Positions 1 through 64,000 of a stretch of 64,000 nucleotides of DNA are shown here, in pieces. Source of the stretch: a virus (lineage: Duplodnaviria; Heunggongvirae; Uroviricota; Caudoviricetes); the IMG/VR virus record IMGVR_UViG_3300047548_001872; one strand, 5' to 3'. Made by a program: the position numbers and the translations under genes. The number at the start of each line of letters is the position of its first letter. Position 1 is the first letter of the stretch. Below the pieces are notes generated by a model that was given only the letters and a program-made list of their open reading frames with translations, made no database searches and had not been told where the DNA came from.

Positions 1-335
1 GTTGAGTTCCCACAGCTTACCCAAATTGGCAACGACAACTTCCGTGTGTGCAACGCATTGACGTCGGTTGAGTTCCCACAGCTTACCCAAATTGGCAACG
101 ACAACTTCCGTGTGTGCAACGCATTGACCTCGGTTAACTTCCCACAGCTTACCCAAATTGGCAACAACAACTTCTACGACTGCAACGCATTGACATCGGT
201 TGAGTTCCCACAGCTTACGCAAATTGGCAACGACAACTTCCGCTACTGCAACGCATTGACGTCGGTTGAGTTCCCACAGCTTACCCAAATTGGCAACGAC
301 AACTTCCGTGTGTGCAACGCATTGACGTCGGTAAA
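1..335 (+). repeat. Five near-perfect 66-bp tandem repeats (in-frame LRR units)
   Basis: gttgagttcccacagcttacccaaattggcaacgacaacttccgtgtgtgcaacgcattgacgtcg repeats with a 66-nt period and only a few substitutions. Confidence 0.9.
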
Positions 336-822
336 ATTTAAAAATAACAACCTTAAAATAAAATCCGTAGATTCATATCCTTTTGTAGTCCAAACCGAAA
401 AAACAACCAAAGGAATTACATTGTATTCAGGCTATAATTTCAATGGAACGAATAGTGAAGGTATGCCAAAGGTAGAAAGTGCCTACGTAGCCAAAAAAGA
501 TGAATTCACAGCGCATGGCAAAACAGTTAAACAAGCCATTGCCGACTTAGAGTTCAAAGTGGTTGCCGAAAAGCTAAAAAAAGAACCAATTGCACCAGAT
601 ACAGAACTGACCGTAATGTACTACCGAACCATCACAGGTGCATGCGACTTCGGATGCCGTGAATTCATGGAAAAAAACGGAATACCCTACGAAGTAGTAA
701 ACGATGGAAAAACCGAAAGAACAATCGAAAAAAAACCCATCAAAGCCAAAGACCTACTCCCAATACTCGAAGAAAATAATGCATACGGACTGCAAAAATT
801 TAAAGAATTAATACGGTTTTAA
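1..822 (+). CDS. BspA-type leucine-rich-repeat surface/adhesin-like protein (5' partial; continues upstream of window)
   Basis: Frame 1 is open from nt 1. The 22-aa repeats CNALTSVEFPQLTQIGNDNFRV match the Bacteroidetes BspA-like LRR consensus (C.sLtsv.iP.sv..IG..aF). The C-terminal ~160 aa are non-repetitive. Confidence 0.7.
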   Translation, partial: VEFPQLTQIGNDNFRVCNALTSVEFPQLTQIGNDNFRVCNALTSVNFPQLTQIGNNNFYDCNALTSVEFPQLTQIGNDNFRYCNALTSVEFPQLTQIGNDNFRVCNALTSVKFKNNNLKIKSVDSYPFVVQTEKTTKGITLYSGYNFNGTNSEGMPKVESAYVAKKDEFTAHGKTVKQAIADLEFKVVAEKLKKEPIAPDTELTVMYYRTITGACDFGCREFMEKNGIPYEVVNDGKTERTIEKKPIKAKDLLPILEENNAYGLQKFKELIRF

Positions 823-999
823 AAAGAAATGAAATGAAACAAGTGATATCGGTTAGGTGCTTGCCGAAGTGGGGATTTAATGTACTACTGCCTCACTTCT
901 GCACAAAAGATTATTAGTAGTACCATTGCTCAATGTGGCACGTCAGCCCCACTTTTTGCAATGCAATGTTATAGGCTGGCACGGTAAATTAAAACGAAA

Positions 1000-1176
1000 T
1001 GAATTTAGTATTTGTAAATGAGTGTGCCGTAGATGGCTGCTATAAAAAGAATGTCGGGAAAGGAAAACAAATGTGCAAAGAACATCAAGCTGCTTATGAA
1101 AGAGGTGAAAAGTTAAAAGCCTTCTACGGCAAAACGGTTCAAAAGAAGGAATTTCAAACGGAGGCAGTCAAGTAGT
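1000..1176 (+). CDS. small Cys-rich protein (58 aa, below ORF-track cutoff)
   Basis: ATG at 1000 runs to TAG at 1174-1176. CxxxC...CxxH pattern. Confidence 0.3.
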
Positions 1177-1340
1177 GCTTGCCTATAACGTTTGGTGGCT
1201 ACACGATGTTGCCAAAAAATAAGACCATATTGTTGACTTCAACAAAATGGTTTACAAGTACAAAATAAACATTAAATAACTCCCGAATTGGCAATATTGT
1301 GTAACCACTGTTATCACTTCGGCTTAATTTACATAAAAAA

Positions 1341-1766
1341 ATGAAACTCAATGCTTATCAATGTTGGAAAGAAAAAAAAGAAAAAAATCTTTCTGATGAA
1401 GATTATAAAAGATTGTTGATTGAAAACGGAATAATTAAGAAAAAAGAAAAAACTATGAACAAAAAAATTTTATTAGTGTGGCAAGGCACAAATGAACAAT
1501 CATCAGGTACAATTACCGAAACAAATGATATGATTGTTGTTTATTTAGACAATAGGTCAAAATGGGAACAAATGGAAAAAGACATTGAAGCCTATAAAAA
1601 CAGAATTAGAGTTTTACAAAACTTAAATACAAAGTATCGTGAAAGACTTGGAATTTCAAACGAGCCAGTTGATGCTATAAATGCTGTAAATGATTGCAAT
1701 CACGAAAATATGCAAATGAAATCAAGCGGTATTTGGAAGTGTAAATGTGGTTATACGCACTTTTAA
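1341..1766 (+). CDS. hypothetical protein with C-terminal zinc-ribbon-like Cys cluster
   Basis: ORF of 141 aa. Ends CNHEN...CKCGYTHF. Confidence 0.5.
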   Translation: MKLNAYQCWKEKKEKNLSDEDYKRLLIENGIIKKKEKTMNKKILLVWQGTNEQSSGTITETNDMIVVYLDNRSKWEQMEKDIEAYKNRIRVLQNLNTKYRERLGISNEPVDAINAVNDCNHENMQMKSSGIWKCKCGYTHF

Positions 1767-1829
1767 TCTGAGTGATAACGGTTGGGTATTGGCGATGTTG
1801 CCTATTCCCGAAGCTAAATAGAATTACTA

Positions 1830-2162
1830 ATGTTTAAAATAAAGATGAAAAAGTTAATTGAATCACTGAAACAGGCATGGCACAAATACCATGTTAGCCG
1901 TAGTAAGCGGAATCGGAGCAAGAACCAAAGAACATTCGTGTATTGCAAATGCGGTAATGAAATGGTTGGTGATGATGATGGGCAAAAAAACTTGTCGTTT
2001 ATTCGAGATGTGTATGTTGAAGAACGAAATGTTGTCCACTACAAATGCAGTAAGTGTGGTATAGAGAGTTTTTTTGACTTTGACCACCCTTGTCCAATTT
2101 CATTGCCATTTGCGGAGAACGATGATATAATTAAGCGATACAGGCTAGCTTATTACGGCTAA
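1830..2162 (+). CDS. hypothetical Cys4 zinc-finger-like protein
   Basis: ORF of 110 aa with CKCG...CSKCG. The stop codon lies inside the TAACG box. Confidence 0.5.
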   Translation: MFKIKMKKLIESLKQAWHKYHVSRSKRNRSKNQRTFVYCKCGNEMVGDDDGQKNLSFIRDVYVEERNVVHYKCSKCGIESFFDFDHPCPISLPFAENDDIIKRYRLAYYG

Positions 2163-2300
2163 CGTCGTGCCAGTAGGCGCAGTAGCGGCTAAATAACAGC
2201 TTACTTTCTGTTAAAAATAAACAAGTAAAAAAAACGATTATTAACTAAACGAGCTATTGCCGCTTACTGGCGGTTAGCGGTTCGTTGCAATTCAAAAGAT

Positions 2301-2450
2301 ATGTTAGAAATAATCAAAGAATTAAATCACACCAGCGCATTACGCACTATTTTCTATTGCGTTGTGCTTATTATCATCGTTGCTATTTTGGCTTCATCTA
2401 TTGAGGGAATTGTAAAATCAATTTTCAAAAGTTTGCGTGGTAAGCAATGA
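2301..2450 (+). CDS. small hydrophobic peptide (49 aa)
   Basis: ATG at 2301, TGA at 2448-2450. The central stretch VVLIIIVAILASS is hydrophobic. The stop is embedded in the 18-mer GCAATGACCGCTAACGTT. Confidence 0.35.
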   Translation: MLEIIKELNHTSALRTIFYCVVLIIIVAILASSIEGIVKSIFKSLRGKQ

Positions 2451-2516
2451 CCGCTAACGTTTTGCGTATATGAGCAGTACGCAAAGCACGAACCTTAAAT
2501 TAAATATTAAACCTTA

Positions 2517-2750
2517 ATGGTGTATTGCTTATATACGCTGTTAGTATTAGTAAACGGAATGAAATACGATGAAGTAATAAAAAGAATAGAAGGTATTGAT
2601 AAATCTGAAATAATTATTGTTGATGGTGTCAGTAAAAATTATTCAAAAATATCCTTAAAACATAAAGGTGTGAGAATTTTATATTTAACAAGACCACAAT
2701 TTGAAAAATTAAAAAAACTTGGATACAAGTGGGAAATGGTAGTTTATTAA
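2517..2750 (+). CDS. hypothetical protein
   Basis: ORF of 77 aa. Confidence 0.45.
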   Translation: MVYCLYTLLVLVNGMKYDEVIKRIEGIDKSEIIIVDGVSKNYSKISLKHKGVRILYLTRPQFEKLKKLGYKWEMVVY

Positions 2751-2768
2751 TACTAACTAATGGCTAAC

Positions 2769-2870
2769 CGCATATTTTACCGACTTATACAACCATCTAT
2801 CAGGCTTATACATCCGAAACAAGGTGCATACCCCTTAAAACAAGCCCCATACTTATCGGGGCTTTTTGTT
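2769..2870 (+). other. conserved ~100-nt 3' element ending in an intrinsic terminator (copy 1)
   Basis: CATATTTTACCGACTTATACA...AGCCCC-loop-GGGGCTTTTT. The stem is 2843-2848/2857-2862 and is followed by a T-run. Homologous to 14318-14397. Confidence 0.55.
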
Positions 2871-2899
2871 TTGTTATTTTCACTAAAAAAAACTTTTCT

Positions 2900-2960
2900 T
2901 TTTTTGTTGTATCAATAGATATTATCTTTATATTTGTACTAACAAACACTTAAATATTTT
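2900..2960 (+). promoter_or_regulatory. conserved phage promoter P1 (Bacteroidetes -33 TTTG / -7 TAtaTTTG) plus conserved leader
   Basis: TTTG at 2903-2906 and TATATTTG at 2929-2936. The leader is GTACTAACAAACACTTAAA. Three further copies occur at 9605, 14421 and 21235. Confidence 0.65.
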
Positions 2961-2964
2961 TAAA

Positions 2965-3456
2965 ATGGAGAATTTAACTCAAAGACCTATTTGGAATCAG
3001 GCTATGCTTGAGAAATTATCATTAGTGTTAGGTGGTTTAATTTTTGATTGGTGTACTGATGATATTAGCTTAGAAGACTGCATTGAATCTTCCAGAAAAG
3101 TATTAGAATTTAATAGTAATTCCAATGGCTATGAACTTGCAAAAGAGTTTGAGGGTGAGGGCTTCTCTCCTGACTCGGAACTTGTGGATATTTTAGATAG
3201 TGTGTGGTATGAAAAGCACAAAATACAAGAAGATTTTGAGAAGCAGTGGGTTTCGGGAAACGCTCTAAAATTAGATTATGTGGTCGGTCAAAAGGTAGTT
3301 GCTAAACTAACTCGTTTGGGAGAGGTAGAGTGCGAAATTATGGCACTTTATCCTGAAACTATGAAGTATGGATTGTGGCACGAAAACCATTCTTTTAAAA
3401 AGGGTAAAGGTCATACCATTATTGGCTATGAAAATATTTTAAAATTAGTTTCATAA
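2965..3456 (+). CDS. hypothetical protein
   Basis: ORF of 163 aa, first gene after P1. Confidence 0.55.
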   Translation: MENLTQRPIWNQAMLEKLSLVLGGLIFDWCTDDISLEDCIESSRKVLEFNSNSNGYELAKEFEGEGFSPDSELVDILDSVWYEKHKIQEDFEKQWVSGNALKLDYVVGQKVVAKLTRLGEVECEIMALYPETMKYGLWHENHSFKKGKGHTIIGYENILKLVS

Positions 3457-3684
3457 ATGGTTTGGCATTTGTTATCTAAGAAAGCTCCAATAGCCTACAT
3501 TACAGGTTGTTTTGATGGAGAAAAAAGTGACAAGATATTAGTCTGCACCTTTTCTGGGAAGTATCATGTAGTCGAAATGTATGAGGGAGTTTTAGATGGT
3601 GTTTCATTTCGTGATTTTTACGATGACCGTGATTTTAAAATAGATAATGTTCAGTTTTGGACTGAAATTGACTCTCCTTTTTAA
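3457..3684 (+). CDS. small conserved protein, paralog of 13688..13915
   Basis: 75 aa. About 60% identical to the ORF at 13688 (shared ...KSDKILVCT.SG.Y.V.EMYEGVLDG..F.DFYDDRDF.I.NV.FWTEIDSPF). Confidence 0.55.
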   Translation: MVWHLLSKKAPIAYITGCFDGEKSDKILVCTFSGKYHVVEMYEGVLDGVSFRDFYDDRDFKIDNVQFWTEIDSPF

Positions 3685-3693
3685 TTTTATAAA

Positions 3694-4075
3694 TATGAAA
3701 AAGACTGAAAAAGAACTTAGACTTCCATTGAAGAAGAAGTGGTTTGGAATGAGCAAATCAAGAATCAAAACGGAAGACTATAGAGAAATGACTTCTTATT
3801 GGTATAGCAGGCTATGTTTGTACAATGGCATTAAAAGGAGTCAAAAGTGGTGGGATGAGCATTTTCGTTACGCCTTTGCATTTGATGAAAAGCCTATTGA
3901 ATTTGTAAAATTTACTCAAAATACAATGACTTTAGGTTATCCAAAAAAAGGTGATGCTGAGAGAATTTTAAAGCTCAAACATAAAGGAATTGAAATTCGT
4001 ACTGGCAATCCTGAATGGGGCGCAGAGCCAAATAAAATTTATTTTGTAATCCTTCATGGTGAAATTGTTGATTAG
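3694..4075 (+). CDS. hypothetical protein
   Basis: Start placed at the MKKTEKELRL Met (3694) inside ORF 3647..4075. Confidence 0.45.
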
Positions 4076-4082
4076 AATTAAT

Positions 4083-4409
4083 ATGAAGAAAACTGAGAAA
4101 AAGCAGCTCTATTTTAGCCCGAATGATGAGACAACTTGCCATGAGTTTGATTGGCTTTTAGCTGATTGCATTGCTGAAGCTAAGGATAATGGTGAAGATG
4201 AGTTTAAGCTGATTGAAGCAATTCCTGATAATAGCAATCATGATTATGTTTGGTGTACTCACTATCAAGAGGTTGTCGAAAGAGTCGACTGTAAAAAACA
4301 TATTTGCCCACATTACAAGTCAAAGAGTGGTAGGGGGGTGTGTCAACTTCGTGGGAACTTTTACTTGCACGGGAAGGAAGTAATTTTTAAGGTTAGCGAT
4401 TATGAGTGA
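4083..4409 (+). CDS. hypothetical Cys-rich protein
   Basis: Start at MKKTEKKQ (4083). Several Cys/His residues (C...C...CPHY). Confidence 0.45.
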   Translation: MKKTEKKQLYFSPNDETTCHEFDWLLADCIAEAKDNGEDEFKLIEAIPDNSNHDYVWCTHYQEVVERVDCKKHICPHYKSKSGRGVCQLRGNFYLHGKEVIFKVSDYE

Positions 4410-5256
4410 TGTTTTAGAAGGTAAAAAATATTTTAAAGCGATTATTCGTGTGGTCAAATCAATAGCATTTAAAAACCCTGATGAATACTTGGGATTTGAT
4501 ACTGTTGAAGTATTAAGAGAGCCTGTTATTTTAGCAAATGACAAAAACGAGGTTAAACAGTATTTGGCTGAAAAATACCCTCAATTTTTCCCAAACGCAA
4601 AGGTTTATGAGAGAGAGTCGAAAAACGACAAGACTCAATTCTTCTATGTTGTGATTTTCCCTTTATATCAATATGAAGTTAATCAAATCAATGAGGGCAA
4701 TTGGACTTGCGACTATTGTGGTCATGTACATGAAAACCAATACATTTCAAAACCATTGAGGAGCAATAAGTTTGAAGGCAAAATGTTTTGTTCAAGTGAC
4801 TACAAAAGCGGTAATGATATTTCTCAAGTTCCTGATTGTTATGAGCTTTGGAAAAGAGAGTATTACAAAGTAAATAATGGTTTAGAAATTCCCGATGACT
4901 TGAATTTTATAAACGTTGATTCGCTAAATTACATTTACAAAATCACCGAAAAATCAACGGGTAAATGCTACATAGGCAAAACAAGAAATGCTCCTTTTTT
5001 TCGTTGGTGGAATCACCTAAAGCATAGTAGCAGCCCATTTGGATTATACCTTAGACAATCGAAAATAAACGAATGGACTTTTGAGGTTTTAGAGGAGTTG
5101 CCTTCTAACATAGAAGATTCTGAAGTGTTTAGAATCGAAACGGAATATATCCAGAAGTATAACTCAGTTGCTAATGGATTTAATACTATTGTGTCGAACA
5201 AAAAGGCAATAAAATCAAATCAAATTGATTTGTTTGAAAACCAAGAAAACTTATAA
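4402..5256 (+). CDS. GIY-YIG nuclease domain protein (domain at the C-terminus)
   Basis: YIYKITEKSTGKCYIGKT...RWWNH...EYIQKYNSVANGFN has the GIY-YIG core motifs. The N-terminal ~170 aa carry CDYCGHVH. Confidence 0.6.
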   Translation: MSDVLEGKKYFKAIIRVVKSIAFKNPDEYLGFDTVEVLREPVILANDKNEVKQYLAEKYPQFFPNAKVYERESKNDKTQFFYVVIFPLYQYEVNQINEGNWTCDYCGHVHENQYISKPLRSNKFEGKMFCSSDYKSGNDISQVPDCYELWKREYYKVNNGLEIPDDLNFINVDSLNYIYKITEKSTGKCYIGKTRNAPFFRWWNHLKHSSSPFGLYLRQSKINEWTFEVLEELPSNIEDSEVFRIETEYIQKYNSVANGFNTIVSNKKAIKSNQIDLFENQENL

Positions 5257-5294
5257 ATAAAACAGATAATCAGATAATCAACAATCTTTAATTT

Positions 5295-5474
5295 ATGGAC
5301 TTATTAAATAAAGTCAAGGACTCCTTGGCAAAAAACAAACGATATGATTTCTCAAGCGAAATATTCGACGATGAGATGCTAACCATCATTTATGATGTGG
5401 TTTATGAAACTGAAAAGGTTCTGCTAAATAAAGCCGATTCAAACCCAAATTATGAGGATGAAAAAGAATATTAA
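5295..5474 (+). CDS. small hypothetical protein (59 aa)
   Basis: ATG at 5295 to TAA at 5472-5474. Confidence 0.3.
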   Translation: MDLLNKVKDSLAKNKRYDFSSEIFDDEMLTIIYDVVYETEKVLLNKADSNPNYEDEKEY

Positions 5475-5685
5475 TCATAAAAAGCTATCATATAATTGGA
5501 ATTTATCAGATACGGTTTTCACTAAAGACAAAGGTACTGTTTTCTCTTGTTTTTCGTCGGTGGGGGTTCTGTAATTTCACAATAAATGGCTCTCTAAAAT
5601 TAACCTCTAAAAAGCCTCTTTTTTCCGCCCATGTATTATTTTTTGATAATTTGTGGTGTACGGAATTTTAAAACAAGAAAACATT

Positions 5686-6168
5686 ATGAAGAAAATAATC
5701 AGAATTATAGCCTCGTGGTTTTTCAAAAACAACAAAACAAAAGAAGTCAAACCCGAAAGAACTGTTTTTTTGTTCCTCGATGATATTAGGATGCCCGTAG
5801 ATGCGTTTTCTTACACCAACAAGAAAATGTTCATTCAGGAAGATTGGGTCATTGTGCGTGACTACAATCAGTTTGTGCAGCATATTGAGCTAAATGGGCT
5901 ACCTAGGATGATTGCTTTTGACCATGACTTAGCTGATAGCCATTATACGCCTGAAGAGTTATGGACTGACTATGAAAAGTCAAAGGCTTGGCAAGAGCAG
6001 CAAGTACACAAAGAAAAGACTGGGTTTGAATGCGCCAAGTGGCTGGTTGAATATTGTGTTGATAATGATGAAGAACTACCTGATTTCTTTTGTCATAGCC
6101 AAAATCCCGTTGGTAAGGATAATATTTGTTGGCTTTTAAACAATTTTAAGGAACATCAAAAAAAATAA
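5686..6168 (+). CDS. hypothetical protein
   Basis: Start at the MKKIIR Met (5686) inside ORF 5653..6168. Confidence 0.5.
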   Translation: MKKIIRIIASWFFKNNKTKEVKPERTVFLFLDDIRMPVDAFSYTNKKMFIQEDWVIVRDYNQFVQHIELNGLPRMIAFDHDLADSHYTPEELWTDYEKSKAWQEQQVHKEKTGFECAKWLVEYCVDNDEELPDFFCHSQNPVGKDNICWLLNNFKEHQKK

Positions 6169-6170
6169 CC

Positions 6171-6200
6171 GAAGCAAAATGAATAATCGCTTCGGTTAGT
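6171..6200. terminator. bidirectional intrinsic terminator between convergent genes
   Basis: Hairpin ACCGAAGC-aaaatgaataatc-GCTTCGGT. Confidence 0.6.
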
Positions 6201-6253
6201 TGAAATACAATCTTTGGACGGATATTGTTTTCAATAGTAAATTTAAGCTGAAT

Positions 6254-6562
6254 TTAACCAAATCCATAAAAAGAGTGTTTTGGGTCTTTCACCTGAGATG
6301 TAATGTCTTTTTCTCCGAAGAAGATTTCATTTTCAGACATAACATCCACATGGTATCCGTTGTCAACCACAGACTCTTTTATAACGTTCCCTTGTTCATC
6401 AATAATGGCGTTTTCTAAAACCATTACTCCCAACTCAACAACCGCATGGATTCCCTCTCCATACGTTAGTTGGTCTTCAAGTCGGGTATAAATATTTTTA
6501 GCCAACAAATCAGCTATTGCTTGGTCTTTATTCTCGTATTTGAGTTTGTATATGTTTGGCAT
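6254..6562 (-). CDS. hypothetical protein
   Basis: ORF of 102 aa, last gene of the minus-strand island. Confidence 0.5.
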   Translation of the reverse strand: MPNIYKLKYENKDQAIADLLAKNIYTRLEDQLTYGEGIHAVVELGVMVLENAIIDEQGNVIKESVVDNGYHVDVMSENEIFFGEKDITSQVKDPKHSFYGFG

Positions 6563-6564
6563 GG

Positions 6565-8463
6565 TTATAAGGTTGTTAGTTGAATTGCTTCGGTATCTGT
6601 TATTTGGGTTTTTGATAAATAAAAATCATTGATACCTCCACCCCATTGTCTAAGATTATTCCTATGACCTAAAGCAATTGTATCCATAGCTGGTATAGCA
6701 GTAGTTGCCAGTGGGGCTTGTTGTACACCATTCAAAAATATTTTTGTTCCTGATGTACTATACACTACGGCAAGTTTATTAAGTCCTGATAATGGCGTTA
6801 AAGTTCTTGCTGCTAAATCACCTCCTGTTAGTATAGTTAATATTAAGTTTTGCATATTATTACTTGTTTGTAATGTTATGTTTTCAGTTGCTAAATCCGA
6901 GAATAAAACAAGTAGACTTTTGATACCTAATGGATATGGTGTTCCATAAAATTCCAAAAATATTGTACCCTCTGTCTGTCCAATTAAATCAGTCGCCCCT
7001 GTTCTTGTTATAACATCGGCATTTCTTGTTACAGCAACCGTTGATGTTGGTATTACTGAAGTTTGAAATGCTTGTTGTTCCATTTGAGGCATGCCTATTC
7101 TGACTGTAAAGTCGTATGATTGACCAGTTGTAGTGACAAATTCAAGTATAGGTTGAACCCTTGCAACTGTTGCTCCACCAGAAAGTGTTCTTGTGTAACT
7201 AAATCTTTGTAAAGTAGTTGTTGGGGTTATATTTTGAAAACCAGCAGCAACAAATCCTCCAATGCTTGTTAGTTCAAACATTAGTAATCTAAAAAATGTT
7301 GGGGGTTGTGGTTGTGAAACCACTTTAACATAACTTGATAATGTCCAAGTTTGACCTGTTGCTGCTACTATTTGTGTTGTAGGTTCAAATAGTATTCTTT
7401 GTAATGCTGTACCTGCCCCTCCAGCCGTTCCAGAAAGTCTTAAATCAACATACTCAACCCCATTTTCTACACCTAATCCAACAACTTCCCTTGTTAACCC
7501 AATTAAACTTTGAGTCCAGTTAGTAGGTAATGTCCCTGTGTTTCCTACAACAGCACCAACCATTGTGTTGTTTCTGATTTCATTTCTTGACTGTGGTTCA
7601 ACAAGTATTGCTGGACAAGTTCCATTAGAATAATCTAAACGTGCAATATTTGATGCGCTTGTGCCATCTTGTGTTAATCCTTGAAATTTTGTTCTAACGG
7701 ATGAAGTTGTTGGTATGTATTCTCCTGCACGATTTGATTGCTCAAGCTGTGCGCCCCAGACATAACAAACATCTTCAGCAACAGTTGATTGATAAGAGGG
7801 GTATCTACCACTATTCGTGTTATTTGTTGTTACAACTTCACAACCTGTAAAAGTACCAGATGATAATGCTGTTGCTTGCAAAGTACATCTATACCAACCA
7901 TTACCAACATCAGTTATTGTTGCAATAGCTCCAGCTCCTATATTTCCAATTACACCATTTTCTAAATCAAAATTAACCCAATTACTTGCTGTAAATGGAA
8001 CGTCTGATACATAAACTAATTGTATCCATCTATGGTTAGCTTTTTTTAAATAATATGATGTTGTATAAGTAGTGTTTGAGATAAAATTTGTAGACTGTTG
8101 AAGTCTATGTCTTACCGATGAAATATCAACGCCTAATCTCAAAGTATCTGCTGTTAAAGTTCCATCTGGTGCAATTACAGTGTTTGCCGTAATGGTCAAA
8201 TTTATTTTATTCCATATTCCTTGTGAAAACATTTCACTTTGCAAAAACAAATTAGTTATAGGCGTTTCAACAGCACCTAAACTATTTACTCTTGTTGCGC
8301 TTGTTGCTCTTGTAACCGTAAAATCTCCACTGCCATCAGTTGGTTTTAATGAATATAGCTTATTAACGCCTACTCCATTAGGAGTTACAATTAAACTTGC
8401 ATCATTATAAAAACTTCCCATTGCTATTATTGATTTAATGTTACTAATAGTGCGGTAAGACAT
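6565..8463 (-). CDS. large beta-rich (T/S/G/N/V-rich) structural-like protein; candidate virion/receptor-binding protein
   Basis: 632 aa. Composition is typical of jelly-roll or fibre proteins. No catalytic motif seen. Confidence 0.45.
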   Translation of the reverse strand: MSYRTISNIKSIIAMGSFYNDASLIVTPNGVGVNKLYSLKPTDGSGDFTVTRATSATRVNSLGAVETPITNLFLQSEMFSQGIWNKINLTITANTVIAPDGTLTADTLRLGVDISSVRHRLQQSTNFISNTTYTTSYYLKKANHRWIQLVYVSDVPFTASNWVNFDLENGVIGNIGAGAIATITDVGNGWYRCTLQATALSSGTFTGCEVVTTNNTNSGRYPSYQSTVAEDVCYVWGAQLEQSNRAGEYIPTTSSVRTKFQGLTQDGTSASNIARLDYSNGTCPAILVEPQSRNEIRNNTMVGAVVGNTGTLPTNWTQSLIGLTREVVGLGVENGVEYVDLRLSGTAGGAGTALQRILFEPTTQIVAATGQTWTLSSYVKVVSQPQPPTFFRLLMFELTSIGGFVAAGFQNITPTTTLQRFSYTRTLSGGATVARVQPILEFVTTTGQSYDFTVRIGMPQMEQQAFQTSVIPTSTVAVTRNADVITRTGATDLIGQTEGTIFLEFYGTPYPLGIKSLLVLFSDLATENITLQTSNNMQNLILTILTGGDLAARTLTPLSGLNKLAVVYSTSGTKIFLNGVQQAPLATTAIPAMDTIALGHRNNLRQWGGGINDFYLSKTQITDTEAIQLTTL

Positions 8464-8575
8464 GCCTCCGCCTCAAACGTACCTCCATCTGCCAAGACTC
8501 TTGCCTTGAACTGATTTACAATATTTTGTATGTCATAATTTTGTCCTTGACCACAACCCAATAATGTAAGCATAA

Positions 8576-9235
8576 TTAAGCATAGGTTAAGTTAATAATT
8601 ACATCACCAGCTCCCACTGCTACAGAATTATTATCCGCAGAACCGCTTGTAATTGCTATTCCAATACCCAAAGGGAAATTTACCCCCATAGAGAATGGAA
8701 TCGATATACCAGCACCTTGCGTGTTTGCAGGCACGGGAATAGTCATAATTGGAACATCAGTTCCTACGTTTGGTGCGGTTGCCTTATTGTATAGCTTCAA
8801 AAACCTTACGGTTGAGGTAAGTCCAATAGCTATAATAGAGTACAAATTACCTCCTGAAGCCTTAATTACGTTGGCATTTGTGCTTGCTAAGGAAATTAGT
8901 CTGTAGGCGGTTGTTCCGTTCACACCTGTGTTATTAGGTCTTGGACTAATCGGAATTGGAGATGCACTACTTGAGGTTGTTCCGAAATAAGTAGACGAAA
9001 AAGTCAAAAAAGAACTTAATGTAAATGGAGTGTCTGTTGAGTCGGTGCAATCCGACAATAAGGATACGAACAATAATGCTCCACTTCCTTGATATGCATT
9101 GTATAATACAACTCTTGGAGAGGCATCATATAAACTTGCAACATCTAATCCTATTAATTGGGTTGGCAAATACAAAACGTTTGTAGCCCCAACCGAAATC
9201 TGTAAAGTAGAATTTACTATAGTGAATTTTGCCAT
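8576..9235 (-). CDS. beta-rich structural-like protein
   Basis: 219 aa, rich in T/S/G/A/V/I. Confidence 0.45.
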   Translation of the reverse strand: MAKFTIVNSTLQISVGATNVLYLPTQLIGLDVASLYDASPRVVLYNAYQGSGALLFVSLLSDCTDSTDTPFTLSSFLTFSSTYFGTTSSSASPIPISPRPNNTGVNGTTAYRLISLASTNANVIKASGGNLYSIIAIGLTSTVRFLKLYNKATAPNVGTDVPIMTIPVPANTQGAGISIPFSMGVNFPLGIGIAITSGSADNNSVAVGAGDVIINLTYA

Positions 9236-9283
9236 GATTTTTTTTGTAAATATAAGATAATTATGGTTTTAAACAAAAGAACA

Positions 9284-9541
9284 CTACCAAAACAACCAAC
9301 TCAGCCAACTGCCTTTATCGGTTTCACCTCCCTTTTCAAATAATCCTTTAGCATAAGCCTTCTCCATCCATTCGGGCATTTCCATACCATTGTCAATGTA
9401 GGCGTGAGCATCTTCCAAGGTCTTGAACTCAATATCATTTACGAAATAATTGTCATCAATAGGGATGTACATTATCATTTCACCCTTGTAATCCAAGAAC
9501 TCAGGGTCATTATTTACTGGTGTGTTTTTTTGTTTTTTCAT
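9284..9541 (-). CDS. hypothetical acidic protein
   Basis: 85 aa, first gene of the minus-strand island. Confidence 0.45.
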   Translation of the reverse strand: MKKQKNTPVNNDPEFLDYKGEMIMYIPIDDNYFVNDIEFKTLEDAHAYIDNGMEMPEWMEKAYAKGLFEKGGETDKGSWLSWLFW

Positions 9542-9604
9542 AACAATTTGATTTAAAACACAAAGTTGCTTTTTTTTCGCAAAAAAAACATTAAAAAAGG
9601 AATA

Positions 9605-9665
9605 TTTTTTGTTGTAGTAAAAACAGTTTTCTTATATTTGTACTAACAAATACTTAAACCTTTAA
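9605..9665 (+). promoter_or_regulatory. conserved phage promoter P2 plus leader
   Basis: TTTG at 9608-9611 and TATATTTG at 9633-9640. Leader GTACTAACAAATACTTAAA. Confidence 0.65.
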
Positions 9666-9670
9666 AAAAA

Positions 9671-9952
9671 ATGGAATCAGCAAAACTTACAATGTCTTTG
9701 GTTTACGACAAAAAACGAGATGCGAACATGCATATTGTTGTTTGTTCAAACAATATTTTTGAAGATGTTTTAAAGCAAATCAAGAAGTGTTTCAAAGAGG
9801 ATTTTGAGGCTTCGGGAGTTGTTGAATATTACTCAAAAGAAACTATGATTTCTTTGTACGTCTCCGACCAAAAAAAAGTCGATTTTTTAAAAGTTAAGAT
9901 TTTGGAGAAGAAGTTAGAAACTTTTGGATTGCCTAAAATTTGTAAAAACTAA
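9671..9952 (+). CDS. hypothetical protein
   Basis: 93 aa. Confidence 0.5.
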   Translation: MESAKLTMSLVYDKKRDANMHIVVCSNNIFEDVLKQIKKCFKEDFEASGVVEYYSKETMISLYVSDQKKVDFLKVKILEKKLETFGLPKICKN

Positions 9953-10824
<872 letters not shown>

Positions 10825-10832
<8 letters not shown>

Positions 10833-11397
10833 TCAAACCCAACAAAACAAAGAAGCAATTCTTGCCTTCATTAACGAAAAGCTAATTGTTGACCGCTTCC
10901 CCGTTTCAAAAGAAATAAAACCTAATGGAAAACATTCTGATTGTAAGGTCATAATCAACGTTTCTGATGAGTTTTATTTGGGCAACTCCGAAGAAATTAT
11001 GCGCCAAGGAATTTTGAACTATTACTTCCCTATGGGAGAGTCAGGTGTCAATATGGGGATGAACTCTATATATGGAGCATTGCAGGTGCTTCATTCTATT
11101 TACACATGGAATCCTGATTGGAAAGTGCTTATCCATTGTCAAGCAGGCAAAAATAGAAGCCCAACAATCAAATCAGCTTTTTACTTCATGATGTTAAATG
11201 AGCATGAGCCTGATAAGACTAAAGAAGGAGGTAGAAATAATCGTATGATTGATAATTGCAACCGAGGTTTTTTGCCAGAACTTGTGAGAATGGAATTGTT
11301 CTTGCGAAAATGCAAGTTTGCCTTTGACAACCCTGAAAAGTTTTTTGGAGGGATGTTTGATTGGGCAATGTCAGACAAGCCAATTAATAAAAATTAG
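10825..11397 (+). CDS. dual-specificity/tyrosine protein phosphatase (CX5R)
   Basis: VLIHCQAGKNRSPT matches the VH1/DSP active site VxVHCxAGxxRS. Confidence 0.7.
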
Positions 11398-11409
11398 AGA
11401 GGAAAAGTT

Positions 11410-11649
11410 ATGTGTTATATTTTACTAATTAATTTAGGCGAAAAGAAAATTAAAACGCCAAGGCAGTTTTTAGAGCATTTTGGATTTGAAGGTACGAAGC
11501 GGTATATTTATCAATCTGTTGATTTAGATGGTTGTCTGTGCCAAGTGGATATTGATGATGCTTTAAAAACCCATTCCATTCCGTACAAAAGAGATTGTGG
11601 CGATTACTTTGTGGGTGAATTGGACGAGATTGTCGGTGATTCTGATTAA
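11410..11649 (+). CDS. hypothetical protein
   Basis: 79 aa. Confidence 0.45.
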   Translation: MCYILLINLGEKKIKTPRQFLEHFGFEGTKRYIYQSVDLDGCLCQVDIDDALKTHSIPYKRDCGDYFVGELDEIVGDSD

Positions 11650-11706
11650 AGGCTATTTTATGCCTTTTTCATTAGTATTTAGCTTAATGATTTAAAATTT
11701 AAAACG

Positions 11707-11916
11707 ATGGGGGTAGATACAAAAAAATTACTATTGGAAGTAAAAGACTTGCACAAGCATAGAGTTGAAGAAACAGTTTTGTTTGCAAGATGTGGCGCAA
11801 CTGACAAAGAAATGCGTTTGACATTCTATGGTGGTATTCAGGTTTTGCAAAACGGTAAGATTGTCCGAGAATTTGTGCAAGAGTTTCAGGCTGTAGAATT
11901 TTTTAATAGCTTATAA
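11707..11916 (+). CDS. hypothetical protein
   Basis: 69 aa. The stop abuts the TATAACGG box. Confidence 0.4.
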   Translation: MGVDTKKLLLEVKDLHKHRVEETVLFARCGATDKEMRLTFYGGIQVLQNGKIVREFVQEFQAVEFFNSL

Positions 11917-12006
11917 CGGTAGGCAGCTTGGCGACAGTAGCCGAAGCGTCGGCTTGCAGCGTTGGGGCTATTGCGCCAAACTGCGGTTATCGGCTGCCCT
12001 TCTTTT
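11917..12006 (+). other. GC-rich structured element (TAACG box plus nested stem-loops, terminator-like 3' end)
   Basis: Outer stem GGCAGC 11922-27 / GCTGCC 11993-98, inner GCCGA-agcg-TCGGC, then CTTCTTTTGG. Local GC far above the genome background. Confidence 0.45.
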
Positions 12007-12037
12007 GGAGTGATTAACAATTAAAACAAAAATACAA

Positions 12038-12403
12038 ATGGACAAAAACGAAATATTTCAATGCAATCAGATTATTGCACAATTCATGGGATGGACACCT
12101 GATGAAATTAGAATTTACATAGTTGGTAGAAATGGCAACATGGGGAAATTGGCTTTCAATGAAAGTTGGGATTTGCTCATGCCTGTAATTGAAAAGATTG
12201 AAAGCCTACCAACCAATAAGGAGGAAGGCGAGGAATATCAATTTAGTATTACAGGCGATGGCATTGCAATTACTCAATACGATGATGGCAGTGGCGTTAT
12301 TGCCAACAGAGTTAACGAAATCGGTAAAAGTAAACTAATGTCAGCTTTTGAAGTTGTGGCTGCTTTTTGCTGTGATTATCTCAAAGTTGAAAGGCGGTCT
12401 TAG
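12038..12403 (+). CDS. hypothetical protein
   Basis: 121 aa. Confidence 0.5.
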   Translation: MDKNEIFQCNQIIAQFMGWTPDEIRIYIVGRNGNMGKLAFNESWDLLMPVIEKIESLPTNKEEGEEYQFSITGDGIAITQYDDGSGVIANRVNEIGKSKLMSAFEVVAAFCCDYLKVERRS

Positions 12404-12461
12404 GGTTGCCGATAACGTGCGGGCGGTTGGCGCAGTGCGTATTACTAAAAACAAACTTGAT

Positions 12462-12749
12462 ATGAAAGCAGAAGAAATACTAAGGAGAATTGGATACGAC
12501 AATGATTCAATTACTTCAACAGAAAAATGGATAGCAGAAACAGTTTATAAACTTGCTATGGATGATGCAGCATCATTGCGCCAACCGCTTGTTAGCGGTT
12601 CGTTGCCGCCTGTTGACAATAGAGTGATGTTTGCTGATTATATACAACGTTGCGTAATTGAGAGGGGCGCTATGACTTACCCAAGTTTGCAGGATGCTAT
12701 TAAGGTGTGGGATGAAACTACAGAGAGGTTTAGTGGCAATGACCGCTAA
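12462..12749 (+). CDS. hypothetical protein
   Basis: Internal Met of ORF 12348..12749 chosen, downstream of the GC-rich 12395-12445 element. The stop lies within GCAATGACCGCTAACGTT. Confidence 0.4.
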   Translation: MKAEEILRRIGYDNDSITSTEKWIAETVYKLAMDDAASLRQPLVSGSLPPVDNRVMFADYIQRCVIERGAMTYPSLQDAIKVWDETTERFSGNDR

Positions 12750-12887
12750 CGTTATGCAACTTGGTGTCAGTTGCGGATTATGAAAACAGATTTTTCTATT
12801 TAAGAAAAAAGAACTTAAAAATTAGTATAAACAAAATACAGCAATTGCACCAAATTGCTGTTATAAGCAGGCTTTAAATATAATTTT

Positions 12888-13112
12888 ATGAATAGGTTAT
12901 TGATAAATATGAAAAATAAAGTAGAAACGATTAACGGGGCTATTGATATGATTTTTAGATTAAAAAAAGGCGAAAATATAAAACTAAATGGACTACATAG
13001 TTTTGAAGTTTCAATGGAAAACAATAAAGATTTCGATTACAATAAAAGATTATCGGAATTATACGAAGAACGCGAAAATTTACAAATCAGAATTATGCGT
13101 ATGGGTGGATAA
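12888..13112 (+). CDS. hypothetical protein
   Basis: 74 aa. Confidence 0.45.
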   Translation: MNRLLINMKNKVETINGAIDMIFRLKKGENIKLNGLHSFEVSMENNKDFDYNKRLSELYEERENLQIRIMRMGG

Positions 13113-13219
13113 GCTTGCTTATAACGGTTTGCAGATACACGCTGTGAGCGTTGGATTGAGCGTTGCAAAATAGCGTGTATGTGCTGTTAGTAGATGGCAC
13201 GGTTAATTAACGATAAAAT

Positions 13220-13606
13220 ATGATTATGAAACGAATACAAAGAAAGCGGACAAAAGGGTGGAAAATGCCCGAAAATACTGTTTATGTTGGCAGACCTACC
13301 AAATGGGGAAATCCTTTAAAATTGGTTGGAGATATTATTTACATAAATGCAAGTTGGAGAAGAAAGATTTTAGACCCGTGGGTTTACTTTAAGCAAGGAA
13401 CTATTGAAGATGTGGTAAAGTATTACGACTTGCTTTTAAATGGAGAATGGTTAGGAGATAACGAAGATATGAGATACTGGAATATTGAACTGCATAAGCT
13501 ACCAATACACGAGTTGAAGGGCAAAGATTTAGCTTGCTTTTGTCCGCTTTCTTGTGCTTGTCACGCAGATGTTCTTTTGAAACGTGTCAGTAGTGCTTTC
13601 TGCTAA
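13220..13606 (+). CDS. DUF4326-like protein
   Basis: KGWKMPENTVYVGRPTKWGNP ... DLACFCPLSCACHADVL resembles the DUF4326 signature as recalled from memory. Confidence 0.45.
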   Translation: MIMKRIQRKRTKGWKMPENTVYVGRPTKWGNPLKLVGDIIYINASWRRKILDPWVYFKQGTIEDVVKYYDLLLNGEWLGDNEDMRYWNIELHKLPIHELKGKDLACFCPLSCACHADVLLKRVSSAFC

Positions 13607-13687
13607 CGTTTTGCAGATTGGCGGTCGTTTTAATGCCGCCAATGTGCTGTTACCAGCAGTTAATATTCACAATTTAAAAACAGAAAT

Positions 13688-13915
13688 ATGATTTGGAATA
13701 AGATTGAAAACAAAAAGCCATTAGCCTACCAAAGCGGTGGATGGGATGGCAAAAAGAGCGACAAGGTATTAGTATGCACACGAAGCGGAAGATACTATGT
13801 TGCTGAAATGTATGAAGGTGTTTTAGATGGTAGCGAATTTTGTGACTTCTATGATGACCGAGATTTTGAGATAGAAAATGTGGCTTTTTGGACGGAGATT
13901 GACAGCCCGTTTTAA
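13688..13915 (+). CDS. small conserved protein, paralog of 3457..3684
   Basis: 75 aa, about 60% identical to 3457..3684. Confidence 0.55.
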   Translation: MIWNKIENKKPLAYQSGGWDGKKSDKVLVCTRSGRYYVAEMYEGVLDGSEFCDFYDDRDFEIENVAFWTEIDSPF

Positions 13916-13920
13916 TTGCT

Positions 13921-14056
13921 GGTAACGGCTGACGCTATACGAAGGCAGGGTTCAGATGCACTCCCTTTCAGCCTTTCACAATGATAAATAGATGCACACC
14001 GCTTGTATTAGCAGTACGCCCCTGCTTTTGTATAGCGTATGTTATAGGGCGTTTTT
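13921..14056 (+). other. large GC-rich structured RNA-like element
   Basis: 18-bp long-range stem CGCTATACGAAGGCAGGG (13933-50) / CCCCTGCTTTTGTATAGCG (14019-37) enclosing GATGCAC direct repeats, then GGGCGTTTTT. Confidence 0.45.
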
Positions 14057-14068
14057 AATTTAATTACA

Positions 14069-14290
14069 ATGTCAAAATTTACAATTTACAACGAAGATGG
14101 ATTTCCAGTAGGTAGCGTTAGAAAAGCATATCCTGTGAAATTTGTAGACCCGAAAAAAGAATACGAAGTAAGTTATCTTGCTCCGCACCAAAGTAAAAGT
14201 GGTGAACGGGAATCTGGAAATTTCACACTTAAAGGCGAAGATTTAACTGAAAATCAAATATGGCAGTTGTTTCTTCGGGAGGCTCTTTAA
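14069..14290 (+). CDS. hypothetical protein
   Basis: 73 aa. Confidence 0.5.
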   Translation: MSKFTIYNEDGFPVGSVRKAYPVKFVDPKKEYEVSYLAPHQSKSGERESGNFTLKGEDLTENQIWQLFLREAL

Positions 14291-14317
14291 AATGCCCTAT
14301 AACTCATCGCTAAGGAC

Positions 14318-14397
14318 ATATTTTACCGACTTATACATCTAAAATAAGGTAGATACCCTTGAAGCAAAGCCCTTTCTAATTGGGGGCTTTTTTTATT
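14318..14397 (+). other. conserved 3' element ending in an intrinsic terminator (copy 2)
   Basis: CATATTTTACCGACTTATACA...AAGCCC-tttctaatt-GGGGGCTTTTTTT. Homologous to 2769-2870. Confidence 0.55.
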
Positions 14398-14420
14398 GAT
14401 TTTTTTTAAAAAAAATGACT

Positions 14421-14480
14421 TTTTTTGTTGTAGCAAAAAATATTTATTTATATTTGTACTAACAAATACTTAAAACATAT
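14421..14480 (+). promoter_or_regulatory. conserved phage promoter P3 plus leader
   Basis: TTTG at 14424-27 and TATATTTG at 14449-56. Leader GTACTAACAAATACTTAAA. Confidence 0.65.
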
Positions 14481-14483
14481 AAA

Positions 14484-14735
14484 ATGAACTCATCTGAAAC
14501 CCCAATCTTGTGTGCCGAACACTCAAATGGAGCATTCAAAAAAACCTACATTATGTTCGTTAGAAAAGAAAATCCTTCCGCTAATAACGGGAACAAACCC
14601 TCTTTTGTTAAAGAAAAATTACCTACAAGTGACAAGAGTTTTTTGCAAAAGCAGAACTTTTACATTCGCTTGGTTGCGCTTGCCTTTGTTTACTTCTTTT
14701 GTAGATTTTGGGCTGGAATATTGTTTAATGTTTAA
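14484..14735 (+). CDS. hypothetical protein with hydrophobic C-terminus
   Basis: 83 aa. An alternative overlapping frame exists at 14512..14751. Confidence 0.35.
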   Translation: MNSSETPILCAEHSNGAFKKTYIMFVRKENPSANNGNKPSFVKEKLPTSDKSFLQKQNFYIRLVALAFVYFFCRFWAGILFNV

Positions 14736-14747
14736 TAATAAAAAAAA

Positions 14748-16466
14748 ATGAAGATTTCACTTTCCATAGAAAACATCGAAAAATTGGACAGTATTTTTTA
14801 CCGACATTTTTCTTCGGATTACTTTAATTATTCTGTCAGAAGATTAATTAAAGATGAAGATGCGGATAAAACACAAACATTTCCGTTTGACTTATCGGTA
14901 CTTGACTTAGAAAAATGCAAAGATTTCAAAGTCAAACTTGAAGAATTAAAAGTTCATAAAAAAACAATAACGACTGTTGACAATTGGATTAAGGCAATAT
15001 CCAATCCCTCAGATGTTGTTATTACATCTTTGAATTTTTTAGAAAAAACCATTGTCAATTCTTTAAAGACAATGAAGAAGACATACTTGTACTACAAAAA
15101 CCCCGATGAGTGCTTGGTTCGCTATGCTGTTTCCAGAGTTAAATATTCCGTGACAAGAGACGACGGAGCATTTGTGTCTTTGTCTTTAGCTGCTTTAAAT
15201 TATAATGTGCCTAATGGATATTACCACGACAACAATGATAAAATCGAAATCGGAAAAATAGAAACCATAATCCATTTTCAAAAGTCAGATATATCCAAAA
15301 TTTCTGAATCAGATATAGATTTCTTGTTAGACGATGAAAACAAGAAAGATGATTCCAGCACCGCTAAAAACTTCTTTTTTTCAAAAATATTATTTAACAA
15401 AAAGCTCTATTTGCCAACGGATGAACTGGATGAGGAGTATGAGGCTTCACTAAAAAAAGCATACGATTTGAGAAAAAAAGTCGGTCTTGTCTTTACAACC
15501 AATTCTATTGGAAGATTAATTTCAGACCCCCCAAGAGGCTCTTCGAATTGGAGAGTAATCAATAATGACAACCTAAAGTCAAGGTTGGTGGTAGATGTAA
15601 CACCAGAGCAAAAAGTTTCCTCAACCATATCTTCTGAAAACTTTGGAAATGTTGAATTGCCAGAACACCCTTATTGCTTGTTTTATGACTTGGCAAATTT
15701 TAGATATGTACTTCTTCACATTGAAAATTGCTTGCCTTATGTATATGACAAGACAATAATTGACAAGTTAGTTTTGAACACCAAAACTAAAGAGATATTG
15801 AAATCTTTAATTGGTTCTAAAAATAATTTTGAGGATATCATTTCAGGGAAAAGCGGTGGTATTGTAATACTTTCATCGGGAGGGGCAGGACTTGGAAAAA
15901 CCTTAACCGCTGAAGTTTATTCGGAACTTATGGAAAAGCCATTGTATTCGGTGCAATCTGCACAATTAGGTATCGATATAAAAGAAATCGAGAAAAACTT
16001 AAATAAGGTTTTAAATCGTGCCGAAAAATGGGGTGCAGTTTTGCTAATTGATGAAGCTGATACTTACGTTTATGAGCGAGGCAAAGACATTTTGCAAAAC
16101 GCTATTGTTGGCACGTTCTTGCGATTGATGGAGTATTACAACGGAATTTTGTTTTTGACAACAAATAGACCTGATATTGTAGACGATGCAATTATGTCAA
16201 GGGTTACTTTGCACATACCTTATAACTTACCAAACAAAGAGGAAAGTTCATTGTTGTGGTCTATCTTAACGGATAATTTTTCAATCAAAATTTCAGAGGA
16301 AACAAAATCCGACATTTGGGAAAAATACCAGCCGATGAGTGGTCGTGACATTCGTAATTTTTTGAAAGATGTAAAAAAAATATACAAGGATTCGAATGAG
16401 GTAAAAATTTCAATGCTTGAAGACTTATCGAACTTCTTGCCATTCTTGAAAGCAAAATCAAATTAA
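14748..16466 (+). CDS. AAA-family ATPase with ~350-aa N-terminal extension
   Basis: Walker A GGAGLGKT, Walker B LLIDEAD, sensor-1 and second region of homology LFLTTNRPDIVDDAIMSR (canonical AAA). Confidence 0.8.
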   Translation: MKISLSIENIEKLDSIFYRHFSSDYFNYSVRRLIKDEDADKTQTFPFDLSVLDLEKCKDFKVKLEELKVHKKTITTVDNWIKAISNPSDVVITSLNFLEKTIVNSLKTMKKTYLYYKNPDECLVRYAVSRVKYSVTRDDGAFVSLSLAALNYNVPNGYYHDNNDKIEIGKIETIIHFQKSDISKISESDIDFLLDDENKKDDSSTAKNFFFSKILFNKKLYLPTDELDEEYEASLKKAYDLRKKVGLVFTTNSIGRLISDPPRGSSNWRVINNDNLKSRLVVDVTPEQKVSSTISSENFGNVELPEHPYCLFYDLANFRYVLLHIENCLPYVYDKTIIDKLVLNTKTKEILKSLIGSKNNFEDIISGKSGGIVILSSGGAGLGKTLTAEVYSELMEKPLYSVQSAQLGIDIKEIEKNLNKVLNRAEKWGAVLLIDEADTYVYERGKDILQNAIVGTFLRLMEYYNGILFLTTNRPDIVDDAIMSRVTLHIPYNLPNKEESSLLWSILTDNFSIKISEETKSDIWEKYQPMSGRDIRNFLKDVKKIYKDSNEVKISMLEDLSNFLPFLKAKSN

Positions 16467-16471
16467 AATAA

Positions 16472-16747
16472 ATGAGGTCAAATAAAGAAATCGATTTGCA
16501 AATTGAAGGTCTTATTTCTGAAAAAAGACTGACACCCGAATACTCTATGTTTGGCGAGCCTAATCATGCAATTATTGATGCTCAAATTGAAATCCTAAAA
16601 GGAGAAAAAACGTTGGATGATTTTCCTTTTGATGAGGGCAATGAGATTTACAAAAAAGCAGAAAGGGCAACATTGTGGCTTACTGGTGATTATAAAAAAA
16701 ACTTGTATAATGAAAACCTTTTTTACGATGAAAAATCAATTCAATAA
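16472..16747 (+). CDS. hypothetical protein
   Basis: 91 aa. Confidence 0.45.
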   Translation: MRSNKEIDLQIEGLISEKRLTPEYSMFGEPNHAIIDAQIEILKGEKTLDDFPFDEGNEIYKKAERATLWLTGDYKKNLYNENLFYDEKSIQ

Positions 16748-16916
16748 GAAGTTCGCTTACTTAAAAGCCGTGCTTCTAATCTTAATTATCTTGGCTGTTG
16801 TCTACATCAATCTAAAAGCATTTAGAAGCAGCATGCCTACGATGATAATTCCAACACTTATCGGAACTATTTTATTTTTAATAATGTTCAACTTCAAAAA
16901 ATTTTTAAAAAACTAA
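16734..16916 (+). CDS. small membrane protein
   Basis: Start at MKNQFNKK inside ORF 16617..16916. Two hydrophobic segments. Confidence 0.35.
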   Translation, partial: NQFNKKFAYLKAVLLILIILAVVYINLKAFRSSMPTMIIPTLIGTILFLIMFNFKKFLKN

Positions 16917-16929
16917 AAAATCAACAACG

Positions 16930-17721
16930 ATGAAAAAAGCAATTTTTATTTTAGGCTTAATTGCCTTAGCAGCAATCTTTATGGTGTCATGTAATCGCCC
17001 TGAGCCTCAATATGAAGGGGTTCTGATGTCAAATTATGGTCGGAATGGAATCGAGGATTTCAAACCTGTTACGGGAGCGCAAGGAATCTTGTGGTTTGGA
17101 GAGGAACTATACCAAGTACCTATGTGGGAACAAGATGGTAATCCTAAAAAAGTTAGAATTAGCACAAAAGACCAAACGCCATTTTATGTAGACCCTTCCT
17201 ACACATATCGACCCATTAGATATAAGGGGGCAAACATTGTTTTAAGTTACAAAAACTATAACATTTCCGAGCCTGAGACTTTCTTCAATAGTATTGAGAA
17301 AAATATTTTAGACCGAAGGGTAGTTGATGCTTATAGAGAAGAAGCCCGAAAATTCACTACCGATTCATTGATGAATAATATGGCTAAATTTGAAGAAAAT
17401 GTTGAGGAAAAATTGAATAAAATTTTCGAGAAAAAGTTCTTTAGCCTTGAAACACTAACATCAGGATTAACGCCATCGGACAAAATGCTTGATGCAATTG
17501 AGGCAAGAAACGTTTCTTTACAAAGAGCTAATACCATTCGAAACGAGTTAGAAAACTCAAAACTACTATTGGAAAAAGCAAAAATTGATGCCGAGACGAA
17601 CCGAGTTAAATCCTCTGGACTGACCAAGGAGGTTTTAACCGAAAGATGGATTAACGCTTTCAAATCCACAAAGAACAAAGTGATTGTTACTGATGGAAGA
17701 ACTCCAATTATTTTGAATTAG
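16930..17721 (+). CDS. lipoprotein, possibly SPFH/band-7-like
   Basis: Signal peptide plus lipobox ...AAIFMVSC. The Ala/Glu-rich coiled region LEKAKIDAETNRV resembles SPFH proteins, weakly. Confidence 0.4.
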   Translation: MKKAIFILGLIALAAIFMVSCNRPEPQYEGVLMSNYGRNGIEDFKPVTGAQGILWFGEELYQVPMWEQDGNPKKVRISTKDQTPFYVDPSYTYRPIRYKGANIVLSYKNYNISEPETFFNSIEKNILDRRVVDAYREEARKFTTDSLMNNMAKFEENVEEKLNKIFEKKFFSLETLTSGLTPSDKMLDAIEARNVSLQRANTIRNELENSKLLLEKAKIDAETNRVKSSGLTKEVLTERWINAFKSTKNKVIVTDGRTPIILN

Positions 17722-17723
17722 TT

Positions 17724-18203
17724 ATGTCAACGACCCTTTCTCATAGCTCCATTGAGGAATTGTTTTACAAACCCTTGAAGCAAAAGCAAAAAGAGCCAAT
17801 GGATTCTGAATTATCAGAGATTTTCATTCGATTAGCTTTAGCTAAAGGCGTGAATATCCCTAATGAAGAAAAGCCTTTTTTGTATCAACTAATCGAGAAG
17901 AGATTAGAGCATGTGTTCACATTTAAGATGACTGACCCAAAAGCAATTTTATTAATTTGTGCGGTATCAGAATCAGCAGGAAATGCGGTTATGTATTTGT
18001 GGTATCTACAAGGGTGGTGCAAGGAAAATAATGTCAAAGAACTCGATTTCGAGTTGATTTCAACAAAGATTTTTCCTTTTGGTTTTTTTTCAAAAAGCAC
18101 TTTACAAGCAGCTTGGGATGCACAAAAAGTAAAAATTAAAGATTCATTTACGGGTAATCTTCTTGACTATACAGTTTTTGGTAAAACCCTTCAATTTGAA
18201 TAA
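17724..18203 (+). CDS. hypothetical protein
   Basis: 159 aa. Confidence 0.5.
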   Translation: MSTTLSHSSIEELFYKPLKQKQKEPMDSELSEIFIRLALAKGVNIPNEEKPFLYQLIEKRLEHVFTFKMTDPKAILLICAVSESAGNAVMYLWYLQGWCKENNVKELDFELISTKIFPFGFFSKSTLQAAWDAQKVKIKDSFTGNLLDYTVFGKTLQFE

Positions 18204-18205
18204 TA

Positions 18206-18565
18206 ATGGTTAAAAATTTCGAATCTGAAACGCAAGAGCTTTCGCAAGAGGAATTAATGCTTGTGAATCCATTAATGTTGGGGCTTGAGAGCAAAACCAA
18301 GGCAAAACCCATAAAGGGTAAAGACATTATTCAAAAAATGAATGTTTTCGCCAAGGAAAAAAAATTGCCAAAACTAAATGATGTACGGCTTAGAAAGCTA
18401 ATAAACCATATCAGGAGCAATTCGTTGCTTCCTGTTATGGCTTCATCGAAAGGGTATTATGTTTCTTATGATAAAGAAGACATAATGGCGCAGGTTGATT
18501 CTTTAAATCAAAGAGCAAAAAGCATTATGAATTGCGCAAAAGGACTTCAAAATTTTGTGAAATGA
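18206..18565 (+). CDS. hypothetical protein
   Basis: 119 aa. Confidence 0.5.
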   Translation: MVKNFESETQELSQEELMLVNPLMLGLESKTKAKPIKGKDIIQKMNVFAKEKKLPKLNDVRLRKLINHIRSNSLLPVMASSKGYYVSYDKEDIMAQVDSLNQRAKSIMNCAKGLQNFVK

Positions 18566-18885
18566 AAAAAAGAAGCCTTATCCGTGAAATCATGATTCTC
18601 TTATCAAATTCTCTTGAATTAAGAGATGATTGGATGGGTGTAGTAAGGGAAATTCATTTGATTCAAATGAAAGAGTTAGGGATAGATTCAAAAGACTATT
18701 TCTACACCTTATTTTACACGGAAAAACTAACGAATCCTCAAACGATTGGTCGTTTGTGGAGGTTAGTTCAAAACGAAAAAGAAAGCCTTCGGGGTAAACT
18801 TTGGAAAGAAAGACAAAAACAAGGAGGGCAAATCTCACAAGAATTTGCTCAAGCTAATAATCAACAACAAAAATTAGATTTGTAA
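18562..18885 (+). CDS. hypothetical protein
   Basis: ATGA start/stop overlap with the upstream gene at 18562-65. Confidence 0.45.
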   Translation: MKKRSLIREIMILLSNSLELRDDWMGVVREIHLIQMKELGIDSKDYFYTLFYTEKLTNPQTIGRLWRLVQNEKESLRGKLWKERQKQGGQISQEFAQANNQQQKLDL

Positions 18886-18887
18886 TT

Positions 18888-20231
18888 ATGAACTTAATAG
18901 TCTCAAAACAGGAGCTTATAGACATAGGCATTGCTGAAGATAAAATTCAAGAGTTAATTCAGCTAAAAATCAATAATTCAAAAACTGAATGGCAAGATTT
19001 GTTGCCGAAAATCGGAGAAGAAGCGAATGTGTTTTCTTTTTCATTAGAAAGGAAAAAGGTGGATTTTCAAACAGAAGCCGAGTATTCTTTCAATCCTAAA
19101 TACAACATTTCATTTCTTGCTAAAAAGATAGATTTATTTGTCCGAATGACAAATTTTGCTTTTATAAAAAACGATGGATGGGAAGCAGACTGGAATGACG
19201 AAAAGAGTATAAAGCAGGGATTGGTGATTTACAATAATAAGGTTGAATTATGCCCTAATTTTCATAATATTTTTCTCTTTGGTATCACTTTTAAAAATAA
19301 GGAGATTACTAAAGAAGCGTTAGATATATTTGGTGTTGAAATCGAAAATTTGTTTATTAAGTCAACTCTTGAAATAGAATCGAACACATTTATTGATGCC
19401 GTTGAAGAATTTGATTATTTAGGTTTAAATTCTGATTCTATAGAGGATGATGAGAAAATAGTTTTGGCTGACAATATAATTAGAGAGCGTTTCTATCAAT
19501 TTAGATTGATGAATTATTCAAACTCATCGGAAATACAAGATTATTTCTTAAAAAAATGTGATATCGATTTTAAAACTTTGTTGTTTTTTGTTGAAAAGTA
19601 CAACATTTCTCTTAAAAAACCATCCATCAAAAGGAGAAAAAAACCTAATGTTAATGATTTGAAAAACATTTTATTTGAAATCGAAAAAGGCACACATGTT
19701 TTAGACTTGAATAAACTTTATTGTTTTTCAATAACATCAATTATAGGAATCGCCAACGAAAATGGTTATTTTTTAAAAGAGGATGGTTCTTTTTCCAGCT
19801 TTTTAACCGAAAACATTGATTTAGCTAATATTGATAAAATAGTTTTTTTTGATAACAAAAAAATACCACTCTGTCCAAGGGGGTTAGGGTTGGAATATTA
19901 TTATGAAGATGCTATTCTTATTGATAAAATGATTAATTCAAAATATTCTTTAAGTGAAATTTTAGATTTTTTCAATGCTTCTCGAAATGTTATTGTTAGA
20001 ATTTGCAGAGAGCGAAATTTACCTTATTCAGCCCTCCAAGGGACTCATAGAGTTGGCAAAAACAAAAATACCGACGATGATAGCGAACCAAATTTTGATT
20101 CTAAAAATCAACCTAATATTTCGCCTGACAATAATTTAAACTTACCAAGCGACAACCATATTTCAGGTGTGCAACCTGAAAAAAAAGAGTTTGTTTTGCC
20201 TCCGAAAACAAAAAAATGGTGGCAACTTTAA
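18888..20231 (+). CDS. hypothetical protein
   Basis: 447 aa. No recognised motif. Confidence 0.55.
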   Translation: MNLIVSKQELIDIGIAEDKIQELIQLKINNSKTEWQDLLPKIGEEANVFSFSLERKKVDFQTEAEYSFNPKYNISFLAKKIDLFVRMTNFAFIKNDGWEADWNDEKSIKQGLVIYNNKVELCPNFHNIFLFGITFKNKEITKEALDIFGVEIENLFIKSTLEIESNTFIDAVEEFDYLGLNSDSIEDDEKIVLADNIIRERFYQFRLMNYSNSSEIQDYFLKKCDIDFKTLLFFVEKYNISLKKPSIKRRKKPNVNDLKNILFEIEKGTHVLDLNKLYCFSITSIIGIANENGYFLKEDGSFSSFLTENIDLANIDKIVFFDNKKIPLCPRGLGLEYYYEDAILIDKMINSKYSLSEILDFFNASRNVIVRICRERNLPYSALQGTHRVGKNKNTDDDSEPNFDSKNQPNISPDNNLNLPSDNHISGVQPEKKEFVLPPKTKKWWQL

Positions 20232-20298
20232 TCTAATAAGGGACTTAATTGTTTTTGCTTAAAAAAAAGTATATTTTTACAAAAAAATACTTATCGCT

Positions 20299-20937
20299 AT
20301 GAATACTAAAGACTTAGTTTATATAGGCTTAATTTTTGGAGTAAGTTACTTACTATTAAGCAATCAACAAAAAAAGCAATCGAAAAAGAAAGTTGCTGCC
20401 GAAGGGGGTTTTATTAACGGTGGTTTAGACCAGCCTACCACAATGGACTTGCCTAATTTGACCCCAAACCAAGGAATGGCTACCGAAGATTCATTAAATC
20501 AAGCCAACATTACTCCTATTGGAAGTAATGAGCCTGAGCAAATTTTTGGTTTGCCATTACCTTCTGGAATACAACCTTTGACGGGTTCATCACCAGTTGC
20601 CTCAGCATCGCAGCCTCCTGTTTTTAGCGCACCAGTGCCTCCAACGACTACTTCAGCACCAACATTAAGCCCAACGTTGACTGAAGATGTCAAACCAATT
20701 ACAACGAAAACTCAATCAGTCATCAACAACATTTCGCCATGCGGTAATTCTTTTTCGGTCAGACTAAACGATAAAGACAATTCTATTATCAATTATTGGT
20801 ATGATGGGAATTATTATTATCAGCAAACCCAAAGTACTCTTATGCGAAGTGTTCCTGTTAGAATTACCTTCCAGCAATACAATGATGCTTGTCAATCCAA
20901 CATGAATTCTAACACACAAGTTTCATCTAAAAAATAA
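20299..20937 (+). CDS. N-anchored membrane protein, Pro/Thr/Ser-rich
   Basis: Transmembrane (TM) segment LVYIGLIFGVSYLLL. Low-complexity P/T/S region. Confidence 0.5.
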   Translation: MNTKDLVYIGLIFGVSYLLLSNQQKKQSKKKVAAEGGFINGGLDQPTTMDLPNLTPNQGMATEDSLNQANITPIGSNEPEQIFGLPLPSGIQPLTGSSPVASASQPPVFSAPVPPTTTSAPTLSPTLTEDVKPITTKTQSVINNISPCGNSFSVRLNDKDNSIINYWYDGNYYYQQTQSTLMRSVPVRITFQQYNDACQSNMNSNTQVSSKK

Positions 20938-20942
20938 TTGTT

Positions 20943-21200
20943 ATGAAAGCAGAGAACAAGAAATTATTAATTTATGCAGGCAGTGCTATTGCTGTTGGCG
21001 CGGTTGCCTTTTTCGTGTATGAATTTTTCAAAAAACCCAAGCAAATTGATTTGGGAGCGACCAAGATAAAAATAGGAGGTGAAGAAGTTGTGGAAGATGA
21101 GCTTAAAACGCCTTCATCTACCGAGCCACCAAAATTCCAACAATCTTTCCCAGCTTTTAAAGACTGGAATTTCAATGATGCATTGAAACGATTGTTTTAA
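20943..21200 (+). CDS. small membrane protein
   Basis: TM segment LLIYAGSAIAVGAVAFFVY. Confidence 0.45.
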   Translation: MKAENKKLLIYAGSAIAVGAVAFFVYEFFKKPKQIDLGATKIKIGGEEVVEDELKTPSSTEPPKFQQSFPAFKDWNFNDALKRLF

Positions 21201-21206
21201 AAAAAA

Positions 21207-21229
21207 CGTGCTTCGGCACTTTTTTTTAA
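21207..21229 (+). terminator. intrinsic terminator
   Basis: GTGC-ttcg-GCAC followed by T8. Confidence 0.6.
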
Positions 21230-21234
21230 CTTAA

Positions 21235-21272
21235 TTCTATAAATTTGTACTAACAAATATAACATCAGCAAG
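21235..21272 (+). promoter_or_regulatory. conserved phage promoter P4 (variant) plus leader
   Basis: TAAATTTG at 21240-47. Leader GTACTAACAAATAT. The -33 region is overlapped by the terminator. Confidence 0.5.
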
Positions 21273-21275
21273 ACT

Positions 21276-21587
21276 ATGGCATTGAAGAAAAACTTAGGCA
21301 ACGAAATTATCCGATTAAGAGTTGAAGAAAATCGCTCTTATCCCGAAATAAAAAAGATATTGAACTGTTCATTAGGTTCAATTTACTATCACTGCTCAAA
21401 AAACGATTTGAACGATACTGGGAAGAAAAAACATGCGATTCCTGAAGAAATGAAGACTCAAATTCAAGAATTTTGTAAAACCCATACAATAAAACAAGCA
21501 ATGGCGCACTTTAATTTGTGTTATTCAACGATTGCAAAGTTCAAACTTCCAACATTAAACTCTAATGGCAAAAAAACGGAAATATAG
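21276..21587 (+). CDS. hypothetical protein (possible HTH)
   Basis: 103 aa. Confidence 0.45.
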   Translation: MALKKNLGNEIIRLRVEENRSYPEIKKILNCSLGSIYYHCSKNDLNDTGKKKHAIPEEMKTQIQEFCKTHTIKQAMAHFNLCYSTIAKFKLPTLNSNGKKTEI

Positions 21588-22500
21588 TACGTTAAGGCTG
21601 TTCAACGTTTTATCAAAACGTGCCTATAAAATATCGAAAAAGAGAAATTTAGGCTGGACTTGGAGAGATGCTCAAAAGTGGACTTCAGCTAACATTTACC
21701 CTTCTTTTAAAGGGGTAACTCTTGTTTCTCGAATTCGATTAACGGATGTAGACAAACTTGTTGAAACGAGACTCGACACACCCACTGCCGTACTTCCATC
21801 ATTCACTCCTGTCAAAAAGCAAAAAGAAGTTTGCAAAAATCCAAAAGACTATGCATCAGAATTCTTTGAAGACTTTGACTGGTTCGAAATCGTTGAAAGA
21901 CTAAGTATTTTCGACGACAATATGTATATGGCACTGGAGCTTCAAATCAATGGCGCAAATATTGCGAGTACTGGGGAGATTAAAAAGGGTCAAATCCCTA
22001 ATTTAGTTAGCATCAGAGAAGATATTAGAAAAGTAGTGCCTAACTCCCCTATTGCTCAAATAGTGCTAAATATTGTTGTCCGTGAAGGCAAAAAAGATGA
22101 TGACCAACCTTGTTCTTATTATGTTTTAGTTGCATTTGAAGGTTCAGATGCGGTTATGCAAGCAGCTCCTCGATTTGCATCGATGGTGTTTAGAACTAAA
22201 AAGGACATGACTCCTGAAGACCTTGCATTGATTAAAGAAAGGGAAGAGGCTATCATACAAGCCCGTAAGGATATTACAACCAAAAAAGCGGTCAAAGATA
22301 TGCCAAGACCTGATTTGGTTGAGCCAAAGCCTATAGTCCCTAAGACATCAGAGGAGATTAAGTTGGAAAAACTTCAAGCATACAATGAAGCCATTGCCGA
22401 ACTCAAAGAGTTACTTCGGGAGGGGCTTATTACAAAAAAACAGTTTTCAAAAAGATTTGATGATTTAGGCAAAAACCTTAAACAAGGTGGTGTAATCTAA
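21565..22500 (+). CDS. hypothetical protein
   Basis: 311 aa. Confidence 0.5.
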   Translation: MAKKRKYSTLRLFNVLSKRAYKISKKRNLGWTWRDAQKWTSANIYPSFKGVTLVSRIRLTDVDKLVETRLDTPTAVLPSFTPVKKQKEVCKNPKDYASEFFEDFDWFEIVERLSIFDDNMYMALELQINGANIASTGEIKKGQIPNLVSIREDIRKVVPNSPIAQIVLNIVVREGKKDDDQPCSYYVLVAFEGSDAVMQAAPRFASMVFRTKKDMTPEDLALIKEREEAIIQARKDITTKKAVKDMPRPDLVEPKPIVPKTSEEIKLEKLQAYNEAIAELKELLREGLITKKQFSKRFDDLGKNLKQGGVI

Positions 22501-22516
22501 TTTTGGCAAAAACACA

Positions 22517-23257
22517 ATGGAATTAGACAATCTTAAACGAAATTACAAGCGATGTTCAATGGATAAAATGTTGAACTTGCTTAAAGGTTCTGCCGAGCGT
22601 TATATGGTCAGAGAAGGTTCGGAGTGTAACGAACTGATTTTTGATGGGAATCATAATGTATATGCATCCCCTAACAAGAATTTCCCGAATGACAAAATAT
22701 GCTTATTCAGAATGGTTTCGACCAATGTGAAAAAGTATTTGGCATCCGAGCCTTTTATTCTGTTACCTCCTAAAAAGGATGTCAGCTATTTTAACTTCAA
22801 CTACGACCATAAGCGTGGAGTTCTTACTGGTACAGACCTTGACCATGCATATTGGAGAATTGCTTATGCTAAAGGCTACATTACCAAGAAAACCTACAAC
22901 TTTGGATTGGATGAAAGATGTAAACCATTACGCCTTGCAACTTTGTCTGTCTTGGGGAGAGAAAAGGTTTACGATTTGTATGAAGGAGACAGGCTTATCG
23001 AAAAGGTTGTACGTGTTCCTAAAGATGAGCAGATGAGAATGGTTTATCATGATATCCGATACTCTTGCTTTTATATGATGTATGAGCTTTCTGAAATGTT
23101 AGGAGATGACTTTGATTGCTGGAAAACTGACTGCATTTATTACCGTGATACACCAGCCAATAGAAAGATGGTTCAGAACTATTTTGAGGAGCGTGAAATG
23201 CTATATAAACAACTTATTTTTGACCAATCTAAGGTTGCTCCAGAACAAGTGTATTAG
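22517..23257 (+). CDS. hypothetical protein
   Basis: 246 aa. Confidence 0.5.
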   Translation: MELDNLKRNYKRCSMDKMLNLLKGSAERYMVREGSECNELIFDGNHNVYASPNKNFPNDKICLFRMVSTNVKKYLASEPFILLPPKKDVSYFNFNYDHKRGVLTGTDLDHAYWRIAYAKGYITKKTYNFGLDERCKPLRLATLSVLGREKVYDLYEGDRLIEKVVRVPKDEQMRMVYHDIRYSCFYMMYELSEMLGDDFDCWKTDCIYYRDTPANRKMVQNYFEEREMLYKQLIFDQSKVAPEQVY

Positions 23258-23336
23258 AATTAAAAATTATTATTTTTAATATTTTTTTTGTTTATAATTA
23301 TTTTTATTATTTTTGATGTAAATTAATAATAATAAA

Positions 23337-23630
23337 ATGAACTTATCTACAACACCTTTTACAAAAGAAGAGGTTAAAAAACCTCTAAAATTAGTGACAT
23401 TCAAGGAGTTAGGTCTTAATATAAACTTCCTAAATGACGCTGATTTACAGCAAAAAAATCCTTCTGGAAACAATTACAAGTTTGGTGTAATTATCGGAAA
23501 TCAATATTTTTGGTACTTCAACGGAAAGTCTGTCGCCAAAAGCAGAGAAAAAATGAGGGAGATTTGGAGTGCGCTTTTAGACTATCATTCTACTTCTGAC
23601 CAAACCCCATTTGTGTTTAAATCTAAATAG
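23337..23630 (+). CDS. hypothetical protein
   Basis: 97 aa. Confidence 0.45.
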   Translation: MNLSTTPFTKEEVKKPLKLVTFKELGLNINFLNDADLQQKNPSGNNYKFGVIIGNQYFWYFNGKSVAKSREKMREIWSALLDYHSTSDQTPFVFKSK

Positions 23631-23636
23631 CCTTAC

Positions 23637-24074
23637 ATGGATTTCAATCAGGATTTTTTAGACAGTAGTTTTAATAAGGTTAGTGCCTTTTTAAACTCTT
23701 TAGCGATTAGCAACGACACAGCCGAGTTTGCCGATGAATGTGTGAAAATATTGAATGATTCCGCAGCAATGGCTTATGTGCATAACATAGCTTCTTTTCA
23801 CGGCACTTGCAAGATTAATCCCTTCGAAGGCTCTAAGTATGTTAAGTTGTACGAAGATATTCATATGGCAATGTGTGTTCAATATTCCGTTTTTAAGGAA
23901 GATGATGGATTATCTAAATTAAGCCCTGAGTTTAGAAGTATTTTTTCGGGCAGAAGTGACCGAGAGTTGTTTGAGAGTAGCCTTTTAAAAAACATGACCA
24001 CTCAGATGGTTGCTACTTTTATGCATTATGAGCAATTGCCTGAAAAGTATCCTAACGTAATTTCAAAAATTTAG
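23637..24074 (+). CDS. hypothetical protein
   Basis: 145 aa. Confidence 0.45.
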   Translation: MDFNQDFLDSSFNKVSAFLNSLAISNDTAEFADECVKILNDSAAMAYVHNIASFHGTCKINPFEGSKYVKLYEDIHMAMCVQYSVFKEDDGLSKLSPEFRSIFSGRSDRELFESSLLKNMTTQMVATFMHYEQLPEKYPNVISKI

Positions 24075-24075
24075 C

Positions 24076-24399
24076 ATGAAACCAGAAGAATTCAAAGCCC
24101 TCAAGACTGTACGGCTAAAGGTAAAATACTTGTTGGAAAAAGTTCCATACACAAGGGAAAACGACATGAAATTGTTAGGGACGTACTATTTGTATGAAAT
24201 TGGCAAAGAAGAGGTAAATAAAATGAGTGGAATTGAGTTATTGACTTTAATTTCCACAAATAAATTGCCTCACTTCGAGACTATCCGTAAAGAAAGGCAA
24301 CGTGTTCAAAAAGCGTTTCCTGAACTAAAAACCGAAGAATATGGGAAAAGACGAAAGGTGGAGCAAGTTTACTTCAGGGTAAAGATGCGAGAAAAGTAG
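24076..24399 (+). CDS. hypothetical protein
   Basis: 107 aa. Confidence 0.45.
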   Translation: MKPEEFKALKTVRLKVKYLLEKVPYTRENDMKLLGTYYLYEIGKEEVNKMSGIELLTLISTNKLPHFETIRKERQRVQKAFPELKTEEYGKRRKVEQVYFRVKMREK

Positions 24400-24567
24400 T
24401 GAAAAAGTAAAGAGGGGCAACAACTCCCCTCTTCCCAAGAAACTCATCAACAACAACAACACTATGGATAATGATGTTATCGGAACGAATTTACGGATAA
24501 AGGTTTTGCAATCTCTTGAATTACAAAAGAATATTGTAAAATTATTAAAAGCCTAAGATTTTGATTT

Positions 24568-24867
24568 ATGAGTCAAATTCGATTCTATAAATATTACTTC
24601 ATTAATCTTGAAAAGCCCATTATTATGGAAGCTGAAAGTAGAGAGGTCGCCAACGATATGTTGCGCCAACTTTCTATAAATTCGAGGGTTAAAATCGACT
24701 TAAATAGAATTATTGATGTTCGGGTAGAGACTCCATTGTTAGGCATTTCCGAGAAGAAAAGGCAAGGAAAAGAATTAGTTTGGGTTGGAAAGGATTATAC
24801 TTCAGATGGGTGGATGGATAAAATAGAGTACGAAAAATTTGAGAAAATGAAAAAAAACAACTCTTAA
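24568..24867 (+). CDS. hypothetical protein
   Basis: 99 aa. Confidence 0.45.
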   Translation: MSQIRFYKYYFINLEKPIIMEAESREVANDMLRQLSINSRVKIDLNRIIDVRVETPLLGISEKKRQGKELVWVGKDYTSDGWMDKIEYEKFEKMKKNNS

Positions 24868-24870
24868 CCA

Positions 24871-25239
24871 ATGACCACGGAACAAAAAGAATTCATCAGA
24901 TTAGCCGAGCATTTTATAAAAAAAACAGGTTTAGATGTGAGGCAAAACACAAGGAAGAGAGAAATAGTAGAGTTAAAAGCAGCTTTTTGCTTCATCATTA
25001 GAAAAAGATTTAGAAGAAGAGTAACTTTGACCAAAATGGGGCAATTTTTGAGTAGAAATCACGCAAGCGTAGTCTATCTACAAAAAAACTATGAACAAGT
25101 AATTTGCAGGTATAATGCAGAGTTGTCTAAAATTGTGGAGGACGTTTTAAATAACGAAAATTTTTTTAATGATGATAACATACGACAAACCTATAGAAGT
25201 GTCGGAAACCCAAGCCAAAGCAATAATGCAGCTATTTAA
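24871..25239 (+). CDS. DnaA C-terminal (domain IV)-like DNA-binding protein
   Basis: REIVELKAAFCFIIRKRFRRRVTLTKMGQFLSRNHASVVY parallels DnaA domain IV (R.I...R......L....SL..IG..F..RDHTTV). Confidence 0.5.
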   Translation: MTTEQKEFIRLAEHFIKKTGLDVRQNTRKREIVELKAAFCFIIRKRFRRRVTLTKMGQFLSRNHASVVYLQKNYEQVICRYNAELSKIVEDVLNNENFFNDDNIRQTYRSVGNPSQSNNAAI

Positions 25240-25338
25240 GGGCTTTGTCGCTCATAGGGTTTCAGATAACAAGCATTACATAAAAGTCTGGATAATGACT
25301 GTAGCAAAGGATGTTGAAAAAATAATCCAATTCAATCC

Positions 25339-26127
25339 ATGATACCGATTTCACAATCTTTTTTAAAAGCGTTTAATGATATGCGCTTAGGCAATGAATG
25401 TGGATTGGTGGTCAAGGCTAAATACGTTGATAAAACTTTACAAGGTGTTCCTTCAGAGGTAATGGAGTTAGGTCATTTCTTTGAATTTATGGCTACGGGA
25501 AGTTTACCTCGTGATGGTAGAATTCCGCAAGCAAAATTAATCAATCAGGGGAAGCCAAATCAACGCCTATCCGAAGACTACCAAAGAGCAATGGATTCAG
25601 CCATGTATTTCAAGGAGGTAATTCAGTATTACGGCATAAATATCGTAGAAACGGGCAAGGTAATTACTCAGCAGGGCATGACTGGTATTTTGGATATTTT
25701 AGCGAATTGGAACAATCGAGTTTCAATTATTGACACAAAATACAGTGGATTACTCGAAGACCGATGGAACGATATGGGTTGGCACATTGATTCACTCCCA
25801 GATAAACACAAACTCATGATTCAAGGAGTTCACTACAAGATTTTGATGTCTTTAGAGTTAGGTTGCGATATCAACGATGTTGATTTTTACTTTTTTGTGT
25901 TTGATTCTAAAAGCCCAAGAAACGCCAAAATAATTAAACAAGAGGTCGATGAATTAACTTTGCAACAGCACTTGAAGGTTGTCGAGTTTGTAAAGAAGGA
26001 GCTTGAGAAGCCTCACGAAATAGTTTTCAAGGCAAGACCATCGTTAAAATTATGCAATGACTGCTTGCTCAGAAATAATTGCGATTTCAAGGTGGAATTT
26101 CCTCCAATAGAACACGTTTTATATTAA
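25339..26127 (+). CDS. PD-(D/E)xK nuclease, Cas4/RecB-like exonuclease with Cys cluster
   Basis: GILDIL...VSIIDTKYSG (D...D/E-x-K) plus N-terminal Cys and C-terminal CNDCLLRNNC. Confidence 0.5.
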   Translation: MIPISQSFLKAFNDMRLGNECGLVVKAKYVDKTLQGVPSEVMELGHFFEFMATGSLPRDGRIPQAKLINQGKPNQRLSEDYQRAMDSAMYFKEVIQYYGINIVETGKVITQQGMTGILDILANWNNRVSIIDTKYSGLLEDRWNDMGWHIDSLPDKHKLMIQGVHYKILMSLELGCDINDVDFYFFVFDSKSPRNAKIIKQEVDELTLQQHLKVVEFVKKELEKPHEIVFKARPSLKLCNDCLLRNNCDFKVEFPPIEHVLY

Positions 26128-26256
26128 ACCTACAGCTATGAATGATTTTGAAAAAGAACTGGCTAAAACGTACCTAAAACTGCTTTTAAAAGCCGTGCTA
26201 AAAATAGTGGTTTTAGTTCTTTGCATTAAGGTGTTGCTAACATTTATTGTGAAAGT

Positions 26257-26493
26257 ATGTCAGAGCTAAAGGACTTTATACAGCAGCAAATTTCAATTAC
26301 TTCCTCGGAAATAGTTGAGCTAACAAAACTCAAAAATAATTACGTGAAGTTTGCTTATTCCGAAACTTTGAATGGTCGCATGAGAAAAATTGATTTTGAA
26401 CACTTGATAAATGAGGTTCAAAATATTGCTTTGCAAATTGCAAAACTTGAAGAAATATTATCAGATTACAACAAACACTTTAATGTATTTTAA
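26257..26493 (+). CDS. hypothetical protein
   Basis: 78 aa. Confidence 0.4.
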   Translation: MSELKDFIQQQISITSSEIVELTKLKNNYVKFAYSETLNGRMRKIDFEHLINEVQNIALQIAKLEEILSDYNKHFNVF

Positions 26494-26494
26494 C

Positions 26495-27295
26495 ATGTCA
26501 AACTTGCCTGCAACATTAACAAACAACTTCAATGAGGGTATTCAAAAATATGAATCCACAAGTCTAACCGAATTATTGTCTGGAAGTGGGGTAACTCCTC
26601 AAAAATTCAAGCATGTATTGCATCAGGAATTAGAAAGGTCTTTACAACTCCAAGAGGCATTTTCCTTAAACCCAGCTTCTTTTTTCGCTACGGCTTTATA
26701 TTGTGCTGAACTAAATTTATCACCCTCCAGTTTGGTCGGTGAATTCTTTTTCAACGTTTCCCATAATAGGATATCTCCTATTTTGGGCTATAAAGGATTA
26801 GTAACTCTTCTGTCAAGGAATAGTCAAGTGAAAAAAATATGGTCGGAAGTCGTTTATGAAGATGATGACTTTGAGTATGAGTTAGGTCTTGAGCCTAAGT
26901 TAATGCATATACCTAATCATAATGCTTCAAGAAAAAGTAAAGACATCAAGTATATTTATGCTTGCGCCAAACTTAATGATGAGGTTTCTTTCAAGGTTAT
27001 GTCGCTCCGAGAGATTAAAAGCATTATCGATATTATTGAATTGCCAAGCGAACTCTATTTTAATGATACCCTTGACCCAGAAAAATGGATGCTAAAAAAG
27101 GTTGTCTTAAAGCAATTATCAAAACTTCTGCCTAAAGAGGATGACCGATTGAAAAAAGCCATTTCTTATGATGATAAAATCGAAGGAGGTGCTTATTTGG
27201 TTTTAGACGAAAATGATTCAGTAAAAGTTGTTCAAGGAACAATCGTGAATAAAAAAGGGGGAATCTACCAAAGTATTTTAGGTGGCAAAGATTAA
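26495..27295 (+). CDS. RecT-like single-strand annealing protein
   Basis: Start at MSNLPAT (26495). LGYKGLVTLLSRNSQVKKIWSEVVYEDDDFEY resembles the RecT core (gY.Gl..la.rsg....i...VyegDeF). Confidence 0.55.
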   Translation: MSNLPATLTNNFNEGIQKYESTSLTELLSGSGVTPQKFKHVLHQELERSLQLQEAFSLNPASFFATALYCAELNLSPSSLVGEFFFNVSHNRISPILGYKGLVTLLSRNSQVKKIWSEVVYEDDDFEYELGLEPKLMHIPNHNASRKSKDIKYIYACAKLNDEVSFKVMSLREIKSIIDIIELPSELYFNDTLDPEKWMLKKVVLKQLSKLLPKEDDRLKKAISYDDKIEGGAYLVLDENDSVKVVQGTIVNKKGGIYQSILGGKD

Positions 27296-27411
27296 TTTTT
27301 ATATCTTTGAATCCCTTGACTTACTGATTGTGTTTCTGCAAATGCTTTCGGCAAAAAAAAAGAGGAAACTTATTTTTAGTTCTTTTTCATTGAAGAGTTT
27401 AAATTTTGGAG

Positions 27412-27445
27412 TAAACCCCCGTGCATCGCATAGGGGTTTTTTCTT
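27412..27445. terminator. bidirectional terminator at the +/- module boundary
   Basis: AAACCCCC-gtgcatcgcata-GGGGTTTTTT. Confidence 0.6.
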
Positions 27446-27852
27446 TAGAATAAGTCAATTTTATTGAACACGTATTGGTTTGACGAAATGTAAATAACGT
27501 TTCCAGAAGCCCTAAAAGTTCCTAAGCCAAAAGAATTCAAATTATCAAGAACATCTTGAATGTTATCAACCTTCTTGCCAAGAACCTGATATAGTGATGG
27601 AAATCCAACCACACCTAACGCAGTGTTGAAAACAGCCACATAATTTTCCCCTGACAAATCCCATTGATATAAAACAGTCGGGGTAGTTGCGTTAGGGTCT
27701 TGATTCCCTCCTAATATACTGACGGGTTGAGTAAAAGCTGTGTTATTGACAACTTGTAAGTTGATAGTGTCGTCTATTGGAGTTATTCTTTGTTCCATAG
27801 TGTGGTTATTTTTTTCTCTTGTAAAAATAATAAAATAATAATCCAACGACAA
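27445..27852 (-). CDS. hypothetical protein
   Basis: 135 aa. The start is possibly at an internal Met. Confidence 0.45.
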   Translation of the reverse strand: MSLDYYFIIFTREKNNHTMEQRITPIDDTINLQVVNNTAFTQPVSILGGNQDPNATTPTVLYQWDLSGENYVAVFNTALGVVGFPSLYQVLGKKVDNIQDVLDNLNSFGLGTFRASGNVIYISSNQYVFNKIDLF

Positions 27853-28264
27853 AAACGCTTGTAAATCTAATCACTTGCGGACTAAGGTAGTTTTTGTCTT
27901 TAACAAAGTTCACAAAATGCTCACAATTGTAGTTGAAGAAGTCGTATTTGAAGGGTTTTAGACTATTGTAAATTTCCTTTATTTGGTTCAAGTCAATATT
28001 AGTACTTTCAATAGACAAAATCTCTTTGCCTTTAATCCAATCTTGCAAAGGCTCTCTTACCGTGTTACCACCTTTCGAATTAGTTTTGTCAGGGTGATTA
28101 TGAATAATATACAAACCATCGTTAGATTTTTCTATCAAACCATAATGGAAAACGAAGGGATGATAGTCGGATTTTACCTTAATCAAATCTCCATTTTTCA
28201 GATTTTCTATTTTTCTAATTTTAGACTTGTGCTTTAAAAATTCTATGGTCGAATTATATTTCAT
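27806..28264 (-). CDS. LRAT/NlpC-P60-superfamily (H-RAS-like suppressor type) protein
   Basis: His ...IIHNHPD... and the NCEHFV Cys motif characteristic of LRAT-like acyltransferases/phospholipases. Confidence 0.5.
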   Translation of the reverse strand: MKYNSTIEFLKHKSKIRKIENLKNGDLIKVKSDYHPFVFHYGLIEKSNDGLYIIHNHPDKTNSKGGNTVREPLQDWIKGKEILSIESTNIDLNQIKEIYNSLKPFKYDFFNYNCEHFVNFVKDKNYLSPQVIRFTSVFVVGLLFYYFYKRKK

Positions 28265-28715
28265 CTACAAATCCTCCAAAAAAATCATATTGTTGTCTAT
28301 AAAAGTACTCTTGGAATAGGCTTGGCTCTTTTAAGTAGAATGCATTTGCAATTTCTTTTACGTAAAAAACAAAATTGATGCTGCTGTTTGCCAATATATC
28401 AAAACTTAGACTTGCATTTCCATTTAGCACAACTTCTTTAATTGGCTTTAAAAACAAGGAGTTTTGATACTGATATGGGTCAATAGTGGGTATGTCGACT
28501 ATTAGTCGAATATTACCATTCACGCTATACTCTTTTACTTTGATTGGCTGTAATACTTGGGAAGGGTTGTTTGAAACTAAATAGACCTCCACAACTTTGT
28601 ACAAAACACTACCCATAGAGGTCTGAATCTCGCTATAGGGAGTTCCATCCATACTGGTTACGGATACAACTCCATTAGGGAAATTCGTTATTGTAGGGTT
28701 ATAAGTGCCTGCCAT
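28254..28715 (-). CDS. hypothetical protein
   Basis: 153 aa. Confidence 0.45.
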   Translation of the reverse strand: MAGTYNPTITNFPNGVVSVTSMDGTPYSEIQTSMGSVLYKVVEVYLVSNNPSQVLQPIKVKEYSVNGNIRLIVDIPTIDPYQYQNSLFLKPIKEVVLNGNASLSFDILANSSINFVFYVKEIANAFYLKEPSLFQEYFYRQQYDFFGGFVDEI

Positions 28716-28727
28716 TTTGCAAATCTA

Positions 28728-29063
28728 TTATTCTTCTTCAGCAATTAATTTTCCGCTTTTGTCCAAAGCTCTTAATTTCTTGGTATTCTTGTTAATCATG
28801 ACTTTTAAGCCATATTCTTTAAGAATCATGTCTTTCAGCTTGTTTAAGGCATCGGGCTTTTCTTTATTGTTAATGGCATCTCTCATCGCCTGCAATGCAA
28901 CGAATGAATCCTCTCTTTGTTTTTGCAAAGTAGAATCAGCCTCTTTTGGAGAAGCGTACTTTTCCGTAGGCTGTTTTTCAGTTGGTTTTTTCGGTCTTGT
29001 TACCAATAAAATTACGATTCCTAAGCCTAATGCCAACAAGAATGTTTTTGTTTCTTTATCCAT
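28728..29063 (-). CDS. N-anchored membrane protein
   Basis: TM segment FLLALGLGIVILLVT. Confidence 0.45.
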   Translation of the reverse strand: MDKETKTFLLALGLGIVILLVTRPKKPTEKQPTEKYASPKEADSTLQKQREDSFVALQAMRDAINNKEKPDALNKLKDMILKEYGLKVMINKNTKKLRALDKSGKLIAEEE

Positions 29064-29427
29064 TTTTGTCTTTTAATTTTTGTACTACAATAATTAGCGC
29101 AACAACACCCACGCCAAGGAAAACAAAGTTAAGAATCCTTTTTTTAGTAATATCTTTTTTGATTTCACTTTCTTTTACTTTGTTCAAATATTCAAACAGT
29201 ACTTCAGTTTTTTTTAGTTCAGTACTAACGGAAGCAACTTTGTTTTTTAGCTCTTCTTGTTGCTGGTTGTTTAGTGCTGATAGCTTTCTTGCAAGTTCCT
29301 TGTTTTTTTGAGCTTGACCTTGCGCAAACAAAAAACCAACGCCAGTTTGTATAGCTATGCTTACTCCCATGCTCACAGGGTCAAATTTTGTGCCATCAGC
29401 ATTAAGATATCCTTTACAATCTGACAT
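29056..29427 (-). CDS. tail-anchored membrane protein with coiled coil
   Basis: C-terminal TM segment FVFLGVGVVALIIVV. Confidence 0.45.
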   Translation of the reverse strand: MSDCKGYLNADGTKFDPVSMGVSIAIQTGVGFLFAQGQAQKNKELARKLSALNNQQQEELKNKVASVSTELKKTEVLFEYLNKVKESEIKKDITKKRILNFVFLGVGVVALIIVVQKLKDKNG

Positions 29428-29428
29428 A

Positions 29429-29983
29429 CTAATCCTTTTTTACAATTAAAGAAACCCCGTAAATTATTCCTACGGCTAAACCTAATCCAACAACGTAAAT
29501 CCAAGTGTCTTTTAGCCTTGTGGTACTTTCTTGCTGTAATGTTTGTCTATACTGAAGCAAAGTGTTGGAAAATATCCTTAAACGCTCGGTTTCCGCCTCC
29601 GTCTTGATTTTCTCGTAGGCAATCTTTTCATTGGTTGAAAGTTCGGCTAATTTCAAATTAACCATCAATTCTCTTTGCTTTTTAGCCTGTCTTCCACCAA
29701 ACAACCCACCAACAACCGAACTGGCAAGAGATGCTCCTGCCATTACCACTAAAGGAGCAACATTTACATAACCCTCGTTTAGAATCAAAGAATCCAATTC
29801 TTTGGAAAAATCGATGTTTTTCTTGACCGACAAAGCGTCAAAAGTTTGTTCATAGATTTGCTGAAGCGAGGCGGTATCCATCTGGATATCATACCCATAC
29901 TTCTGTAACAAAGGCACAATAAGCTGTGGTTTGTCGTAAATAAAATCAATGATTTCTTTGGTTTGCTTGTCAACTTGATTCAT
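29429..29983 (-). CDS. membrane protein
   Basis: Hydrophobic segments VVMAGASLASSVVGGLFG and VVGLGLAVGIIYGVSLIV. Confidence 0.45.
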   Translation of the reverse strand: MNQVDKQTKEIIDFIYDKPQLIVPLLQKYGYDIQMDTASLQQIYEQTFDALSVKKNIDFSKELDSLILNEGYVNVAPLVVMAGASLASSVVGGLFGGRQAKKQRELMVNLKLAELSTNEKIAYEKIKTEAETERLRIFSNTLLQYRQTLQQESTTRLKDTWIYVVGLGLAVGIIYGVSLIVKKD

Positions 29984-30042
29984 CAGTACAGTTTTTATCT
30001 TAAACTAACGACAATTTTACGAAATAGTTTTTAATAAATACC

Positions 30043-30912
30043 TTATTTTAAAGCCTTTATTATAAAATTAGCATCAAAGACTTCGTTTAAATTATTGTAG
30101 GGAAATGAATTCAAATCTTCGAATAAGAAATGCTTTTGATAATTAGAATGCTCAATTTGCCGTTCTACCGTAGGCTTATTTGCAAGAATGTTGGTGTGCA
30201 TCTCATATCCAAAAACTTTCGGGCTTGTTGTGACCCATGTAACTACGGAAGGCAATCCCAAGGCAGTTGCAAGGTGCATTGTGCTGCTATCGATTAAAAG
30301 CCTTTTTTCCGATAATGTTAGCAACACGGCAATACTTCTGATTTCATCAGTTGCCTGTAAAGTGTTTGGAAGCGCCAATTGGTCAGGTCTTTTAACATGC
30401 ACAATAGCATATTGATTTTTAAATTTCTCAATCACTTCCTCGATAATAGGAGAGGGTATGTCCCTTGTCCAAGAATACTTTAACGGCTGATTCATCGCAC
30501 CCCCGTTAGGATGAATTACCATAATGGGCTTGTCCAATTTGTAAAATTGTTGAAAGTATTCCTTTTCTGCTTTTCGCAAAAAGAACTCTGGCATTTCCCC
30601 ATCATATTCCAAACCATAAGTTTCGCACCATATTTTGATAAGATGATTTTGCTCGGTGATGAAGTCGGATGTACTGTATGGGTCAGTAACAAAAACCTTG
30701 CAGTCTTTTTTTTCAATGTAGTTTTTATGAATCCCAACCAACTGGTCATGCTTGAGTACTTTGTTTACATTTGGGTTTCCGATGAAAATTTCAGGGTAGT
30801 GTGTAACGACAATTATGTTCGCCTTGTTGTATTTCTTTTTGATTGCTTTTAATACTGCCGTTCCGATTATGGACTTTCCGATGCCCCCATCGATTTGATA
30901 GATTATATTCAT
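30043..30912 (-). CDS. glycosyltransferase, GT9 (heptosyltransferase)-like
   Basis: N-terminal IDGGIGKSIIGTAVLKAIKKKY resembles the ADP-heptose:LPS heptosyltransferase N-terminus. Confidence 0.45.
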   Translation of the reverse strand: MNIIYQIDGGIGKSIIGTAVLKAIKKKYNKANIIVVTHYPEIFIGNPNVNKVLKHDQLVGIHKNYIEKKDCKVFVTDPYSTSDFITEQNHLIKIWCETYGLEYDGEMPEFFLRKAEKEYFQQFYKLDKPIMVIHPNGGAMNQPLKYSWTRDIPSPIIEEVIEKFKNQYAIVHVKRPDQLALPNTLQATDEIRSIAVLLTLSEKRLLIDSSTMHLATALGLPSVVTWVTTSPKVFGYEMHTNILANKPTVERQIEHSNYQKHFLFEDLNSFPYNNLNEVFDANFIIKALK

Positions 30913-30915
30913 AGT

Positions 30916-31140
30916 TTAGTCTTTTTTGTTGTCAGTTCCTTTTAATCCAAAATTTGACAATTTGTACCATGCTCTTTCGTGTAGTAGGTAAATTATAGGT
31001 TTTACACACATTTCCGTAACGCCTATACTTCCTGCAACCCAAAAATTACCTGTAAAAAAATAAGAAATTAGGCACGTTTGAAGTGTGCCTAACATCCTAT
31101 AAGTGATTGCTTTTGCTATATGCCTTTTAAAATGTACCAT
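30916..31140 (-). CDS. DUF2061 membrane protein
   Basis: From Met MVHFKRH. HIAKAITYRMLGTLQTCLISYFFTGN...YLLHERAWY matches the DUF2061 pattern (commonly linked to sulfate-activation genes). Confidence 0.5.
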   Translation of the reverse strand: MVHFKRHIAKAITYRMLGTLQTCLISYFFTGNFWVAGSIGVTEMCVKPIIYLLHERAWYKLSNFGLKGTDNKKD

Positions 31141-31477
31141 CTTTGAACCCTTTATTTCTCCTGATATTAATGCCAACTGCTTTTTTATCGGAGCTGCCTT
31201 CAGGGATATCATTTATCACATATCTTGTGCCTCTTCCGATTTCCATTAGCAAAGTGTGGTACTTAACACCAATCTTTTCAAGTTCTTCTTTGGTGTAATC
31301 TTCCAAAACCTTCGGTCTTGCAGTTGTAATAACGATATGAGAACCTTTGTCAAACTCAGAATTAACTTTGTCAATAACATCTTGAATTGGCTCTACATCC
31401 AAACTCAACATTAATGAGAATGGTCGGTACTTTACAAGAGTGCCATCAATATCTACAAAATAAGTGTCATTTTTCAT
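31127..31477 (-). CDS. small HAD-superfamily phosphatase
   Basis: Motif I VDIDGTL, motif II ITTAR, Lys, VINDIPEG. Confidence 0.55.
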   Translation of the reverse strand: MKNDTYFVDIDGTLVKYRPFSLMLSLDVEPIQDVIDKVNSEFDKGSHIVITTARPKVLEDYTKEELEKIGVKYHTLLMEIGRGTRYVINDIPEGSSDKKAVGINIRRNKGFKDGTF

Positions 31478-31935
31478 TACAACTCTCCTTTTTCTCTCAT
31501 TTTTTCCCTGATTTTAGTGGCGGAGATTTCCGCTATATTAACAGGTGGAACATGCTCGATAATGTCATATCCGACTCCTCTACCAAACTCTACCGAACAA
31601 ATGTCGGGGATTATCATTACCTTAACGGTAGGCAGCCCTGCATTTGAATTTTCATAATTCAAGTCAAAATAGTGTTCTTCAATTTTTTGTCTTACTTCTT
31701 CAGCGGTGAAGGGGTTTTTTTCATCTACCTCGCCATCCCTAACGCAAACCAAAACATTTTTACCCTCAGCCATAGCCTGAGCAAATAAATTCGTGTGAGC
31801 TACGTGTAGGGGCTGAAATCTACCAATGAACATAGCATATTGATTTGGCTTAGGCTCTAACGATGATTTTACGTGTACAACCTTTCTCCAAGTGTCTTTT
31901 TCCAAGACTTCTTTTAATGAATCGTTGATTTCCAT
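31477..31935 (-). CDS. cytidylyltransferase-like nucleotidyltransferase (HxGH; NMNAT / RfaE-domain-II-like)
   Basis: FIGRFQPLHVAH (HxGH) and ISATKIR (ISxTxxR). Start placed at MEINDS (31935), which avoids overlap with the upstream gene. Confidence 0.6.
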   Translation of the reverse strand: MEINDSLKEVLEKDTWRKVVHVKSSLEPKPNQYAMFIGRFQPLHVAHTNLFAQAMAEGKNVLVCVRDGEVDEKNPFTAEEVRQKIEEHYFDLNYENSNAGLPTVKVMIIPDICSVEFGRGVGYDIIEHVPPVNIAEISATKIREKMREKGEL

Positions 31936-31942
31936 GCCCAGA

Positions 31943-32275
31943 TTAATAAATGTTAGCGATATTTTTCTCAACGATAATTTCTCTCGCATCGCAAACAACG
32001 TGATGCTTAACACCTACACCTTCAAATTTTTCCGAAAAGGTTCTTGATTTACAATTAATGATGATTTCAGAAACAAAAAACTCGTTTCCATTTAAAATTA
32101 ATCTCCATTTTTGTGTGCCATCGGTATCGTTGTTGTTGTACCGAATTCTTACCAAAGTCGTTTCATTCTCTTTTTTGAAGAGGACTTTTCTTCCTTCGGA
32201 AATCATTTTCTGAATTTGTTTCACCTGATTACCCATGCCTAAATCGTTAGAGGGATTTTGACTTGTTGATTCCAT
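31943..32275 (-). CDS. hypothetical protein
   Basis: 110 aa. Confidence 0.45.
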   Translation of the reverse strand: MESTSQNPSNDLGMGNQVKQIQKMISEGRKVLFKKENETTLVRIRYNNNDTDGTQKWRLILNGNEFFVSEIIINCKSRTFSEKFEGVGVKHHVVCDAREIIVEKNIANIY

Positions 32276-32756
32276 TTTCTTGTTGTTTTTGTTGTTGATT
32301 AAATTTGTATGTTTCTATTTTCCAAAGAAGGTCATTAAGGCTCTCAAATTCACTTACATTTGTAGTGTCGATTTCAATAAAATCTTCGGTTGGTTTTTGA
32401 TAATCTGCGGTATGGTACATTTCCCTACCACGAACATCGTTTGTGTGAACGTAAATTTCAATAACGTTGTGGGTTTTCTTCAAATCATCTCTCATGTCCT
32501 TGTATGGAGCAACCATTGAAATTATCACATCATATCGTGCGTATTCATCCAAATACTTAGCAATGGCAAAGCCTTGACCAATATTGATTCTTCTTCCGTT
32601 TTCGGAGTAATCTTGATTATTGTTGATTTTTCTTAAATCATCGCCATCAACGATAAAAACTTCTTTACTTGGCTTGGATTCAATCAATGCCTTTCTTAGC
32701 CAATTTGCTAAAGTGGTCTTGCCTGAATGTGGCTGACCCGTGAACAAATAAATCAT
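32247..32756 (-). CDS. cysC: adenylylsulfate (APS) kinase
   Basis: P-loop FTGQPHSGKTTLA plus VDGDDLRKINNNQDYSENGRRINI, equivalent to CysC LDGDNVR...DLGFS..DR.ENIRR. Confidence 0.7.
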   Translation of the reverse strand: MIYLFTGQPHSGKTTLANWLRKALIESKPSKEVFIVDGDDLRKINNNQDYSENGRRINIGQGFAIAKYLDEYARYDVIISMVAPYKDMRDDLKKTHNVIEIYVHTNDVRGREMYHTADYQKPTEDFIEIDTTNVSEFESLNDLLWKIETYKFNQQQKQQENGINKSKSL

Positions 32757-32759
32757 ATC

Positions 32760-33617
32760 TTAAACGTAATTAAATTTGTCAAAAAACCACTTATATGTAT
32801 TCTTGATTTTGGCACACAACTCGTAGCCTAACACATCCATAAAGTCATCATCTAACTTTTCGAACTTAGGTCTAAGAGTGTGGTCTCCGTAGATGCCGTG
32901 AATTTCATCGTTTTCTTTCGTGTATTGAGTGATATTCTCAAAGTCATGACCTTCGTAGTTAGGCAGCCCTAAATAGTCATAAAAACGCTTCATTTCGATT
33001 TCTGGGTTTGACATTAAGTCCTCATATCGAATGAATAAGATGTGTTTGTCCAGTCCTTGTTGAAATATATCTCTTAATCGGTCTAAGGATATCCCTACTG
33101 GAATACCGCTTGCCCATATATCTACCCTCTTGTCGACGGTAGTACCTTGAAGTTGAGAAGGGTCTTGAATGAAGTTTTGTTTGTGTGGGTTTTTTCGGAA
33201 GTTTTTCTCCATAGATGCGTAGATTGCTCTAACATCACGAACCATACAAATGATTTTTGGATTAGGGTAAAGCATGTTAGCAAAAGCATAGTGTACACCC
33301 CAACCTCTATTTTTGTCCAAAACGTATGGTTTGTTGGTTAATGCGTCAAAATATGCTTTGTAACCTTCACGGCAAAAGTTAAGAAATGCCTTTTCCATTT
33401 CTTTTGGGTCTTGAGCCTTGAATTCTGGAGAATGATGGTAGCTATTCCTTGCGCCAAACAACAATTCTAAAGCACCACTTGTGGGGGTGCAATAGAATTC
33501 AGGGTTTTGTGCTACAATATTTTGAAACAAGGTTGAGCCTGCTCTTGGTAAAGAGGAATTATAAAATATTTTCTTGTCCATAAAAAAGTTAGTTTCTTGG
33601 TGTATGTAAAGATACAA
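32760..33617 (-). CDS. sulfotransferase
   Basis: PAPS-binding loop SLPRAGSTLFQNIV (PKSGTT-like). The start may be at MDKKIFY (33581). Confidence 0.55.
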   Translation of the reverse strand: MYLYIHQETNFFMDKKIFYNSSLPRAGSTLFQNIVAQNPEFYCTPTSGALELLFGARNSYHHSPEFKAQDPKEMEKAFLNFCREGYKAYFDALTNKPYVLDKNRGWGVHYAFANMLYPNPKIICMVRDVRAIYASMEKNFRKNPHKQNFIQDPSQLQGTTVDKRVDIWASGIPVGISLDRLRDIFQQGLDKHILFIRYEDLMSNPEIEMKRFYDYLGLPNYEGHDFENITQYTKENDEIHGIYGDHTLRPKFEKLDDDFMDVLGYELCAKIKNTYKWFFDKFNYV

Positions 33618-33653
33618 AAAAAGCCAGAATCAAAATAACTCTCGCATTTTTTA

Positions 33654-33968
33654 TTAATTGTTTTGCAAATTGGCGTGTGCCGTTCTTAGCTCATCGATTA
33701 ACTCATCGATTTTTGTTTTCAAATCGGCTGCATCTTCTCCTTTAATGGAAAATCCTTTTTTAGACATATAACGAATGTCGGAATGATTAAAGATATTGAT
33801 TGCATGATAATTTTGCTCCGCATCGCTATCTGTAGGTTTTTTTGACCAAATATCCGTTACTAATGGCTGAACTTTTGTCAAATTGGTTGTTTTGACTTTT
33901 ACCGAGAACTCGTCGCTATTAATTTGGGTTTCTCCATACCCAAAAATATGAATTGTGAAATTTTTCAT
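33654..33968 (-). CDS. hypothetical protein
   Basis: 104 aa. Confidence 0.45.
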   Translation of the reverse strand: MKNFTIHIFGYGETQINSDEFSVKVKTTNLTKVQPLVTDIWSKKPTDSDAEQNYHAINIFNHSDIRYMSKKGFSIKGEDAADLKTKIDELIDELRTAHANLQNN

Positions 33969-33982
33969 TTTTTTTTATTTTT

Positions 33983-35842
33983 TTAAGTCAAAATTTGAAC
34001 TCCTGAAATGTGGGCAACCCACTTTATAAGGTTATTATTAGGTGATGTGCCTACAATTCTTAAACTACCTCCACTGGCAGAAATGGTAACGGAAAAAGAA
34101 GGGCTATGGAATTTTTCAATATTATTTTGATATAATATTTGTGCCGAGCCTGATGTGTTAGATGCAACGACATAATCCAAAGAACTACTAACTTGCCCTA
34201 CACTATCATCAAACCCAAGTGTTTTAATAGTTATTAAAAGAACATAACCATCAGGGATATTAAATAATAATGATGCTCCATCTAAATACAAGTCAGTATT
34301 TCCTGCCGTTGAATTTGAGTTAAATGCCGTTGCATCTATTTGCTGAACATCACCATTAGTAGTAATACATCCTGACGCATGCGCTCTCTCTCCATACCTG
34401 AACGCTTTAGCAGCAACCCCCCCTAAAATAGAAGAGTATTGCCCACAAGCAGTGTTTTCTTTTCCACCTACCACTAAAGCTAAATCACAGTTTGCAACAT
34501 TATCCGTTCCTCCACCGATGAAAGTAAGTCTACAATTGCTATAGTTATTGTATCCACCTACAATCGAATTCAATTCCCCAAAAGCTCTGTTTGAAAACCC
34601 ACCACCAACAAAGCCATAACAATTTCGTGCGTAGTTGCTTTTACCCCCACCAGTGAAGCTATAGTCCCCTCTTGTTGTGTTAATATATCCCCCACCAATG
34701 AAACTAAAACATCCCAATGCAGTGTTACAATATCCGTTTCCGACAAAACTAAAACATCCCGATGCAGTGTTACATTGCCCATTTAATATAGTAGAATAAT
34801 TTCCTGATGAATTATGGTTAAGCCCATTTATAACCACCCCATACTGAGATGAAGATGTGTTATCTCTTCCATTTCCGACAAAACTATATAATCCAGATGC
34901 GCTATTGCATTTTCCATTTACAACTGAACTAAAATTGTAAGATGCGGTGTTAAAATATCCGTTTCCGACTGAACTATAACCTCCAGATGCGGTATTTTGT
35001 TGCCCCCCAGCAACGGAACTACAATATCCTGATGCGGTATTATAACGACCTGCGCCAACGAAACTATTATATCCTGATGCGGTATTACAATACCCCCCAC
35101 CAACGAAACTGCTGCCTCCTGATGCGGTGTTTAAATAACCTCCACCAATTGAACTAAAACTGCATGATGCGGTATTGTATCGTCCGCCACCAACTGAACT
35201 AAAACCGCATGATGCGGTATTACAAAACCCTCCACCAACGGAACTATAATTTCCTGATGCGGTATTATAAAGCCCTCCAACAACTGAAGATGCTAATCCT
35301 GAAACTGTATTTGAAACCCCTGCACCAATAAAAGATTCATTGCAAGACATAGTGTTGCATTGCCCCGACACAATTGCGGAAGCCGTTATACCATATGCTA
35401 CGGAATTACAATTACCAGCACCTATAAAAGCACTATAACCACCATTACTGTTATATGAACCAGCTCCAATGAAAGCCCTTCCCCCATTAACAGTGTTATT
35501 GTACCCTGAGCCAATAATAGCGTTTGTCCCTACATTACAATTGCTTGACCCACCCACGATAGAGTTGTAGAGTCCGCCAACGTAGTTGTTTACACCGCCT
35601 GAAATAGACCCATTATTACCACTGGCAACATTATTCCCTGTTTTTGGGATTATGGAGTCGCCTTGGTCATATTCGTATGGACTATTACCCCCTAAATTAC
35701 TTACGTAATTTGATAAAGGTTCGGTATTTCCTTGAACGTCTTTAAGCATTAAAACGCCTGTAACACCATCTACAAAAACAGCCAAGCTATTTCCTTCGGG
35801 AGATGTTATGTTATATGGTTGTGATTTAGTTACAGTTCCCAT
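33983..35842 (-). CDS. vertex fibre/spike protein with Gly/Asn-rich repeats
   Basis: 619 aa. About 20 copies of a ~15-aa repeat NTASGxxSxVGGGxx. The N-terminal 50 aa are shared with the next gene. Confidence 0.6.
   Translation of the reverse strand: MGTVTKSQPYNITSPEGNSLAVFVDGVTGVLMLKDVQGNTEPLSNYVSNLGGNSPYEYDQGDSIIPKTGNNVASGNNGSISGGVNNYVGGLYNSIVGGSSNCNVGTNAIIGSGYNNTVNGGRAFIGAGSYNSNGGYSAFIGAGNCNSVAYGITASAIVSGQCNTMSCNESFIGAGVSNTVSGLASSVVGGLYNTASGNYSSVGGGFCNTASCGFSSVGGGRYNTASCSFSSIGGGYLNTASGGSSFVGGGYCNTASGYNSFVGAGRYNTASGYCSSVAGGQQNTASGGYSSVGNGYFNTASYNFSSVVNGKCNSASGLYSFVGNGRDNTSSSQYGVVINGLNHNSSGNYSTILNGQCNTASGCFSFVGNGYCNTALGCFSFIGGGYINTTRGDYSFTGGGKSNYARNCYGFVGGGFSNRAFGELNSIVGGYNNYSNCRLTFIGGGTDNVANCDLALVVGGKENTACGQYSSILGGVAAKAFRYGERAHASGCITTNGDVQQIDATAFNSNSTAGNTDLYLDGASLLFNIPDGYVLLITIKTLGFDDSVGQVSSSLDYVVASNTSGSAQILYQNNIEKFHSPSFSVTISASGGSLRIVGTSPNNNLIKWVAHISGVQILT
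34400..35400 (-). repeat. degenerate ~45-nt coding repeats (NTASG..S.VGGG units)
   Basis: Periodicity visible at the protein level across residues ~150-480. Confidence 0.6.
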
Positions 35843-35850
35843 GTTTTTTT

Positions 35851-36456
35851 TTAAATTTTTATTACCGTTAGTATTACCGATGGAATTTCAGGGTATGGAA
35901 TAACCAAGTTGGCTGGTTCGGCTACAATCTTAATGTTTGTTGTAGGCGTGAGCCAAACAAGTTCTGCATTTTCTCCAGCATTCAATTGAACAATAAAGTT
36001 CCAAGCAGCAACAATTTTTGATTGGTTGGCGTTCCCCATCATAGTTACTTTAGTATTACTATGAGGTACATCAAAACCATTTTTTCGCAACCAAATATCT
36101 ATTGCAACCACTCCACTACCAGAAACTCTGTCTAATTGTGCTGAAAATTGAATGTTATAATAACCTGTTTGAGCAACGGTTATTTTTGTATCGTTAATTA
36201 TCGAAACTCCATTAGAAACGTCAGTCATGTTGTACTTCATCGGAGTAGGGATATTATCTCCTGAAGCGGTTTGTGTTGTTGTGTCGTAAAAAGAGCCAAA
36301 AACACCTGTTTCTGGAATGTAATTTGTTATTGGTTCGGTATTCCCTAAAGCGTCTTTTAAAATAAGTCTATTAGTAATTCCATCTACAAAAACAGCAAGG
36401 CTATTTCCTTGTGGGGAAAATACGTTAGATGCCTGTGATTTATAGACTGAACTCAT
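35851..36456 (-). CDS. vertex/fibre-associated protein sharing its N-terminal domain with 33983..35842
   Basis: MSSVYKSQASNVFSPQGNSLAVFVDGITNRLILKDALGNTEP versus MGTVTKSQPYNITSPEGNSLAVFVDGVTGVLMLKDVQGNTEP. Confidence 0.55.
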   Translation of the reverse strand: MSSVYKSQASNVFSPQGNSLAVFVDGITNRLILKDALGNTEPITNYIPETGVFGSFYDTTTQTASGDNIPTPMKYNMTDVSNGVSIINDTKITVAQTGYYNIQFSAQLDRVSGSGVVAIDIWLRKNGFDVPHSNTKVTMMGNANQSKIVAAWNFIVQLNAGENAELVWLTPTTNIKIVAEPANLVIPYPEIPSVILTVIKI

Positions 36457-36463
36457 GTTTTTT

Positions 36464-36829
36464 TTAAAATATTTTATCCCAGAACTTTAAAATAAAAGTC
36501 CAAAAAACACCTACCGCAACACCTCCACCAACAAGTTTTGCTTTGAAGGCTTTGTCATTTTCGATATACTTATCATGCTCATCGACTTTGTGCAAGATGT
36601 TGATATGTTTACAATCATCGATGAACTTTTTGTTTTCTTTCACTTGTTCGACCAAACCAATCTGTCCATAAGCTGAGTCACCTATGATGGTTGTGTTTAG
36701 CTTCTCGCAAGTTTTGTCAACAGAATCTACCTTTTTAGTCAATTCCGTTAGTGTTGTTTTTATAAAATGTATATCAGTTGCGCTGACGGTTATGGTTTCT
36801 TGGGCTTTTTTTGTTCTTGTTAAAGCCAT
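36464..36829 (-). CDS. tail-anchored membrane protein
   Basis: C-terminal TM segment VGGGVAVGVFWTFIL. Confidence 0.45.
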   Translation of the reverse strand: MALTRTKKAQETITVSATDIHFIKTTLTELTKKVDSVDKTCEKLNTTIIGDSAYGQIGLVEQVKENKKFIDDCKHINILHKVDEHDKYIENDKAFKAKLVGGGVAVGVFWTFILKFWDKIF

Positions 36830-36840
36830 ATTTTAAAAAT

Positions 36841-37242
36841 TTATATTCCTACACCTAAACTTTCTAACTGTTTCGCCAAAGTAACATTTTTCACATTTTT
36901 GTTTCCGACATAATAAGACAAAAATATTTGCTCTTTATGTTTTAATATGAATGCATTCGCTTCAAGTGGTGAAACATTAGCCTCTTCTGAGAAATTAACG
37001 ATACATTGACCTAAAAACGGAGTAGCGAGTTGTTCGTATCCTAAAAAGTCAATTTTTTTGTCCATAATTTCAAGAAAAGTAACGGTTTCAACTACGGAGA
37101 AATCATTACACATTTCATATTTCACATGCCCTTCTTCGGTTATGCTAACTTTGATTTGAACGTTGTCGGATGATTGGTTGAATTTTTTAGCATATTTGTT
37201 CAACCCAGTCATCATAATTTTTTTGACAATACCATGTATCAT
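36841..37242 (-). CDS. hypothetical protein
   Basis: 133 aa. Confidence 0.45.
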   Translation of the reverse strand: MIHGIVKKIMMTGLNKYAKKFNQSSDNVQIKVSITEEGHVKYEMCNDFSVVETVTFLEIMDKKIDFLGYEQLATPFLGQCIVNFSEEANVSPLEANAFILKHKEQIFLSYYVGNKNVKNVTLAKQLESLGVGI

Positions 37243-37277
37243 TTTGTTGTTTATTAAAGTTTCTTGTGTAAAAATAA

Positions 37278-37838
37278 TTATTTTAAACCAAAAAGTCCAA
37301 AGAGTTTTGGGTATTTGGCTTTAAATTTTTCGAATGGCTTGTCCAAGTTATACTCCCGTAAAAGGTCAGTTGAATAAGTGAACGATTCTTTGTCAAATTT
37401 CAATGTAGTAGGTATGCCTAAAAAGACTACCTTAACTTCGCCAGATACTTGAATATCGATTGGTTTTCTTTCAGCAACATCTTTCAAAAATGGAAGCAAC
37501 GCAGTCTTGGTTTCTGCAATGTTGATGCTTCCTTGCCCAACTACTTCAAAAGTTGAATTAGGCTGAATCATAATCGATGTATCGCTTGCCGTGTTAGCAA
37601 ACTGTTTGTCTTTGAAGAATAAATCAATGTCGTATGCTTTAACCTCAACTTGGAAGTTTGACCTATTGGTCAAAGCAAAAGTAGCCTCCACTTTAACGTT
37701 TTCATTATCAACGCTAATTATTTTGAAATCCTTTAGGTTGTAGTCGTAATTTAATGCCAAATCTACTTGGTATCTAAAATACCGATATAACCCAAATCCA
37801 GCGAGTGCAACACCACCAATTAATAAAACCTTTTTCAT
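37278..37838 (-). CDS. N-anchored membrane protein
   Basis: TM segment VLLIGGVALAGFGLY. Confidence 0.45.
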   Translation of the reverse strand: MKKVLLIGGVALAGFGLYRYFRYQVDLALNYDYNLKDFKIISVDNENVKVEATFALTNRSNFQVEVKAYDIDLFFKDKQFANTASDTSIMIQPNSTFEVVGQGSINIAETKTALLPFLKDVAERKPIDIQVSGEVKVVFLGIPTTLKFDKESFTYSTDLLREYNLDKPFEKFKAKYPKLFGLFGLK

Positions 37839-38356
37839 TTTCTTTTGATTAAAATTATTCCCAAAGCAAGTAAAACCACTATCCCACCAGCAATTACCCT
37901 TTGTCTTACCATTTTTTTGGTTTGCTCTTGTATTCTTAACTTATCTTGTTCTTGGTATCCTTGCAAAATCGTGTTGATTTGCTCGGTTTTCACCTCGTTT
38001 ATTTTTGATTCACAACCTTTTTTGTTGAACTCATCTTTATACTGCTTTATAAGCTGCTGAGATATAGCAACTGACTGACTGCTTCCTTGTTTTAACGCAA
38101 CATCAATAGCAGACTGCATCAATCCTATTTTCATTTCAAGGTCGAAGCAAGTGTCTTTCAAATTATCCACCCCACACCCTGATTCTAAATACTGTTTTTT
38201 AAGGGTATCATAGAAACTAAGTTGTTTGATTTCTGTGGGTCGTAAATTTGACTTTAACCGATATAATTCAAGCATCTTGAGGTAGTTTAGCTTATCACCA
38301 CAAGCATACTTACCCATCTTTTCAAAACTCGATAAAGGATTTACATACTCAGCCAT
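37835..38356 (-). CDS. tail-anchored membrane protein
   Basis: C-terminal TM segment VIAGGIVVLLALGIILI. Confidence 0.45.
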   Translation of the reverse strand: MAEYVNPLSSFEKMGKYACGDKLNYLKMLELYRLKSNLRPTEIKQLSFYDTLKKQYLESGCGVDNLKDTCFDLEMKIGLMQSAIDVALKQGSSQSVAISQQLIKQYKDEFNKKGCESKINEVKTEQINTILQGYQEQDKLRIQEQTKKMVRQRVIAGGIVVLLALGIILIKRK

Positions 38357-38359
38357 TTT

Positions 38360-38716
38360 TTACTTTTTTGACGGAATTAATAAATACAAAGAAGTCAATA
38401 AGACTACACCACCCAAGGCAATATAAACAAGTTGCTCTCTATTTTTTTTCGGAATGATTTCAGATTCTTGTTTTGAAGCTAATTCTGTTTGAATTTTACC
38501 TCCTTCTTGAATCCTTGTCATTTCAATGAAATCCCTGCATCTCTTTCCTTTAAAAGCAAACTCTAAACCAGTTTTCCAACTCTCCATCTTATTTATAAGA
38601 CCACTATTGGGGTTCGGCACTCGACGCAAATTGACAATCTCAGACATAATGTTTGAGATATGCTCATCCAAATCAAAGCAGTTGGAATTCAAAGGATATT
38701 TTTGCTCTAAAGTCAT
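38360..38716 (-). CDS. tail-anchored membrane protein
   Basis: C-terminal TM segment VYIALGGVVLLTSLYLLI. Confidence 0.45.
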   Translation of the reverse strand: MTLEQKYPLNSNCFDLDEHISNIMSEIVNLRRVPNPNSGLINKMESWKTGLEFAFKGKRCRDFIEMTRIQEGGKIQTELASKQESEIIPKKNREQLVYIALGGVVLLTSLYLLIPSKK

Positions 38717-38901
38717 TGTCTTTTTTTTGTCAATATTTTTACCATTACAATAATAAAAATTGCTCCCAACCCTACAATTGCAAATCGAATTACGTCTTTC
38801 TTTTTGTCAGACAATTCGTCGATTTTTTGCATCTCTTCATTTACGTTAAGGAGATATTCTTTAGCTCTTTGCCCTTCATTTTTATCATACACTAAACCCA
38901 T
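38713..38901 (-). CDS. tail-anchored membrane protein
   Basis: C-terminal TM segment FAIVGLGAIFIIVMV. Confidence 0.4.
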   Translation of the reverse strand: MGLVYDKNEGQRAKEYLLNVNEEMQKIDELSDKKKDVIRFAIVGLGAIFIIVMVKILTKKRQ

Positions 38902-38904
38902 AAT

Positions 38905-39396
38905 TTACTTTTTTAAGAGTTTGTAAACTAAAAATGCCCCCACGAGTACACCGCCAATCAACAAATAGTTCGTTGTTGCCTTTTTGTTTTTTGGTTTGGC
39001 ACTTGCTTGTTGTGCTTGTGATGGAGAATTAGGTGTGTTTCCCGAATCAACAAGACCACTTTCAGTTTTTATAGGCGTTGTTGTTGAACCTTGAGAGAGG
39101 TTGTTTGCCGTTGGTTTCGGAGGAATGACGTTTATAATTTCAGGAACTGTTGTGGTCGGTTGTGCGCCACCAATTACGCTTGGCTCTTTTGGAGGTGCAA
39201 TAGTTACAATGTTTCCTGAAACAACCAAAGATGGAGGCGGAGCTACTTCTTCCTTTATTGATGGTATTTGTGCCTCATACAAGCCCAAAACAGGTCTTGC
39301 TGGTGCTGGTTGCACGTAAGTTTCAGAGTCAAATATACCACCAACATTATTCGTATTGGTTGGAGTTTGTAACGGCATTGATTCTAAGGTAAGCAT
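38905..39396 (-). CDS. Pro/Thr-rich tail-anchored membrane protein
   Basis: C-terminal TM segment LLIGGVLVGAFLVY. Confidence 0.45.
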   Translation of the reverse strand: MLTLESMPLQTPTNTNNVGGIFDSETYVQPAPARPVLGLYEAQIPSIKEEVAPPPSLVVSGNIVTIAPPKEPSVIGGAQPTTTVPEIINVIPPKPTANNLSQGSTTTPIKTESGLVDSGNTPNSPSQAQQASAKPKNKKATTNYLLIGGVLVGAFLVYKLLKK

Positions 39397-39431
39397 AACA
39401 ATTGTTTTTAGTGGTTATTTTTTGGTGAAAC

Positions 39432-39992
39432 CTATAATTTCAAAGTATCCTCTCGATAGTACAATTCTAACTTTGGTGTTAGCATTCTATTGGCTTGCAA
39501 AAACGTTTTGTTTCTGTTAAAAGCATCGATTGATTGCTGGGATGGCTTTATTTTAAACCACTTGTAAACTCTCCCTTGTGGGTTTGTCATTTTGCCCTTG
39601 TCTTCAACAACGGAAATCACTTTTCCAACATTAACTCCCGATTCTTTAATTTGTCCAAATCGATTTGTTATAATGCCATCATTCACATAATTTTCAAGTC
39701 TTGCACGAACATCTGGAACTTTGGTGAACAGTGTCTTGTTGGAAAGCAATTTAGAAGCAACCTGAACATTATTCTTTAGAATAGCATCCAAGTTTTCTGG
39801 CACGGTTGCTTGTTCAACGGAAATCTCATCACCTGTAGGAGTTATGATTGTGTTTTCTTCAACATCTGCTTGAATGGATTCAGCTTGTGCTTTGATAATT
39901 TCCTTTCGTTTTCGATTAGAAACATAAGCGTATAGCCCAATTGCCCCTAATAGAGCGATTCCTGAATATATGTAAACTTTCTTTGAGTCCAT
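39432..39992 (-). CDS. N-anchored membrane protein
   Basis: TM segment IYSGIALLGAIGLYAYV. Confidence 0.45.
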   Translation of the reverse strand: MDSKKVYIYSGIALLGAIGLYAYVSNRKRKEIIKAQAESIQADVEENTIITPTGDEISVEQATVPENLDAILKNNVQVASKLLSNKTLFTKVPDVRARLENYVNDGIITNRFGQIKESGVNVGKVISVVEDKGKMTNPQGRVYKWFKIKPSQQSIDAFNRNKTFLQANRMLTPKLELYYREDTLKL

Positions 39993-39996
39993 TTTT

Positions 39997-40206
39997 TTAC
40001 TTTTTTGCTTCTTGAATTTTTTTCATAACCTCATCATAATCTTTCTTCAATGAAGAATCATTAGTGATGTCTTTTTGGGTTGCTTTTTTAAAAGTTGCAT
40101 ATAACAAAGATGCTACTATAACGCCAACCACTCCTACGACAATATATTCTTTTTTCATATTATTGTTTTTTGAATGTCTTGTAAACGTATGCCCCTGCCA
40201 AAACAA
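39997..40206 (-). CDS. small membrane protein
   Basis: TM segment IVVGVVGVIVASLLYA. Confidence 0.4.
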   Translation of the reverse strand: MFWQGHTFTRHSKNNNMKKEYIVVGVVGVIVASLLYATFKKATQKDITNDSSLKKDYDEVMKKIQEAKK

Positions 40207-40645
40207 CCCCTGCGATTAAAGCTACATTCAAGGCTGTTTTAACCTTGTTTTCCGTGAAAAAGTTAGAGACACCTCTAAGTGTACTACCTACAACATCCTG
40301 ACTTGCTCCTACACCTTGTAAAACAGGAGCAAAAATACCAGCATTAGCAAACGGGTCTAACTTATTATCATTTACATACTTCCGAAAAGAACTATTAAAA
40401 GTACGGCAATTCAAGTTACCGCTTAAATTGCCCGATTGGGCAAAAGCATAATTCCAAATATCATTAGCGGTTTCTTGACCAAAGTGTGCTTTTAGAAGTT
40501 TGTGCCATTGAGTCCAATCTTCGCAAGCCCACCAAGTATCATTACCCCACTCATCATAATCGGGAGCAGTATTCCAAGTTTTTACAGCCATAACACTTTT
40601 TTTTGTTTTCTTTTTAAAATTAAGCAGCTTTAACTGGTTGACCAT
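40160..40645 (-). CDS. tail-anchored membrane protein
   Basis: C-terminal TM segment ALIAGVVLAGAYVY. Confidence 0.45.
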   Translation of the reverse strand: MVNQLKLLNFKKKTKKSVMAVKTWNTAPDYDEWGNDTWWACEDWTQWHKLLKAHFGQETANDIWNYAFAQSGNLSGNLNCRTFNSSFRKYVNDNKLDPFANAGIFAPVLQGVGASQDVVGSTLRGVSNFFTENKVKTALNVALIAGVVLAGAYVYKTFKKQ

Positions 40646-41084
40646 TTACCTCAACGTAGCCTAATTTAGCTAACTCATTTGATAGCCTATCAATTTCAAG
40701 TTGTGCTTTTGCGTTTGTTCCAATAATTGAACCTCTTTGTAGATTGTATTGGGTTTGCGCTCCTAAACTTGAAAATCCTGAATTTGGTCTTGATGGTGGA
40801 ACGGGTTTTATTTTTGCTCTTTCAGCAGCAATTTGCTTGGCTAATTCTCTTGCAGTTTGCAAGTTATCAATGACCTGAGCAACTTGTGTTGGGGTAGTCA
40901 GCGTTGTTCCGCTTTGTGGCGAACCCTGAGAAGCAATCAAGGCAGCTTGCGCTTGATTTATTTGACCTTGTGTCAAAAGACCTCCTGATGCTTTTTTCTG
41001 AGCATTTTTAGACTTAAAGTATAAATATGCCCCAGCTCCTAAAAGCGTTAATGCTACTCCTCCTATAATTAAATTTCTACTCAT
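40620..41084 (-). CDS. N-anchored membrane protein
   Basis: TM segment LIIGGVALTLLGAGAYLY. Confidence 0.45.
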   Translation of the reverse strand: MSRNLIIGGVALTLLGAGAYLYFKSKNAQKKASGGLLTQGQINQAQAALIASQGSPQSGTTLTTPTQVAQVIDNLQTARELAKQIAAERAKIKPVPPSRPNSGFSSLGAQTQYNLQRGSIIGTNAKAQLEIDRLSNELAKLGYVEVNGQPVKAA

Positions 41085-41091
41085 GACAATT

Positions 41092-41397
41092 TTAAATTAA
41101 ATCAGACAATGTTGTTTTGTCAACTTGATACACTTCTTTGAGACGGGCTTCAGTCTTTGACCCAAAAATTCCATCAACAACCAAATTACCAAGTTTTTTT
41201 TGCAACTCCTCGACTTCTTTCCCACGACTACCCTTTGCCAAAACTAAAGAATAATCCAAGTCATCGCCAAGAACTTTTGATTTTTGTTGGTAATGCTTAA
41301 AAACAAAGTATGCACCAATTAAAATTAGTGCAGACGACAAATACAAGATTGTGGTTTTATTTTTCATTTCCTTCTTGATTAGGTTCGTTTTGACCAT
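41092..41397 (-). CDS. N-anchored membrane protein with peptidoglycan-binding domain
   Basis: TM segment plus GSRGKEVEELQKKLGNLVVDGIFGSKTEARLKEVYQ (PG_binding_1-like). Confidence 0.5.
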   Translation of the reverse strand: MVKTNLIKKEMKNKTTILYLSSALILIGAYFVFKHYQQKSKVLGDDLDYSLVLAKGSRGKEVEELQKKLGNLVVDGIFGSKTEARLKEVYQVDKTTLSDLI

Positions 41398-41572
41398 TAT
41401 CGGCAGCCTCTATTGGGGGCTTTAAAAATTCATCTTCTGAACTGATGTTTTCCGAATCCTTTTTTGTTGGTGCTTTTGGTTTTACATTTTTTACAGAATT
41501 GTAAATCATGTAACCCGTGAATGCAATAATTACCCCTGTTATGGCTAATGCCAAAATGTTTTTTGACTTCAT
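41357..41572 (-). CDS. small membrane protein
   Basis: TM segment ILALAITGVIIAFTGYMIY. Confidence 0.4.
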   Translation of the reverse strand: MKSKNILALAITGVIIAFTGYMIYNSVKNVKPKAPTKKDSENISSEDEFLKPPIEAADNGQNEPNQEGNEK

Positions 41573-41784
41573 TATTCCTTAGTTAATGCAAACCCTATTG
41601 CGAATGAAATTACGGCTACCACTACTACTGTATTGAAGTCGTACATTTTTGTTCTCAAGGGCTTTATTTGTTGAGATGTTGTTTCTTGTAACTTTGGCAA
41701 TTCTTTACCAGCTTTAACGATAGCGGTTTCCTCCGCTTCATTAAAATTTTCAATGTCGAATTTAGCTCCTGCAAAAGTTCCCAT
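41572..41784 (-). CDS. tail-anchored small membrane protein
   Basis: C-terminal TM segment VVVAVISFAIGFAL. Confidence 0.4.
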   Translation of the reverse strand: MGTFAGAKFDIENFNEAEETAIVKAGKELPKLQETTSQQIKPLRTKMYDFNTVVVVAVISFAIGFALTKE

Positions 41785-41790
41785 ACTGAT

Positions 41791-42576
41791 TTATTTTAAA
41801 ACCATGTTCTTTTTTTCAAAATTAGTGATAAAAGCATTGATTTTATCATATCTGGATTGATTTTGTATTGTAGGCGTTCCTAAAAAAACCTCCAAAAACG
41901 CTTGATACGCTTCGATTCTTGGATAGCCAAGACCCAAATAGATTAGCAATCCATTTAAGTCAGCCTCGGTCTCATCGTTAATATCATCATTCAGATAGAA
42001 ATGACTAAACTCATGGCACAAGATTGCAAATCGCATCGGAACTGTGTACTCATCGAATTTCTTCTTGCTTACCTGAATTCTACCTGTGGTTCTCGAAATC
42101 CGAGCAGGCGTTGATGCCTCTCCTCCATTTTTGCTTGGTATGATTGGTAAGTATTCAATCAAAAACTCGTTGTTGTCGGAAGTGTATGATTTGTTTGCTT
42201 CCAAATATGGGGAATTGAAGCAAAATCGTTGCGCAAAATCGACGAAATAATAAATGGTGGGGTTTGTTATGTCAACCACATCCAATCGCTTCTGTAAAGG
42301 CGTTTTTTCGATTCCTAAAACCCTAATATTCTTCTCTTGTTCTTTGGGCAAATTACCTCTTTTTTGGTCATACACAGAAACAATAACTGAGTTAGAAGTA
42401 ATAGGCATATTTACCATAAAAGTAAACTTGTTTGAAACTGTTTTGTACCTGTCCGTAAAAACAATTTTTGGTTTTTCAGCATCAACAATTTTGATAACTA
42501 CAACCGTCGGTGTAGTCACCTCAACGGTGATTGCCAAACACATCTCTTCAAAACGAGTATTTATTCGAAAATTCAT
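41791..42576 (-). CDS. putative zinc metallopeptidase (HExxH)
   Basis: FAILCHEFSHFYL contains HEFSH. Otherwise unassigned. Confidence 0.4.
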   Translation of the reverse strand: MNFRINTRFEEMCLAITVEVTTPTVVVIKIVDAEKPKIVFTDRYKTVSNKFTFMVNMPITSNSVIVSVYDQKRGNLPKEQEKNIRVLGIEKTPLQKRLDVVDITNPTIYYFVDFAQRFCFNSPYLEANKSYTSDNNEFLIEYLPIIPSKNGGEASTPARISRTTGRIQVSKKKFDEYTVPMRFAILCHEFSHFYLNDDINDETEADLNGLLIYLGLGYPRIEAYQAFLEVFLGTPTIQNQSRYDKINAFITNFEKKNMVLK

Positions 42577-42878
42577 TTCTTTCTTTTTTGGTAAATACTA
42601 TATCCAATACCAGCAGCTATGATTAAAATAGAAACCCCAATAGCAACATTGCTTAACCCGATGAAATTAGATTTTGCCTTTGGGTTTTCCCCAAGACCTA
42701 AATCTCCTTCTTTGTTATCATCAAATTTGCTTAAAAGATTGCTTTTCATCGAGGCTAAGGTATCTTGAACTTTTTTATTCAAGATGAAATTACCCTTTTC
42801 TTTTTCTCTTTCAATCCAGTCTTTGAAGGAAAGGGTTGTACCGCTTTCTCTCCATAGTTGATTTGCACTCTTATCCAT
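42573..42878 (-). CDS. tail-anchored membrane protein
   Basis: C-terminal TM segment VAIGVSILIIAAGIGY. Confidence 0.45.
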   Translation of the reverse strand: MDKSANQLWRESGTTLSFKDWIEREKEKGNFILNKKVQDTLASMKSNLLSKFDDNKEGDLGLGENPKAKSNFIGLSNVAIGVSILIIAAGIGYSIYQKRKK

Positions 42879-42879
42879 A

Positions 42880-43041
42880 TTATTTTGTTGTTGTTTGAGG
42901 ATTAACTTTCACCATAGATTTCAAGTCTTGAAATTCGGCTTCTACTTCTTGTTTGGGCTTTAAATAGCCTCTGTAAAGGAACACTAAAGCACCTACGCCA
43001 ATGGTAACTAAAACTATTCCCGTTATTTGCTTTTGTGTCAT
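42880..43041 (-). CDS. micro membrane protein (53 aa, below ORF-track cutoff)
   Basis: MTQKQITGIVLVTIGVGALVFLY... Confidence 0.35.
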   Translation of the reverse strand: MTQKQITGIVLVTIGVGALVFLYRGYLKPKQEVEAEFQDLKSMVKVNPQTTTK

Positions 43042-43089
43042 CTTTAGTCGTTTTTAATTAGTACTTTCTTGTAAAGATACGTTTTACAA

Positions 43090-43260
43090 TTAAAGTTGAC
43101 TACCTTTTAAGGGTTTTAATTCAACTTTTTCTTCAGTAGCTAAAACGGCTTCTTCCTTCACCTTGGGTGCGGAAACTTTATTTCTTTTCGAGAAATAATT
43201 ATAAGCTAAAACGCCTAATACTACTACACCTGCTCCGATTAATAAATTTTTGTTTTTCAT
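43090..43260 (-). CDS. micro membrane protein (56 aa)
   Basis: MKNKNLLIGAGVVVLGVLAYNYF... Confidence 0.35.
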   Translation of the reverse strand: MKNKNLLIGAGVVVLGVLAYNYFSKRNKVSAPKVKEEAVLATEEKVELKPLKGSQL

Positions 43261-43270
43261 GATTCAAATA

Positions 43271-43405
43271 TTAAGCTGTTTGACTTTTTTTCCATGCACG
43301 ACCTACTAAATAAACTGCTGCAAAAACAGTGATTGCCGTAACTGCTAAACCACCTACTAATTGCATAGTTGTTGGTTTGTTTTTTTCATCAAAAAATGTG
43401 TCCAT
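43271..43405 (-). CDS. micro membrane protein (44 aa), paralog of 43434..43547
   Basis: ...QLVGGLAVTAITVFAAVYLVGRAWKKSQTA. Confidence 0.35.
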   Translation of the reverse strand: MDTFFDEKNKPTTMQLVGGLAVTAITVFAAVYLVGRAWKKSQTA

Positions 43406-43433
43406 GACTTGTTTTTTTTTAAAAGATTAATAA

Positions 43434-43547
43434 TTAGTTTTTCTGGCTTTTTTTCCAAGCCTTTCCTGCAATATATACAGTTCCGTAAATTACGGCTAAT
43501 GATAGTGCCAATCCTAACACTCCCATTACTAAGTTTGGTTTTTTCAT
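43434..43547 (-). CDS. micro membrane protein (37 aa), paralog of 43271..43405
   Basis: MKKPNLVMGVLGLALSLAVIYGTVYIAGKAWKKSQKN. Confidence 0.35.
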   Translation of the reverse strand: MKKPNLVMGVLGLALSLAVIYGTVYIAGKAWKKSQKN

Positions 43548-43551
43548 GATT

Positions 43552-43779
43552 TTACTTTCTTACAATTATTGATGTAGCCACACCTCCAATAATACCCCCA
43601 ACAAGACCAGAGATGTAAATATTCTTGTCTTTCCAATAACCCACCATAAGACCAATCAAAAGACCCGTTACAGCGCCCTCAACCGATGCTTTGGTAGTGA
43701 GCTGTAGAATCTCTCTTTTGTCTTTATCGGTAATCTGCTTAACTTCTTGAAGATAGTCTTTCGTAATAGGCATAATCAA
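43552..43779 (-). CDS. small membrane protein with glycine-zipper-like TM segments
   Basis: GAVTGLLIGLMVGY and GLVGGIIGGVATSIIV. Confidence 0.45.
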   Translation of the reverse strand: MIMPITKDYLQEVKQITDKDKREILQLTTKASVEGAVTGLLIGLMVGYWKDKNIYISGLVGGIIGGVATSIIVRK

Positions 43780-43780
43780 A

Positions 43781-44089
43781 TTATTTTCTTGTTACTGCAA
43801 ATATTACTAAACCCAAAACAAAAACTCCCCCAACACCTAAACCAATATATAGAGGCAAATTGCTTTTACCATCACCTTGTTTTGCTCCTTGTAGTTGAGC
43901 TAATGCGGTTTGCTGATTAATTTGAGCAAGCTGAAGTTGTTTGTCTGCAATTTCTTTTGCATTATTTGCTTGTTCTCTTGCTAAATCTCTTTGTTGTTTG
44001 CTGCCAAAAGCAGCAACACCTAAGCCTAACACAGAACTAATGCCACTTGCGATAGCACCTTGACCTAATTCAGTTGAAAAAAAACCCAT
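43781..44089 (-). CDS. membrane protein
   Basis: GAIASGISSVLGLGVAAFG plus C-terminal TM segment YIGLGVGGVFVLGLVIFAV. Confidence 0.45.
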   Translation of the reverse strand: MGFFSTELGQGAIASGISSVLGLGVAAFGSKQQRDLAREQANNAKEIADKQLQLAQINQQTALAQLQGAKQGDGKSNLPLYIGLGVGGVFVLGLVIFAVTRK

Positions 44090-44091
44090 AA

Positions 44092-44367
44092 TTATAAATT
44101 TAGTTTATCTTGATTTTTATCTACCCAAATAGAAAAAGCCTTGTTAAAAGACACGTTTTTTCTTAACCCATTAAACACGGCATCAATTAACTGATTAGTA
44201 TCAAAATTCTCTGCATCAATTGTAACCCCATTTTGGTTAAGCAATATTGCTATTTCCATAGGGTATAATCCAACCGATTGCCCAATCAATTTTGAAATTT
44301 GCTCCTGATTCATACTATTGATTTTTTTTAGAAACAAAATAGATGATTCCTCCAATAACAGCCACAC
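44092..44367 (-). CDS. hypothetical protein
   Basis: 91 aa. Confidence 0.4.
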   Translation of the reverse strand: MWLLLEESSILFLKKINSMNQEQISKLIGQSVGLYPMEIAILLNQNGVTIDAENFDTNQLIDAVFNGLRKNVSFNKAFSIWVDKNQDKLNL

Positions 44368-45031
44368 CTAAAACACCTAATAATATGTAAGTACCAGTGT
44401 TAGAACCTTTGGTCTGAGGACTTACATCAGATGCTTGTGGAATGTTAATTGACGGGCTTCCTTGTGCTTGCGCTTGCGCTTTTGTTGCCTCTGCGATAGC
44501 AATATTTGCTTCGTTTGTACTTTTCGTCTTTAAGAAGTCTAAAGCCATATTACCAACAGTAAAAATACTTGTCCAAAGCCCTTTTGGAGCTGCCGTTGCT
44601 TGACCCTCGCTTGTTGAAACTAAAGGAGGTGTCGAAGGAGCGTCTTTTTGAGTGCTAAAATCTAAGCCAAATTGAAATGGCGAACCTGTTGCGTTGTTAT
44701 ATCCACCATCCATTCTTAGGTATTGGGCTTCCTCAACAAATCTAAAGTAATCCGCTTCTTCGGTGAAACCAAAGAATTGTGGGTCTTCGGTGAAGTTTTT
44801 AAACTCACCAAAAATTCTTCCTAAAACAACTGGTTTTGCTAAAAACGCACGTAAATCCTTGTCAAAAGACTTGGAAACTTTCATTGTTGTGACAATCAAA
44901 TCAACGATGTCTCTATCAGATGCTCTGGGTGGAACAATAACACCATTTTTTTTCAACAAAGAAACCATACTTTGCTTGTAGTACTTAACGAGCAATACAA
45001 TAATCATTGCTCCCATATTTTCTTTTCCCAT
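44315..45031 (-). CDS. tail-anchored membrane protein
   Basis: C-terminal TM segment YILLGVLGVAVIGGIIYFV. Confidence 0.45.
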   Translation of the reverse strand: MGKENMGAMIIVLLVKYYKQSMVSLLKKNGVIVPPRASDRDIVDLIVTTMKVSKSFDKDLRAFLAKPVVLGRIFGEFKNFTEDPQFFGFTEEADYFRFVEEAQYLRMDGGYNNATGSPFQFGLDFSTQKDAPSTPPLVSTSEGQATAAPKGLWTSIFTVGNMALDFLKTKSTNEANIAIAEATKAQAQAQGSPSINIPQASDVSPQTKGSNTGTYILLGVLGVAVIGGIIYFVSKKNQ

Positions 45032-45035
45032 TTTT

Positions 45036-45437
45036 TTATTTTTTAAGAATTAATGCCGTTGCAATAAATAATGCTGAAACCACCAAAATCACATTGGTTT
45101 GATGCGCTAATGTAGTGGATTCTGACTTTGCTTTTCCAACAATTTCACTTCCACTTGCATTCATGAAGTGTTCTTGATAATTCATTCGTGCTTTTGAGGT
45201 TGCACAAGACGGACAATTGCATCCTGAATTTGAATCTTTGGAGTACATTTCTAAAATGATTTCCTTATCAGGGTGAAAGTCCATAATTTTTTTCAAGGCA
45301 GGCTCACCTACTTGATTTACCAACTCGCTTAAACTTTGACCTAAGTCTTTGTTTGAAACCACCTCATAACCAAATGAATTGATAATTGAAATAGCCCCAT
45401 TCGGGTCGGATTCGGCAATATATTTGTAAACATTCAT
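45036..45437 (-). CDS. tail-anchored membrane protein with Cys motif
   Basis: CNCPSCATS. C-terminal TM segment VILVVSALFIATALIL. Confidence 0.45.
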   Translation of the reverse strand: MNVYKYIAESDPNGAISIINSFGYEVVSNKDLGQSLSELVNQVGEPALKKIMDFHPDKEIILEMYSKDSNSGCNCPSCATSKARMNYQEHFMNASGSEIVGKAKSESTTLAHQTNVILVVSALFIATALILKK

Positions 45438-45454
45438 AATCTACCTTTTTAAGT

Positions 45455-45495
45455 AAAAAAGGGCAAGTAGAATAAAGTCTATCTTGCCCTTTCTT
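45455..45495 (-). terminator. intrinsic terminator downstream of the candidate capsid gene
   Basis: GGGCAAG-tagaataaagtctat-CTTGCCC flanked by A6 on + (a U-run on the minus-strand transcript). Confidence 0.55.
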
Positions 45496-45531
45496 TATTA
45501 TACAATAATCGGTTTAAAGCATATTGCTTAA

Positions 45532-46224
45532 TTACGCTTTCAACTTGATGGTTTGACCATTAGTTACAGGCGGAGTGCCGAATTGTCTGCTTACTGGTTG
45601 ACCTCCCAATGCACGAGCAAGGTTGATATTATCAGCAGGGTAGAAGTACAATTTCAAGGTGGCGTTAGCCAAAACTTGACGGATGATGATTTTGGTGAAA
45701 CCATCGATACGGTAAGCGTACTTCATCGCAATGATGTTCGTTTGTTGCTGATATGGGTCAATTGTTGGCACTAAAGTTTTTTGCGCCAAGTTACCATTTG
45801 CGTCACGAGTGTTTACGGACAACGTTTCCAAAACTTGGTTAGCCGTAGCAGACTGAATGTAAGTTAAACCTACACTGTACGGGTTGTTCATGAATTGGTA
45901 AAGCATTTCACGGTAAGTGATGTCAGGAATACCTGAACTGATTGTTACCGAACCTACAACTAAGTCTCCACCTGAAGTGAAACCTGAGTTGTTGATGTAT
46001 TGGTAAGAACCTAATACTTCAAAATTTGACACGGCAGAACCTGAAGTGGAAGTTACCGTTACGATGTATGGTTGAGAAGTTTGAACGTTCCCTCCCATTC
46101 CTGATGCGTTGAAGAAGTCATCACCTGTGAATGACAAGTCTTCGTCAATGAAACCATCTGCATTCGCAAAATTTTCCATTGCATTACGCTGGGCAGTTGC
46201 TAAATAGCGTCTTACGTTTGACAT
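45532..46224 (-). CDS. candidate major capsid/coat protein (beta-rich, jelly-roll-like)
   Basis: 230 aa, rich in T/S/G/V/N/Y. A monocistronic-looking unit with a strong downstream terminator. No motif-level proof. Confidence 0.35.
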   Translation of the reverse strand: MSNVRRYLATAQRNAMENFANADGFIDEDLSFTGDDFFNASGMGGNVQTSQPYIVTVTSTSGSAVSNFEVLGSYQYINNSGFTSGGDLVVGSVTISSGIPDITYREMLYQFMNNPYSVGLTYIQSATANQVLETLSVNTRDANGNLAQKTLVPTIDPYQQQTNIIAMKYAYRIDGFTKIIIRQVLANATLKLYFYPADNINLARALGGQPVSRQFGTPPVTNGQTIKLKA

Positions 46225-46532
46225 TTTGTTTTGTTTTTGATATTGTTAAAAAAATTTTTCAAATTCGGTTGACTACCCGATTACTTTGTTGCATCTGTTT
46301 TCTTGGTTAAGAAGTTAGTTTGAACATAGTTCGCAACTAAAACGCCTACCACAACAGTACCAACGGCTTTCAAAAAAGGAACAACTTGATTCATTTCAGA
46401 ATGATTATTGATTAAACTTATTTTTTTTAATAATTATTTACAGAAATAATATTGTTCCAAATTTATAATACTATTTTTTTTAAACGTTAGCAAATCAAAA
46501 CATTATCCTAAAATTATAAATGCGCTATAATT

Positions 46533-46961
46533 TTAGTTTACGACTAAGACAAAAGCCAATGCTAATGTTGCAAGAGTTGTCAATTTGTAAAATACAGTCT
46601 TTCGCTTCTCGGATTTAAGTTCCGCTTCTCTTTGTTTTAGCTGCTCTTTAAAAATATCCCTTTGCTCATCCTTATTAGAAATGATACTTTCCAAATTGAA
46701 AATCTGTTTATCCTTATTGAAGATAATACTGTCTTTTAAGGAAACCTTCTCTTTGAGTAACTTGAAATTTTCCCGAACAATTTTTATTTCGGCTTTACAT
46801 ACATCACCATTAACAAGGTCATTGGCTACCTTTCGTGCTATGGAGGTGTCGATACACACCAAGCGTAAGGAATCATTTTTTTTGCTTGTATCGTTCTGTG
46901 AAATAGCGTTCCCACATGCGAGCATCATAATGCTTAAAACGATTAATTTTAACTTTGCCAT
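46533..46961 (-). CDS. lipoprotein with coiled coil and C-terminal TM (u-spanin-like architecture)
   Basis: Signal peptide plus lipobox IMMLACGN, coiled coil, and C-terminal TM segment LTTLATLALAFVLVV. Overlaps the upstream gene by ~90 nt. Confidence 0.4.
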   Translation of the reverse strand: MAKLKLIVLSIMMLACGNAISQNDTSKKNDSLRLVCIDTSIARKVANDLVNGDVCKAEIKIVRENFKLLKEKVSLKDSIIFNKDKQIFNLESIISNKDEQRDIFKEQLKQREAELKSEKRKTVFYKLTTLATLALAFVLVVN

Positions 46962-47226
46962 CTTTTCTGATTTTTTCGATTATTTGATTGTTCTCATCGA
47001 TTTTGTCGTCGATGCTTAATATTTTGACTTGAAAATCTTCTATCTTTTTTTGATATTCTTCATTTTCCTTCCGTAGTTTTTTTATCTCTGATTCTATCTC
47101 ATCTATTCGCTTGACCATATAGTCATTGCTAATAGAAGTAGTGTAGTTAAAAAACATTGTTACAAAAAGCAATACCAAAAGAATACCTCCAAGTATTAAA
47201 CTCGATTTGTTTTTTATTTGCTCCAT
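46873..47226 (-). CDS. N-anchored coiled-coil membrane protein (i-spanin-like)
   Basis: TM segment LILGGILLVLLFVTMFF, then a charged coiled coil. Partly overlaps 46533..46961. Confidence 0.4.
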   Translation of the reverse strand: MEQIKNKSSLILGGILLVLLFVTMFFNYTTSISNDYMVKRIDEIESEIKKLRKENEEYQKKIEDFQVKILSIDDKIDENNQIIEKIRKDGKVKINRFKHYDARMWERYFTERYKQKK

Positions 47227-47227
47227 A

Positions 47228-47755
47228 CTAACTTTCGTTTTGAGAAATTACACCTTGACTATTTAGTCTTATGACTCTAACATTATTTGGCCGCCTAACT
47301 TTCCAAGAAGTACGACGAATTGCACTAAGTCTTGATTTTTCAATTCTTACAACACAAACCGAATTGTTTTGATTGCCCCCAAGCACATGATAGCACACAT
47401 CGTCTTCACCTACATAAATTCCTACGTGACCGCCTCCCTTACGCTTAAAGGTAAGTACATCGCCAAGCATGGCAACTGTTTGCCTTGTGCCAAACTTATT
47501 CCAATTTAATGCCCAAAGACCATCTTGATAGGAGAAAGGGATATCCAAGCCTGCTTGATGGATGACATACCCCATGAATAATCCGCACCACGGAATTTCA
47601 TCAGCTTTATAGATATTCTCTAAGTCTAAAGTTTTTGCCCAGCCTAAAATTGTAGGGTTATGCTTGCTCCCCACAATTTCTTTTACCCCGATTAGCTTTT
47701 TAGCCTCGACCAAAATTTTTGGGGCGTTTTCTTGATTCAAATAATTGTAATTCAT
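47228..47755 (-). CDS. CHAP/NlpC-P60-family peptidoglycan peptidase (endolysin candidate)
   Basis: Catalytic Cys context EIPWCGLFMGYV and His GGGHVGIYVG. Confidence 0.55.
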   Translation of the reverse strand: MNYNYLNQENAPKILVEAKKLIGVKEIVGSKHNPTILGWAKTLDLENIYKADEIPWCGLFMGYVIHQAGLDIPFSYQDGLWALNWNKFGTRQTVAMLGDVLTFKRKGGGHVGIYVGEDDVCYHVLGGNQNNSVCVVRIEKSRLSAIRRTSWKVRRPNNVRVIRLNSQGVISQNES

Positions 47756-47771
47756 TTCCTTCTTGAGTTTT

Positions 47772-48005
47772 TTACTCTAACGTTGGATTGCCACTCCCGT
47801 TAAAAGTAGAGTTTACTTTTGCTTTCAGTATTCTTTCAACTATTGAAGTAGCTCCCTCTAACGATATATACACCGAAGAAATGATTACCCAATTATCACC
47901 GTCAATTTTATCAAAAAAAAGTCCAAATGAACCAATGATAAAAACCACCAATTTTCTACTTATCCACTTAGATAAGTGTTTATCTACAAATTCTTGTCTA
48001 CTCAT
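47772..48005 (-). CDS. small membrane protein (holin candidate)
   Basis: 77 aa. TM segment LVVFIIGSFGLFF, located immediately upstream of the peptidase. Confidence 0.35.
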   Translation of the reverse strand: MSRQEFVDKHLSKWISRKLVVFIIGSFGLFFDKIDGDNWVIISSVYISLEGATSIVERILKAKVNSTFNGSGNPTLE

Positions 48006-48009
48006 AAAA

Positions 48010-48828
48010 CTACATTACATATTGATTTATTAATTCTTGAGTCTTTTTTGTCAAAGCCTGTTCTAAAGTTAATGGCTTTTCTTTTATTAAAGGATTTTTT
48101 TTAGTCAAGGGGTCAAGATATTTTTTCTGATTAAGGATTAGATAGTCTTGAATAACTTTTTCAAATTTACTTTTATCAGGCACTATTACCTTTTCATCGT
48201 CAACATCTACATAAACAAAAATTCGCTTATTACCTGCATAATACTCTTTATTGACATAGGCTTCTACCAATAATAATAACTCAAATTTTTCCGCATACTT
48301 ATTTTGATGCTTGGTTACATCATCCGTAATTTTATGGAATCGAATCCAGTTGAGATTTTGCCATATTTTAGGGGAAATCCTTCCAATTGATTGGAAGTGC
48401 AAAATTATGTCCGTGTCCGTGTGTCGGTTTGTACAAATTGCACCAATTAAATCGTTTGGAAGGGTGTCGGAAACATACCGATTAATATCTTCAATTAAAA
48501 GTAAACCACCTCTAAAATCGTTCAGGATTCGAAACAATGCGTCTTGTATTTCTCGAATTGTCCATCGAACACCATTATCGTTAAAGGGTCTTATTCTTCG
48601 GGCTTCAATTTTTGGGTGTGCTGAAAACCTAATTACGTCAGAAAGTCTTAATGCGTTAATTTGCTCGAACTCATCATTCACATCCAAAATCAAAACCCGT
48701 CTTGGGGCAACTCCTTTGGATGGGTTTCCTACCACATATTTTTCAATCATTTTGGTAGTCGTATAAGTTTTTCCACAACCTTTTCTCCCTACCGCTACAC
48801 CTAATCTTGGTTCTCTTAATTCTGCCAT
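48010..48828 (-). CDS. small P-loop ATPase, FtsK/HerA-superfamily (A32/P9-like packaging ATPase candidate)
   Basis: N-terminal Walker A GRKGCGKT. Walker B RVLILDVNDE / LLLIEDI. Only 272 aa, so there is no room for a terminase nuclease domain. Confidence 0.45.
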   Translation of the reverse strand: MAELREPRLGVAVGRKGCGKTYTTTKMIEKYVVGNPSKGVAPRRVLILDVNDEFEQINALRLSDVIRFSAHPKIEARRIRPFNDNGVRWTIREIQDALFRILNDFRGGLLLIEDINRYVSDTLPNDLIGAICTNRHTDTDIILHFQSIGRISPKIWQNLNWIRFHKITDDVTKHQNKYAEKFELLLLVEAYVNKEYYAGNKRIFVYVDVDDEKVIVPDKSKFEKVIQDYLILNQKKYLDPLTKKNPLIKEKPLTLEQALTKKTQELINQYVM

Positions 48829-48939
48829 ATTTTAAACGTTGAAAAGTTTATACATAAAAAAAGTAAGCCATGCCAACATTATTAATAATAAAGTCAGCAA
48901 TGGCTTATTGTTGTTGTTTTGACTATTACTAACCATTTA

Positions 48940-50010
48940 TTATCTCTTTTTTCTCGGAGTTGCTTTACCTCTTGTGCTTCTTCTTTTTGGTGGCTCTGAA
49001 TCTTGACCGCTTAATCGGTCTAATTCAGCCAAAATGGATTTATCGCCAAAACTTGGCATACTTGGGTCATTCTGGAAGTCATTTTTAAAGCCTGCGTTGT
49101 CCTTTAAATTATCGTAAACTGGCTCGGAATTGAAGTTTTCTAATTGTTCTTCCAAGTTTGTTTTTGGTTTTTTTCTTTTTGGCACATTATCGTTTGAGCT
49201 TGTTACACTTGAAATATCAGTCGTGTAATCCACTAAGTCATCATTTTGAGCAACATCACTTTTTGTTTGACTTGTCGATGCTGGCTGTGATGGGGTCGGT
49301 GGCGTAGCTGGTCTTTCATAACGCATTCTTGATTCACGCATTTCAATAGTATTTTCCTTGAGAGCATCTAAAATGGAATTAGCTTGCTTTCTTAACATAA
49401 ATGCTTGCGCCCCTTTTGCTCCTAAATCTGTTAAAAAGTAATAACCCAACATTTGTTCATCGGTCATCCCGATTCCACGTTTTTTGAAAACACGCACCAA
49501 AGGTGGTCTAACCTTTTCTTTGAACTCATCATCAACTTCAAAGGCATCCTTAATGCTATTATTGTATTCTTTGGCGAAATCTCTAACGGGCATTTCTCCT
49601 GCTTGTGTTGGCAAAGTAATGTCAGCATCAATATCGCCTTCGGCAATAAGTTTGTCAATTTTTGATTCGCTAATTTGAGGTATTTTGCCAATCCAACCAC
49701 ACGCTTTTTCGTAAATATCCAAAGTCATGTCTGCCATCATTTCAGCCCCCATAGCCTTTTCCTTATTGTCTAATTCAGAAAAGGAAGGGTTGAATGGTCT
49801 TTCGGGTTCAGGAGCGTCCTCCTCTTCATCAAATTCGGAAAAACTGGGTCTTTCAAATGTTGGAACTTCTAAATCCCCCATAATTTCCGCCTCATCAATG
49901 TTTGGTCTGGTATAAGCACGTTGTTTTACGGGTGCATCTAACGGGGAATACCCGTCAATATCCTCGTTATTATCCATTATTGGTTCTGCGTAATTAGTTT
50001 CTTGGCTCAT
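48940..50010 (-). CDS. acidic Pro/Glu-rich protein with strongly basic C-terminal tail
   Basis: 356 aa. Ends PPKRRSTRGKATPRKKR. Confidence 0.5.
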   Translation of the reverse strand: MSQETNYAEPIMDNNEDIDGYSPLDAPVKQRAYTRPNIDEAEIMGDLEVPTFERPSFSEFDEEEDAPEPERPFNPSFSELDNKEKAMGAEMMADMTLDIYEKACGWIGKIPQISESKIDKLIAEGDIDADITLPTQAGEMPVRDFAKEYNNSIKDAFEVDDEFKEKVRPPLVRVFKKRGIGMTDEQMLGYYFLTDLGAKGAQAFMLRKQANSILDALKENTIEMRESRMRYERPATPPTPSQPASTSQTKSDVAQNDDLVDYTTDISSVTSSNDNVPKRKKPKTNLEEQLENFNSEPVYDNLKDNAGFKNDFQNDPSMPSFGDKSILAELDRLSGQDSEPPKRRSTRGKATPRKKR

Positions 50011-50011
50011 T

Positions 50012-50443
50012 TTAATTGTCTTTAAGTTTTAACTTTATGTTTTTCATTTTTTTTATAATAACGTAATCCGTTGGGTGGTTTTCATCCAGCCTATTAATTT
50101 CATTTCGTAATACTGAAATTAACGAGTCGGACTTTTTCAAAATAAACGAAATGTCTGCATTATTCAATCCTAATTTGCTGCCCAAAAGATTTGCTGAAAC
50201 ACCAATCGCAAAACGCCTATTATTACTTCTTTTTGCCCCGAAGAATTCTTGCGTAGTTAACTGGAATTCATCGCAAGTCAATTGAATAATATCCAACGCC
50301 TGCTTTATCTTTTCGTCATCAATCTGTAAGGTTCTTGAGTTTTTAAGAACAATTAACAGCTTGTCGATACCAATAACATTTATGGTTTTTTCCAGTTCCT
50401 TAAAAACCATAGAAAAACTTTTTTGATTTGTAGCTTCTTCCAT
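50012..50443 (-). CDS. hypothetical protein
   Basis: 143 aa. Confidence 0.45.
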   Translation of the reverse strand: MEEATNQKSFSMVFKELEKTINVIGIDKLLIVLKNSRTLQIDDEKIKQALDIIQLTCDEFQLTTQEFFGAKRSNNRRFAIGVSANLLGSKLGLNNADISFILKKSDSLISVLRNEINRLDENHPTDYVIIKKMKNIKLKLKDN

Positions 50444-50445
50444 AA

Positions 50446-50880
50446 CTATGGTTTTAAGTAGTTGTCAATAATTTCTTTGGTCATTTCAAATCCCCAGCTA
50501 AACGCAGCGAAGTATCCCTTAGAGTTTAATTTATCAATAGATTTTTGTTGTTCTTGTAGATGGTCGTATTCGGATACCACAACTTTGGTTTTGCCTACAG
50601 TAATAGTCTTTGTTACCTTTTGGCTTTTGAGTTCGCCATTCTTTTTAAAGGGGGAAGTTGTCTTCAGCTCAAGAAACAATCCATGATAACCCTTTTTAGG
50701 CTCAAAAATTAAAACGTCAGTACATCGAAACCCTTTTTTTTGAATTGCGGAATTTCTTCTGGCTTGACCGTTGCTTAACTTTAAGAAAGCAACCGTGTCG
50801 GATAGAAAATCCACATCGGGGTATTCGATGGAAATGTATCTTGCAATTTGTTTTTGTAATTCGTATTCAGCGTGCTTCAT
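50446..50880 (-). CDS. VRR-NUC-like PD-(D/E)xK nuclease
   Basis: ...RNSAIQKKGFRCTDVLIFEPKKGYHGLFLELKTT...SQK resembles the VRR-NUC core (G..G.PDL...ElK...Q). Confidence 0.45.
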   Translation of the reverse strand: MKHAEYELQKQIARYISIEYPDVDFLSDTVAFLKLSNGQARRNSAIQKKGFRCTDVLIFEPKKGYHGLFLELKTTSPFKKNGELKSQKVTKTITVGKTKVVVSEYDHLQEQQKSIDKLNSKGYFAAFSWGFEMTKEIIDNYLKP

Positions 50881-50898
50881 TGTTGTTGATTGTTGTTG

Positions 50899-51546
50899 TT
50901 ATATCCCGTATTTCTTAGTGAATTCAGGATTTTTGAGAATCTTGCTCCCGACTAATTTTGCGAAATCATTGTCGGAAGGGTAATGCAAACCCAAATATAC
51001 TCTACTATTGGCAATATCTTCAATAATTTCCTTACAAAATTTATAAACTTGTGGGTGTTTGTTGCCAATAACATTCAAAATAACGAATGCTTGTAATGTA
51101 TGCCCAGAAGGTAACGATGGAGAATCATCTGTGCTGCTTTTGTAAGGAAATAGCTTAAGTTTGTATGCATAAGCCAATTGATATGGTCTTGGTCTTTGAA
51201 AATGATACTTTAGTTTCGAAATCAAAGGCTTTAAATCTTTTGCTATTTCAGTACAATAGTTTTCTACATCGATATTTTCCTCCTTGAATATGCTTACGAT
51301 TGTTTGTAATAGGTTTTTATCATAAGCCTTATACCTTTTGAGATATTCCTGATTTTCTTCATCCGAAACCGCTGCAATGGAGTCTACGATTTCATTTAAT
51401 TCATCCTTGGTTAATTCGGAATCATTAGAAGGTATTGGCTCGTTCTTTAATTCCATAAATACTGAATCCAAAAAAGATTCCTTGACAATTAAATCCAAGA
51501 CCTCTTTATTGGGATTTCCGTATGCCAATGAATTTAATACATCCAT
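50899..51546 (-). CDS. PAP2-family phosphatase
   Basis: KYHFQRPRP (KxxxxxxRP), PSLPSGHT (PSGH), SRVYLGLHYPSD (SRxxxxxHxxxD). Confidence 0.65.
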   Translation of the reverse strand: MDVLNSLAYGNPNKEVLDLIVKESFLDSVFMELKNEPIPSNDSELTKDELNEIVDSIAAVSDEENQEYLKRYKAYDKNLLQTIVSIFKEENIDVENYCTEIAKDLKPLISKLKYHFQRPRPYQLAYAYKLKLFPYKSSTDDSPSLPSGHTLQAFVILNVIGNKHPQVYKFCKEIIEDIANSRVYLGLHYPSDNDFAKLVGSKILKNPEFTKKYGI

Positions 51547-51558
51547 AGTGTTGTTGAA

Positions 51559-51789
51559 TTATTTACCTGACAAACAAGCCTGCATTTTCTCTTTTTCCCA
51601 AGCTGCCCAATCGAAGTTGGCTGATACTCGCATCAACATTCTTTCTTTTGCAATTTGGTCTTTGCAAGCATTCACTTTGGCATCATCCATAGGGACGATA
51701 GTTGGCTCATTTTTTTTGTTTTTTGCTTTTAAAATCAAAGCAATGGCTACAACGCCAAGTCCAAGTAATAATAAATTTTCTGTTTTCAT
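51559..51789 (-). CDS. N-anchored small membrane protein
   Basis: TM segment LLLLGLGVVAIALIL. Confidence 0.4.
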   Translation of the reverse strand: MKTENLLLLGLGVVAIALILKAKNKKNEPTIVPMDDAKVNACKDQIAKERMLMRVSANFDWAAWEKEKMQACLSGK

Positions 51790-51801
51790 TTTTGATTCAG
51801 A

Positions 51802-52155
51802 TTAGGTTGAAGGATTGGTCAATATTTTCTCAACCATTCCCTTCTTAATTAGTTCAATTCTTTCATAGCTTACTTTCCCATTTTTCAGGGTAGTTCCAAA
51901 CCTTACACCCCAATCGCCACCGATTAAGAATTCAGAACTTCCATAAATTTGCAATAATTTACCGAAAGGTAATTTTAAGGTTGCAAATCCGTTATCATAG
52001 TCAACACTAACGATTTTCACGTTAGGTTGCCAAATGTTATTTATAAAAAAGGCATATCCTCCAGCAATAACAGTAATTGCTCCTACAACACTGGCGATTT
52101 TAATTATCGTTTGTGTTTGTTTGCTGAACTCAACTTTTGCTTTATCAAACAACAT
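51802..52155 (-). CDS. membrane protein
   Basis: TM segment IIKIASVVGAITVIAGGYAFF. Confidence 0.4.
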   Translation of the reverse strand: MLFDKAKVEFSKQTQTIIKIASVVGAITVIAGGYAFFINNIWQPNVKIVSVDYDNGFATLKLPFGKLLQIYGSSEFLIGGDWGVRFGTTLKNGKVSYERIELIKKGMVEKILTNPST

Positions 52156-52166
52156 AGGGATAAATT

Positions 52167-52505
52167 TTATTGGCTTACGGTGTATTTTTTACCAAGTGCC
52201 TTTTTTACATTGTACTTTACTTCCTCGACATCATCTACTAAGTTTTCAAACTCATCCTTAGACGCAGCCTCTTCAAGTTTTTGAATAGCTTTTCTATGGT
52301 ACATAATGCTGTACCATGCGCTTGCGAATATTAAGCCAAATGTAACTATTGTCAAGATAGAATAAGGCTTGTCGTTTGCCATTTTTTCAATGACATTTGT
52401 ATCACCACCACCTTCAAAACTTGGCGTAGCTTGAGCCACTGGAGGTGTACTTTGTGGAGTTGGAGTTGGCGTTTCTATTACGGGTGCTTGAACTGGTGCT
52501 TCCAT
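52167..52505 (-). CDS. Pro-rich membrane protein
   Basis: TM segment ILTIVTFGLIFASAWYSIMY. Confidence 0.4.
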   Translation of the reverse strand: MEAPVQAPVIETPTPTPQSTPPVAQATPSFEGGGDTNVIEKMANDKPYSILTIVTFGLIFASAWYSIMYHRKAIQKLEEAASKDEFENLVDDVEEVKYNVKKALGKKYTVSQ

Positions 52506-52506
52506 T

Positions 52507-52929
52507 TTAAATTTTGTTTTTTTTGATTGATAATGCTATTAAAGCCAAACCTAACAATCCTCCCATTGAGGCATATGCTAATTTATGCTTTTGCATGTGG
52601 GCTACAAACTTTTTTTTAGTTTCATTATTTGACAAAACAGGTTTAGGCTTTCCTTGTGGTCTAATCACAACCTCTTCTAAAGTTTCAATATCTTCCTTCA
52701 ATGTTATTGTTTTACCATCCAAGTCTTTGGCAAGTATGGTTTGTGGTTTGTAGCCAACATAGGAAATTTTCAACTCTGATTCGGGTACTATAATTTCATC
52801 GTTGACCTGATAATTACCCTCATAGTCAGACGTAAATACTTTTTGGACTTTACCATTGTTTATAATCGACAAGTTTGCCAATGGCAAACCTTCTCCTTTT
52901 TCGTCGATTATTTTAGCTGATAACTTCAT
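52507..52929 (-). CDS. CarboxypepD_reg-like domain protein with C-terminal TM
   Basis: LANLSIINNGKVQKVFTSDYEGNYQV. TM segment MGGLLGLALIALSI. Confidence 0.4.
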   Translation of the reverse strand: MKLSAKIIDEKGEGLPLANLSIINNGKVQKVFTSDYEGNYQVNDEIIVPESELKISYVGYKPQTILAKDLDGKTITLKEDIETLEEVVIRPQGKPKPVLSNNETKKKFVAHMQKHKLAYASMGGLLGLALIALSIKKNKI

Positions 52930-52931
52930 AA

Positions 52932-53087
52932 TTATTTGTAGCCATTTAGTCTTTTAATGGTGTAGTAATTAACAATAGCCCCTAAAGTAAAAGACACAAT
53001 CCCTACTACCACAAAAATGGTAGAAAGATGAGTATGAAATTTACCATTTTTATTGTTCTCGTTATTTATGTTGTTTTGCTCTTGCAT
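52932..53087 (-). CDS. micro membrane protein (51 aa)
   Basis: ...LSTIFVVVGIVSFTLGAIVNYY... Confidence 0.3.
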   Translation of the reverse strand: MQEQNNINNENNKNGKFHTHLSTIFVVVGIVSFTLGAIVNYYTIKRLNGYK

Positions 53088-53089
53088 TT

Positions 53090-53734
53090 TTATTTTTTTA
53101 AAACGAATTTTCTATATGCTAAATAACCAGCCACAATTAAAGCTACTCCCAAAATCAATTGATTCTTGTAGGTTTTCACGACTAATGAAAAACTGCCGTC
53201 ATTTAACCACTCTTTTGGCAACTTTGATAGCATTACACTCTTCACCTCCCACACACGCAATTTTCCATCTTTCACTTTTCTAAAAGCTGGGTTTTGGTCG
53301 TATATTTTTTGAGCAGTCAATCCACCTCCTTGAATTACCCAATCATCGGGTTTCCCGATTGCCAATGGAAAGAAAATTGCGAAATACGTGTCAATGTAGC
53401 TATTAATCTTTCCAGTGTATTGCTTCAGATATTCATAAACCAAATCTAATTGCTCTACTGCGGTCATTTTGATAATTTGGTCAAGAGTATATCTTTTTCC
53501 TCCAATGGTTTTGTATTTCAATCCTTTTGCATCGGGGCAAAACTGAATCAATCCTACACAGCCAATTTGGTTTTTTTCAGACGGAGAAAAAGACCTTGCA
53601 GATTCAAAGTACATAATTGCCATCAACCAGTTAGGGTCAATTTTCAACTTGTCGCTTATCTCTCTAACTTTGGCTACAAAATCAGCACGATAGCTTTGCG
53701 GAACTTTTGATTCGTAGATTAACTCCATCACCAT
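53090..53734 (-). CDS. SLT-domain lytic transglycosylase with C-terminal TM anchor
   Basis: YFESARSFSPSEKNQIGCVGLIQF (E-S ... GLMQ-like). C-terminal TM segment LILGVALIVAGYLAY. Confidence 0.55.
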   Translation of the reverse strand: MVMELIYESKVPQSYRADFVAKVREISDKLKIDPNWLMAIMYFESARSFSPSEKNQIGCVGLIQFCPDAKGLKYKTIGGKRYTLDQIIKMTAVEQLDLVYEYLKQYTGKINSYIDTYFAIFFPLAIGKPDDWVIQGGGLTAQKIYDQNPAFRKVKDGKLRVWEVKSVMLSKLPKEWLNDGSFSLVVKTYKNQLILGVALIVAGYLAYRKFVLKK

Positions 53735-54021
53735 AAAATTTTATCGGCATACCAACCGTTTGAACCCACTTTATGTCGGTCACTATTGTGGCGTTGCTTG
53801 TATAGCTTACGCCTTTTATTAGCATGTCCTTTTTCATAATAGCCCTTTTTTTCTTTTTCCAAGTAAGTTGGATAGTCATTCATACCTCTTGCCCCTATAG
53901 ATGCTACTTTTTTCCCATTCTTGAAAACATCAATCTTTTTCAATGGATTAGTTGAGGGTTTTATTTCAACCCCCAACTTTTTTGCTTTATCGTAACTATA
54001 TGGCAATATTTTGTAAGGCAT
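53728..54021 (-). CDS. basic hypothetical protein
   Basis: 97 aa, rich in K/R/H. Confidence 0.4.
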   Translation of the reverse strand: MPYKILPYSYDKAKKLGVEIKPSTNPLKKIDVFKNGKKVASIGARGMNDYPTYLEKEKKGYYEKGHANKRRKLYKQRHNSDRHKVGSNGWYADKILW

Positions 54022-54024
54022 AAA

Positions 54025-54270
54025 TTACGATGCTGAAAACTGTTTTACAGTTTGTCTACACGTATCTCTGCGTCGACATCTTCCGTCTTGCGCAAAATAA
54101 CCAACTCCATCAGAGCCTTCACAAACACGACAAGGGGAAGAAGTTGTTTTAGTTCCATCAACCGAATAAAACCCGTCTGAATTTTTACGAGGCTTTTTGA
54201 ACATAAAATATCCAACGGCAGCAACTGCTGCTAATCCCCCTACCAATAATAATGTTTTTTTAGTATTCAT
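54025..54270 (-). CDS. N-anchored Cys-rich small membrane protein
   Basis: TM segment LLLVGGLAAVAAVGYFMF. SSPCRVCEG...GRCRRRDTCRQT. Confidence 0.4.
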   Translation of the reverse strand: MNTKKTLLLVGGLAAVAAVGYFMFKKPRKNSDGFYSVDGTKTTSSPCRVCEGSDGVGYFAQDGRCRRRDTCRQTVKQFSAS

Positions 54271-54333
54271 TTTTTTTAAAAATTAAGATTCAACTTTTTT
54301 GAATCATTATGCCGTGATTGTTGTTGATTGAGT

Positions 54334-55035
54334 TTATTTTCTGACTTCCTTATACCACAAGTCTAAGAATCCATTAACGCCAAGCATTTTTAATAAATAT
54401 GCTTTTGGTTCTTTGCCAAGACCTTTTCGGTTTAAAAGCTGTTCTGTGGTAGTCAATCCTCGCATTTTGGCTCTCGCTCCATAAAAGCCTGAGTTATATG
54501 CGACCATAGTTTTGTTTAGTGGTGCTACCCCTTCTTGCGCAAACGCTTCAAGCATCCACCTAACTATTGCACAGCCTAATGCAATATTGAATTCTTCATT
54601 TCGGAGTGCTTTTTCAATACTATTAGTGTCGGAGGATGTCATTTTTCTATTTCTATCCCACGCTTTCCAATTTGGAGTATTTTTGCTTAAAATAGCCTTA
54701 AACGAAGTCGAAAGAGGCACGTCTACAAAAACATCCCATTTAGTCACTACTTCATACACAGTTTCAGCAGTGGCTTGCATAAGACCGATAGCCCCAAAAC
54801 TGTTTCTACCTACATTTTTCCCACCGCTTTCTGTGCAAATAAAAGAATTGATAACATAGTTTGGGATGTCAAAATCTTCTCCCCATTTGTCCATTAAGGA
54901 TGAGTACTTTTTTGATGTAGCAATCAACATTCCCGTATTTGCACGAATTGTTTCTGGCTTACTATAGCTAAAACTTCCTTGGACAAAAGTCCTATTTACG
55001 TCTGGGGCTTTAATATTTATTTTGGAATATGCCAT
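54334..55035 (-). CDS. SLT-domain lytic transglycosylase
   Basis: CTESGGKNVGRNSFGAIGLMQAT (E-S ... GLMQ). Confidence 0.6.
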   Translation of the reverse strand: MAYSKINIKAPDVNRTFVQGSFSYSKPETIRANTGMLIATSKKYSSLMDKWGEDFDIPNYVINSFICTESGGKNVGRNSFGAIGLMQATAETVYEVVTKWDVFVDVPLSTSFKAILSKNTPNWKAWDRNRKMTSSDTNSIEKALRNEEFNIALGCAIVRWMLEAFAQEGVAPLNKTMVAYNSGFYGARAKMRGLTTTEQLLNRKGLGKEPKAYLLKMLGVNGFLDLWYKEVRK

Positions 55036-55039
55036 GATT

Positions 55040-55207
55040 TTAATCTTCTAAAGGTTCTTCAATTGGAGGAGTATCATATTCAATAAATTCAACAGTCCAT
55101 CCTCTATCACGAACAACGTTTCGTGTCAGAAATTTTGTGAGAGCATAGCCCCCGATTGCGAGAGCTATAACGCCTACTCCTATTAAAATTTTTTTTGCCC
55201 TTGTCAT
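55040..55207 (-). CDS. micro membrane protein (55 aa)
   Basis: MTRAKKILIGVGVIALAIGGYALTKF... Confidence 0.3.
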   Translation of the reverse strand: MTRAKKILIGVGVIALAIGGYALTKFLTRNVVRDRGWTVEFIEYDTPPIEEPLED

Positions 55208-55209
55208 TT

Positions 55210-55701
55210 TTATTTTTTTCTAAAATAGTTAATAGCTCCGAGAGAACCTACTAACAATAATGTACCGAAAACAATACCAAATGTTCCAATTCCAGACCCT
55301 TTTTTTGCCTTTGCTTCAGCCTCCTCTTTAGCCTTTGCTTCAGCCTCCTCTTTAGCCTTTGCTTCAGCCTCCTGTTTGGCTTTAGCATCAGCCTCCTCTT
55401 TAGCTTTTGCTTCAGCCTCCTTTTTGGACTTTGCATCAGCCTCCTCTTTGGCTTTAGCATCAGCTTTCTCTTTAGCTTCTACTAATTCTTCAAGTTCTTC
55501 GACCAAATCTTCTTGGAAGTCTTGAATGTAGTTCTTGATTTCGTTAATTTCTGCTTCAGAGTCAGGCGATGGGTTTTCTTTGTTTTCTTCAATTGCGCTT
55601 GCAAGTCTTTGATTCAAATCGTTTAAAGCGTCAAGTTTTTTTGCAACGCTTCTTGGTACTTTATTGTTTAGTTTGGTTAATAACAATTTAATTGACTCCA
55701 T
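55210..55701 (-). CDS. coiled-coil protein with EAEAKAKE octapeptide repeats and C-terminal TM
   Basis: About 9 repeats. C-terminal TM segment FGIVFGTLLLVGSLGAI. Confidence 0.5.
   Translation of the reverse strand: MESIKLLLTKLNNKVPRSVAKKLDALNDLNQRLASAIEENKENPSPDSEAEINEIKNYIQDFQEDLVEELEELVEAKEKADAKAKEEADAKSKKEAEAKAKEEADAKAKQEAEAKAKEEAEAKAKEEAEAKAKKGSGIGTFGIVFGTLLLVGSLGAINYFRKK
55297..55475 (-). repeat. 24-nt tandem coding repeat
   Basis: gcctcctctttagcctttgcttca-like units, about 7 copies. Confidence 0.8.
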
Positions 55702-55801
55702 AAGTTATTGTTTTTTAAGTTCTTATTTATTTTATTCCCCATAATTTTTAGGCTATGGGGAAATTTATTTACAAATATAAATAAATATCATTTAAGATGA
55801 T

Positions 55802-58800
55802 TTATTTTTTAAGTTCAGCAAAAGCACGTTTTAAAGCTGATTGCCATGACTCTCCATCTTTGCGAATTTCTTTCGCCAAAGCTGTAGCTTGCTTGAATTT
55901 ATTGTTATTTTCTTGTTTTGGCAAACTTCCGCCATTCATAAAGCTCGTCTCATCTAAATCAGATAACTTTAATCGCATTGGTGGTGCGCCAGAGGTCATT
56001 TTATTCAAATAAACAGCCATGATGTAATTATCATCGTCATGGCTTAAAATATGAACGGATTTACCTTCCTTGGTTTTTACTTGTTTGCCCTTCAAGTTAA
56101 CTTTAACTTTCTTGGAGGTTTCTTCTTTTTTGCCCATTAAACCACCAAAAAACTTTTTCTCAGCTTGTTGAGCTTTAACTTTTCCAGCTACTCTATCGCC
56201 AACTTGTTTTGCTTCTTCTTTGGAGTAGAATTTACCAAATTCTTCTTGATATTCGCTTTTAACGGGTTTGCCAACATATTGCTTGGCAACTTTTAACGAC
56301 AACTTTTCAAAGTTTGAAATTTTCCCTCCATACTTGAATTCACCTGTTTCCATAAAGGCTTCAAATATTTCTACTCCTTTATCATGTTGCTCGGAAACAA
56401 CTTTTTCGGTAGTTCTCTTTGGAGTCGTAACAATTAGAGTATAGTATGGGTCTTTATGTGCAGTGTACTTCCACATTTTTACGCCTTTTGTTCCCGTCTC
56501 TTCAACTCTACCTGCTTGGACAGAAGTAATTAAATTGCCTTTAAAGTTTTTGTGGGTTATAAGCCTCCAATCATATCCGTTGTGGTCAGAATACTCGGTT
56601 TCAGCCATCCAGTTGCCTCTTGCATCTTTTCGCAATCGAGTTGTTGGCTTGTTGCTGCTGCTTGCACCTTTAGATGAAGATGAATCTTCAATTGGTTTTG
56701 CATCTTTCTTAACCCAATATCCATTAGCAGGATTTATTTTATTACCGTTTTTCAATTCAACCTCAACAACATCACGTTTTGGAACGTAAAAAGCCTTTTT
56801 AGACAATTCACCGCCATTCATTAGTATGTTTGCTCCATTGAATACATCTGAACCTTTGTAGGTAACTTCTTTTCCATTACGTTTAACCGTAACGGTCTTG
56901 ATGTCAGCTTTTAGGATGTATTTTTTGGCTTTTTTTGAACCTTCTACCATAGAATCAAATTCTCCATCAAGAAGTCTTTTGTATATATCTTTGTAATAAG
57001 CCACTCCTTCTTTGTCTTTGCTTTTAGCTCTCATGTCAATAAGCCTTTTTGCACTTTCTTTCATCTCATCAAGAACTTCTTGAGTAAATTTGCCTGTATC
57101 GCCTTTTGCTCCTAATTTTATTAGGTTATATCCATTTCTCAATCCATCTCTGTCCTGAGTAAAAATATAGGTATTCCCTGATGTATCTAATCGAATATCA
57201 CCATAATCCCCATTTACTGGGTTGCCATAATTATTCATTACGGTGGCATATCTTTTCTCATCTTTTTGATAAACCACATCCCCTACGTTGAATTTTATAT
57301 TTTCATCGGGAGTGAAAGAGTTTTTGGCAAAATATAAATACATCGTGTTAGCTACACCTGAACCCTCCATTTTTGTGACAAAATAAAAAGCCTCCATAAT
57401 GTCCAGTCCGTCCCATTCCGTTAATCTTGCAATGGCTCTTCCATAATCTTCTGCAAGTTTACTTGGAATGAAGTATTCAGACTTGTACGCCTCATCTTTA
57501 TCATCGGTGTCTGCAAGAATTTTTGCTAATTTTAATGCTTCGTCATGAAAATTGGCATCGGTCAAAGCCTCAATTAAGGCTTGATACATAGTTAAATCAT
57601 ACTCTTTTTTGCCCAGATTATCAATTGTGATTCCTTTTTCTTTGGCTATTTTTTGAGCTTGCAAATTCAAACTTCCATTGACTTTACCGCCAAATAAGTA
57701 TGAATTTTTCGTGCTTCCACCATAAGCAAAATCCTCAACCAAATAAGGTATTTGAACAGGTCGACCCATCATGTCGGTAACTCTTGACATTTGAATTTTA
57801 GTCATAGGTATAAATGGGTAATTGCTACCCCAAGCACCTTGTTTAAGGTTTGTTAAACCAACAATTCCATTTTTTTCATGCACATACCAAAGCTCATCAT
57901 CATAAATAACAGGGTCGCCTAAGTACATTTTTCGCTCGATGCTTCCTCCGTTTTCAAACTTCGTGTTAGTCCATCCAAACAATTCAGAATTAGCACGGAA
58001 ATAACGATTACCTCCGACTGATGTATAGTCGATTTCCCCGACGATATTATCCATATTGTCAAACACATTGAAAAAAGCACTAATAACTTGAGAATCGGAT
58101 GTCTGAATCATTGGGGCAATATAATATTCTAAGCCATCCATTTCAAAAGACATATTATCTCTTAGTACAACATCGTTTTTGCCTTTTAGAAAGCCTTTGA
58201 TTTTTTCAAAAGCCATTTCGGAAAACTCTTTTTTGAATTCCTTTTCGGGAACTTCTTCGATTTCAACCATGCCTCTTTCGTTTTCCTCTTCCTCTTCTTT
58301 TAGGTCTTCAATCATTTCTTGTTTACCATCAAGGTAATGGACAACATCCGATAAATCAGCCGTTGCTCTACCCATTTTGGCAATAACCCAAGCAGGAATT
58401 CGAACTGGTTTTTTCAAAATATCCTCCAACTCATCCGAGTGGTGGTCAATTTGCTCATTTTGATTTATAAGCATTTCTTTTGCCTCATCTGAAAGGCTAC
58501 CTCCGTTGGCAAAAAACTCCCCAGCACGTAAGCCCTGAAGCACCTCTTCGGCATTGATAGGCGTGAAAGAGGTATCTCTCTCAAAACCTAATCCAAATCG
58601 ACCTCGATAGTTCTCAAGCTGGCTTCTACTCACCGAACCAACTTCAGCACCATAGCCCAAGTCAACAATTGCCCAAAGGTAATCAGGGTCGTCTGGGTCT
58701 GAATTAATAATAAACCATGTTCCAACACCAGTAGGGTTGAATATTTTAGCAACGACCACTTGTTTAGAGAGGTCGCTGCCTAATGGATATTGACTAAATA

Positions 58801-58834
58801 GCTTTTTATCTATTGCGGATGTAAATAATTTCAT
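55802..58834 (-). CDS. giant protein (1010 aa), partly paralogous to 58847..61405; recurring F/Y-x-N/D-GG motifs
   Basis: FANGGSL, FENGGSI, LMNGGEL, FMNGGSL. The block KRNGKEVTYKGSDVFNGANILMNGGEL...ANGYWVKKDAKP is shared with the 852-aa neighbour. Confidence 0.6.
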   Translation of the reverse strand: MKLFTSAIDKKLFSQYPLGSDLSKQVVVAKIFNPTGVGTWFIINSDPDDPDYLWAIVDLGYGAEVGSVSRSQLENYRGRFGLGFERDTSFTPINAEEVLQGLRAGEFFANGGSLSDEAKEMLINQNEQIDHHSDELEDILKKPVRIPAWVIAKMGRATADLSDVVHYLDGKQEMIEDLKEEEEENERGMVEIEEVPEKEFKKEFSEMAFEKIKGFLKGKNDVVLRDNMSFEMDGLEYYIAPMIQTSDSQVISAFFNVFDNMDNIVGEIDYTSVGGNRYFRANSELFGWTNTKFENGGSIERKMYLGDPVIYDDELWYVHEKNGIVGLTNLKQGAWGSNYPFIPMTKIQMSRVTDMMGRPVQIPYLVEDFAYGGSTKNSYLFGGKVNGSLNLQAQKIAKEKGITIDNLGKKEYDLTMYQALIEALTDANFHDEALKLAKILADTDDKDEAYKSEYFIPSKLAEDYGRAIARLTEWDGLDIMEAFYFVTKMEGSGVANTMYLYFAKNSFTPDENIKFNVGDVVYQKDEKRYATVMNNYGNPVNGDYGDIRLDTSGNTYIFTQDRDGLRNGYNLIKLGAKGDTGKFTQEVLDEMKESAKRLIDMRAKSKDKEGVAYYKDIYKRLLDGEFDSMVEGSKKAKKYILKADIKTVTVKRNGKEVTYKGSDVFNGANILMNGGELSKKAFYVPKRDVVEVELKNGNKINPANGYWVKKDAKPIEDSSSSKGASSSNKPTTRLRKDARGNWMAETEYSDHNGYDWRLITHKNFKGNLITSVQAGRVEETGTKGVKMWKYTAHKDPYYTLIVTTPKRTTEKVVSEQHDKGVEIFEAFMETGEFKYGGKISNFEKLSLKVAKQYVGKPVKSEYQEEFGKFYSKEEAKQVGDRVAGKVKAQQAEKKFFGGLMGKKEETSKKVKVNLKGKQVKTKEGKSVHILSHDDDNYIMAVYLNKMTSGAPPMRLKLSDLDETSFMNGGSLPKQENNNKFKQATALAKEIRKDGESWQSALKRAFAELKK

Positions 58835-58846
58835 ATTGTAAAATTT

Positions 58847-61405
58847 TTAATCGTTTTTGTGAGTTTTTCCGTTTGGTTTTGGAAGGTTCAAATGCTCATA
58901 AGCATTCGGATTTACCGATAACAATTTATCAGGGTTTCCAGCGGAAAATCTTTTAATCGCACGGATTCTTCCTTCAGACAAATCAATATCTTCTTCAAGC
59001 CCATCCTCTAATGGCTTTCTACCGATGTAATCGGAGGATAAATCCATAGGAATATCTACGGGTTCTACTTCTTGGTTAAAGATTGGGGAGCGAAATCTTC
59101 TTTCGTTATCCATTTCCATGAATCCATCGTTTTTTTCGTACAAATTACCTCCATCGGCAAAAGACTTTTTCGTAATACTCATTGGTACGGGTTTTGCATC
59201 TTTCTTTACCCAATATCCATTTGCAGGCGTTACTAAGTGTCCATTTTTAAGCGTTACGTACACAATTTCTCTTTTAGGAATGTAATTTGCCTTGGAAGAA
59301 ATCTTACCCCCATCATCAAAAGTATTTACCCCATTAAAAACATCCGTGCCTTTGTAAGAAACCTCTTTGCCATTTCTCATAACATTTACATAAGCAATAT
59401 CATCATGGTCAATATACTTTCTTGGCTTGCTTGCATACATTTTGTCAGATTTTATAGTTTTCATAACCTCTGACTTGGTTTTTTTGTATCCAGATGTAGA
59501 TTTATCGCCAACAATCAAAATCACGAATTCTTCTTTATCAATAGTTTTTGTTCCTAATGCTTGCATCAATGCTAAAACTTCACGCTCGCTAAGATTTTCT
59601 TCTTTTGTAAATTCTTTAACGGCAGCAACATTTGTTCCTGTTAAAGATGCAATTTGTTCAATAGCAAGTTGTTCTAACGATGGGGTGCTTTTTAACTTGC
59701 CTCCACTCTTGAAAATACCTGCACTTGCACCTTCTCCTAAGTAATAATTTACATAGGGTTGAGATGCAGCATCGATAATAGCTTGGTTTTGCATCATCAC
59801 GCCACCATCCATAAACAACTCTCCTGCGGACATTGCTCCTGTTTCACCAACAAGACCATCATAGTGAGTGCCTGTGAATCCATTAAGCATAGAAGGGTCT
59901 CCAGTTCCAAATTTACCTCCCATATGACCAGCAAGGTCGGGCATTACGTTTCCGCCAAGTTCAAAACTCTCGCTGTAGTGCAACTCTTTGTAGCCTTTTT
60001 TAATAAGGTCTTGCACAAAGTCGTTAAGCATTTCTTTGTTTTTAAAAGTAGCGATGTCATAAAAATTACTACCATCCTTGTGTTTTTGAACACCATCATG
60101 ATAGCTAACTAAGTATTTGACTTTTCCAACGTTATATTGAATAGTGTATCTTTTTTTACCTACATTACCTCCATCAGCATAAACCTGATTTTGGAAATTA
60201 CCGAAAGTTGGGTCGGTCATGAATTCACCTCCATCAGCATATTTCGTTTCCAACACTTTATTTACTGAATAAGCAGAGCCATAATACCCATTTCCAACAT
60301 CTTTAGCATTCATGTTTACTAAATTTTGGAAATTAGAAGCTGCGTCTTTTGGAGTGAAATGCAAAATATACTCATCACCTTTGTCTTCAATAAAGAAATC
60401 ACCTGATGGTTTATATAGTTTAGCCTTAATTCTATCTTTGGTGAGCTTCACTTTTACGCTTTTGCCTAAGCCACCACCCGATTCCATTTTTAATGACTCC
60501 AAGTGCTGATTCCAATAAGAGAAAAACCGTTCTACCTCTTTTTTGTCACCATCGTTGATTGCTTTTTCTAAGTTCACCAAATCCTCTTTCAAGAAATTAT
60601 ACATTCTTTCATTAGTTTTTGTCAGAAGTGATTTTAAATGACCTGAACTTCCAAGCCAATAAGAGAAAAACCTGTTGACTACTTCAGCATTTCCGCTGTT
60701 TGTAGCTTCACGCAATTGTTCTAAGTCATCTTTCAAAAAATTGTACATTCTTTCATTAGAAACTGAACCGCCATTCTCCAACAAAGGCATGTCTTTTGGG
60801 TATGCAGGAGACAATCTATCGGCATGACCGTCACGGCTTTCCCAATACTTTCTTCCAATCTTGTTTTCGAATGTTCCATATTGGTTTGATGTAAAACCTT
60901 GTTTTGTAACCACTCGCTTGCCTCTTGGCTTTGCAGTGCGAACAGAATCTCTAAGAATATCAGAGTCCTTGAATCCTTCTAACTCTTTACGGGTACGAAC
61001 AATTTTTAATAGCTTCTGCAATTCCGTATCGACTGTTTTTTTGGCTTGGGCTTTATTATTTTTCATAATATCGCTTGCCCGTTTAACCGCATCATTCCAA
61101 GACTCGTCAGCACGTCTAATCTCTTTTGCTAAAGACATGGCGGTTGGTTTTGATGGAGCTGATTTTTTGGGTTTTGCTTTAGTTTTGGATGTGGTTTTTT
61201 TAGTCGTGATTGGCTTTAATGCTTCAGGGTTTTTCTCCTCCAATGCAGCAATAATCTTGTCCAGAGCTAAATCGATTTTCTCTAAAACCTCTTTATCCTT
61301 TGTCTTGAAGTCATTTGTTTTTTGTGAAATGGCTTTCAAAATGCCAACTTGTTTTTCATCAAGTTTGCTTTGGTCGATTCTTTGGAATTTTTGTTTAGTG
61401 TTCAT
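58847..61405 (-). CDS. giant protein (852 aa), paralogous blocks with 55802..58834; internal ~45-aa tandem duplication
   Basis: LENGGSV, ADGGEF, ADGGNV, FMDGGVM, FDDGGKI, FADGGNL. NERMYNFLK(D/E)DL...FFSYW is duplicated in tandem. Confidence 0.6.
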   Translation of the reverse strand: MNTKQKFQRIDQSKLDEKQVGILKAISQKTNDFKTKDKEVLEKIDLALDKIIAALEEKNPEALKPITTKKTTSKTKAKPKKSAPSKPTAMSLAKEIRRADESWNDAVKRASDIMKNNKAQAKKTVDTELQKLLKIVRTRKELEGFKDSDILRDSVRTAKPRGKRVVTKQGFTSNQYGTFENKIGRKYWESRDGHADRLSPAYPKDMPLLENGGSVSNERMYNFLKDDLEQLREATNSGNAEVVNRFFSYWLGSSGHLKSLLTKTNERMYNFLKEDLVNLEKAINDGDKKEVERFFSYWNQHLESLKMESGGGLGKSVKVKLTKDRIKAKLYKPSGDFFIEDKGDEYILHFTPKDAASNFQNLVNMNAKDVGNGYYGSAYSVNKVLETKYADGGEFMTDPTFGNFQNQVYADGGNVGKKRYTIQYNVGKVKYLVSYHDGVQKHKDGSNFYDIATFKNKEMLNDFVQDLIKKGYKELHYSESFELGGNVMPDLAGHMGGKFGTGDPSMLNGFTGTHYDGLVGETGAMSAGELFMDGGVMMQNQAIIDAASQPYVNYYLGEGASAGIFKSGGKLKSTPSLEQLAIEQIASLTGTNVAAVKEFTKEENLSEREVLALMQALGTKTIDKEEFVILIVGDKSTSGYKKTKSEVMKTIKSDKMYASKPRKYIDHDDIAYVNVMRNGKEVSYKGTDVFNGVNTFDDGGKISSKANYIPKREIVYVTLKNGHLVTPANGYWVKKDAKPVPMSITKKSFADGGNLYEKNDGFMEMDNERRFRSPIFNQEVEPVDIPMDLSSDYIGRKPLEDGLEEDIDLSEGRIRAIKRFSAGNPDKLLSVNPNAYEHLNLPKPNGKTHKND

Positions 61406-61419
61406 AACCGTGATTTTTA

Positions 61420-61860
61420 TTAGAATGCATCCTCGATATTATCTAAGAATGACAAGTCTTCTTCTTCTTCTTTTTGTTCAACATTTTTTTTCTTAACTGT
61501 TTTTCCAGTTTTTTTAGTTTTCTTTGGAGCAACCTCTTCCAAATCAATAGTGTCGATTGTATCTATTTTTGCTTCGGGAACTTGCACCACTTCGGGCTGC
61601 ACAACTTCAATCGATTCTGGGTTTTGTCCGATATTCGTTTTCTCTACAACCGCAGCAGTTGGTATTGCTTTTGCATCTTCTTTCGCTTCTTCAAACAACC
61701 CCTTGATGATTTGGTCAATTATTTCAGCTTCTTCCCTTGGGAGTTCTTGAAATAATTTGTTAGTTTCGGATTCTAACTCAGCGAACCTAACAACTCTTTC
61801 ATCTTTGTCCATATAAGCCAAAGAAATCAATTCATTTGATATTTTTTCCAATACGCTCAT
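61420..61860 (-). CDS. acidic hypothetical protein
   Basis: 146 aa. Ends EEEEDLSFLDNIEDAF. Confidence 0.5.
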   Translation of the reverse strand: MSVLEKISNELISLAYMDKDERVVRFAELESETNKLFQELPREEAEIIDQIIKGLFEEAKEDAKAIPTAAVVEKTNIGQNPESIEVVQPEVVQVPEAKIDTIDTIDLEEVAPKKTKKTGKTVKKKNVEQKEEEEDLSFLDNIEDAF

Positions 61861-62198
61861 ACAATGACCAAATTACCGTTTGCATCTAAATCAATCTCAA
61901 TTAAATTTGATTCAAACTCAAGACGTTGATTAATATTTTCGAATTGCTCCAAACAATCCTTTTTTTCTCCATTGGGCTTAATGCAAAGTATTTTGTAAAT
62001 AGACTCAATACCATTATCTGGAAGCAATCCATACGAAGTGTACTTAACATAAATGTCGTTTGGAGTCAAGGCACTATAAAACAACTTCAAATCCTCTCTT
62101 TTTTTCTTGTTAGCAAAAGCAAAACCACTCAAGTAATCTTGCATAGCCTCGATTTGTTCGTTTGTTATTTTGGCAATGTTTTCCATTTTTTTAAACAA
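61857..62198 (-). CDS. hypothetical protein
   Basis: 113 aa. Confidence 0.45.
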   Translation of the reverse strand: MFKKMENIAKITNEQIEAMQDYLSGFAFANKKKREDLKLFYSALTPNDIYVKYTSYGLLPDNGIESIYKILCIKPNGEKKDCLEQFENINQRLEFESNLIEIDLDANGNLVIV

Positions 62199-63879
62199 TA
62201 TTTAGTGCTTCGTTCAAAAGTAAAACTTTTTCCTGAAATTTTTTGTCTTTTTCATTTATTTGTTCCTGACTATCAGCATAAGAGCCTCCGCTAACAACTT
62301 GGTACTTTTCGGTTAAAATAGACAAAATGTACTTTCTAATCATATCTTTAATTTCAACTTTAGTGGATGGTCTGCTGAAAATTTTGTTGAACGTTGAATC
62401 TTCGGTAATTCTTTTATAAAGACTACGAACAAAATCGTTCATCTCAATCATTTCAATAGCCAAAAAGTCCATATAGTAATAGAAACTATAAAACACCTGA
62501 TGCAAGTACGAAAGGATGTTATCATAAGTGATGTTTGCATCGGCAATTTTAGTGTCTACTGTAGATAATGCAAATTGGAAATTTTCATTAACAACTTTTG
62601 TGTTCACAAACGGCTGGTCTTTATTTAATTTCACCCAATTTTTATACCGCTGTAACATTGAGTTCATATAATTTCTATTCCAATAAAAAACATCTGAAAA
62701 AGATGCATCATATTTACCTGAAGGGGAAGCTTGAATTCCATCGTTAGTATTGTAGACTTTGAAAAACCCAAAGAATTGTTCGGCATATTCAGAAGTTGAC
62801 AACAAATAGTATATTTTGTCAAAAGCATCGCTACTTGATTCATTATAATCTTTGACTGGTATAGAAATTGTTGTCATCACAGATTTGTCAGAACCAATTC
62901 TTAACGCTGATATTCGAGAATCGATTCCAAATTCCTCTAAAGTTGCAGCAATTAAAAACGCAGGCAACAAAGCCAAACCTCTTGAGGCATCATTTGTGTA
63001 TTTTTTTTTCAAAAAGTTTATAGGCATAAAAATGTCTACATTTTTTACTGAATCATCTTTTTTATCATAAATTAAGTATGACTTTTTGTTGTTAGAGGCA
63101 TACTTTAATTTTGCATCGCCTCTACCATTAAAAACTTTGTTTTGATTCACGATATCATAAGTAAGCACAATGCCATCCTGATTAGCTTTTAAAAAGCACT
63201 CATCTTTAAATGCATTATGCACTTTTGTAGCTCCTCTCTGTCTTCTTTCGCAATAATAGTCTTTTCCCTTGTTAGAATAGATAAAAAAAGTATTTACTCC
63301 TACAACATTTTTTCTGACATCATCAGGCATCACAACTCCATTTTCTAAACTTTGAAAAAAATACGGGTTTTTTAGAACGCCTTTTTCGATATCTTTTTTA
63401 AGCTCTTCCGAATAAAATTCAATAGGTCTGTACAACCCTAAACTTGCCAATCCGAAATCAAAAACACCATTTGTATCTTGTGTTACGATAATCCTATCAT
63501 TCTTATACAATCCCCCTAAATTGATTAGCGTTTTGATGTTTTCCACAACAATCTTGCTGATTTTTTTAATCTTATCAAACGATTTGTTTGGTTTGTTAAT
63601 TTCGGAAATGAAGGTGCTGAAATCCTTATATTTTGGGTCTGAAACAAAGTACAAGGCTTGTCTTTCAAAGGTTTGTTGATTAGGCTTATTTCTAACTTGC
63701 TCAATAAAACCAAAAGCATCCTCCAAGTTCTTGTACTGAGAGAATATAAATCCATTTTTGCTTGCACCTGTGGTAGAAGCAGAATTTGAACTTATAGAAG
63801 CAGCAGCCCATCTATTAACATAATTAATAAAGGGCTTCCGACCTGCCTGTTGTATTGCCTCAAATAAGTTACTTACCAT
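62191..63879 (-). CDS. large hypothetical protein (562 aa)
   Basis: No recognisable motif. Portal or capsid roles cannot be assigned by eye. Confidence 0.55.
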   Translation of the reverse strand: MVSNLFEAIQQAGRKPFINYVNRWAAASISSNSASTTGASKNGFIFSQYKNLEDAFGFIEQVRNKPNQQTFERQALYFVSDPKYKDFSTFISEINKPNKSFDKIKKISKIVVENIKTLINLGGLYKNDRIIVTQDTNGVFDFGLASLGLYRPIEFYSEELKKDIEKGVLKNPYFFQSLENGVVMPDDVRKNVVGVNTFFIYSNKGKDYYCERRQRGATKVHNAFKDECFLKANQDGIVLTYDIVNQNKVFNGRGDAKLKYASNNKKSYLIYDKKDDSVKNVDIFMPINFLKKKYTNDASRGLALLPAFLIAATLEEFGIDSRISALRIGSDKSVMTTISIPVKDYNESSSDAFDKIYYLLSTSEYAEQFFGFFKVYNTNDGIQASPSGKYDASFSDVFYWNRNYMNSMLQRYKNWVKLNKDQPFVNTKVVNENFQFALSTVDTKIADANITYDNILSYLHQVFYSFYYYMDFLAIEMIEMNDFVRSLYKRITEDSTFNKIFSRPSTKVEIKDMIRKYILSILTEKYQVVSGGSYADSQEQINEKDKKFQEKVLLLNEALNIV

Positions 63880-63885
63880 ACGGAT

Positions 63886-64000
63886 TATTTAAGCATTTTT
63901 TTAATTTCTTCAAGTTCCGCTTCGGTATTCAACATATCTAACGGCAATTTATTTTTCTCGGAAACAATTCTTAACCAATTTGAATAATCGGTTTTTGTTT
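63886..64000 (-). CDS. 3' end of a minus-strand gene continuing beyond the window
   Basis: Open frame ...LPLDMLNTEAELEEIKKMLK* ending at the stop at 63886-88. Confidence 0.3.

Follow-up and report, generated by a model that had tools for sequence, protein, structure and literature searches.

The integron is considered a device of bacteria and, since recently, of archaea, and its occurrences in phages have been interpreted as borrowed attC sites. In attC, a roughly symmetric unpaired central spacer lies between the R and L boxes, and the L box contains extrahelical bases. The attP hairpin of CTX-phi undergoes Xer recombination as folded single-stranded DNA, on one specific strand, and in the pdif modules of Acinetobacter plasmids, genes between inverted Xer sites move as modules. 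Both of these systems use the host XerC/D and dif-like 28-bp sites.

Previous work has shown that the bottom strand of attC (antisense to the cassette ORF) folds and recombines, that the crossover falls at G|TT of the 3' box, and that cassettes are organized as ORF-then-attC (PMC8876359, PMC9892861). The integron integrase is a tyrosine recombinase defined by an IntI-specific additional domain near patch III (PMC9668308, citing Messier and Roy 2001). Clusters of attC sites without integrase (CALINs) occur in phage genomes (PMC9892861), and one published predicted phage attC, P12002L_attC1, failed to recombine with IntI1 (Qi et al. 2023, PMC9892861). The PeSLs (promoter-early stem-loops) of T4-type phages are composites of a strong, early sigma70-type promoter and a functional terminator motif that recombine by homology (Arbiol et al. 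2010, PMC2839356).

Structure of the hairpin elements

The stretch of DNA analyzed here (the window) is 64 kb of a 101-kb source contig. An initial annotation had described six TAACG boxes punctuating an array of small genes, each box being followed by a strong hairpin. All six were present within 1 nt (TAAC at 11914, 12413, 12747, 13122, 13604, and 13923), and the hairpins were confirmed, though the extents of two had to be revised: the local hairpin at 12756–74 is replaced by element E3 (12747–12863), and E2 (12413–12594) is also much longer. The upstream stop codons had been placed inside the boxes, which was correct for three of the six ORFs (11916, 12749, 13606), but the other three stop 8–17 nt upstream of TAAC. 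A second array, of five elements (847–2543), had been missed. The window thus contains 11 hairpin elements, all on the + strand, in two arrays spanning 847–2757 (array A) and 11914–14303 (array E).

The element unit is TAAC-G-N3-4-(covarying stem, variable loop)-N0-1-GTTA. The "TAACG box" is only its 5' foot, and the 3' foot, GTTA, is invariant to an equal degree. A 5-nt linker (consensus G-K-T-T-K) lies between TAAC and the long covarying stem, which carries fixed mismatches and G.T pairs and is separated from GTTA by 0–1 nt. The loop is AT-rich and variable, and elements range from 48 to 208 nt, with both stem and loop differing in length. Identity between elements is limited to a few nucleotides, whereas the stems covary.

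A covariance model was trained on 73 elements, 4 of them from the window. It recognized ten window sites with 40.8–85.8 bits (E 5e-7 to 1e-17), which is far above chance; each is on the + strand, six were absent from the training alignment, and the next-best match on either strand had 15.9 bits. The earlier idea of a conserved, structured punctuation of an array of accessory genes is supported. The alignment of 73 elements comprises 18 stem pairs, with compensatory changes in all 18. In 123 further elements, from loci fetched via the recombinase protein described below rather than via hairpins, the stem cells were Watson-Crick in 1912 cases, G.T in 105, and A.C in 14. All of 166 elements end in TAAC and GTTA, as required by the scan that collected them; the conservation beside the feet, which is independent of this requirement, was 89% for G5 and 92% for both T-5 and A-11. 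Since many comparison loci were fetched with patterns from E4 and E5, the foot consensus is biased. A permissive energy scan for TAAC...GTTA was too noisy for use.

The excess of G.T over A.C pairs indicated that the sense strand is the folding strand, both in the flank stems described below (9:1 and 19:2) and in the hairpin stems (about 80:12 in the 73-element alignment, 105:14 in the 123 further elements). Folded as DNA, the hairpins are moderately stable, and the sense strand was favored in 7 of 10 elements, by 2–3 kcal/mol. The Rfam search proposed in the initial annotation matched no family: there was no gathering-level match in the 64 kb, and E<=5 in 11600–14500 gave only chance-level matches. 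No tRNA or tmRNA was found in the window, and a DNA search of INPHARED with the region gave no match.

Pairing between the flanks of consecutive elements

In the window, the 11 nt that follow each GTTA pair with the 11 nt that precede the next TAAC at 108 of 121 positions (0 of 200,000 permutations). As a control, the flanks of the same element paired at 5.1 of 11 positions, which is the chance level. Among 116 consecutive pairs from about 30 contigs, positions 1–5 were Watson-Crick in 83% (random, 27–51%), position 7 was G.T in 76%, and positions 8–11 were Watson-Crick in 67–78%; beyond this, pairing was random. Conserved wobbles occupy fixed positions, GTTA-N6-G / T-N6-TAAC in the flanks and GAAG/TTTT. 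Each cassette reads hairpin - GTTA - X (11 nt) - cargo - X' (11 nt) - TAAC. Because X and X' pair across each gene, the genes are bracketed like integron cassettes. The two arrays would represent 11 swappable single-gene cassettes in what appears to be a Bacteroidota phage genome, integron-like but built differently.

Organization of the two arrays

Array A starts with A0 (847–971; 48.8 bits, E 6e-9, outside the training set), with a degenerate 5' box (TATC for TAAC) and GTTA at 968–971. In the body of cassette A-1 (972–1185), X (972–982) pairs with X' (1175–1185) at 10 of 11 positions, and the ORF is 999–1175 (58 aa). A1 (1186–1313; 128 nt) has a 21-bp helix; it reached 85.8 bits, but as a member of the training set, and gave z = -3.9 when folded as DNA. 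Cassette A-2 (body 1314–1775; X 1314–1324, X' 1765–1775, flanks 9/11) carries an ORF at 1341–1766 (141 aa) with no Pfam match. The loop of A2 (1776–1896; 121 nt; 52.3 bits, E 9e-10, outside the training set) contains the ATG (1830) of ORF 1830–2162 (110 aa), which runs through cassette A-3 (body 1897–2159; flanks 1897–1907 and 2149–2159, 11/11) to the TAA of the next box. A3 (2160–2276; 117 nt; 52.7 bits) precedes cassette A-4 (body 2277–2454), which encodes a hydrophobic 49-aa product (2301–2450). The X/X' pair of this cassette is that of cassette E-2, and the two cargoes are unrelated. A4 (2455–2543; 89 nt; 57.4 bits, E 6e-11, outside the training set) is followed by cassette A-5 (body 2544–2757; ORF 2517–2750; flanks 11/11). 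The array closes with a terminal TAAC (2754–2757), with no hairpin beyond. Its end module (2758–2945, + strand) consists of a conserved motif ending in CATATTTTACCGACTTATACA, a terminator-like GC hairpin with a T-run, and a promoter-like motif (TTGTTGTA-N17-TTATATTTGTACTAAC).

The left boundary of array E is E1 (11914–11989; 76 nt; 40.8 bits, E 5e-7, outside the training set). Cassette E-1 (body 11990–12412; X 11990–12000, X' 12402–12412, flanks 10/11) carries an ORF at 12038–12403 (121 aa) that had no match in Pfam or PHROG. E2 (12413–12594; 182 nt) is atypical: it has a 17-bp helix between 12419 and 12590 with a large loop of 134 nt, and was scored weakly by the model (12.2 bits). Its GTTA (12591–12594) was fixed by the pairing of its flank with 12736–12746, and its loop contains the ATG (12462) of ORF 12462–12749 (95 aa), the cargo of cassette E-2 (body 12595–12746). 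In E3 (117 nt; 79 bits, but in the training set), GCAACTTGGTG pairs with CACCAAATTGC. Cassette E-3 (body 12864–13121; flanks 11/11) carries ORF 12888–13112 (74 aa). Copies of E4 (13122–13189; 68 nt; 42.8 bits, E 1.5e-7) with 88–97% identity were found in more than 15 other contigs, and the homology stops at TAAC and GTTA. Cassette E-4 (body 13190–13603; flanks 10/11) encodes a DUF4326 protein (13220–13606, 128 aa; Pfam E 1e-18), the only match obtained when the cargoes were scanned with Pfam and PHROG. E5 (13604–13652; 49 nt; 41.4 bits, E 3e-7) is a minimal form with the loop TCGTTTTAATG, which is identical to the loop of the published P12002L_attC1; the whole element is 100% identical in five other loci (L021, L031, L049, L124, L145). 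Cassette E-5 (body 13653–13922; ORF 13688–13915, 75 aa; flanks 11/11) shares only its cargo, at 83% identity, with L006, where it is an ordinary gene lacking a hairpin. E6 (13923–14044; 122 nt; 60.6 bits) is 89% identical to elements of two recombinase-linked arrays (L209 and L178). Cassette E-6 (body 14045–14303; ORF 14069–14290; flanks 11/11) closes the array with TAAC at 14300–14303, and the same end module as after array A follows (14304–14465, + strand), with its conserved motif, terminator-like hairpin with T-run, and promoter-like motif.

Expression context

As judged from its motif, the strong promoter of this phage occurs in the window only outside the arrays (2929, 9633, and 14449). 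No promoter motif, including the TTG..TAnnTTTG type, was found inside either array, in or beside the elements. The elements are not followed by a U-tract or T-run, and terminator-like hairpins with T-runs were found only at the array ends. The arrays are placed between the promoter at 9633 and a terminator. The cassettes thus appear to lack promoters of their own and to depend for expression on one beyond the array, and the arrays probably occupy the distal ends of early operons. Several ORFs begin inside the hairpin loops, which resemble 5' leaders and often contain ATG, and read through the 3' arms; X and X' also lie within ORFs.

Distribution of the family and the linked recombinase

The hairpin family was found in many uncultivated low-GC phage contigs and in Bacteroidota MAGs. 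In 80 viral loci retrieved via a small Xer-like tyrosine recombinase, the scan found 154 hairpins upstream of the recombinase gene on the same strand, and 9, 13, and 10 in the other three sectors around it. The covariance-model hits in these loci were all (134 of 134) upstream of the gene and on its strand. The related arrays end with X'-TAAC-TAYTATATGTA, located about 70 nt before the recombinase ATG in nearly all loci. The recombinase (266–277 aa) scored 164 bits with TIGR02249 (cut-off 265), in a match split into two pieces, and compared with IntI4 it lacks about 43 residues, exactly in the region of the IntI additional domain. The larger integrases of two MAG loci (L145 and L153) were not counted as linked because they are convergent and of a different type. 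Polaribacter phage Leef_1, whose integrase is 32% identical, had no hairpin elements. The linked recombinase could be an ordinary lysogeny integrase, with an attP that merely borders the moron region.

There was no recombinase gene in the window, which covers 64 kb of the 101-kb source contig; Logan contigs extend past the window edges by no more than about 1.7 kb. Both window arrays terminate in CATATTTTACCGACTTATACA rather than TAYTATATGTA, and this motif was not found in the other loci compared. A search of viral_contigs with the AAA protein gave no relatives. The membership of the window in the family is nonetheless supported at the sequence level by the identity of E6 with recombinase-linked elements and by the near-identical copies of E4 and E5 in many contigs. 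With no recombinase in 64 kb and a different end motif, the window arrays may be either served in trans or relics (CALIN-like).

Gain, loss, and permutation of cassettes

Comparison of related genomes, another suggestion of the initial annotation, showed gain, loss, and reordering of entire units, with the boxes as the exact boundaries. Two loci (L163 and L164) have identical recombinases and flanks and contain the same cassettes at 99–100% identity, in permuted order; the blocks begin exactly at TAAC (6756, 7062), and the homology of the flanks ends at the first and last TAAC. In loci with 100% identical recombinases, four different sequences abut the terminal TAAC. In unrelated phages, homology blocks begin at TAAC+0 in at least 6 cases, and the same hairpin and leader were found fused to unrelated cargo. 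Hairpin-last cassettes with a G|TTA crossover, as in the canonical integron, were rejected because the blocks begin at TAAC and extend across the whole hairpin as far as X. Some blocks end at GTTA, not TAAC, so the crossovers are not confined to one foot. One phage (L002) has a 10-kb array, approximately, of roughly two dozen elements between its AAA and DUF932 genes. At the same site, its relatives L011 and L013 have only a gap of about 90–190 nt and L014, also a relative, has other, hairpin-free genes; no hairpin element was found at this site in any of these three.

Proposed function

We consider it probable (about 0.65) that the elements are the structure-specific cassette recombination sites of an integron-like system, i.e. 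functional analogues of attC. Upon circularization of a cassette, X and X' would pair and prolong the hairpin into a single long one, with a 15-bp basal helix containing the conserved G.T wobble. As suggested by the related arrays, a small Xer-family tyrosine recombinase would exchange strands at the TAAC core, its substrates being two hairpin sites or one such site together with the terminal X'-TAAC-TAYTATATGTA site, and cassettes would be excised, inserted, or reordered. Like the bottom strand of attC, the folded strand would be cut in the 5' box (..TAA|C). Here, the folded strand would be the coding strand, and cassettes would therefore be hairpin-first, with newcomers entering at the recombinase-side end of the array. 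In a probable secondary role, the hairpin would also serve expression: the start codon is in its A-rich loop or in the leader after X, so that a promoterless cargo would receive a context-independent translation start.

The likeness to integrons extends to several features. The only invariant bases are at the ends (..AAC and GTT..) of an imperfect palindrome; the one-gene cassettes are promoterless, in a single orientation, with stems and loops of variable length; each cassette begins with a stretch complementary to its own closing box; and a tyrosine recombinase of the Xer/IntI clade and a hairpin-less primary site adjoin the related arrays. The cargo is rich in orphan DNA methyltransferases, as in Qi et al. 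(PMC9892861). There are also differences. The coding strand folds, and the 5' box is where crossovers were mapped. Following the array, and in its orientation, come the terminal site and the recombinase gene, which in integrons are upstream and divergent. The basal helix of the circular form has 15 bp and a fixed G.T wobble, compared with a 7-bp R box in attC, and the linker (5 nt on the 5' side, 0–1 nt on the 3' side) is accompanied by mismatches and G.T pairs rather than bulged bases. In contrast with CTX-phi and pdif, the related phages encode their own recombinase, and the sites are long, variable TAAC/GTTA hairpins in tandem arrays.

Alternative explanations

An unlikely alternative is that the primary function is at the RNA level: the hairpin and the 15-bp X:X' stem would insulate each cistron on a polycistronic early mRNA, by presenting the start codon in an A-rich loop, protecting ends, or marking endonuclease processing sites, and shuffling would be a by-product of recombination between conserved sequences. 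Bacteroidota do not use Shine-Dalgarno initiation. The folded strand is the mRNA-sense strand (G.T >> A.C), all elements are co-oriented with the genes, and the sense-strand bias, the fixed wobbles, and the starts in leader-like loops fit an RNA function equally well. Moreover, attC RNA stem-loops modulate the translation of downstream cassettes (PMC8876359). However, this leaves unexplained the invariant 4-nt core shared with the hairpin-less site next to the recombinase, the location of all 134 model hits upstream of the recombinase gene, the permuted cassettes with TAAC junctions, and the absence of elements in related phages. Ribosomes would also melt X, X', and the 3' arms during translation, these being inside ORFs, and the lack of an Rfam match likewise speaks against it.

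The initial annotation had likened the elements to PeSLs. As in PeSLs (PMC2839356; Comeau et al. 2014, PMC4122927), conserved stem-loops lie on either side of small, non-essential genes of hyperplastic regions, here rich in small ORFans, and gain, loss, and replacement between related phages (L002 versus L011, L013, and L014; L163 versus L164) are bounded by the motifs. The conserved feet of about 15 nt could act as microhomology for homologous recombination, for instance by the RecT (26411–27295) and PD-(D/E)XK nuclease (25339–26127) of this phage. Yet the elements have neither promoter nor U-tract, their stems covary rather than being conserved, and homology exchange does not predict the X/X' complementarity, the fixed wobble, or the link with a site-specific recombinase and terminal site. 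The analogy is supported as to modular shuffling but not as to the mechanism, the anatomy being attC-like, and we regard PeSL-like cassettes as improbable. The other earlier suggestion, nuclease target sites, would be correct in essence with a recombinase as the enzyme.

Canonical attC sites (a CALIN), acquired from the integrons of bacteria and acted on by an IntI of the host, are likewise improbable. The AAC...GTT palindrome ends, the promoterless arrays, and the flank rule would agree with this, and HattCI called attC a site in Polaribacter phage P12002L (PMC9892861) that is a member of the present family. But P12002L_attC1 was the sole site of six tested without verified recombination by IntI1 (PMC9892861), which argues against IntI and not against a dedicated enzyme. 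The asymmetric internal loop (5 nt versus 0–1 nt) without symmetric spacer, the G.T pairs on the sense and not the bottom strand, the breakpoints mostly at the 5' box, which make the cassettes hairpin-first, the recombinase without the IntI additional domain, and the Bacteroidota hosts also speak against canonical attC.

Plain intrinsic terminators or attenuators between moron genes, suggested by GC-rich hairpins directly after stop codons, are very improbable in view of the missing T-runs, the terminator-like hairpins present at the array ends, the ORFs that begin in loops and read through 3' arms, and the conserved feet and flank pairing, which termination does not need. We also rejected IS200/IS605 hairpin ends (TnpA) and REP/RAYT, as no HUH transposase was found and X/X' pairing is not predicted, and N4-like hairpin promoters, for which a template-strand fold is expected, whereas the G.T bias is on the non-template strand.

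Implications

Taking the recombination-site reading further, there is about an even chance that Bacteroidota phages have a gene-capture platform of their own, which either converged on integrons or is an ancient relation of them. Its components would be a minimal recombinase of the Xer-like type that lacks the IntI domain, the terminal TAAC-TAYTATATGTA site, and arrays of hairpin-first cassettes whose sites form on the coding strand and also act as portable modules for starting translation. By this means, phages would exchange methyltransferases that counter restriction, along with further small accessory genes. The window would then represent a lytic-type genome with two arrays of this kind, whose available sequence contains no recombinase.

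If true, this would provide a concrete mechanism by which the hyperplastic regions of phages replace their accessory and anti-defence genes so fast. Structure-specific recombination sites on single strands would then have originated, or become diverse, outside the IntI lineage, a point relevant to how integrons came from Xer systems, and engineering would gain a compact pair of recombinase and hairpin. With the covariance model, the TAAC...GTTA feet, and the flank-pairing rule, thousands of contigs from uncultivated Bacteroidota phages can be annotated for cassette boundaries and hence for candidate anti-defence genes.

Two arrays of hairpin elements in the window

The window (35% G+C) is phage-like, with densely packed small ORFs, and encodes RecT, a PD-(D/E)XK nuclease, a GIY-YIG protein, SLT lysins and proteins with PHROG matches. 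The initial annotation had listed six TAACG boxes, each followed by a strong hairpin, between 11900 and 14065. We found all six, displaced by at most 1 nt, with a stable hairpin behind each. The box is a real signal but only half of it, since the elements, which all start with TAAC-G, also end in (T)GTTA; 3-4 nt separate the G from the stem and 0-1 nt separates the stem from GTTA. Elements of this kind also form another cluster, at 847-2543. When a covariance model trained on 73 elements of the family, four of them from the window, was run on the 64 kb, it returned ten sites, all on the + strand, at 40.8-85.8 bits (E 5e-7 to 1e-17); the next-best match on either strand had 15.9 bits. The sites were at 847-971, 1186-1313, 1776-1896, 2160-2276 and 2455-2543 in array A (847-2757), and at 11914-11989, 12747-12863, 13122-13189, 13604-13652 and 13923-14044 in array E (11914-14303). 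An eleventh element with an unusually large loop (12413-12594, array E) was recognized by a 17-bp helix and by flank pairing. The observation was confirmed and extended to 11 elements in two arrays.

Flanks pair across each gene

Just after each GTTA lies an 11-nt stretch (X) that is reverse-complementary to the last 11 nt before the next TAAC (X'), while the two flanks of one and the same hairpin are not complementary. In the window, 108 of 121 flank positions paired across 11 genes (mean 9.8/11), versus 5.1/11 for flanks of the same element, and none of 200,000 permutations reached the observed total. We extended this to 116 pairs of consecutive elements in about 30 unrelated contigs. Positions 1-5 were Watson-Crick paired in 83-84%, versus 27-51% in shuffled pairings; position 7 was a G.T wobble in 76%, its T being conserved in 97%; positions 8-11 were paired in 67-78%, and pairing was random past position 11. 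Because of this complementarity, each gene sits within a GTTA-X ... X'-TAAC frame, the hallmark of integron cassettes. Unrelated inserts were found within an identical X/X' pair at 2277-2454 and 12595-12746.

One strand folds

The hairpin stems covary heavily, with compensatory changes in 18 of 18 pairs. On the gene-sense strand, their non-Watson-Crick cells were overwhelmingly G.T, not A.C (105 versus 14 in 123 independent elements; about 80 versus about 12 in 73 elements), and the flank stems gave 9 versus 1 in the window and 19 versus 2 in L002, a relative with 50% AAA-protein identity. With DNA folding parameters, the sense strand was the more stable one in 7 of 10 window elements. Both results indicate that one strand folds and that it is the coding strand, which could be RNA or sense-strand DNA.

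The elements fall into length classes of 48-49, 60-90 and 120-130 nt. Long loops are A-rich, often contain the start codon of the next ORF, and are made of degenerate ~19-nt repeats similar to the 5' leaders of the phage. In the 120-130-nt class, the ~70-nt loops (columns ~35-110 of the element alignment A1) were constant in length and divergent in sequence, and comprised about three such repeats, AGCAC(A/T)AAAnTTGAATA, resembling the 5' leaders of ordinary genes.

A Xer-like recombinase is linked to related arrays

In five comparison loci (L033, L035, L071, L115 and L144), a tyrosine recombinase of 266-277 aa is encoded directly downstream of the array on the same strand. Its best matches were XerA/XerD, and it aligned contiguously with the XerA and XerD structures. 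Against the integron-integrase model it scored below the cut-off, in two pieces, and compared with IntI4 it lacked ~43 residues exactly at the IntI additional domain. Loci were also fetched through the recombinase protein, independently of the hairpins, which gave 80 viral loci among 187 relatives. In these, a hairpin scan placed 154 elements upstream of the recombinase on its own strand and 9, 13 and 10 in the three remaining sectors, and 134 of 134 covariance-model matches were upstream on that strand. Nearly all loci carried X'-TAAC-TAYTATATGTA, an array-terminal site devoid of a hairpin, ~70 nt before the recombinase start codon. No recombinase gene was found within the 64-kb window, which covers all but ~37 kb of its source contig, and the end motif of its arrays differs from TAYTATATGTA.

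An 'empty cassette', GTTA-TGGCA-TCGTTTTAATG-TGCCA-TAAC, was observed upstream of the recombinase in L115 (4490-4547) and L167. Here X and X' pair directly around a loop sequence typical of minimal hairpins, and the unit sits right before the terminal site.

Arrays are accessory, and cassettes are permuted in related arrays

The elements are accessory. In L002, roughly two dozen elements form an array of ~10 kb between the AAA and DUF932 genes, which includes five N6/N4 DNA methyltransferases; at this place the relatives L011 and L013 have just a ~90-190-nt gap, and L014 has other, hairpin-free genes. A foot-pattern search added more than 20 low-GC viral contigs whose arrays lie on one strand, and a stricter pattern matched 19 genome contigs, nearly all of them Bacteroidota MAGs. 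Methyltransferases, with 20 genes across 11 loci, were the most frequent cargo. Several array-bearing contigs also shared a conserved block unrelated to the elements, gttagctgctatTTTACCGACcactccgaaagtttagacttgacaat (L033(-) 2860, L089 4197, L141 1257 and L206(-) 6199).

Cassettes are permuted in related arrays, with junctions at TAAC. The recombinase genes and the flanks of L163 and L164 are identical, and both loci contain the same cassettes, 99-100% identical, in a different order. Left-flank homology ends at the first TAAC+6, right-flank homology begins at the terminal TAAC, and the blocks start exactly at a hairpin TAAC (6756, 7062) and stop at the next one. Among loci with 100% identical recombinases, four different sequences abut the terminal TAAC. 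Between unrelated phages, homology blocks started at TAAC+0 in at least six cases and spanned the hairpin, GTTA, X and ~10 nt more, after which the cargo diverged. In L002 one hairpin-encoded leader peptide is fused to a protein of 77 aa, and in L040 to a methyltransferase of 243 aa. This in-frame N-terminal leader of ~22 aa, M..K.DLK..TP.FGNVLLG.VP, lies at 18444-18750 in L002, where the cargo is an unknown protein, and at 5078-5900 in L040, where it is an N6 DNA methyltransferase.

Since blocks start at TAAC and run through the hairpin and X, the hairpin comes first in the recent unit, which thereby mirrors an integron cassette. In integrons it is the bottom strand of attC that folds, and cleavage occurs in its 5' ..AA|C box; a hairpin-first unit fits folding of the sense strand, the breakpoints being at the 5' TAAC of the folded strand. 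Some older blocks end at GTTA as well.

One such block is the 49-nt hairpin E5 of array E, which was 100% identical in five contigs with both flanks differing, among loci picked with E4/E5-derived patterns. The cargo of its cassette (13675-13912) shared 83% nucleotide identity with 11585-11823 of L006, a related phage in which the homologue is an ordinary operon gene with no hairpin, X or X'. This similarity hints at a possible snapshot of cassette genesis.

Transcription context and neighboring genes

In the window, a conserved promoter-like motif, TTGTTGTA-N17-TTATATTTGTACTAACAAA, occurred only at 2929, 9633 and 14449, and each array occupies the distal part of an operon. By this criterion the cassettes lack promoters of their own. 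The motif probably marks the early transcription units of the phage. Its long form, TTTTTTTGTTGTA-N17-TTATATTTGTACTAACAAA(C/T)ACTTAAA, is of the Bacteroidota type (TTG ... TAnnTTTG) and has three copies (2895-2960, 9600-9670 and 14415-14483, + strand), ~30 nt before an ATG. Both arrays share an end module consisting of a hairpin-less TAAC, a conserved ~40-nt motif and a terminator-like GC hairpin with a T-run. The motif, GCTAA..CATATTTTACCGACTTATACA (within 2758-2872 and 14304-14395), was absent from all 239 other loci searched and may represent an array-terminal site specific to this phage.

Immediately upstream of array A, an ORF (46-822) encodes BspA-type leucine-rich repeats (LRR_5, E 1e-20). 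Between the arrays are a free-standing GIY-YIG (SegE-like) endonuclease gene (4402-5256), with a relative in L013, and a gene set that looks like RNA-end processing (5653-6168, 9956-10507, 10497-10832 and 10825-11397), comprising cREC_REC (cyclic-phosphate processing receiver), an Rv2179c-like 3'-5' exoribonuclease, a weak Janus/Ocnus match and a DSPc-type phosphatase; the first array gene of L002 is also DSPc. At 25339-27295, the PD-(D/E)XK nuclease (a weak match) adjoins the RecT single-strand annealing protein, as in a RecET-like recombination module.

Discussion

The data are best explained if the elements serve as structure-specific recombination sites in an integron-like cassette system carried by phages. 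A role at the RNA level, such as start-codon presentation or cistron insulation, is also compatible with the data and may coexist with this function; as the sole function, it leaves the recombinase linkage and the permutations unexplained. We rejected a canonical integron because five defining features fail: in the phage elements the spacer geometry does not match, the other (sense) strand folds and the crossover side differs, and in the recombinase-linked arrays the enzyme is devoid of the IntI additional domain and its gene differs in position and orientation. The interpretation in the initial annotation is partly supported. Its likening of the elements to the PeSL cassettes of T4-type phages probably does not hold, as the elements show neither a promoter motif nor the signature of a terminator (PMC2839356, PMC4122927).

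The nearest earlier report is that of Qi et al. 2023, who listed attC clusters in phages (PMC9892861). One of their sites, P12002L_attC1, belongs to the hairpin family of the window, with a foot and loop as in E5, and alone among the tested sites it was not recombined by IntI1 (PMC9892861). In the full-text literature searched, we came across no account of the recombinase-linked system. In the phage-borne cassette system proposed here, the Xer-like enzyme would catalyze the exchange, its substrate would be sense-strand DNA rather than RNA, and the window's own arrays would be active now or have been so formerly.

Follow-up and report, generated by a model that had tools for sequence, protein, structure and literature searches.

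A predicted modular sulfation island next to fibre-like genes in a Caudoviricetes virus and its relatives

Why would a phage carry an apparent APS kinase and a sulfotransferase beside genes for fibre-like proteins? The question is raised by the window analyzed here, a 64,000-nt stretch of DNA (IMG/VR virus record IMGVR_UViG_3300047548_001872) in which seven ORFs, all on the minus strand and running in the same direction, are densely packed between positions 30043 and 33617. The same island genes were obtained when an identical public contig was gene-called independently, in agreement with the seven co-directional genes described in a sequence-only reading of this DNA. That reading placed the island downstream of spike genes, and it does follow fibre-like genes; the further placement within a virion gene block is plausible and only weakly indicated. 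It also named only six functions; the gene left out is U110, a conserved orphan domain and part of the module. The features are as follows.

35851..36456, minus strand: second fibre-like protein, 201 aa, with N-terminal sequence in common with the 619-aa protein
33983..35842, minus strand: fibre- or spike-like protein and candidate acceptor, 619 aa, with Gly/Ser/Thr-rich beta-roll repeats in its translation
33654..33968, minus strand: U104, small conserved gene between the fibre gene and ST, 104 aa
32760..33581, minus strand: ST, PAPS-dependent sulfotransferase of the Sulfotransfer_3 family, 273 aa; the ORF reaches a TTG at 33617
32247..32756, minus strand: KIN, APS-kinase homologue with a shortened lid, 169 aa (from Pfam, PDB matches and alignment)
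31943..32275, minus strand: U110, orphan conserved domain of ~75 aa plus an N-terminal extension (from conservation, and fusions in relatives)
31477..31935, minus strand: NT, minimal HxGH/ISxTxxR nucleotidyltransferase, NMNAT-derived, candidate sulfate adenylyltransferase, 152 aa with a core of ~120 aa
31127..31477, minus strand: HAD, minimal HAD-type phosphatase with a DIDGT motif, optional member, 116 aa
30916..31140, minus strand: DUF2061, small two-helix membrane protein, 74 aa (Pfam E 2.4e-19, above cutoff); the ORF reaches 31212
30043..30912, minus strand: GT, GT9-fold (GT-B) glycosyltransferase, 289 aa

Recurrence and modular structure

The island genes recur in shuffled order in ~100 IMG/VR contigs from uncultivated viruses, at 35-73% protein identity, a co-occurrence far beyond chance. 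Counting loci with complete flanks, the full six-gene set is present in 46, and reduced sets are found elsewhere: GT and ST only (~12 loci), ST, KIN and GT without NT (6-8 loci), and KIN and NT only (at least 11 loci). Individually, KIN occurs in 133 related loci, ST in 109 and DUF2061 in 86 viral loci, while ST accompanies KIN and NT together in >60. This pattern divides the island into two sub-modules, an effector pair of ST and GT and a PAPS-supply set of KIN, NT, U110 and DUF2061. HAD is rare (4 viral loci plus locus L162, or ~5 of ~150 related loci). Catalytic motifs are invariant at 35-70% identity. The recurrence of the full set in 46 loci with these motifs intact indicates that the module is real and under selection. 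Island GC content (0.35-0.365) matches that of the flanks.

Effector pair and candidate acceptor

Assignment of ST to the PAPS-type sulfotransferases, as first proposed from its sequence, is upheld by Pfam (Sulfotransfer_3, E 6.7e-20, above cutoff; Sulfotransfer_1, E 3.3e-13) and by the invariance of both PAPS-binding motifs, the 5'-PSB PRAGST and the 3'-PB RDxR....S, with residues P12, R13, G15, S16, R115, D116, R118 and S123 invariant. The protein also matches PHROG 27463 (E 2e-43), and a profile of its family finds TPST1 as the best solved structure (E 2.4e-10), followed by TPST2, the CurM sulfotransferase and StaL. Judging from homologues and gene calls, its start is more likely the ATG at 33581 than the TTG at 33617.

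GT scores only 18 bits against Pfam Glyco_transf_9, under the cutoff of 22, and it is a fold search that confirms the GT9-like fold claimed for it, with the GT9 heptosyltransferases WaaC and WaaF and the protein heptosyltransferase TibC as top structural matches. In a by-eye alignment, an invariant Lys within a GGxGK motif seems to replace the catalytic Asp13 of WaaC. GT occurs without NT in ~18 loci, and one relative, L048, has ST and no GT9 gene.

The fibre-like neighbours supply the favoured guess for a sulfation target, namely virion fibre decoration. The 619-aa protein contains many repeats with Tyr at a fixed repeat position and has a weak beta-roll Pfam match; its homologues lie a median 2.7 kb from ST in 73 loci, on either strand, and this synteny is kept through rearrangement and strand inversion. 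The 201-aa protein weakly resembles BclA_C (C1q-like; E 1.1e-5, below cutoff). U104, which has no family match in Pfam, NCBIfam or PHROG, lies upstream of ST in 38 related loci.

PAPS supply and competing readings

KIN is clearly homologous to APS kinases, as its CysC motifs had suggested. It exceeds the Pfam APS_kinase cutoff (E 1.3e-14; 54.9 bits versus 21.1), and its best PDB matches are APS kinases. The alignment retains the P-loop, DGDxxR, YSExGR..N and APY, with ~18 lid residues missing, and the score against the apsK equivalog TIGR00455 is 49 bits, below the 138.7 cutoff.

The source of APS is less obvious. Searches of the window and of 158 related viral loci returned no CysD, CysN, CysQ or Sat homologue (the best Pfam ATP-sulfurylase hit in the window has E 0.042), consistent with the earlier statement that a classical ATP sulfurylase is lacking. 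The sequence-only reading raised the possibility that NT is instead a minimal sulfate adenylyltransferase, to be judged by comparison with ATP sulfurylase and NMNAT; here the evidence is divided. By both sequence and fold the closest relative of NT is NMNAT. It matches Pfam CTP_transf_like (E 1.4e-7, above cutoff), falls below the Pfam ATP-sulfurylase threshold, and bears the NadM/archaeal NMNAT signature GRxQPxHxGH...NPFT...ISxTxxR. On the other side are its associations. KIN and NT are almost never apart and are encoded by adjacent, co-directional and frequently overlapping genes; NT lacks a recognizable KIN in only two loci, one holding a chimera of the KIN P-loop and NT (L063) and the other at a contig end. 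Many phages have the two as a single fused protein, among them Xylella phage Salvo (gp32) and Stenotrophomonas phage DLP6, and PHROG 10255 represents such a fusion; seven further proteins join NT, in both orders, to true APS kinases (TIGR00455 158-257 bits, cutoff 138.7). Such fusions are found in Acidobacteriota in a cluster with GT-sulfotransferase fusion proteins, in a viral-like cluster that also encodes two Sulfotransfer_2 proteins and several GT2 enzymes, and in a T4-like contig where the next gene is DUF2061. In one protein NT is joined to DHHA1, a domain with the fold of NrnA-type PAP phosphatases, and many NT homologues are labelled 'adenylylsulfate kinase' by JGI. We consider it plausible that NT is a minimal ATP sulfurylase, possibly a new kind of sulfate-activating enzyme.

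DUF2061 provides a second link to PAPS synthesis: a cysQ-DUF2061-cysC-cysD-cysN operon holds this domain, there tandem-duplicated, in 59-75 of 80 bacterial loci, with polysaccharide genes (rml, ugd) as neighbours rather than genes for cysteine synthesis. U110 (invariant R45, N47, W57, R58, T79 and H92) matches none of the Pfam, NCBIfam and PHROG families, and no protein in the PDB is related to it in sequence; it is naturally fused to DUF2061 in many relatives, as proteins of 144-167 aa. HAD has weak profile matches only (best HAD_PNKP, E 1.2e-3, below cutoff; HAD-IIIA also weak) and, among PHROGs, matches 1238 (5.7e-12) together with 415 and 505, both of polynucleotide-kinase phosphatases. 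It is thus nearer to PNKP-type 3'-phosphatases than to GmhB, to which it had been likened, and is possibly a 3'-phosphatase for PAP.

We think it probable that the phage carries the island as a modular sulfation system, in which a PAPS supply serves sulfotransferase and glycosyltransferase effectors. The cytoplasmic GT and the PAPS-dependent ST would work jointly, glycosylating and sulfating an acceptor available in the cytoplasm, perhaps the neighbouring fibre protein, rich in Ser/Thr/Tyr, or a glycan carried by it. During infection the supply set would feed ST: NT would most likely convert ATP and sulfate to APS, as fusions and gene neighbourhood suggest, and KIN, from its homology, would convert APS to PAPS. 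U110 and DUF2061 may form a membrane-tethered accessory unit, whose membrane domain is also found alongside bacterial cysC and cysDN, and HAD, where present, might, speculatively, strip the 3'-phosphate from the product PAP as a CysQ analogue. Lineages lacking NT, or the whole supply set, would use host APS or PAPS. Counting against this model are the kinship of NT with NMNAT, the shortened lid and sub-equivalog score of KIN, the apparent Lys at the WaaC-Asp13 position of GT, the ST of L048 with no GT9 gene, and, as discussed below, an Acidobacteriota fusion beside cysDN and the KIN-NT pairs of other phages.

Distinctly less probable, yet the most serious alternative, is that KIN and ST act as proposed on APS made by the host ATP sulfurylase, NT being an accessory of the kinase, either with a regulatory or scaffold role or as a catalyst for some other adenine nucleotide in the pathway. 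The sets of ST, KIN and GT without NT fit this reading, and NT is no closer to Sat than to other HIGH-motif nucleotidyltransferases. Inactive sulfurylase-like domains on APS kinases have precedent in Thiobacillus denitrificans and Entamoeba histolytica (PMC13213808), which also weighs against our model. An Acidobacteriota NT-APS kinase fusion adjoins canonical cysD and cysN, so NT there is not simply a CysDN replacement; however, this sole copy beside cysDN is also the copy in which the conserved Arg has been lost, having GHDVGY in place of the otherwise conserved GR.VGY. Moreover, HxGH, ISxTxxR and several arginines are near-invariant across the family down to ~33% identity, which is not expected of a pure scaffold, and NT has been kept beside the kinase in at least four unrelated phage lineages.

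The remaining readings we regard as improbable. NT could be a true NMNAT (or PPAT-like) serving NAD+ or other cofactor synthesis, with KIN phosphorylating a precursor or the product's 3'-OH and ST nearby by chance in a variable region. Its NMNAT signature would fit, as would the KIN-NT pairs of other phages, which lie among genes of DNA and nucleotide metabolism (the latter being Nudix, MazG and ThyX), have no sulfotransferase gene closer than 10 kb and imply that PAPS may not be the sole product or use there. But NT lacks ~45 residues that archaeal NMNAT has after its PDI strand and scores 26.6 bits against TIGR01527 (cutoff 181), its fusion partners are equivalog-level APS kinases rather than NR kinases, DUF2061 ties the set to a bacterial PAPS operon, and ST is found with KIN and NT in >60 loci. 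Slightly less credible again is the way phage cysC is usually interpreted in the literature, by which the module would raise host sulfate assimilation into cysteine during infection (PMC10914622). Pairs of KIN and NT without a sulfotransferase suit it, whereas the kinase here is embedded with ST and GT, and the bacterial DUF2061-cysC operons lie near polysaccharide genes. CysD and PAPS reductase (cysH) belong to one superfamily, and the search with CysD found no cysH/PAPS-reductase homologue in the window or viral loci. Least likely of all is the ADP-heptose-like route of the sequence-only reading, in which HAD, NT and GT would make and transfer an ADP-activated sugar while ST acted separately. 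Characterized GT9 members do use ADP-heptose, and HAD weakly matches HAD-IIIA; yet >95% of related loci lack HAD, NT co-varies with KIN rather than GT and occurs in three other phage groups without any GT9 gene, and no GmhA, heptose kinase or other heptose-pathway genes are present.

Comparison with known systems

The suggestion that a complete virus-encoded sulfation route is rare was overstated. Phage cysC is known as an auxiliary metabolic gene, read as sulfur assimilation (PMC10914622), and phage sulfotransferases have been described with a role called unclear (PMC10580990) and are carried by cyanophages S-SKS1, S-SRM01 and S-SCSM1; the gene families are the same, but here both are physically linked with GT and new partner genes. 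The closest viral parallel is found in the fibril-glycosylation clusters of Megavirinae (Moumouvirus australiensis, Cotonvirus, Tupanvirus), which encode a bifunctional SAT/APS kinase, Ma457, and a sulfotransferase, Ma461 (PMC10117803). In both systems virus-encoded PAPS step(s) are combined with a sulfotransferase and glycosyltransferases, and the proposed role of the cluster is decoration of virion fibres, predicted in each. By contrast, the Megavirinae enzyme is a canonical 624-655-aa Sat-APSK fusion, while the phage has a lid-shortened kinase and an NMNAT-derived putative adenylyltransferase of ~130 aa, a bacterial host, and the membrane partners DUF2061 and U110, which the giant viruses do not have.

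Among cellular systems, the bacterial operon (Flavobacteriaceae, Pelagibacteraceae and others) likewise places DUF2061 beside an APS kinase with polysaccharide genes close by, and the phage DUF2061 is 45-56% identical to Bacteroidota proteins; the DUF2061 of that operon is tandem-duplicated, and its CysDN and CysQ are replaced in the phage by NT, U110 and sometimes HAD. Relative to PAPS synthases (Aquifex Sat-CysC, fungal and metazoan PAPSS), NT is about one third the size, without the PUA-like N-domain or QxRN motif, and below the Pfam ATP-sulfurylase cutoff. From archaeal/NadM NMNAT (MJ0541, 1f9a) it differs in the missing post-PDI segment and an invariant GR(G/K/D)VGY loop; it also falls far short of the NMNAT equivalog cutoffs and is coupled in genomes to APS kinase rather than NAD genes. 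GT shares its GT-B fold with the heptosyltransferases WaaC and WaaF and the protein heptosyltransferase TibC, and is set apart by its sub-threshold Pfam score, its apparent Asp-to-Lys replacement and the absence of heptose-pathway genes. TibC glycosylates Ser on beta-helical adhesin repeats, which resemble the fibre repeats neighbouring the phage island. Virus-encoded PAPS synthesis with a sulfotransferase is thus already known, as a prediction, in giant viruses, and the phage island is a variant with compact PAPS-supply genes.

Gene content and setting of the island

Seven minus-strand genes are packed between positions 30043 and 33617, with neighbours that overlap or lie at most 7 nt apart.

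Genes of the island in transcriptional order
33581..32760, minus strand: ST, Sulfotransfer_3 sulfotransferase, 273 aa
32756..32247, minus strand: KIN, lid-shortened APS-kinase homologue, 169 aa
32275..31943, minus strand: U110, orphan conserved domain, 110 aa
31935..31477, minus strand: NT, small HxGH/ISxTxxR nucleotidyltransferase, 152 aa
31477..31127, minus strand: HAD, putative minimal HAD-type phosphatase, 116 aa
31140..30916, minus strand: DUF2061, small two-helix membrane protein, 74 aa
30912..30043, minus strand: GT, GT9-fold glycosyltransferase, 289 aa

Upstream on the same strand lie two fibre-like genes (619 and 201 aa) and then a small conserved gene. Promoter and terminator sites within the island do not exceed those in shuffled controls, so nothing in our scan marks the island as a separate transcription unit. 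Its GC content is close to that of its flanks and its motifs are invariant in diverged homologues, and we reject the possibility that these are inactive fragments derived from a host.

The families assigned to ST, KIN, NT and DUF2061 in the sequence-only reading all stand above Pfam cutoffs, including 72.7 versus 27 bits (PF13469) and 50.1 versus 22 bits (PF00685) for ST, and 69.9 versus 23.1 bits (PF09834) for DUF2061. The same reading's HAD and GT assignments fall below the Pfam cutoffs. HAD has the motif I signature DIDGT; every Pfam and NCBIfam HAD match to it is below cutoff, and its PHROG matches are polynucleotide-kinase phosphatase families. GT reaches 18 of the 22 bits required by PF01075, which 7 of 36 GT homologues match at E<=0.01. 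Its profile has no match among PDB sequences, and structure prediction was therefore required. The AF2 model (pLDDT 84) finds its top matches among GT9 structures (3tov 16.7, WaaC 15.7, WaaF 14.6, PnsB1 14.4, TibC 11.9), with the next fold at 10.4, and GT is thus predicted to have a GT-B fold nearest to GT9 structures. Where WaaC has its catalytic aspartate (D13, in the GD motif near the N-terminus), GT seems to have a lysine: by eye, the corresponding N-terminal loop of the phage family is an invariant GGxGK (K13).

The lineage is that of an uncultivated phage. An identical stretch is present on a 55-kb Logan contig, and cultured phages yielded neither a DNA match for the 6-kb region 29000-35000 nor a protein match for a 356-aa protein encoded elsewhere in the window. 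Most large ORFs of the window are without a PHROG match, and tRNA genes were not found. Immediately beyond the downstream end of the island, three small coiled-coil proteins (28728-29983), with membrane segments at their C-termini, precede a 152-aa protein (27806-28264, minus strand) with a hydrophobic C-terminal tail and a PPPDE/LRAT-like papain-fold motif (weak Pfam matches); together these may form a lysis cassette. Elsewhere, the window encodes the following proteins.

26411-27295, plus strand: RecT-like annealing protein
14748-16466, plus strand: AAA/ATP-dependent-protease-like protein
6565-8463, minus strand: tail-protein homologue (PHROG 5939)
55802-58834, minus strand: 1010-aa protein with DUF2958 at its N-terminus

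Conservation of the gene set

Two IMG/VR scans, one with ST and one with NT as query, gave 158 loci, a few of which overlap. By tblastn with the window proteins, KIN is found in 133 of these, NT in 125, ST in 109, GT in 97, DUF2061 in 86, a homologue of the 619-aa fibre protein in 73 and HAD in 4; HAD is an occasional extra of the island. Lineages differ in gene order and retain the gene set. Among loci with complete flanks, 46 carry ST, KIN, NT, U110, DUF2061 and GT, and 14 carry the same set lacking U110 alone; ST, KIN and GT occur without the others in 6, GT and ST alone in about 12, and KIN and NT alone in at least 11. The island therefore divides in two, GT and ST forming an effector pair and KIN, NT, U110 and DUF2061 a supply set. 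In one relative, L048, ST is present and GT absent. The 132-kb contig JBBAJS010000009.1 (L162), binned with a Sediminibacterium sp. MAG, is fully syntenic with 27.8-36.5 kb of the window, its proteins being 40-72% identical to the window's and the rare HAD gene included; either it is a phage genome assigned to the wrong bin, or it hints at a freshwater Bacteroidota host.

Within the supply set, KIN and NT are one unit. Wherever both genes are present, KIN lies directly upstream of NT and co-directional with it, often overlapping it. In some phages a 2OG-Fe(II) oxygenase or HNH homing-endonuclease gene is inserted between them (L113:9237-9992 and L127:1322-1864). The N-terminal half of PHROG 10255 matches KIN and its C-terminal half NT, and the two are fused in cultured phages such as Xylella phage Salvo (gp32, L159:5578-6324) and Stenotrophomonas phage DLP6, among others. 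In a chimeric ORF (L063:8133-8477), the C-terminal half of NT directly follows a kinase-like P-loop N-terminus; this ORF may have arisen from such a fusion by deletion. A search of the full database with NT returned 915 representatives at E<1e-3, and lengths of 240-380 aa are frequent among the best 150; by Pfam and NCBIfam, the longer proteins are APS-kinase fusions in both domain orders. The kinase in seven of these fusions scores 158-257 bits on the equivalog TIGR00455 (cutoff 138.7), making them true APS kinases by NCBI's standard.

KIN itself exceeds the cutoff of Pfam APS_kinase (PF01583; 54.9 versus 21.1 bits) and falls below that of TIGR00455 (49.2 versus 138.7 bits). Its P-loop (GQPHSGKTT) and DGDDLR segment align with canonical APS kinases. 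Against the APS-binding residues of the P. chrysogenum enzyme (R66, F75, R80 and the ISP loop), KIN keeps R, Y, R and N in register, with VAP at the (I/V)(S/A)P position of the loop. All phage-type KINs have lost about 18 residues of the mobile lid helix (RDPKGLYKKAR...FTGI); at L158 and L242, NT is partnered by a full-length kinase.

U110 and DUF2061 supply the remaining part of the set. U110 has no Pfam, NCBIfam or PHROG family and no meaningful match of its profile among PDB sequences. Six of its residues, polar or aromatic, are invariant, and in many viral proteins it is naturally fused at the N-terminus of DUF2061, the only fusions seen among its database homologues; these fusions mark U110-DUF2061 as a unit within the supply set that is tethered to the membrane. 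The alignment of phage DUF2061 proteins, run against a single genome of each bacterial species, matched at 80 loci, most of them in Flavobacteriaceae and Pelagibacteraceae (L163-L241, e.g. L227:8218-8817). By neighbour clustering, 59–75 of the 80 have the arrangement cysQ–DUF2061–cysC–cysD–cysN, beside the polysaccharide genes rml and ugd. DUF2061 occurs once in the phage protein and as a tandem duplicate in the bacterial one. The C-terminal half of the bacterial protein repeats DUF2061 and is not a relative of U110, whose HMM has no match in the bacterial DUF2061 neighbourhoods. In the literature searched, we did not find the bacterial link between DUF2061 and cysC stated.

The small nucleotidyltransferase

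NT retains the motifs GRxQPxHxGH, NPFT and ISxTxxR (GRFQPLHVAH and ISATKIR in the window copy; HxGH in most homologues), and its AF2 model has a pLDDT of 91. Its nearest PDB relatives by profile are archaeal/NadM NMNATs (E 3e-11), which align over the first two thirds only (profile positions 8-81 of 121), with no ATP sulfurylase at E<=1. It is not a full NMNAT: scores are below the archaeal/NadM equivalog cutoffs (TIGR01527, PRK01153; 26.6 versus 181.2 and 32.9 versus 127 bits), only some 60 N-terminal residues align in the NCBIfam NMNAT matches, and the region after the IIPDI strand, shorter by about 20 residues, has an invariant GR(G/K/D)VGY loop (GRGVGY in the window). Nor does it group with canonical Sat by PF01747, by the QxRN and GRD motifs or by the PUA-like N-terminal domain, its likeness to the Sat fold being only generic. 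The sequence-only reading had also raised an ADP-heptose route, which we reject on both nearest relatives and gene co-occurrence: neither the relatives of NT nor its association with heptose-pathway and GT9 genes place it with HldE domain II/HldC. Judged from its sequence, NT is a minimal adenylyltransferase derived from an NMNAT.

NT fits none of these families. Clues to its function have to come from its surroundings, which uniformly feature APS kinase, DUF2061 and sulfotransferases. CysDN, Sat and CysQ were found in no viral locus examined. The reaction of ATP with sulfate to give APS and PPi is chemically parallel to that of ATP with NMN to give NAD+ and PPi, and a change of substrate to a small anion would accord with the missing NMN-binding segment. 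That NT is a miniature ATP sulfurylase, as the sequence-only reading had ventured, is a candidate reading, suggested indirectly by the fusions, the neighbourhood and the viral absence of CysDN and Sat, to which we give somewhat less than an even chance. Against it, one NT-APS kinase fusion adjoins cysDN, in a cluster from Acidobacteriota that also encodes an ABC exporter and two glycosyltransferase-sulfotransferase fusion proteins, and that copy has histidine for the conserved loop arginine; some phages carry ST, KIN and GT yet lack NT; and there are APS kinases whose sulfurylase-like domains are inactive (PMC13213808).

Other contexts of the fusions are a NeuB/CMP-sugar polysaccharide cluster, a T4-like viral contig in which the next gene is DUF2061, and a viral-like cluster with several GT2, two Sulfotransfer_2, methyltransferase and radical-SAM genes. 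KIN-NT pairs or fusions are also carried by at least three further lineages of phages (group B: L113, L126, L130, L135; group C: L143, L151, L153, L147; and L159:5578-6324 and L160:4641-5372), among genes of DNA and nucleotide metabolism (DNA methyltransferase, Nudix, DHH protein, ThyX, MazG), with no sulfotransferase or GT9 gene within 10 kb. These comprise a marine group with DUF3310, DNA methyltransferase, DHH protein and Nudix, a second group with ThyX and an ATP-grasp protein, and a third of Salvo-like Casjensviridae. In group B phages, a separate DHH protein is encoded three genes downstream of KIN-NT. In the 432-aa protein P0262, the NT domain is fused to a DHH/DHHA1 domain; DHHA1 is the fold of NrnA-type PAP phosphatases, and DHH enzymes include PAP phosphatases.

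The proposed sulfation target and known systems

The PAPS-binding motifs of ST (PRAGST and RDVRAIYAS) are invariant, and its best solved relatives are TPST1 (E 2.4e-10) and TPST2, followed by the CurM sulfotransferase, StaL and cytosolic SULTs. The catalytic glutamate of TPST2 is E99, in the segment CGEET, a position occupied in the TPST1 alignment by an invariant TPTSG throughout the phage family. As the catalytic segment is not kept, ST is TPST-like rather than a TPST, and its acceptor class cannot be read from this relationship. No signal peptide or membrane segment is visible in the translations of the island enzymes, which makes it likely that they act on an acceptor in the cytoplasm or on the inner membrane face.

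The fibre gene lies a median of 2.7 kb from ST, a proximity kept through rearrangements and strand flips, and Ser, Thr and Tyr abound in the fibre repeats. The fibre proteins (window 33983-35842; L048:8045-9661) consist of repeats of about 15 aa, GGxxNxASGxYSxVGGG, many with Tyr at the same position, and the first ~40 residues are common to the 619-aa and 201-aa proteins. Beta-helical repeats of this kind are glycosylated by GT9 enzymes of the type of TibC, a protein heptosyltransferase. In giant viruses, SAT/APSK and sulfotransferase genes are located in fibril-glycan clusters (PMC10117803). Taken together, the proximity of ST to the fibre gene, the Ser/Thr/Tyr repeats and the TibC and giant-virus parallels lead us to favour decoration of the virion fibre, if only tentatively; a glycan of the host envelope is an equally plausible target of the modification.

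Phage cysC is a known auxiliary gene that has been interpreted as serving assimilatory sulfate reduction (PMC10914622), and the role of phage sulfotransferases has been described as unclear (PMC10580990). With these genes and the giant-virus clusters already on record, virus-encoded sulfation is not new in kind. In the literature searched, we found no prior description of an obligate NT partner of the kinase, of a U110-DUF2061 unit or of a physical ST-GT-KIN-NT module in phages. The reading that joins these elements, which we hold to be possible but would not yet bet on, is that the ~120-aa NT family constitutes a third class of sulfate adenylyltransferases, minimal in size, which arose when an NMNAT-type enzyme lost its NMN-binding segment and which acts with APS kinase as a two-protein or fused PAPS synthase; that U110-DUF2061 is a new membrane-tethered partner of sulfate activation, its DUF2061 part common to the bacterial cysC/cysDN operon; and that phages sulfate their own tail fibres with this compact kit.

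If so, NT would be a very small candidate ATP sulfurylase, of enzymological interest and potentially of service in PAPS regeneration in vitro, and DUF2061 and the orphan U110 would gain their first functional context, PAPS synthesis. The virion modifications of phages would come to include a new kind, the sulfated or glyco-sulfated tail fibre, affecting adsorption and host range, and many of the auxiliary genes now named phage cysC would belong to a dedicated sulfation kit rather than to sulfur assimilation.

Follow-up and report, generated by a model that had tools for sequence, protein, structure and literature searches.

The minus strand between positions 36464 and 45437 of the window (the whole 64,000-nucleotide stretch of viral DNA analysed here) carries 25 consecutive, co-oriented ORFs of 37–261 residues, which either overlap or are separated by gaps of 0–48 nt (Table 1). 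The run is as unbroken as the first-pass annotation had described it, with 25 genes in place of ‘about 30’, and lies in a late/structural strand block, flanked by a candidate capsid gene on one side and fibre genes on the other. Membrane anchors were predicted by Kyte-Doolittle (KD) hydropathy alone (19-residue window, threshold 1.6). A single terminal hydrophobic segment above threshold is present in 21 of the 25 ORFs, and an evident Gly-rich N-terminal anchor in ORF 37278-37838 (KVLLIGGVALAGFGLYRYF, scoring 1.3 and thus below threshold) raises the total to 22, ten anchored at the N-terminus and twelve at the C-terminus, with Lys/Arg flanks in nearly all. By KD, no anchor was found in ORFs 36841-37242, 41791-42576 and 44092-44367; the hydrophobic stretch of the second, an HExxH protein, resembles a beta strand.

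When the residues of these proteins were shuffled (200 shuffles), a mean of 3.1 of 24 remained TM-positive, with a maximum of 8; at the level of hydropathy, the earlier claim that nearly every ORF is single-anchored at one terminus is therefore borne out. In the densest 9-kb stretch found by one pipeline, 21/25 ORFs score in the array, 8/22 in PRD1, 4/16 in SSIP-1 and 7/15 in crAss001 (bases 1-50,000). The plus-strand block of the window has a TM score in just 8 of about 62 ORFs, and the strand block of the array holds about 16 further genes for small anchored proteins outside it.

Table 1. Features of the array and its surroundings (KD, Kyte-Doolittle score; loci, related loci with a homologue, out of 38; L064, a deep relative)
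Coordinates	Strand	Feature	Remarks
27806..29983	-	Third small cluster: jelly-roll paralog and four TM-anchored flanking proteins	
28254-28715	-	153-aa jelly-roll paralog	paralogy E 1e-9 to 9e-11
33983..36456	-	Two fibre/spike proteins, 619 and 201 aa	directly downstream of array
36464..36829	-	121 aa, C-terminal TM anchor, last array gene	KD 1.64 (residues 99-117); 9 loci, L064
36841..37242	-	133-aa soluble protein within array	KD maximum 0.85; 11 loci, L064 (E 2e-16)
37278..37838	-	186 aa, N-terminal anchor, LEA_2 domain	Pfam LEA_2 3.2e-6, exceeds cut-off; 16 loci
37835..38356	-	173 aa, C-terminal TM anchor, then KRK at C-terminus	KD 2.35
38360..38716	-	118 aa, C-terminal TM anchor	KD 2.37; 8 loci
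38713..38901	-	62 aa, C-terminal TM anchor, then KKRQ	KD 2.55
38905..39396	-	163 aa, Pro/Thr-rich, C-terminal TM anchor, lineage-variable	KD 1.75; homologue in 0/38 loci
39432..39992	-	186 aa, N-terminal TM anchor	KD 1.66 (residues 6-24)
39997..40206	-	69 aa, N-terminal TM	KD 2.28
40160..40645	-	161 aa, Trp-rich, C-terminal TM anchor	KD 1.79; 7 loci, 43-62% identity
40620..41084	-	154 aa, N-terminal TM anchor	KD 1.87
41092..41397	-	101 aa, N-terminal TM anchor, weak peptidoglycan-binding domain	14 loci
41357..41572	-	71 aa, N-terminal TM anchor	KD 2.08
41572..41784	-	70 aa, C-terminal TM anchor	KD 2.18
41791..42576	-	261-aa soluble HExxH (zincin-like) protein, conserved array core	
42573..42878	-	101 aa, C-terminal TM anchor, conserved core	KD 2.22; 32 loci, L064
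42880..43041	-	53-aa micro-ORF, N-terminal TM	KD 2.05; 21 loci
43090..43260	-	56-aa micro-ORF, N-terminal TM	KD 1.83; 6 loci
43271..43405	-	44-aa micro-ORF, TM, GRAWKKSQ motif	20 loci
43434..43547	-	37-aa micro-ORF, TM, GKAWKKSQ motif	26 loci
43552..43779	-	75-aa Gly-rich membrane protein, conserved core	KD 1.86
43781..44089	-	102 aa, C-terminal TM anchor	KD 2.43; 22 loci
44092..44367	-	Small soluble protein without TM	17 loci
44315..45031	-	238 aa, C-terminal TM anchor	KD 2.48; 23 loci
45036..45437	-	133 aa, C-terminal TM anchor, first array gene	
45456..45509	-	Conserved hairpin and U-run, jelly-roll gene/array junction	RNA fold z -4.65
45532..46224	-	230-aa single jelly-roll protein, candidate major capsid protein	
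46281..47226	-	Three anchored proteins (37, 142, 117 aa)	KD 1.95, 2.08, 2.49; 8-17 loci
47228..47755	-	175-aa NlpC/P60-type peptidoglycan peptidase	Pfam NLPC_P60 1e-4; phrog_1259 1.4e-28
48010..48828	-	272-aa P-loop ATPase, candidate genome-packaging ATPase	36/38 loci
48940..50010	-	356-aa conserved protein	acidic start, basic tail, low complexity by eye
50899..51546	-	215-aa PAP2-family phosphatase without TM	Pfam PAP2 3e-10; 34/38 loci
51559..55701	-	Second cluster, 12 small ORFs (9 with one TM)	by KD
52507-52929	-	CarbopepD_reg_2 protein, second cluster	1.2e-8
53090-53734	-	SLT transglycosylase, C-terminal TM	
53728-54021	-	Tlr6F/DUF5754-like protein	DUF5754 2e-5
54334-55035	-	SLT transglycosylase	
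55802..61405	-	Two large proteins, 1010 and 852 aa	

The four micro-ORFs that had been proposed at 42880-43547 all exist and are intact in 6–26 of 38 related loci, with pN < pS. Two of them (44 and 37 aa) are indeed paralogs sharing a WKKSQ end (E 1e-8): the 44-aa ORF has pN/pS 0.67, with pS saturated, and the 37-aa ORF, for which 43 intact homologous ORFs were found, has pN/pS 0.47 and an invariant motif, G-K-x-W-K-K-S-Q being retained in 40 homologous ORFs. The HExxH protein, also flagged at first pass, has homologues in 32/38 loci (median 68% identity) and in the deep relatives L064 (46% identity) and L060; all 33 sequences compared keep HEFSH and, downstream of it, E.EAD..GLLIYLGLGYPRIE unchanged, and no family match was obtained in Pfam, PHROGs or NCBIfam. 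The peptidoglycan-binding assignment of 41092..41397 survives as a sub-threshold match (PG_binding_1, E 0.004, 17.7 bits against a Pfam cut-off of 23). The most widely conserved array member is its first gene (36/38 loci and L064), with conserved FGY, GEPAL, HPDK and CxC residues; the Gly-rich protein 43552..43779 is present in 31 loci (median 65% identity, pN/pS 0.37). ORF 44092..44367 is likely a 74-residue protein starting at the ATG at 44316, and its N-terminal domain weakly resembles those of 44315-45031 (z 6.3) and 29429-29983 (z 4.5); the C-terminal part of 44315-45031 is in turn weakly resembled by 43781..44089 (E 1e-4). The true start of 39997..40206 is probably an internal MKKEY, giving about 53 aa.

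A search of IMG/VR, as suggested at first pass, found the array syntenic in 38 related contigs, where the 10 kb downstream of the jelly-roll gene contain a TM segment in 12–21 of 21–26 ORFs. In L060, 18/25 called genes of the locus are TM-positive, with a faint LEA_2 match at the equivalent array position, and L064 keeps the core genes of the array. The core that reaches deep relatives comprises the genes at 45036, 43552, 42573, 41791, 37278, 36841 and 36464; conservation among relatives is poor for roughly half of the genes in the array.

Directly upstream of the array lies the gene for the 230-aa protein, conserved more strongly than any other gene in the lineage (median 84% identity). The AlphaFold2 model of this protein is a single jelly roll (pLDDT 88.5) for which comparison with the PDB gave no close relative; the best structural matches include STIV, PRD1 P3 and P31, PM2 P2, phiCjT23 P5, the PR772 spike and picorna-like coat proteins. 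Judging from the model, this protein may have a capsid role. Two or more further jelly-roll paralogs are present in each genome, and in some relatives a double copy is fused in tandem. The hairpin and U-run at the junction, a candidate terminator or attenuator, is preceded by the motif TGTATAAT, which occurs once in the window, and recurs at the same site in most of the 38 related loci with differing stem sequences. That so conserved a gene is followed by a conserved hairpin and U-run suggests strong expression and a structural product.

The candidate packaging ATPase, 2 kb upstream of the array/jelly-roll region, is the only one within the late block. Its AAA_22 and DUF87 (HerA) matches both fall below the Pfam threshold; in its family, DUF87 matches in 11/18 members (best E 1e-5), and the Pfam matches are to generic P-loop NTPases (DUF87, Zot, RNA_helicase) and one unrelated family. 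By hhalign, its alignment with PRD1 P9 is confined to the Walker A loop. Like the sub-threshold matches, this counts against the membrane-containing virus proposed below, and the packaging role is putative. Between the ATPase and jelly-roll genes, the 142-aa anchored protein combines a lipobox-like N-terminus with a C-terminal TM and the 117-aa protein an N-terminal TM with a coiled coil. With the two SLT transglycosylases of the second cluster (matches 1.4e-4 and 7.6e-7), the peptidoglycan hydrolases number three, and one has a membrane anchor. The 356-aa protein has 474 homologues on contigs of up to 137 kb; scaffold, tape measure and DNA-binding protein are guesses. The 1010- and 852-aa proteins appear polyvalent-type by eye and are possibly delivered with the virion: DUF2958 matches the former (1.8e-12), a 1465-aa protein of a relative carries ART-PolyVal, and the latter has no family match. 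Polyvalent proteins are a type known in tailed phages and conjugative elements, which counts against a tailless virus.

Downstream of the array, the two fibre proteins share their N-terminal ~80 residues (E 1e-16, residues 1-80), and the shorter has a BclA_C (C1q/TNF-like) match (1e-5). A 632-aa protein shares a domain with tail fibres of tailed phages, which also counts against a tailless virus. In the third cluster, one of the four flanking proteins, Peptidase_C97-like (3e-5), has a borderline C-terminal TM (KD 1.45, below threshold).

Taken together, we consider it moderately probable that the genes of the array specify both the internal-membrane proteome and the DNA-delivery proteins of a large jelly-roll virus of Bacteroidota that has no tail. 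This virus, known from its genes alone, would be an icosahedral dsDNA virus of ~100 kb, probably tailless, with a lipid bilayer beneath its jelly-roll shell; the data suggest a phage of Bacteroidota not described before. The bilayer, the virion location of the array proteins and the topology of their anchors are what we infer from the anchor density of the array, the jelly roll, the ATPase, the peptidoglycan hydrolases, a PRD1-like gene order, conservation in deep relatives and the lack of detectable tailed-phage hallmark genes in the roughly 89 kb covered.

A mechanism can be proposed in which each step is drawn by analogy with the PRD1 assembly and tube model (PMC6356626). Late in infection, the jelly-roll gene would be heavily transcribed, the hairpin and U-run at its 3' side reducing read-through into the array. 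The 22 array proteins and about 16 more from the same strand block would enter the cytoplasmic membrane of the host, each by its one terminal Gly-rich anchor, and the virus-marked patch would be taken up beneath the assembling shell; soluble portions (coiled-coil, Pro/Thr-rich, LEA_2, HExxH) would be oriented toward the capsid, linking membrane to shell and vertices, and the short Lys/Arg tails beyond C-terminal anchors would point toward the lumen and DNA. The 272-aa ATPase would package the genome via a special vertex. At infection, some membrane proteins may reshape the vesicle into a conduit through the Gram-negative envelope, helped by both SLT transglycosylases (one membrane-anchored, one soluble), by the NlpC/P60 peptidase and by the PG-binding protein; through this conduit DNA and the large polyvalent proteins would pass.

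The main rival, which we regard as unlikely, is a tailed phage (Caudoviricetes), with genes for capsid, portal and terminase that are either too divergent to recognise or located in the remaining ~12 kb. Its array would supply ejection/periplasm-spanning, holin/spanin-like lysis or superinfection-exclusion membrane proteins, and its jelly roll a decoration, cement or fibre-head protein. A conserved 562-aa protein adjoining a MoxR-type AAA+ ATPase could be a portal, which counts against a tailless virion. However, across about 89 kb of the ~101-kb genome (the window and ~25 kb of relatives' flanks; Pfam, PHROGs, NCBIfam), no terminase, portal or HK97 capsid match was found among ORFs of at least 400 aa; nor was a sheath, tube or tape-measure match among the seven window ORFs of that size and the larger ORFs of the flanks, the late block consisting mostly of very small ORFs. 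Lysis and exclusion cassettes hold few membrane proteins, against 22–38 here, and a decoration or fibre-head protein is expected neither to exceed every other gene of its lineage in conservation nor to stay linked to an ATPase over deep divergence; the fibre-like matches are at the level of domains, and such domains are mobile.

Quite improbable, in our estimate, is that the array proteins stay out of the virion, whatever its type, and remodel the envelope of the infected cell, as an assembly/egress platform or as modifiers of host membrane or surface acting with glycosylation and sulfation genes. The same block does encode PAP2, an LpxA-like hexapeptide transferase, a GT9-like protein, APS kinase and a sulfotransferase, a relative has a GDSL lipase, and the poorly conserved half of the array would fit host-interface proteins; yet the array runs without a break on one strand between candidate capsid and fibre genes, and a conserved core reaching deep relatives is a pattern typical of structural modules. 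A plasmid-like or conjugative element, with small membrane proteins, transglycosylases and ATPases forming a secretion/transfer apparatus, is very hard to sustain: DUF932, DUF2958, polyvalent proteins, SLT and P-loop/AAA+ ATPases are common there too, but no VirB4, coupling protein or relaxase-sized candidate matched, fibre/spike genes with C1q-like heads are present, the extremely conserved jelly-roll gene with its hairpin and U-run looks structural, and contigs of 95–137 kb recur across many viromes and IMG/VR.

For the membrane-containing jelly-roll virus that we favour, PRD1 is the closest point of comparison. The first-pass annotation had offered a PRD1/PM2-like membrane proteome or an envelope-spanning delivery apparatus; in PRD1, one set of proteins makes up both, so the two are not rivals. 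The proposal is supported in part. The likeness holds for architecture and not for family membership, since sequence comparison with PRD1 and SSIP-1 proteins gave no detectable homology and the candidate capsid protein has a single jelly roll and not a double one. Anchors are denser in the array than in PRD1, and the TM-anchored peptidoglycan hydrolase can be likened to PRD1 P7. The gene order of the window matches the PRD1 late operon, and in the divergent relative L064 the succession of ATPase, 33-aa TM ORF, jelly roll and TM array mirrors PRD1 P9-P20-P3-P22.

The window (G+C about 35%) is organized in two strand blocks, plus at 1-27,300 and minus at 27,445-64,000, and the minus block carries the run of small membrane-protein genes, hereafter the array, that the first-pass annotation had put at about 30 genes. 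The array comprises 25 consecutive ORFs of 37-261 aa, spaced by 0-48 nt or overlapping. Transmembrane (TM) segments were called by Kyte-Doolittle hydropathy (19-residue window, threshold 1.6): 21 of the 25 ORFs have a single terminal hydrophobic segment, and the ORF at 37278-37838, with a clear Gly-rich N-terminal anchor scoring 1.3, below the threshold, raises the total to 22. The three ORFs lacking an anchor are 36841-37242, 44092-44367 and the one encoding a 261-aa HExxH protein. Residue shuffles of the same proteins gave 3.1 of 24 TM-positive, with a maximum of 8 in 200 shuffles. The run described in the first-pass annotation is confirmed. In the densest 9 kb examined with the same pipeline, single-TM ORFs number 8 of 22 in PRD1, 4 of 16 in SSIP-1 and 7 of 15 in the structural half of crAss001, as against 21 of 25 here; the plus-strand block of the window has 8 TM-positive ORFs in about 62. 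The boundaries first assigned to the feature hold for the array itself but not for the feature as a whole, which includes some 16 further anchored proteins in the same minus block, in groups of three, nine and four, for a sum of about 38 by hydropathy.

Features of the window and of related loci; coordinates are window positions unless preceded by a locus identifier
Feature	Coordinates	Strand	Remarks
First ORF of the window	46-822	+	tandem 22-residue repeats
632-aa protein island	6254-9235	-	within the plus-strand block; followed by a 219-aa protein
Anchored proteins	27806-29983	-	4 proteins
153-aa jelly-roll paralog	28254-28715	-	paralogy to the 230-aa protein, E 1e-9
Auxiliary cluster	30043-33617	-	beside the fibre genes; APS kinase (1.3e-14), sulfotransferase (6.7e-20), cytidylyltransferase-like (1.4e-7), weak GT9 and HAD
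Two fibre/spike proteins	33983-36456	-	619 aa (repeat-rich) and 201 aa; downstream of the array
Membrane-protein array	36464-45437	-	25 ORFs
Four micro-ORFs	42880-43547	-	within the array
Hairpin and U-run	45456-45509	-	RNA fold z -4.65
230-aa jelly-roll protein	45532-46224	-	candidate major capsid protein
Anchored proteins	46281-47226	-	3 proteins
272-aa P-loop ATPase	48010-48828	-	candidate packaging ATPase
PAP2-family phosphatase	50899-51546	-	no TM helices; in 34 of 38 loci
Second TM cluster	51559-55701	-	9 anchored proteins; two SLT transglycosylases (one C-terminally anchored) and the Tlr6F/DUF5754-like protein
Tlr6F/DUF5754-like protein	53728-54021	-	97 aa, basic; DUF5754 E 2e-5, just below cut-off
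Two large proteins	55802-61405	-	1010 and 852 aa; repeat-rich with shared motifs (by eye)
562-aa protein	62191-63879	-	190 homologues of near-constant length; associated locus in a relative, L039:8649-9992
Third jelly-roll paralog, in a relative	L038:605-1267		single form; beside polyvalent-protein genes
Tandem jelly-roll fusion P0247	L057:10001-11194		two domains, 397 aa; 107-kb contig
Tandem jelly-roll fusion P0271	L063:10001-11236		two domains, 411 aa
1465-aa protein of a relative	L039:3073-7470		counterpart of the large proteins
158-aa protein of a relative	L039:2207-2683		PF21825
GDSL lipase of a relative	L058:887-1567		same block as the PAP2 phosphatase

Hydropathy places the anchor at the N-terminus in 10 of the 22 array proteins and at the C-terminus in 12. 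N-terminal anchors begin with M-K/R-K and are followed by Lys or Arg. Behind most of the C-terminal ones, a short tail of two to six residues, with Lys or Arg among them, precedes the stop codon. The anchors are 13.5% Gly and contain a small-xxx-small motif in 12 of 21 cases, a composition that would favour helix packing. Among the tail-anchored proteins encoded at 44092-45437 and 29056-29983, both on the minus strand, several are weakly paralogous in their soluble N-terminal domains (genes named by their lower coordinate: 44315/44092, z 6.3; 44092/29429, z 4.5; 29429/29056, z 4.7; 45036/29056, z 4.4), and duplication may have been the source of part of the array. The four micro-ORFs proposed in the first-pass annotation are real genes that persist as intact ORFs in related loci; its pairing of two of them as paralogs also holds (44 and 37 aa, E 1e-8), with an invariant G-K-x-W-K-K-S-Q tail. 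The 37-aa family counts 43 ORFs across 38 loci, and the micro-ORFs have pN below pS despite saturated synonymous sites. Their dismissal as spurious ORFs was rejected because they are kept as ORFs and the motif does not vary.

Related loci, 38 in all, were retrieved from IMG/VR with the gene for the 230-aa protein, the array's upstream neighbour. All 38 are collinear in gene order, which answers the question of whether syntenic arrays exist: the 10 kb downstream of the jelly-roll gene hold 21-26 co-oriented ORFs in every locus, 12-21 of them with a TM segment. Array genes 45036, 43552, 42573 and 41791 are found in 31-36 of the 38 loci and 37278, 36841 and 36464 in 9-16; the other members are variable or lineage-specific. 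Two far more distant relatives preserve the arrangement. In one (L060), the jelly-roll gene is followed by 23 small ORFs, and 18 of the 25 genes called in the locus are TM-positive; in the other (L064), the order is ATPase, a 33-aa TM ORF, jelly-roll gene and array, with recognisable homologues of 45036, 42573, 41791, 37278, 36841 and 36464. The window's exact proteins come from a 101,032-bp JGI contig, and contigs bearing homologues measure 95-137 kb, including one of 132 kb binned in a Sediminibacterium MAG. This contig, together with bacterial-envelope enzymes and a lipobox-like lipoprotein, points to a Bacteroidota host. Searched by megablast, the array had no match among 50,697 phage records, and a scan of 33-50.5 kb for sigma-70 promoters and terminators gave counts equal to those of shuffles.

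Upstream of the array, the minus strand encodes, in order, the 230-aa protein, three anchored proteins, an NlpC/P60 peptidase and the 272-aa P-loop ATPase, and, further upstream, a 356-aa acidic/basic protein (low-complexity by eye, without a tblastn match in the 50,697 phage records), the PAP2 phosphatase and the second TM cluster; beyond the latter lie the two large proteins, one with DUF2958, and then the conserved 562-aa protein. The 230-aa protein is the lineage's most conserved gene product, with a median identity of 84% against medians of about 30-68% for most other genes of the locus. It has 1608 homologues, the best 120 of which are all at least 89% identical, and the wider family forms 862 clusters at 50% identity, mostly of 200-260 aa. 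The protein had no tblastn match in the 50,697 phage records; among 120 family members searched against PHROGs, one member matched one unannotated family; and the family profile found nothing significant among PDB sequences. A first AlphaFold2 model, built on a shallow alignment (31 sequences, at least 89% identity), was discarded at a pLDDT of 37. An alignment of 120 sequences representing the 50% clusters gave a model with a pLDDT of 88.5, and of at least 94 over residues 50-200, in which an N-terminal helix and a flexible linker precede a predicted beta-sandwich jelly roll.

Each genome has at least two to three single jelly-roll paralogs, which are not side by side; the extra paralog of the relatives lies between a glycan-synthesis gene cluster and polyvalent-protein genes. 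Some relatives also encode tandem two-domain fusions, whose sequences raise the possibility of a naturally occurring step from single to double jelly-roll capsid proteins. Directly after the 230-aa gene stands a strong hairpin with a U-run, preceded by a conserved, extended -10-like motif, TGTATAAT, that occurs once in the window; most of the 38 loci have hairpin, U-run and motif in this position, with stems that differ in sequence, as one expects behind a very highly expressed structural gene. From its conservation, jelly-roll model, paralogs and following hairpin, we infer that the 230-aa protein is the candidate major capsid protein.

The 272-aa ATPase has a Walker A motif GRKGCGKT and a Walker B motif LLLIED. 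Pfam matches to AAA_22 and DUF87 (HerA) are both sub-threshold; across 18 family members, DUF87 is matched in 11, at best with E 1e-5 and always below cut-off, and the remaining matches are to generic P-loop NTPase families, bar one unrelated hit. A PDB profile search reached HerA at a non-significant E of 0.035, and alignment of the family with PRD1 P9 by hhalign covered only the P-loop around Walker A. The gene is near the jelly-roll gene and, in L064, adjoins it but for the 33-aa TM ORF. In size, in this position and in having no nuclease domain, the protein is consistent with a small packaging ATPase of the kind found in membrane-containing viruses.

Downstream of the array, the 619- and 201-aa fibre proteins share their first ~80 residues (46% identity, E 1e-16), which suggests two alternative receptor-binding proteins for one virion docking site; the 201-aa protein has a C1q/TNF-like BclA_C head. 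The neighbouring auxiliary cluster suggests virus-encoded glycosylation or sulfation, perhaps of the fibres or the host surface, and relatives (L057) have about 10 kb more, with glycosyltransferase, RgpF, DegT, PglD and methyltransferase genes. A second host-recognition cassette may be formed by the 632-aa protein, which has a ~200-residue domain in common with tail or tail-fibre proteins of Azospirillum phage Cd, Nonlabens phages, RcapMu and others, and the 219-aa protein (beta-rich by eye, no family match). The plus-strand block also encodes DNA-metabolism proteins (RecT, an RNase H-like protein, a GIY-YIG endonuclease and an AAA protein), and the first ORF of the window carries repeats, CNALTSVEFPQLTQIGNDNFRV, resembling BspA-type leucine-rich repeats, for which a pattern search of IMG/VR found no relative. 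The PAP2 phosphatase and, in a relative, a GDSL lipase are lipid- or envelope-active enzymes within the structural module.

At the far end of the minus block, signature domains of polyvalent proteins are present: DUF2958 at the N-terminus of the 1010-aa protein (1.8e-12), and ART-PolyVal (6.5e-10) with DUF5824 in a relative's 1465-aa counterpart. Proteins of this polyvalent class, known from phages and conjugative elements (Iyer et al. 2017, PMC5512222), are thought to be carried into the cell along with the DNA; those found here adjoin the array without being members of it and fit any virion type. The 562-aa protein gave no significant match in profile searches against PDB and no PHROGs family; an AAA_5/MoxR-type ATPase always precedes it in relatives, and its possible roles are portal, vertex protein or MoxR partner. 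A 158-aa protein of one relative has a crAss001_48-related domain (PF21825, 1e-16), a small domain that also occurs in crAss-like phages of Bacteroides.

The strongest rival reading, that of a divergent tailed phage, was weighed by scanning all seven window ORFs of at least 400 aa against Pfam and PHROGs, and two of them plus several smaller ORFs against NCBIfam. Relatives L039, L041 and L044 were read ~25 kb past the window end, for a coverage of about 89 kb of the ~101-kb genome. The tail-type matches are at domain level only, between the PG hydrolase domains and tail-lysozyme PHROGs and in the fibre-type domain of the 632-aa protein, and the one weak terminase or portal signal is that of the 272-aa ATPase to phrog_2666, 'terminase large subunit' (E 2e-4). 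Otherwise, no terminase or portal family was matched by the seven window ORFs or the relatives' 447-, 1465- and 428-aa ORFs, no HK97-fold capsid by family searches of the scanned ORFs in the window and the relatives' flanks, and neither yielded a candidate for a tube, sheath or tape-measure gene. The relatives' ~25 kb hold the AAA_5/MoxR ATPase, an acidic repeat protein, the 1465-aa ART-PolyVal protein, glycosyltransferases, a hexapeptide transferase, an RNase_T exonuclease, and Phg_2220_C and DUF932 proteins. Anchors from the window start yielded no usable contig extending into the remaining ~12 kb in IMG/VR and JGI metagenomes, and a DUF932 alignment used as anchor returned known loci only. 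A divergent tailed phage is rated as unlikely. Somewhat less probable again is that the anchored proteins remodel the cell envelope and are not virion parts. A non-viral transfer element, to which polyvalent proteins are no stranger, is very improbable beside candidate capsid and fibre genes.

The internal membrane or delivery apparatus proposed in the first-pass annotation is, from genomic context, the best-supported reading. The array would be a PRD1-type membrane-protein operon of unprecedented scale in an apparently undescribed virus group; no such lineage was found described in the literature searched. Tentatively, and with a little less than even confidence, we regard the lineage as undescribed, environmentally abundant, tailless internal-membrane dsDNA viruses of Bacteroidota with genomes of ~95-137 kb, a single jelly-roll shell, tandem-fused 'proto-double' paralogs in some members and ~40 membrane proteins. 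Apart from the encoding of anchored proteins and their co-transcription with the candidate capsid gene and the fibre genes, each step of the mechanism would follow by analogy with PRD1; the 12 tail-anchored proteins would turn their basic C-terminal stub toward the DNA-filled lumen, should the vesicle bud into the cytoplasm. If the reading is correct, marker-based phage annotation misses a common freshwater and marine virus group whose candidate capsid has more than 1600 variants, and a dense single-pass TM run downstream of a small conserved beta-rich gene and a ~270-aa ATPase would serve as an annotation signature for such viruses. The transition from single to double jelly roll would also be directly testable, since both single and tandem-fused forms occur within this lineage.

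The late operon of PRD1 runs P9 ATPase, gpi, P20 (TM), P3 capsid, P22 (TM), P18, P32, P34, P30, P11, P16, P7 transglycosylase, P14, P35. The window and L064 have the same succession of ATPase, small TM protein, candidate capsid protein and a run of small TM proteins that includes a membrane-anchored transglycosylase, with spike genes nearby, on a scale several times larger. In PRD1, these proteins enter the host membrane, where a virus-specific patch turns into both the internal vesicle and a scaffold, and the DNA-delivering membrane tube requires several of them (PMC6356626). The two differ in that the candidate capsid protein here is a single jelly roll of ~180 residues and that of PRD1 a double one, in genome size (~7-fold larger here; 14.9 kb in PRD1), in TM-positive genes by the same pipeline (~38, against 9 ORFs in PRD1 and 15 in SSIP-1) and in replication: the module here looks like that of ordinary phages, and neither a protein-primed polymerase nor a terminal protein was found. 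No homology was found with PRD1 P9 or P31 by hhalign, or with any PRD1 or SSIP-1 ORF by hmmsearch and phmmer. Given this lack of homology and the single jelly roll, the lineage is placed by its sequences outside the tectiviruses and every family compared, and is tectivirus-like in its working as far as gene content tells.

P23-77, IN93 and SSIP-1 have tailless internal-membrane virions with two single-beta-barrel capsid proteins and an ATPase (PMC6356626). Against the two single jelly-roll capsid proteins encoded side by side in Helvetiavirae-type viruses (P23-77/IN93, Sphaerolipoviridae, Simuloviridae), the lineage has at least two to three single jelly-roll paralogs per genome, whose genes lie apart. 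SSIP-1, a Salisaeta phage with a Bacteroidetes-group host, has the largest genome among the phages compared (43.8 kb); the membrane-containing tailless phages in the comparison are small and have few membrane proteins.

Nucleocytoviricota (chloroviruses, for example) and polinton-like viruses have an internal membrane beneath a large jelly-roll shell, numerous minor proteins anchored by TM segments, and fibres glycosylated by virus-encoded sugar enzymes. A point of likeness to these viruses is the Tlr6F/DUF5754-like gene, among the lineage's most conserved (median identity 79%), whose family has been reported from PLVs, NCLDVs and phages (PMC12220804); the lineage differs from them in its bacterial host signals and prokaryotic gene structure, and no NCLDV core genes were detected. 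A eukaryotic virus was rejected because of the PG hydrolases, the lipobox, RecT, the polyvalent proteins and the Sediminibacterium (Bacteroidota) MAG contig. If the reading holds, genomes of ~100 kb, with ~40 membrane proteins, several jelly-roll paralogs and glycan and sulfation genes of their own, would make the lineage by far the largest membrane-containing bacterial viruses. The design of a jelly-roll shell around an internal membrane would then scale to large sizes in bacteria, as in the giant viruses of eukaryotes, and the lineage would be a bacterial equivalent of the large eukaryotic viruses that have an internal membrane.
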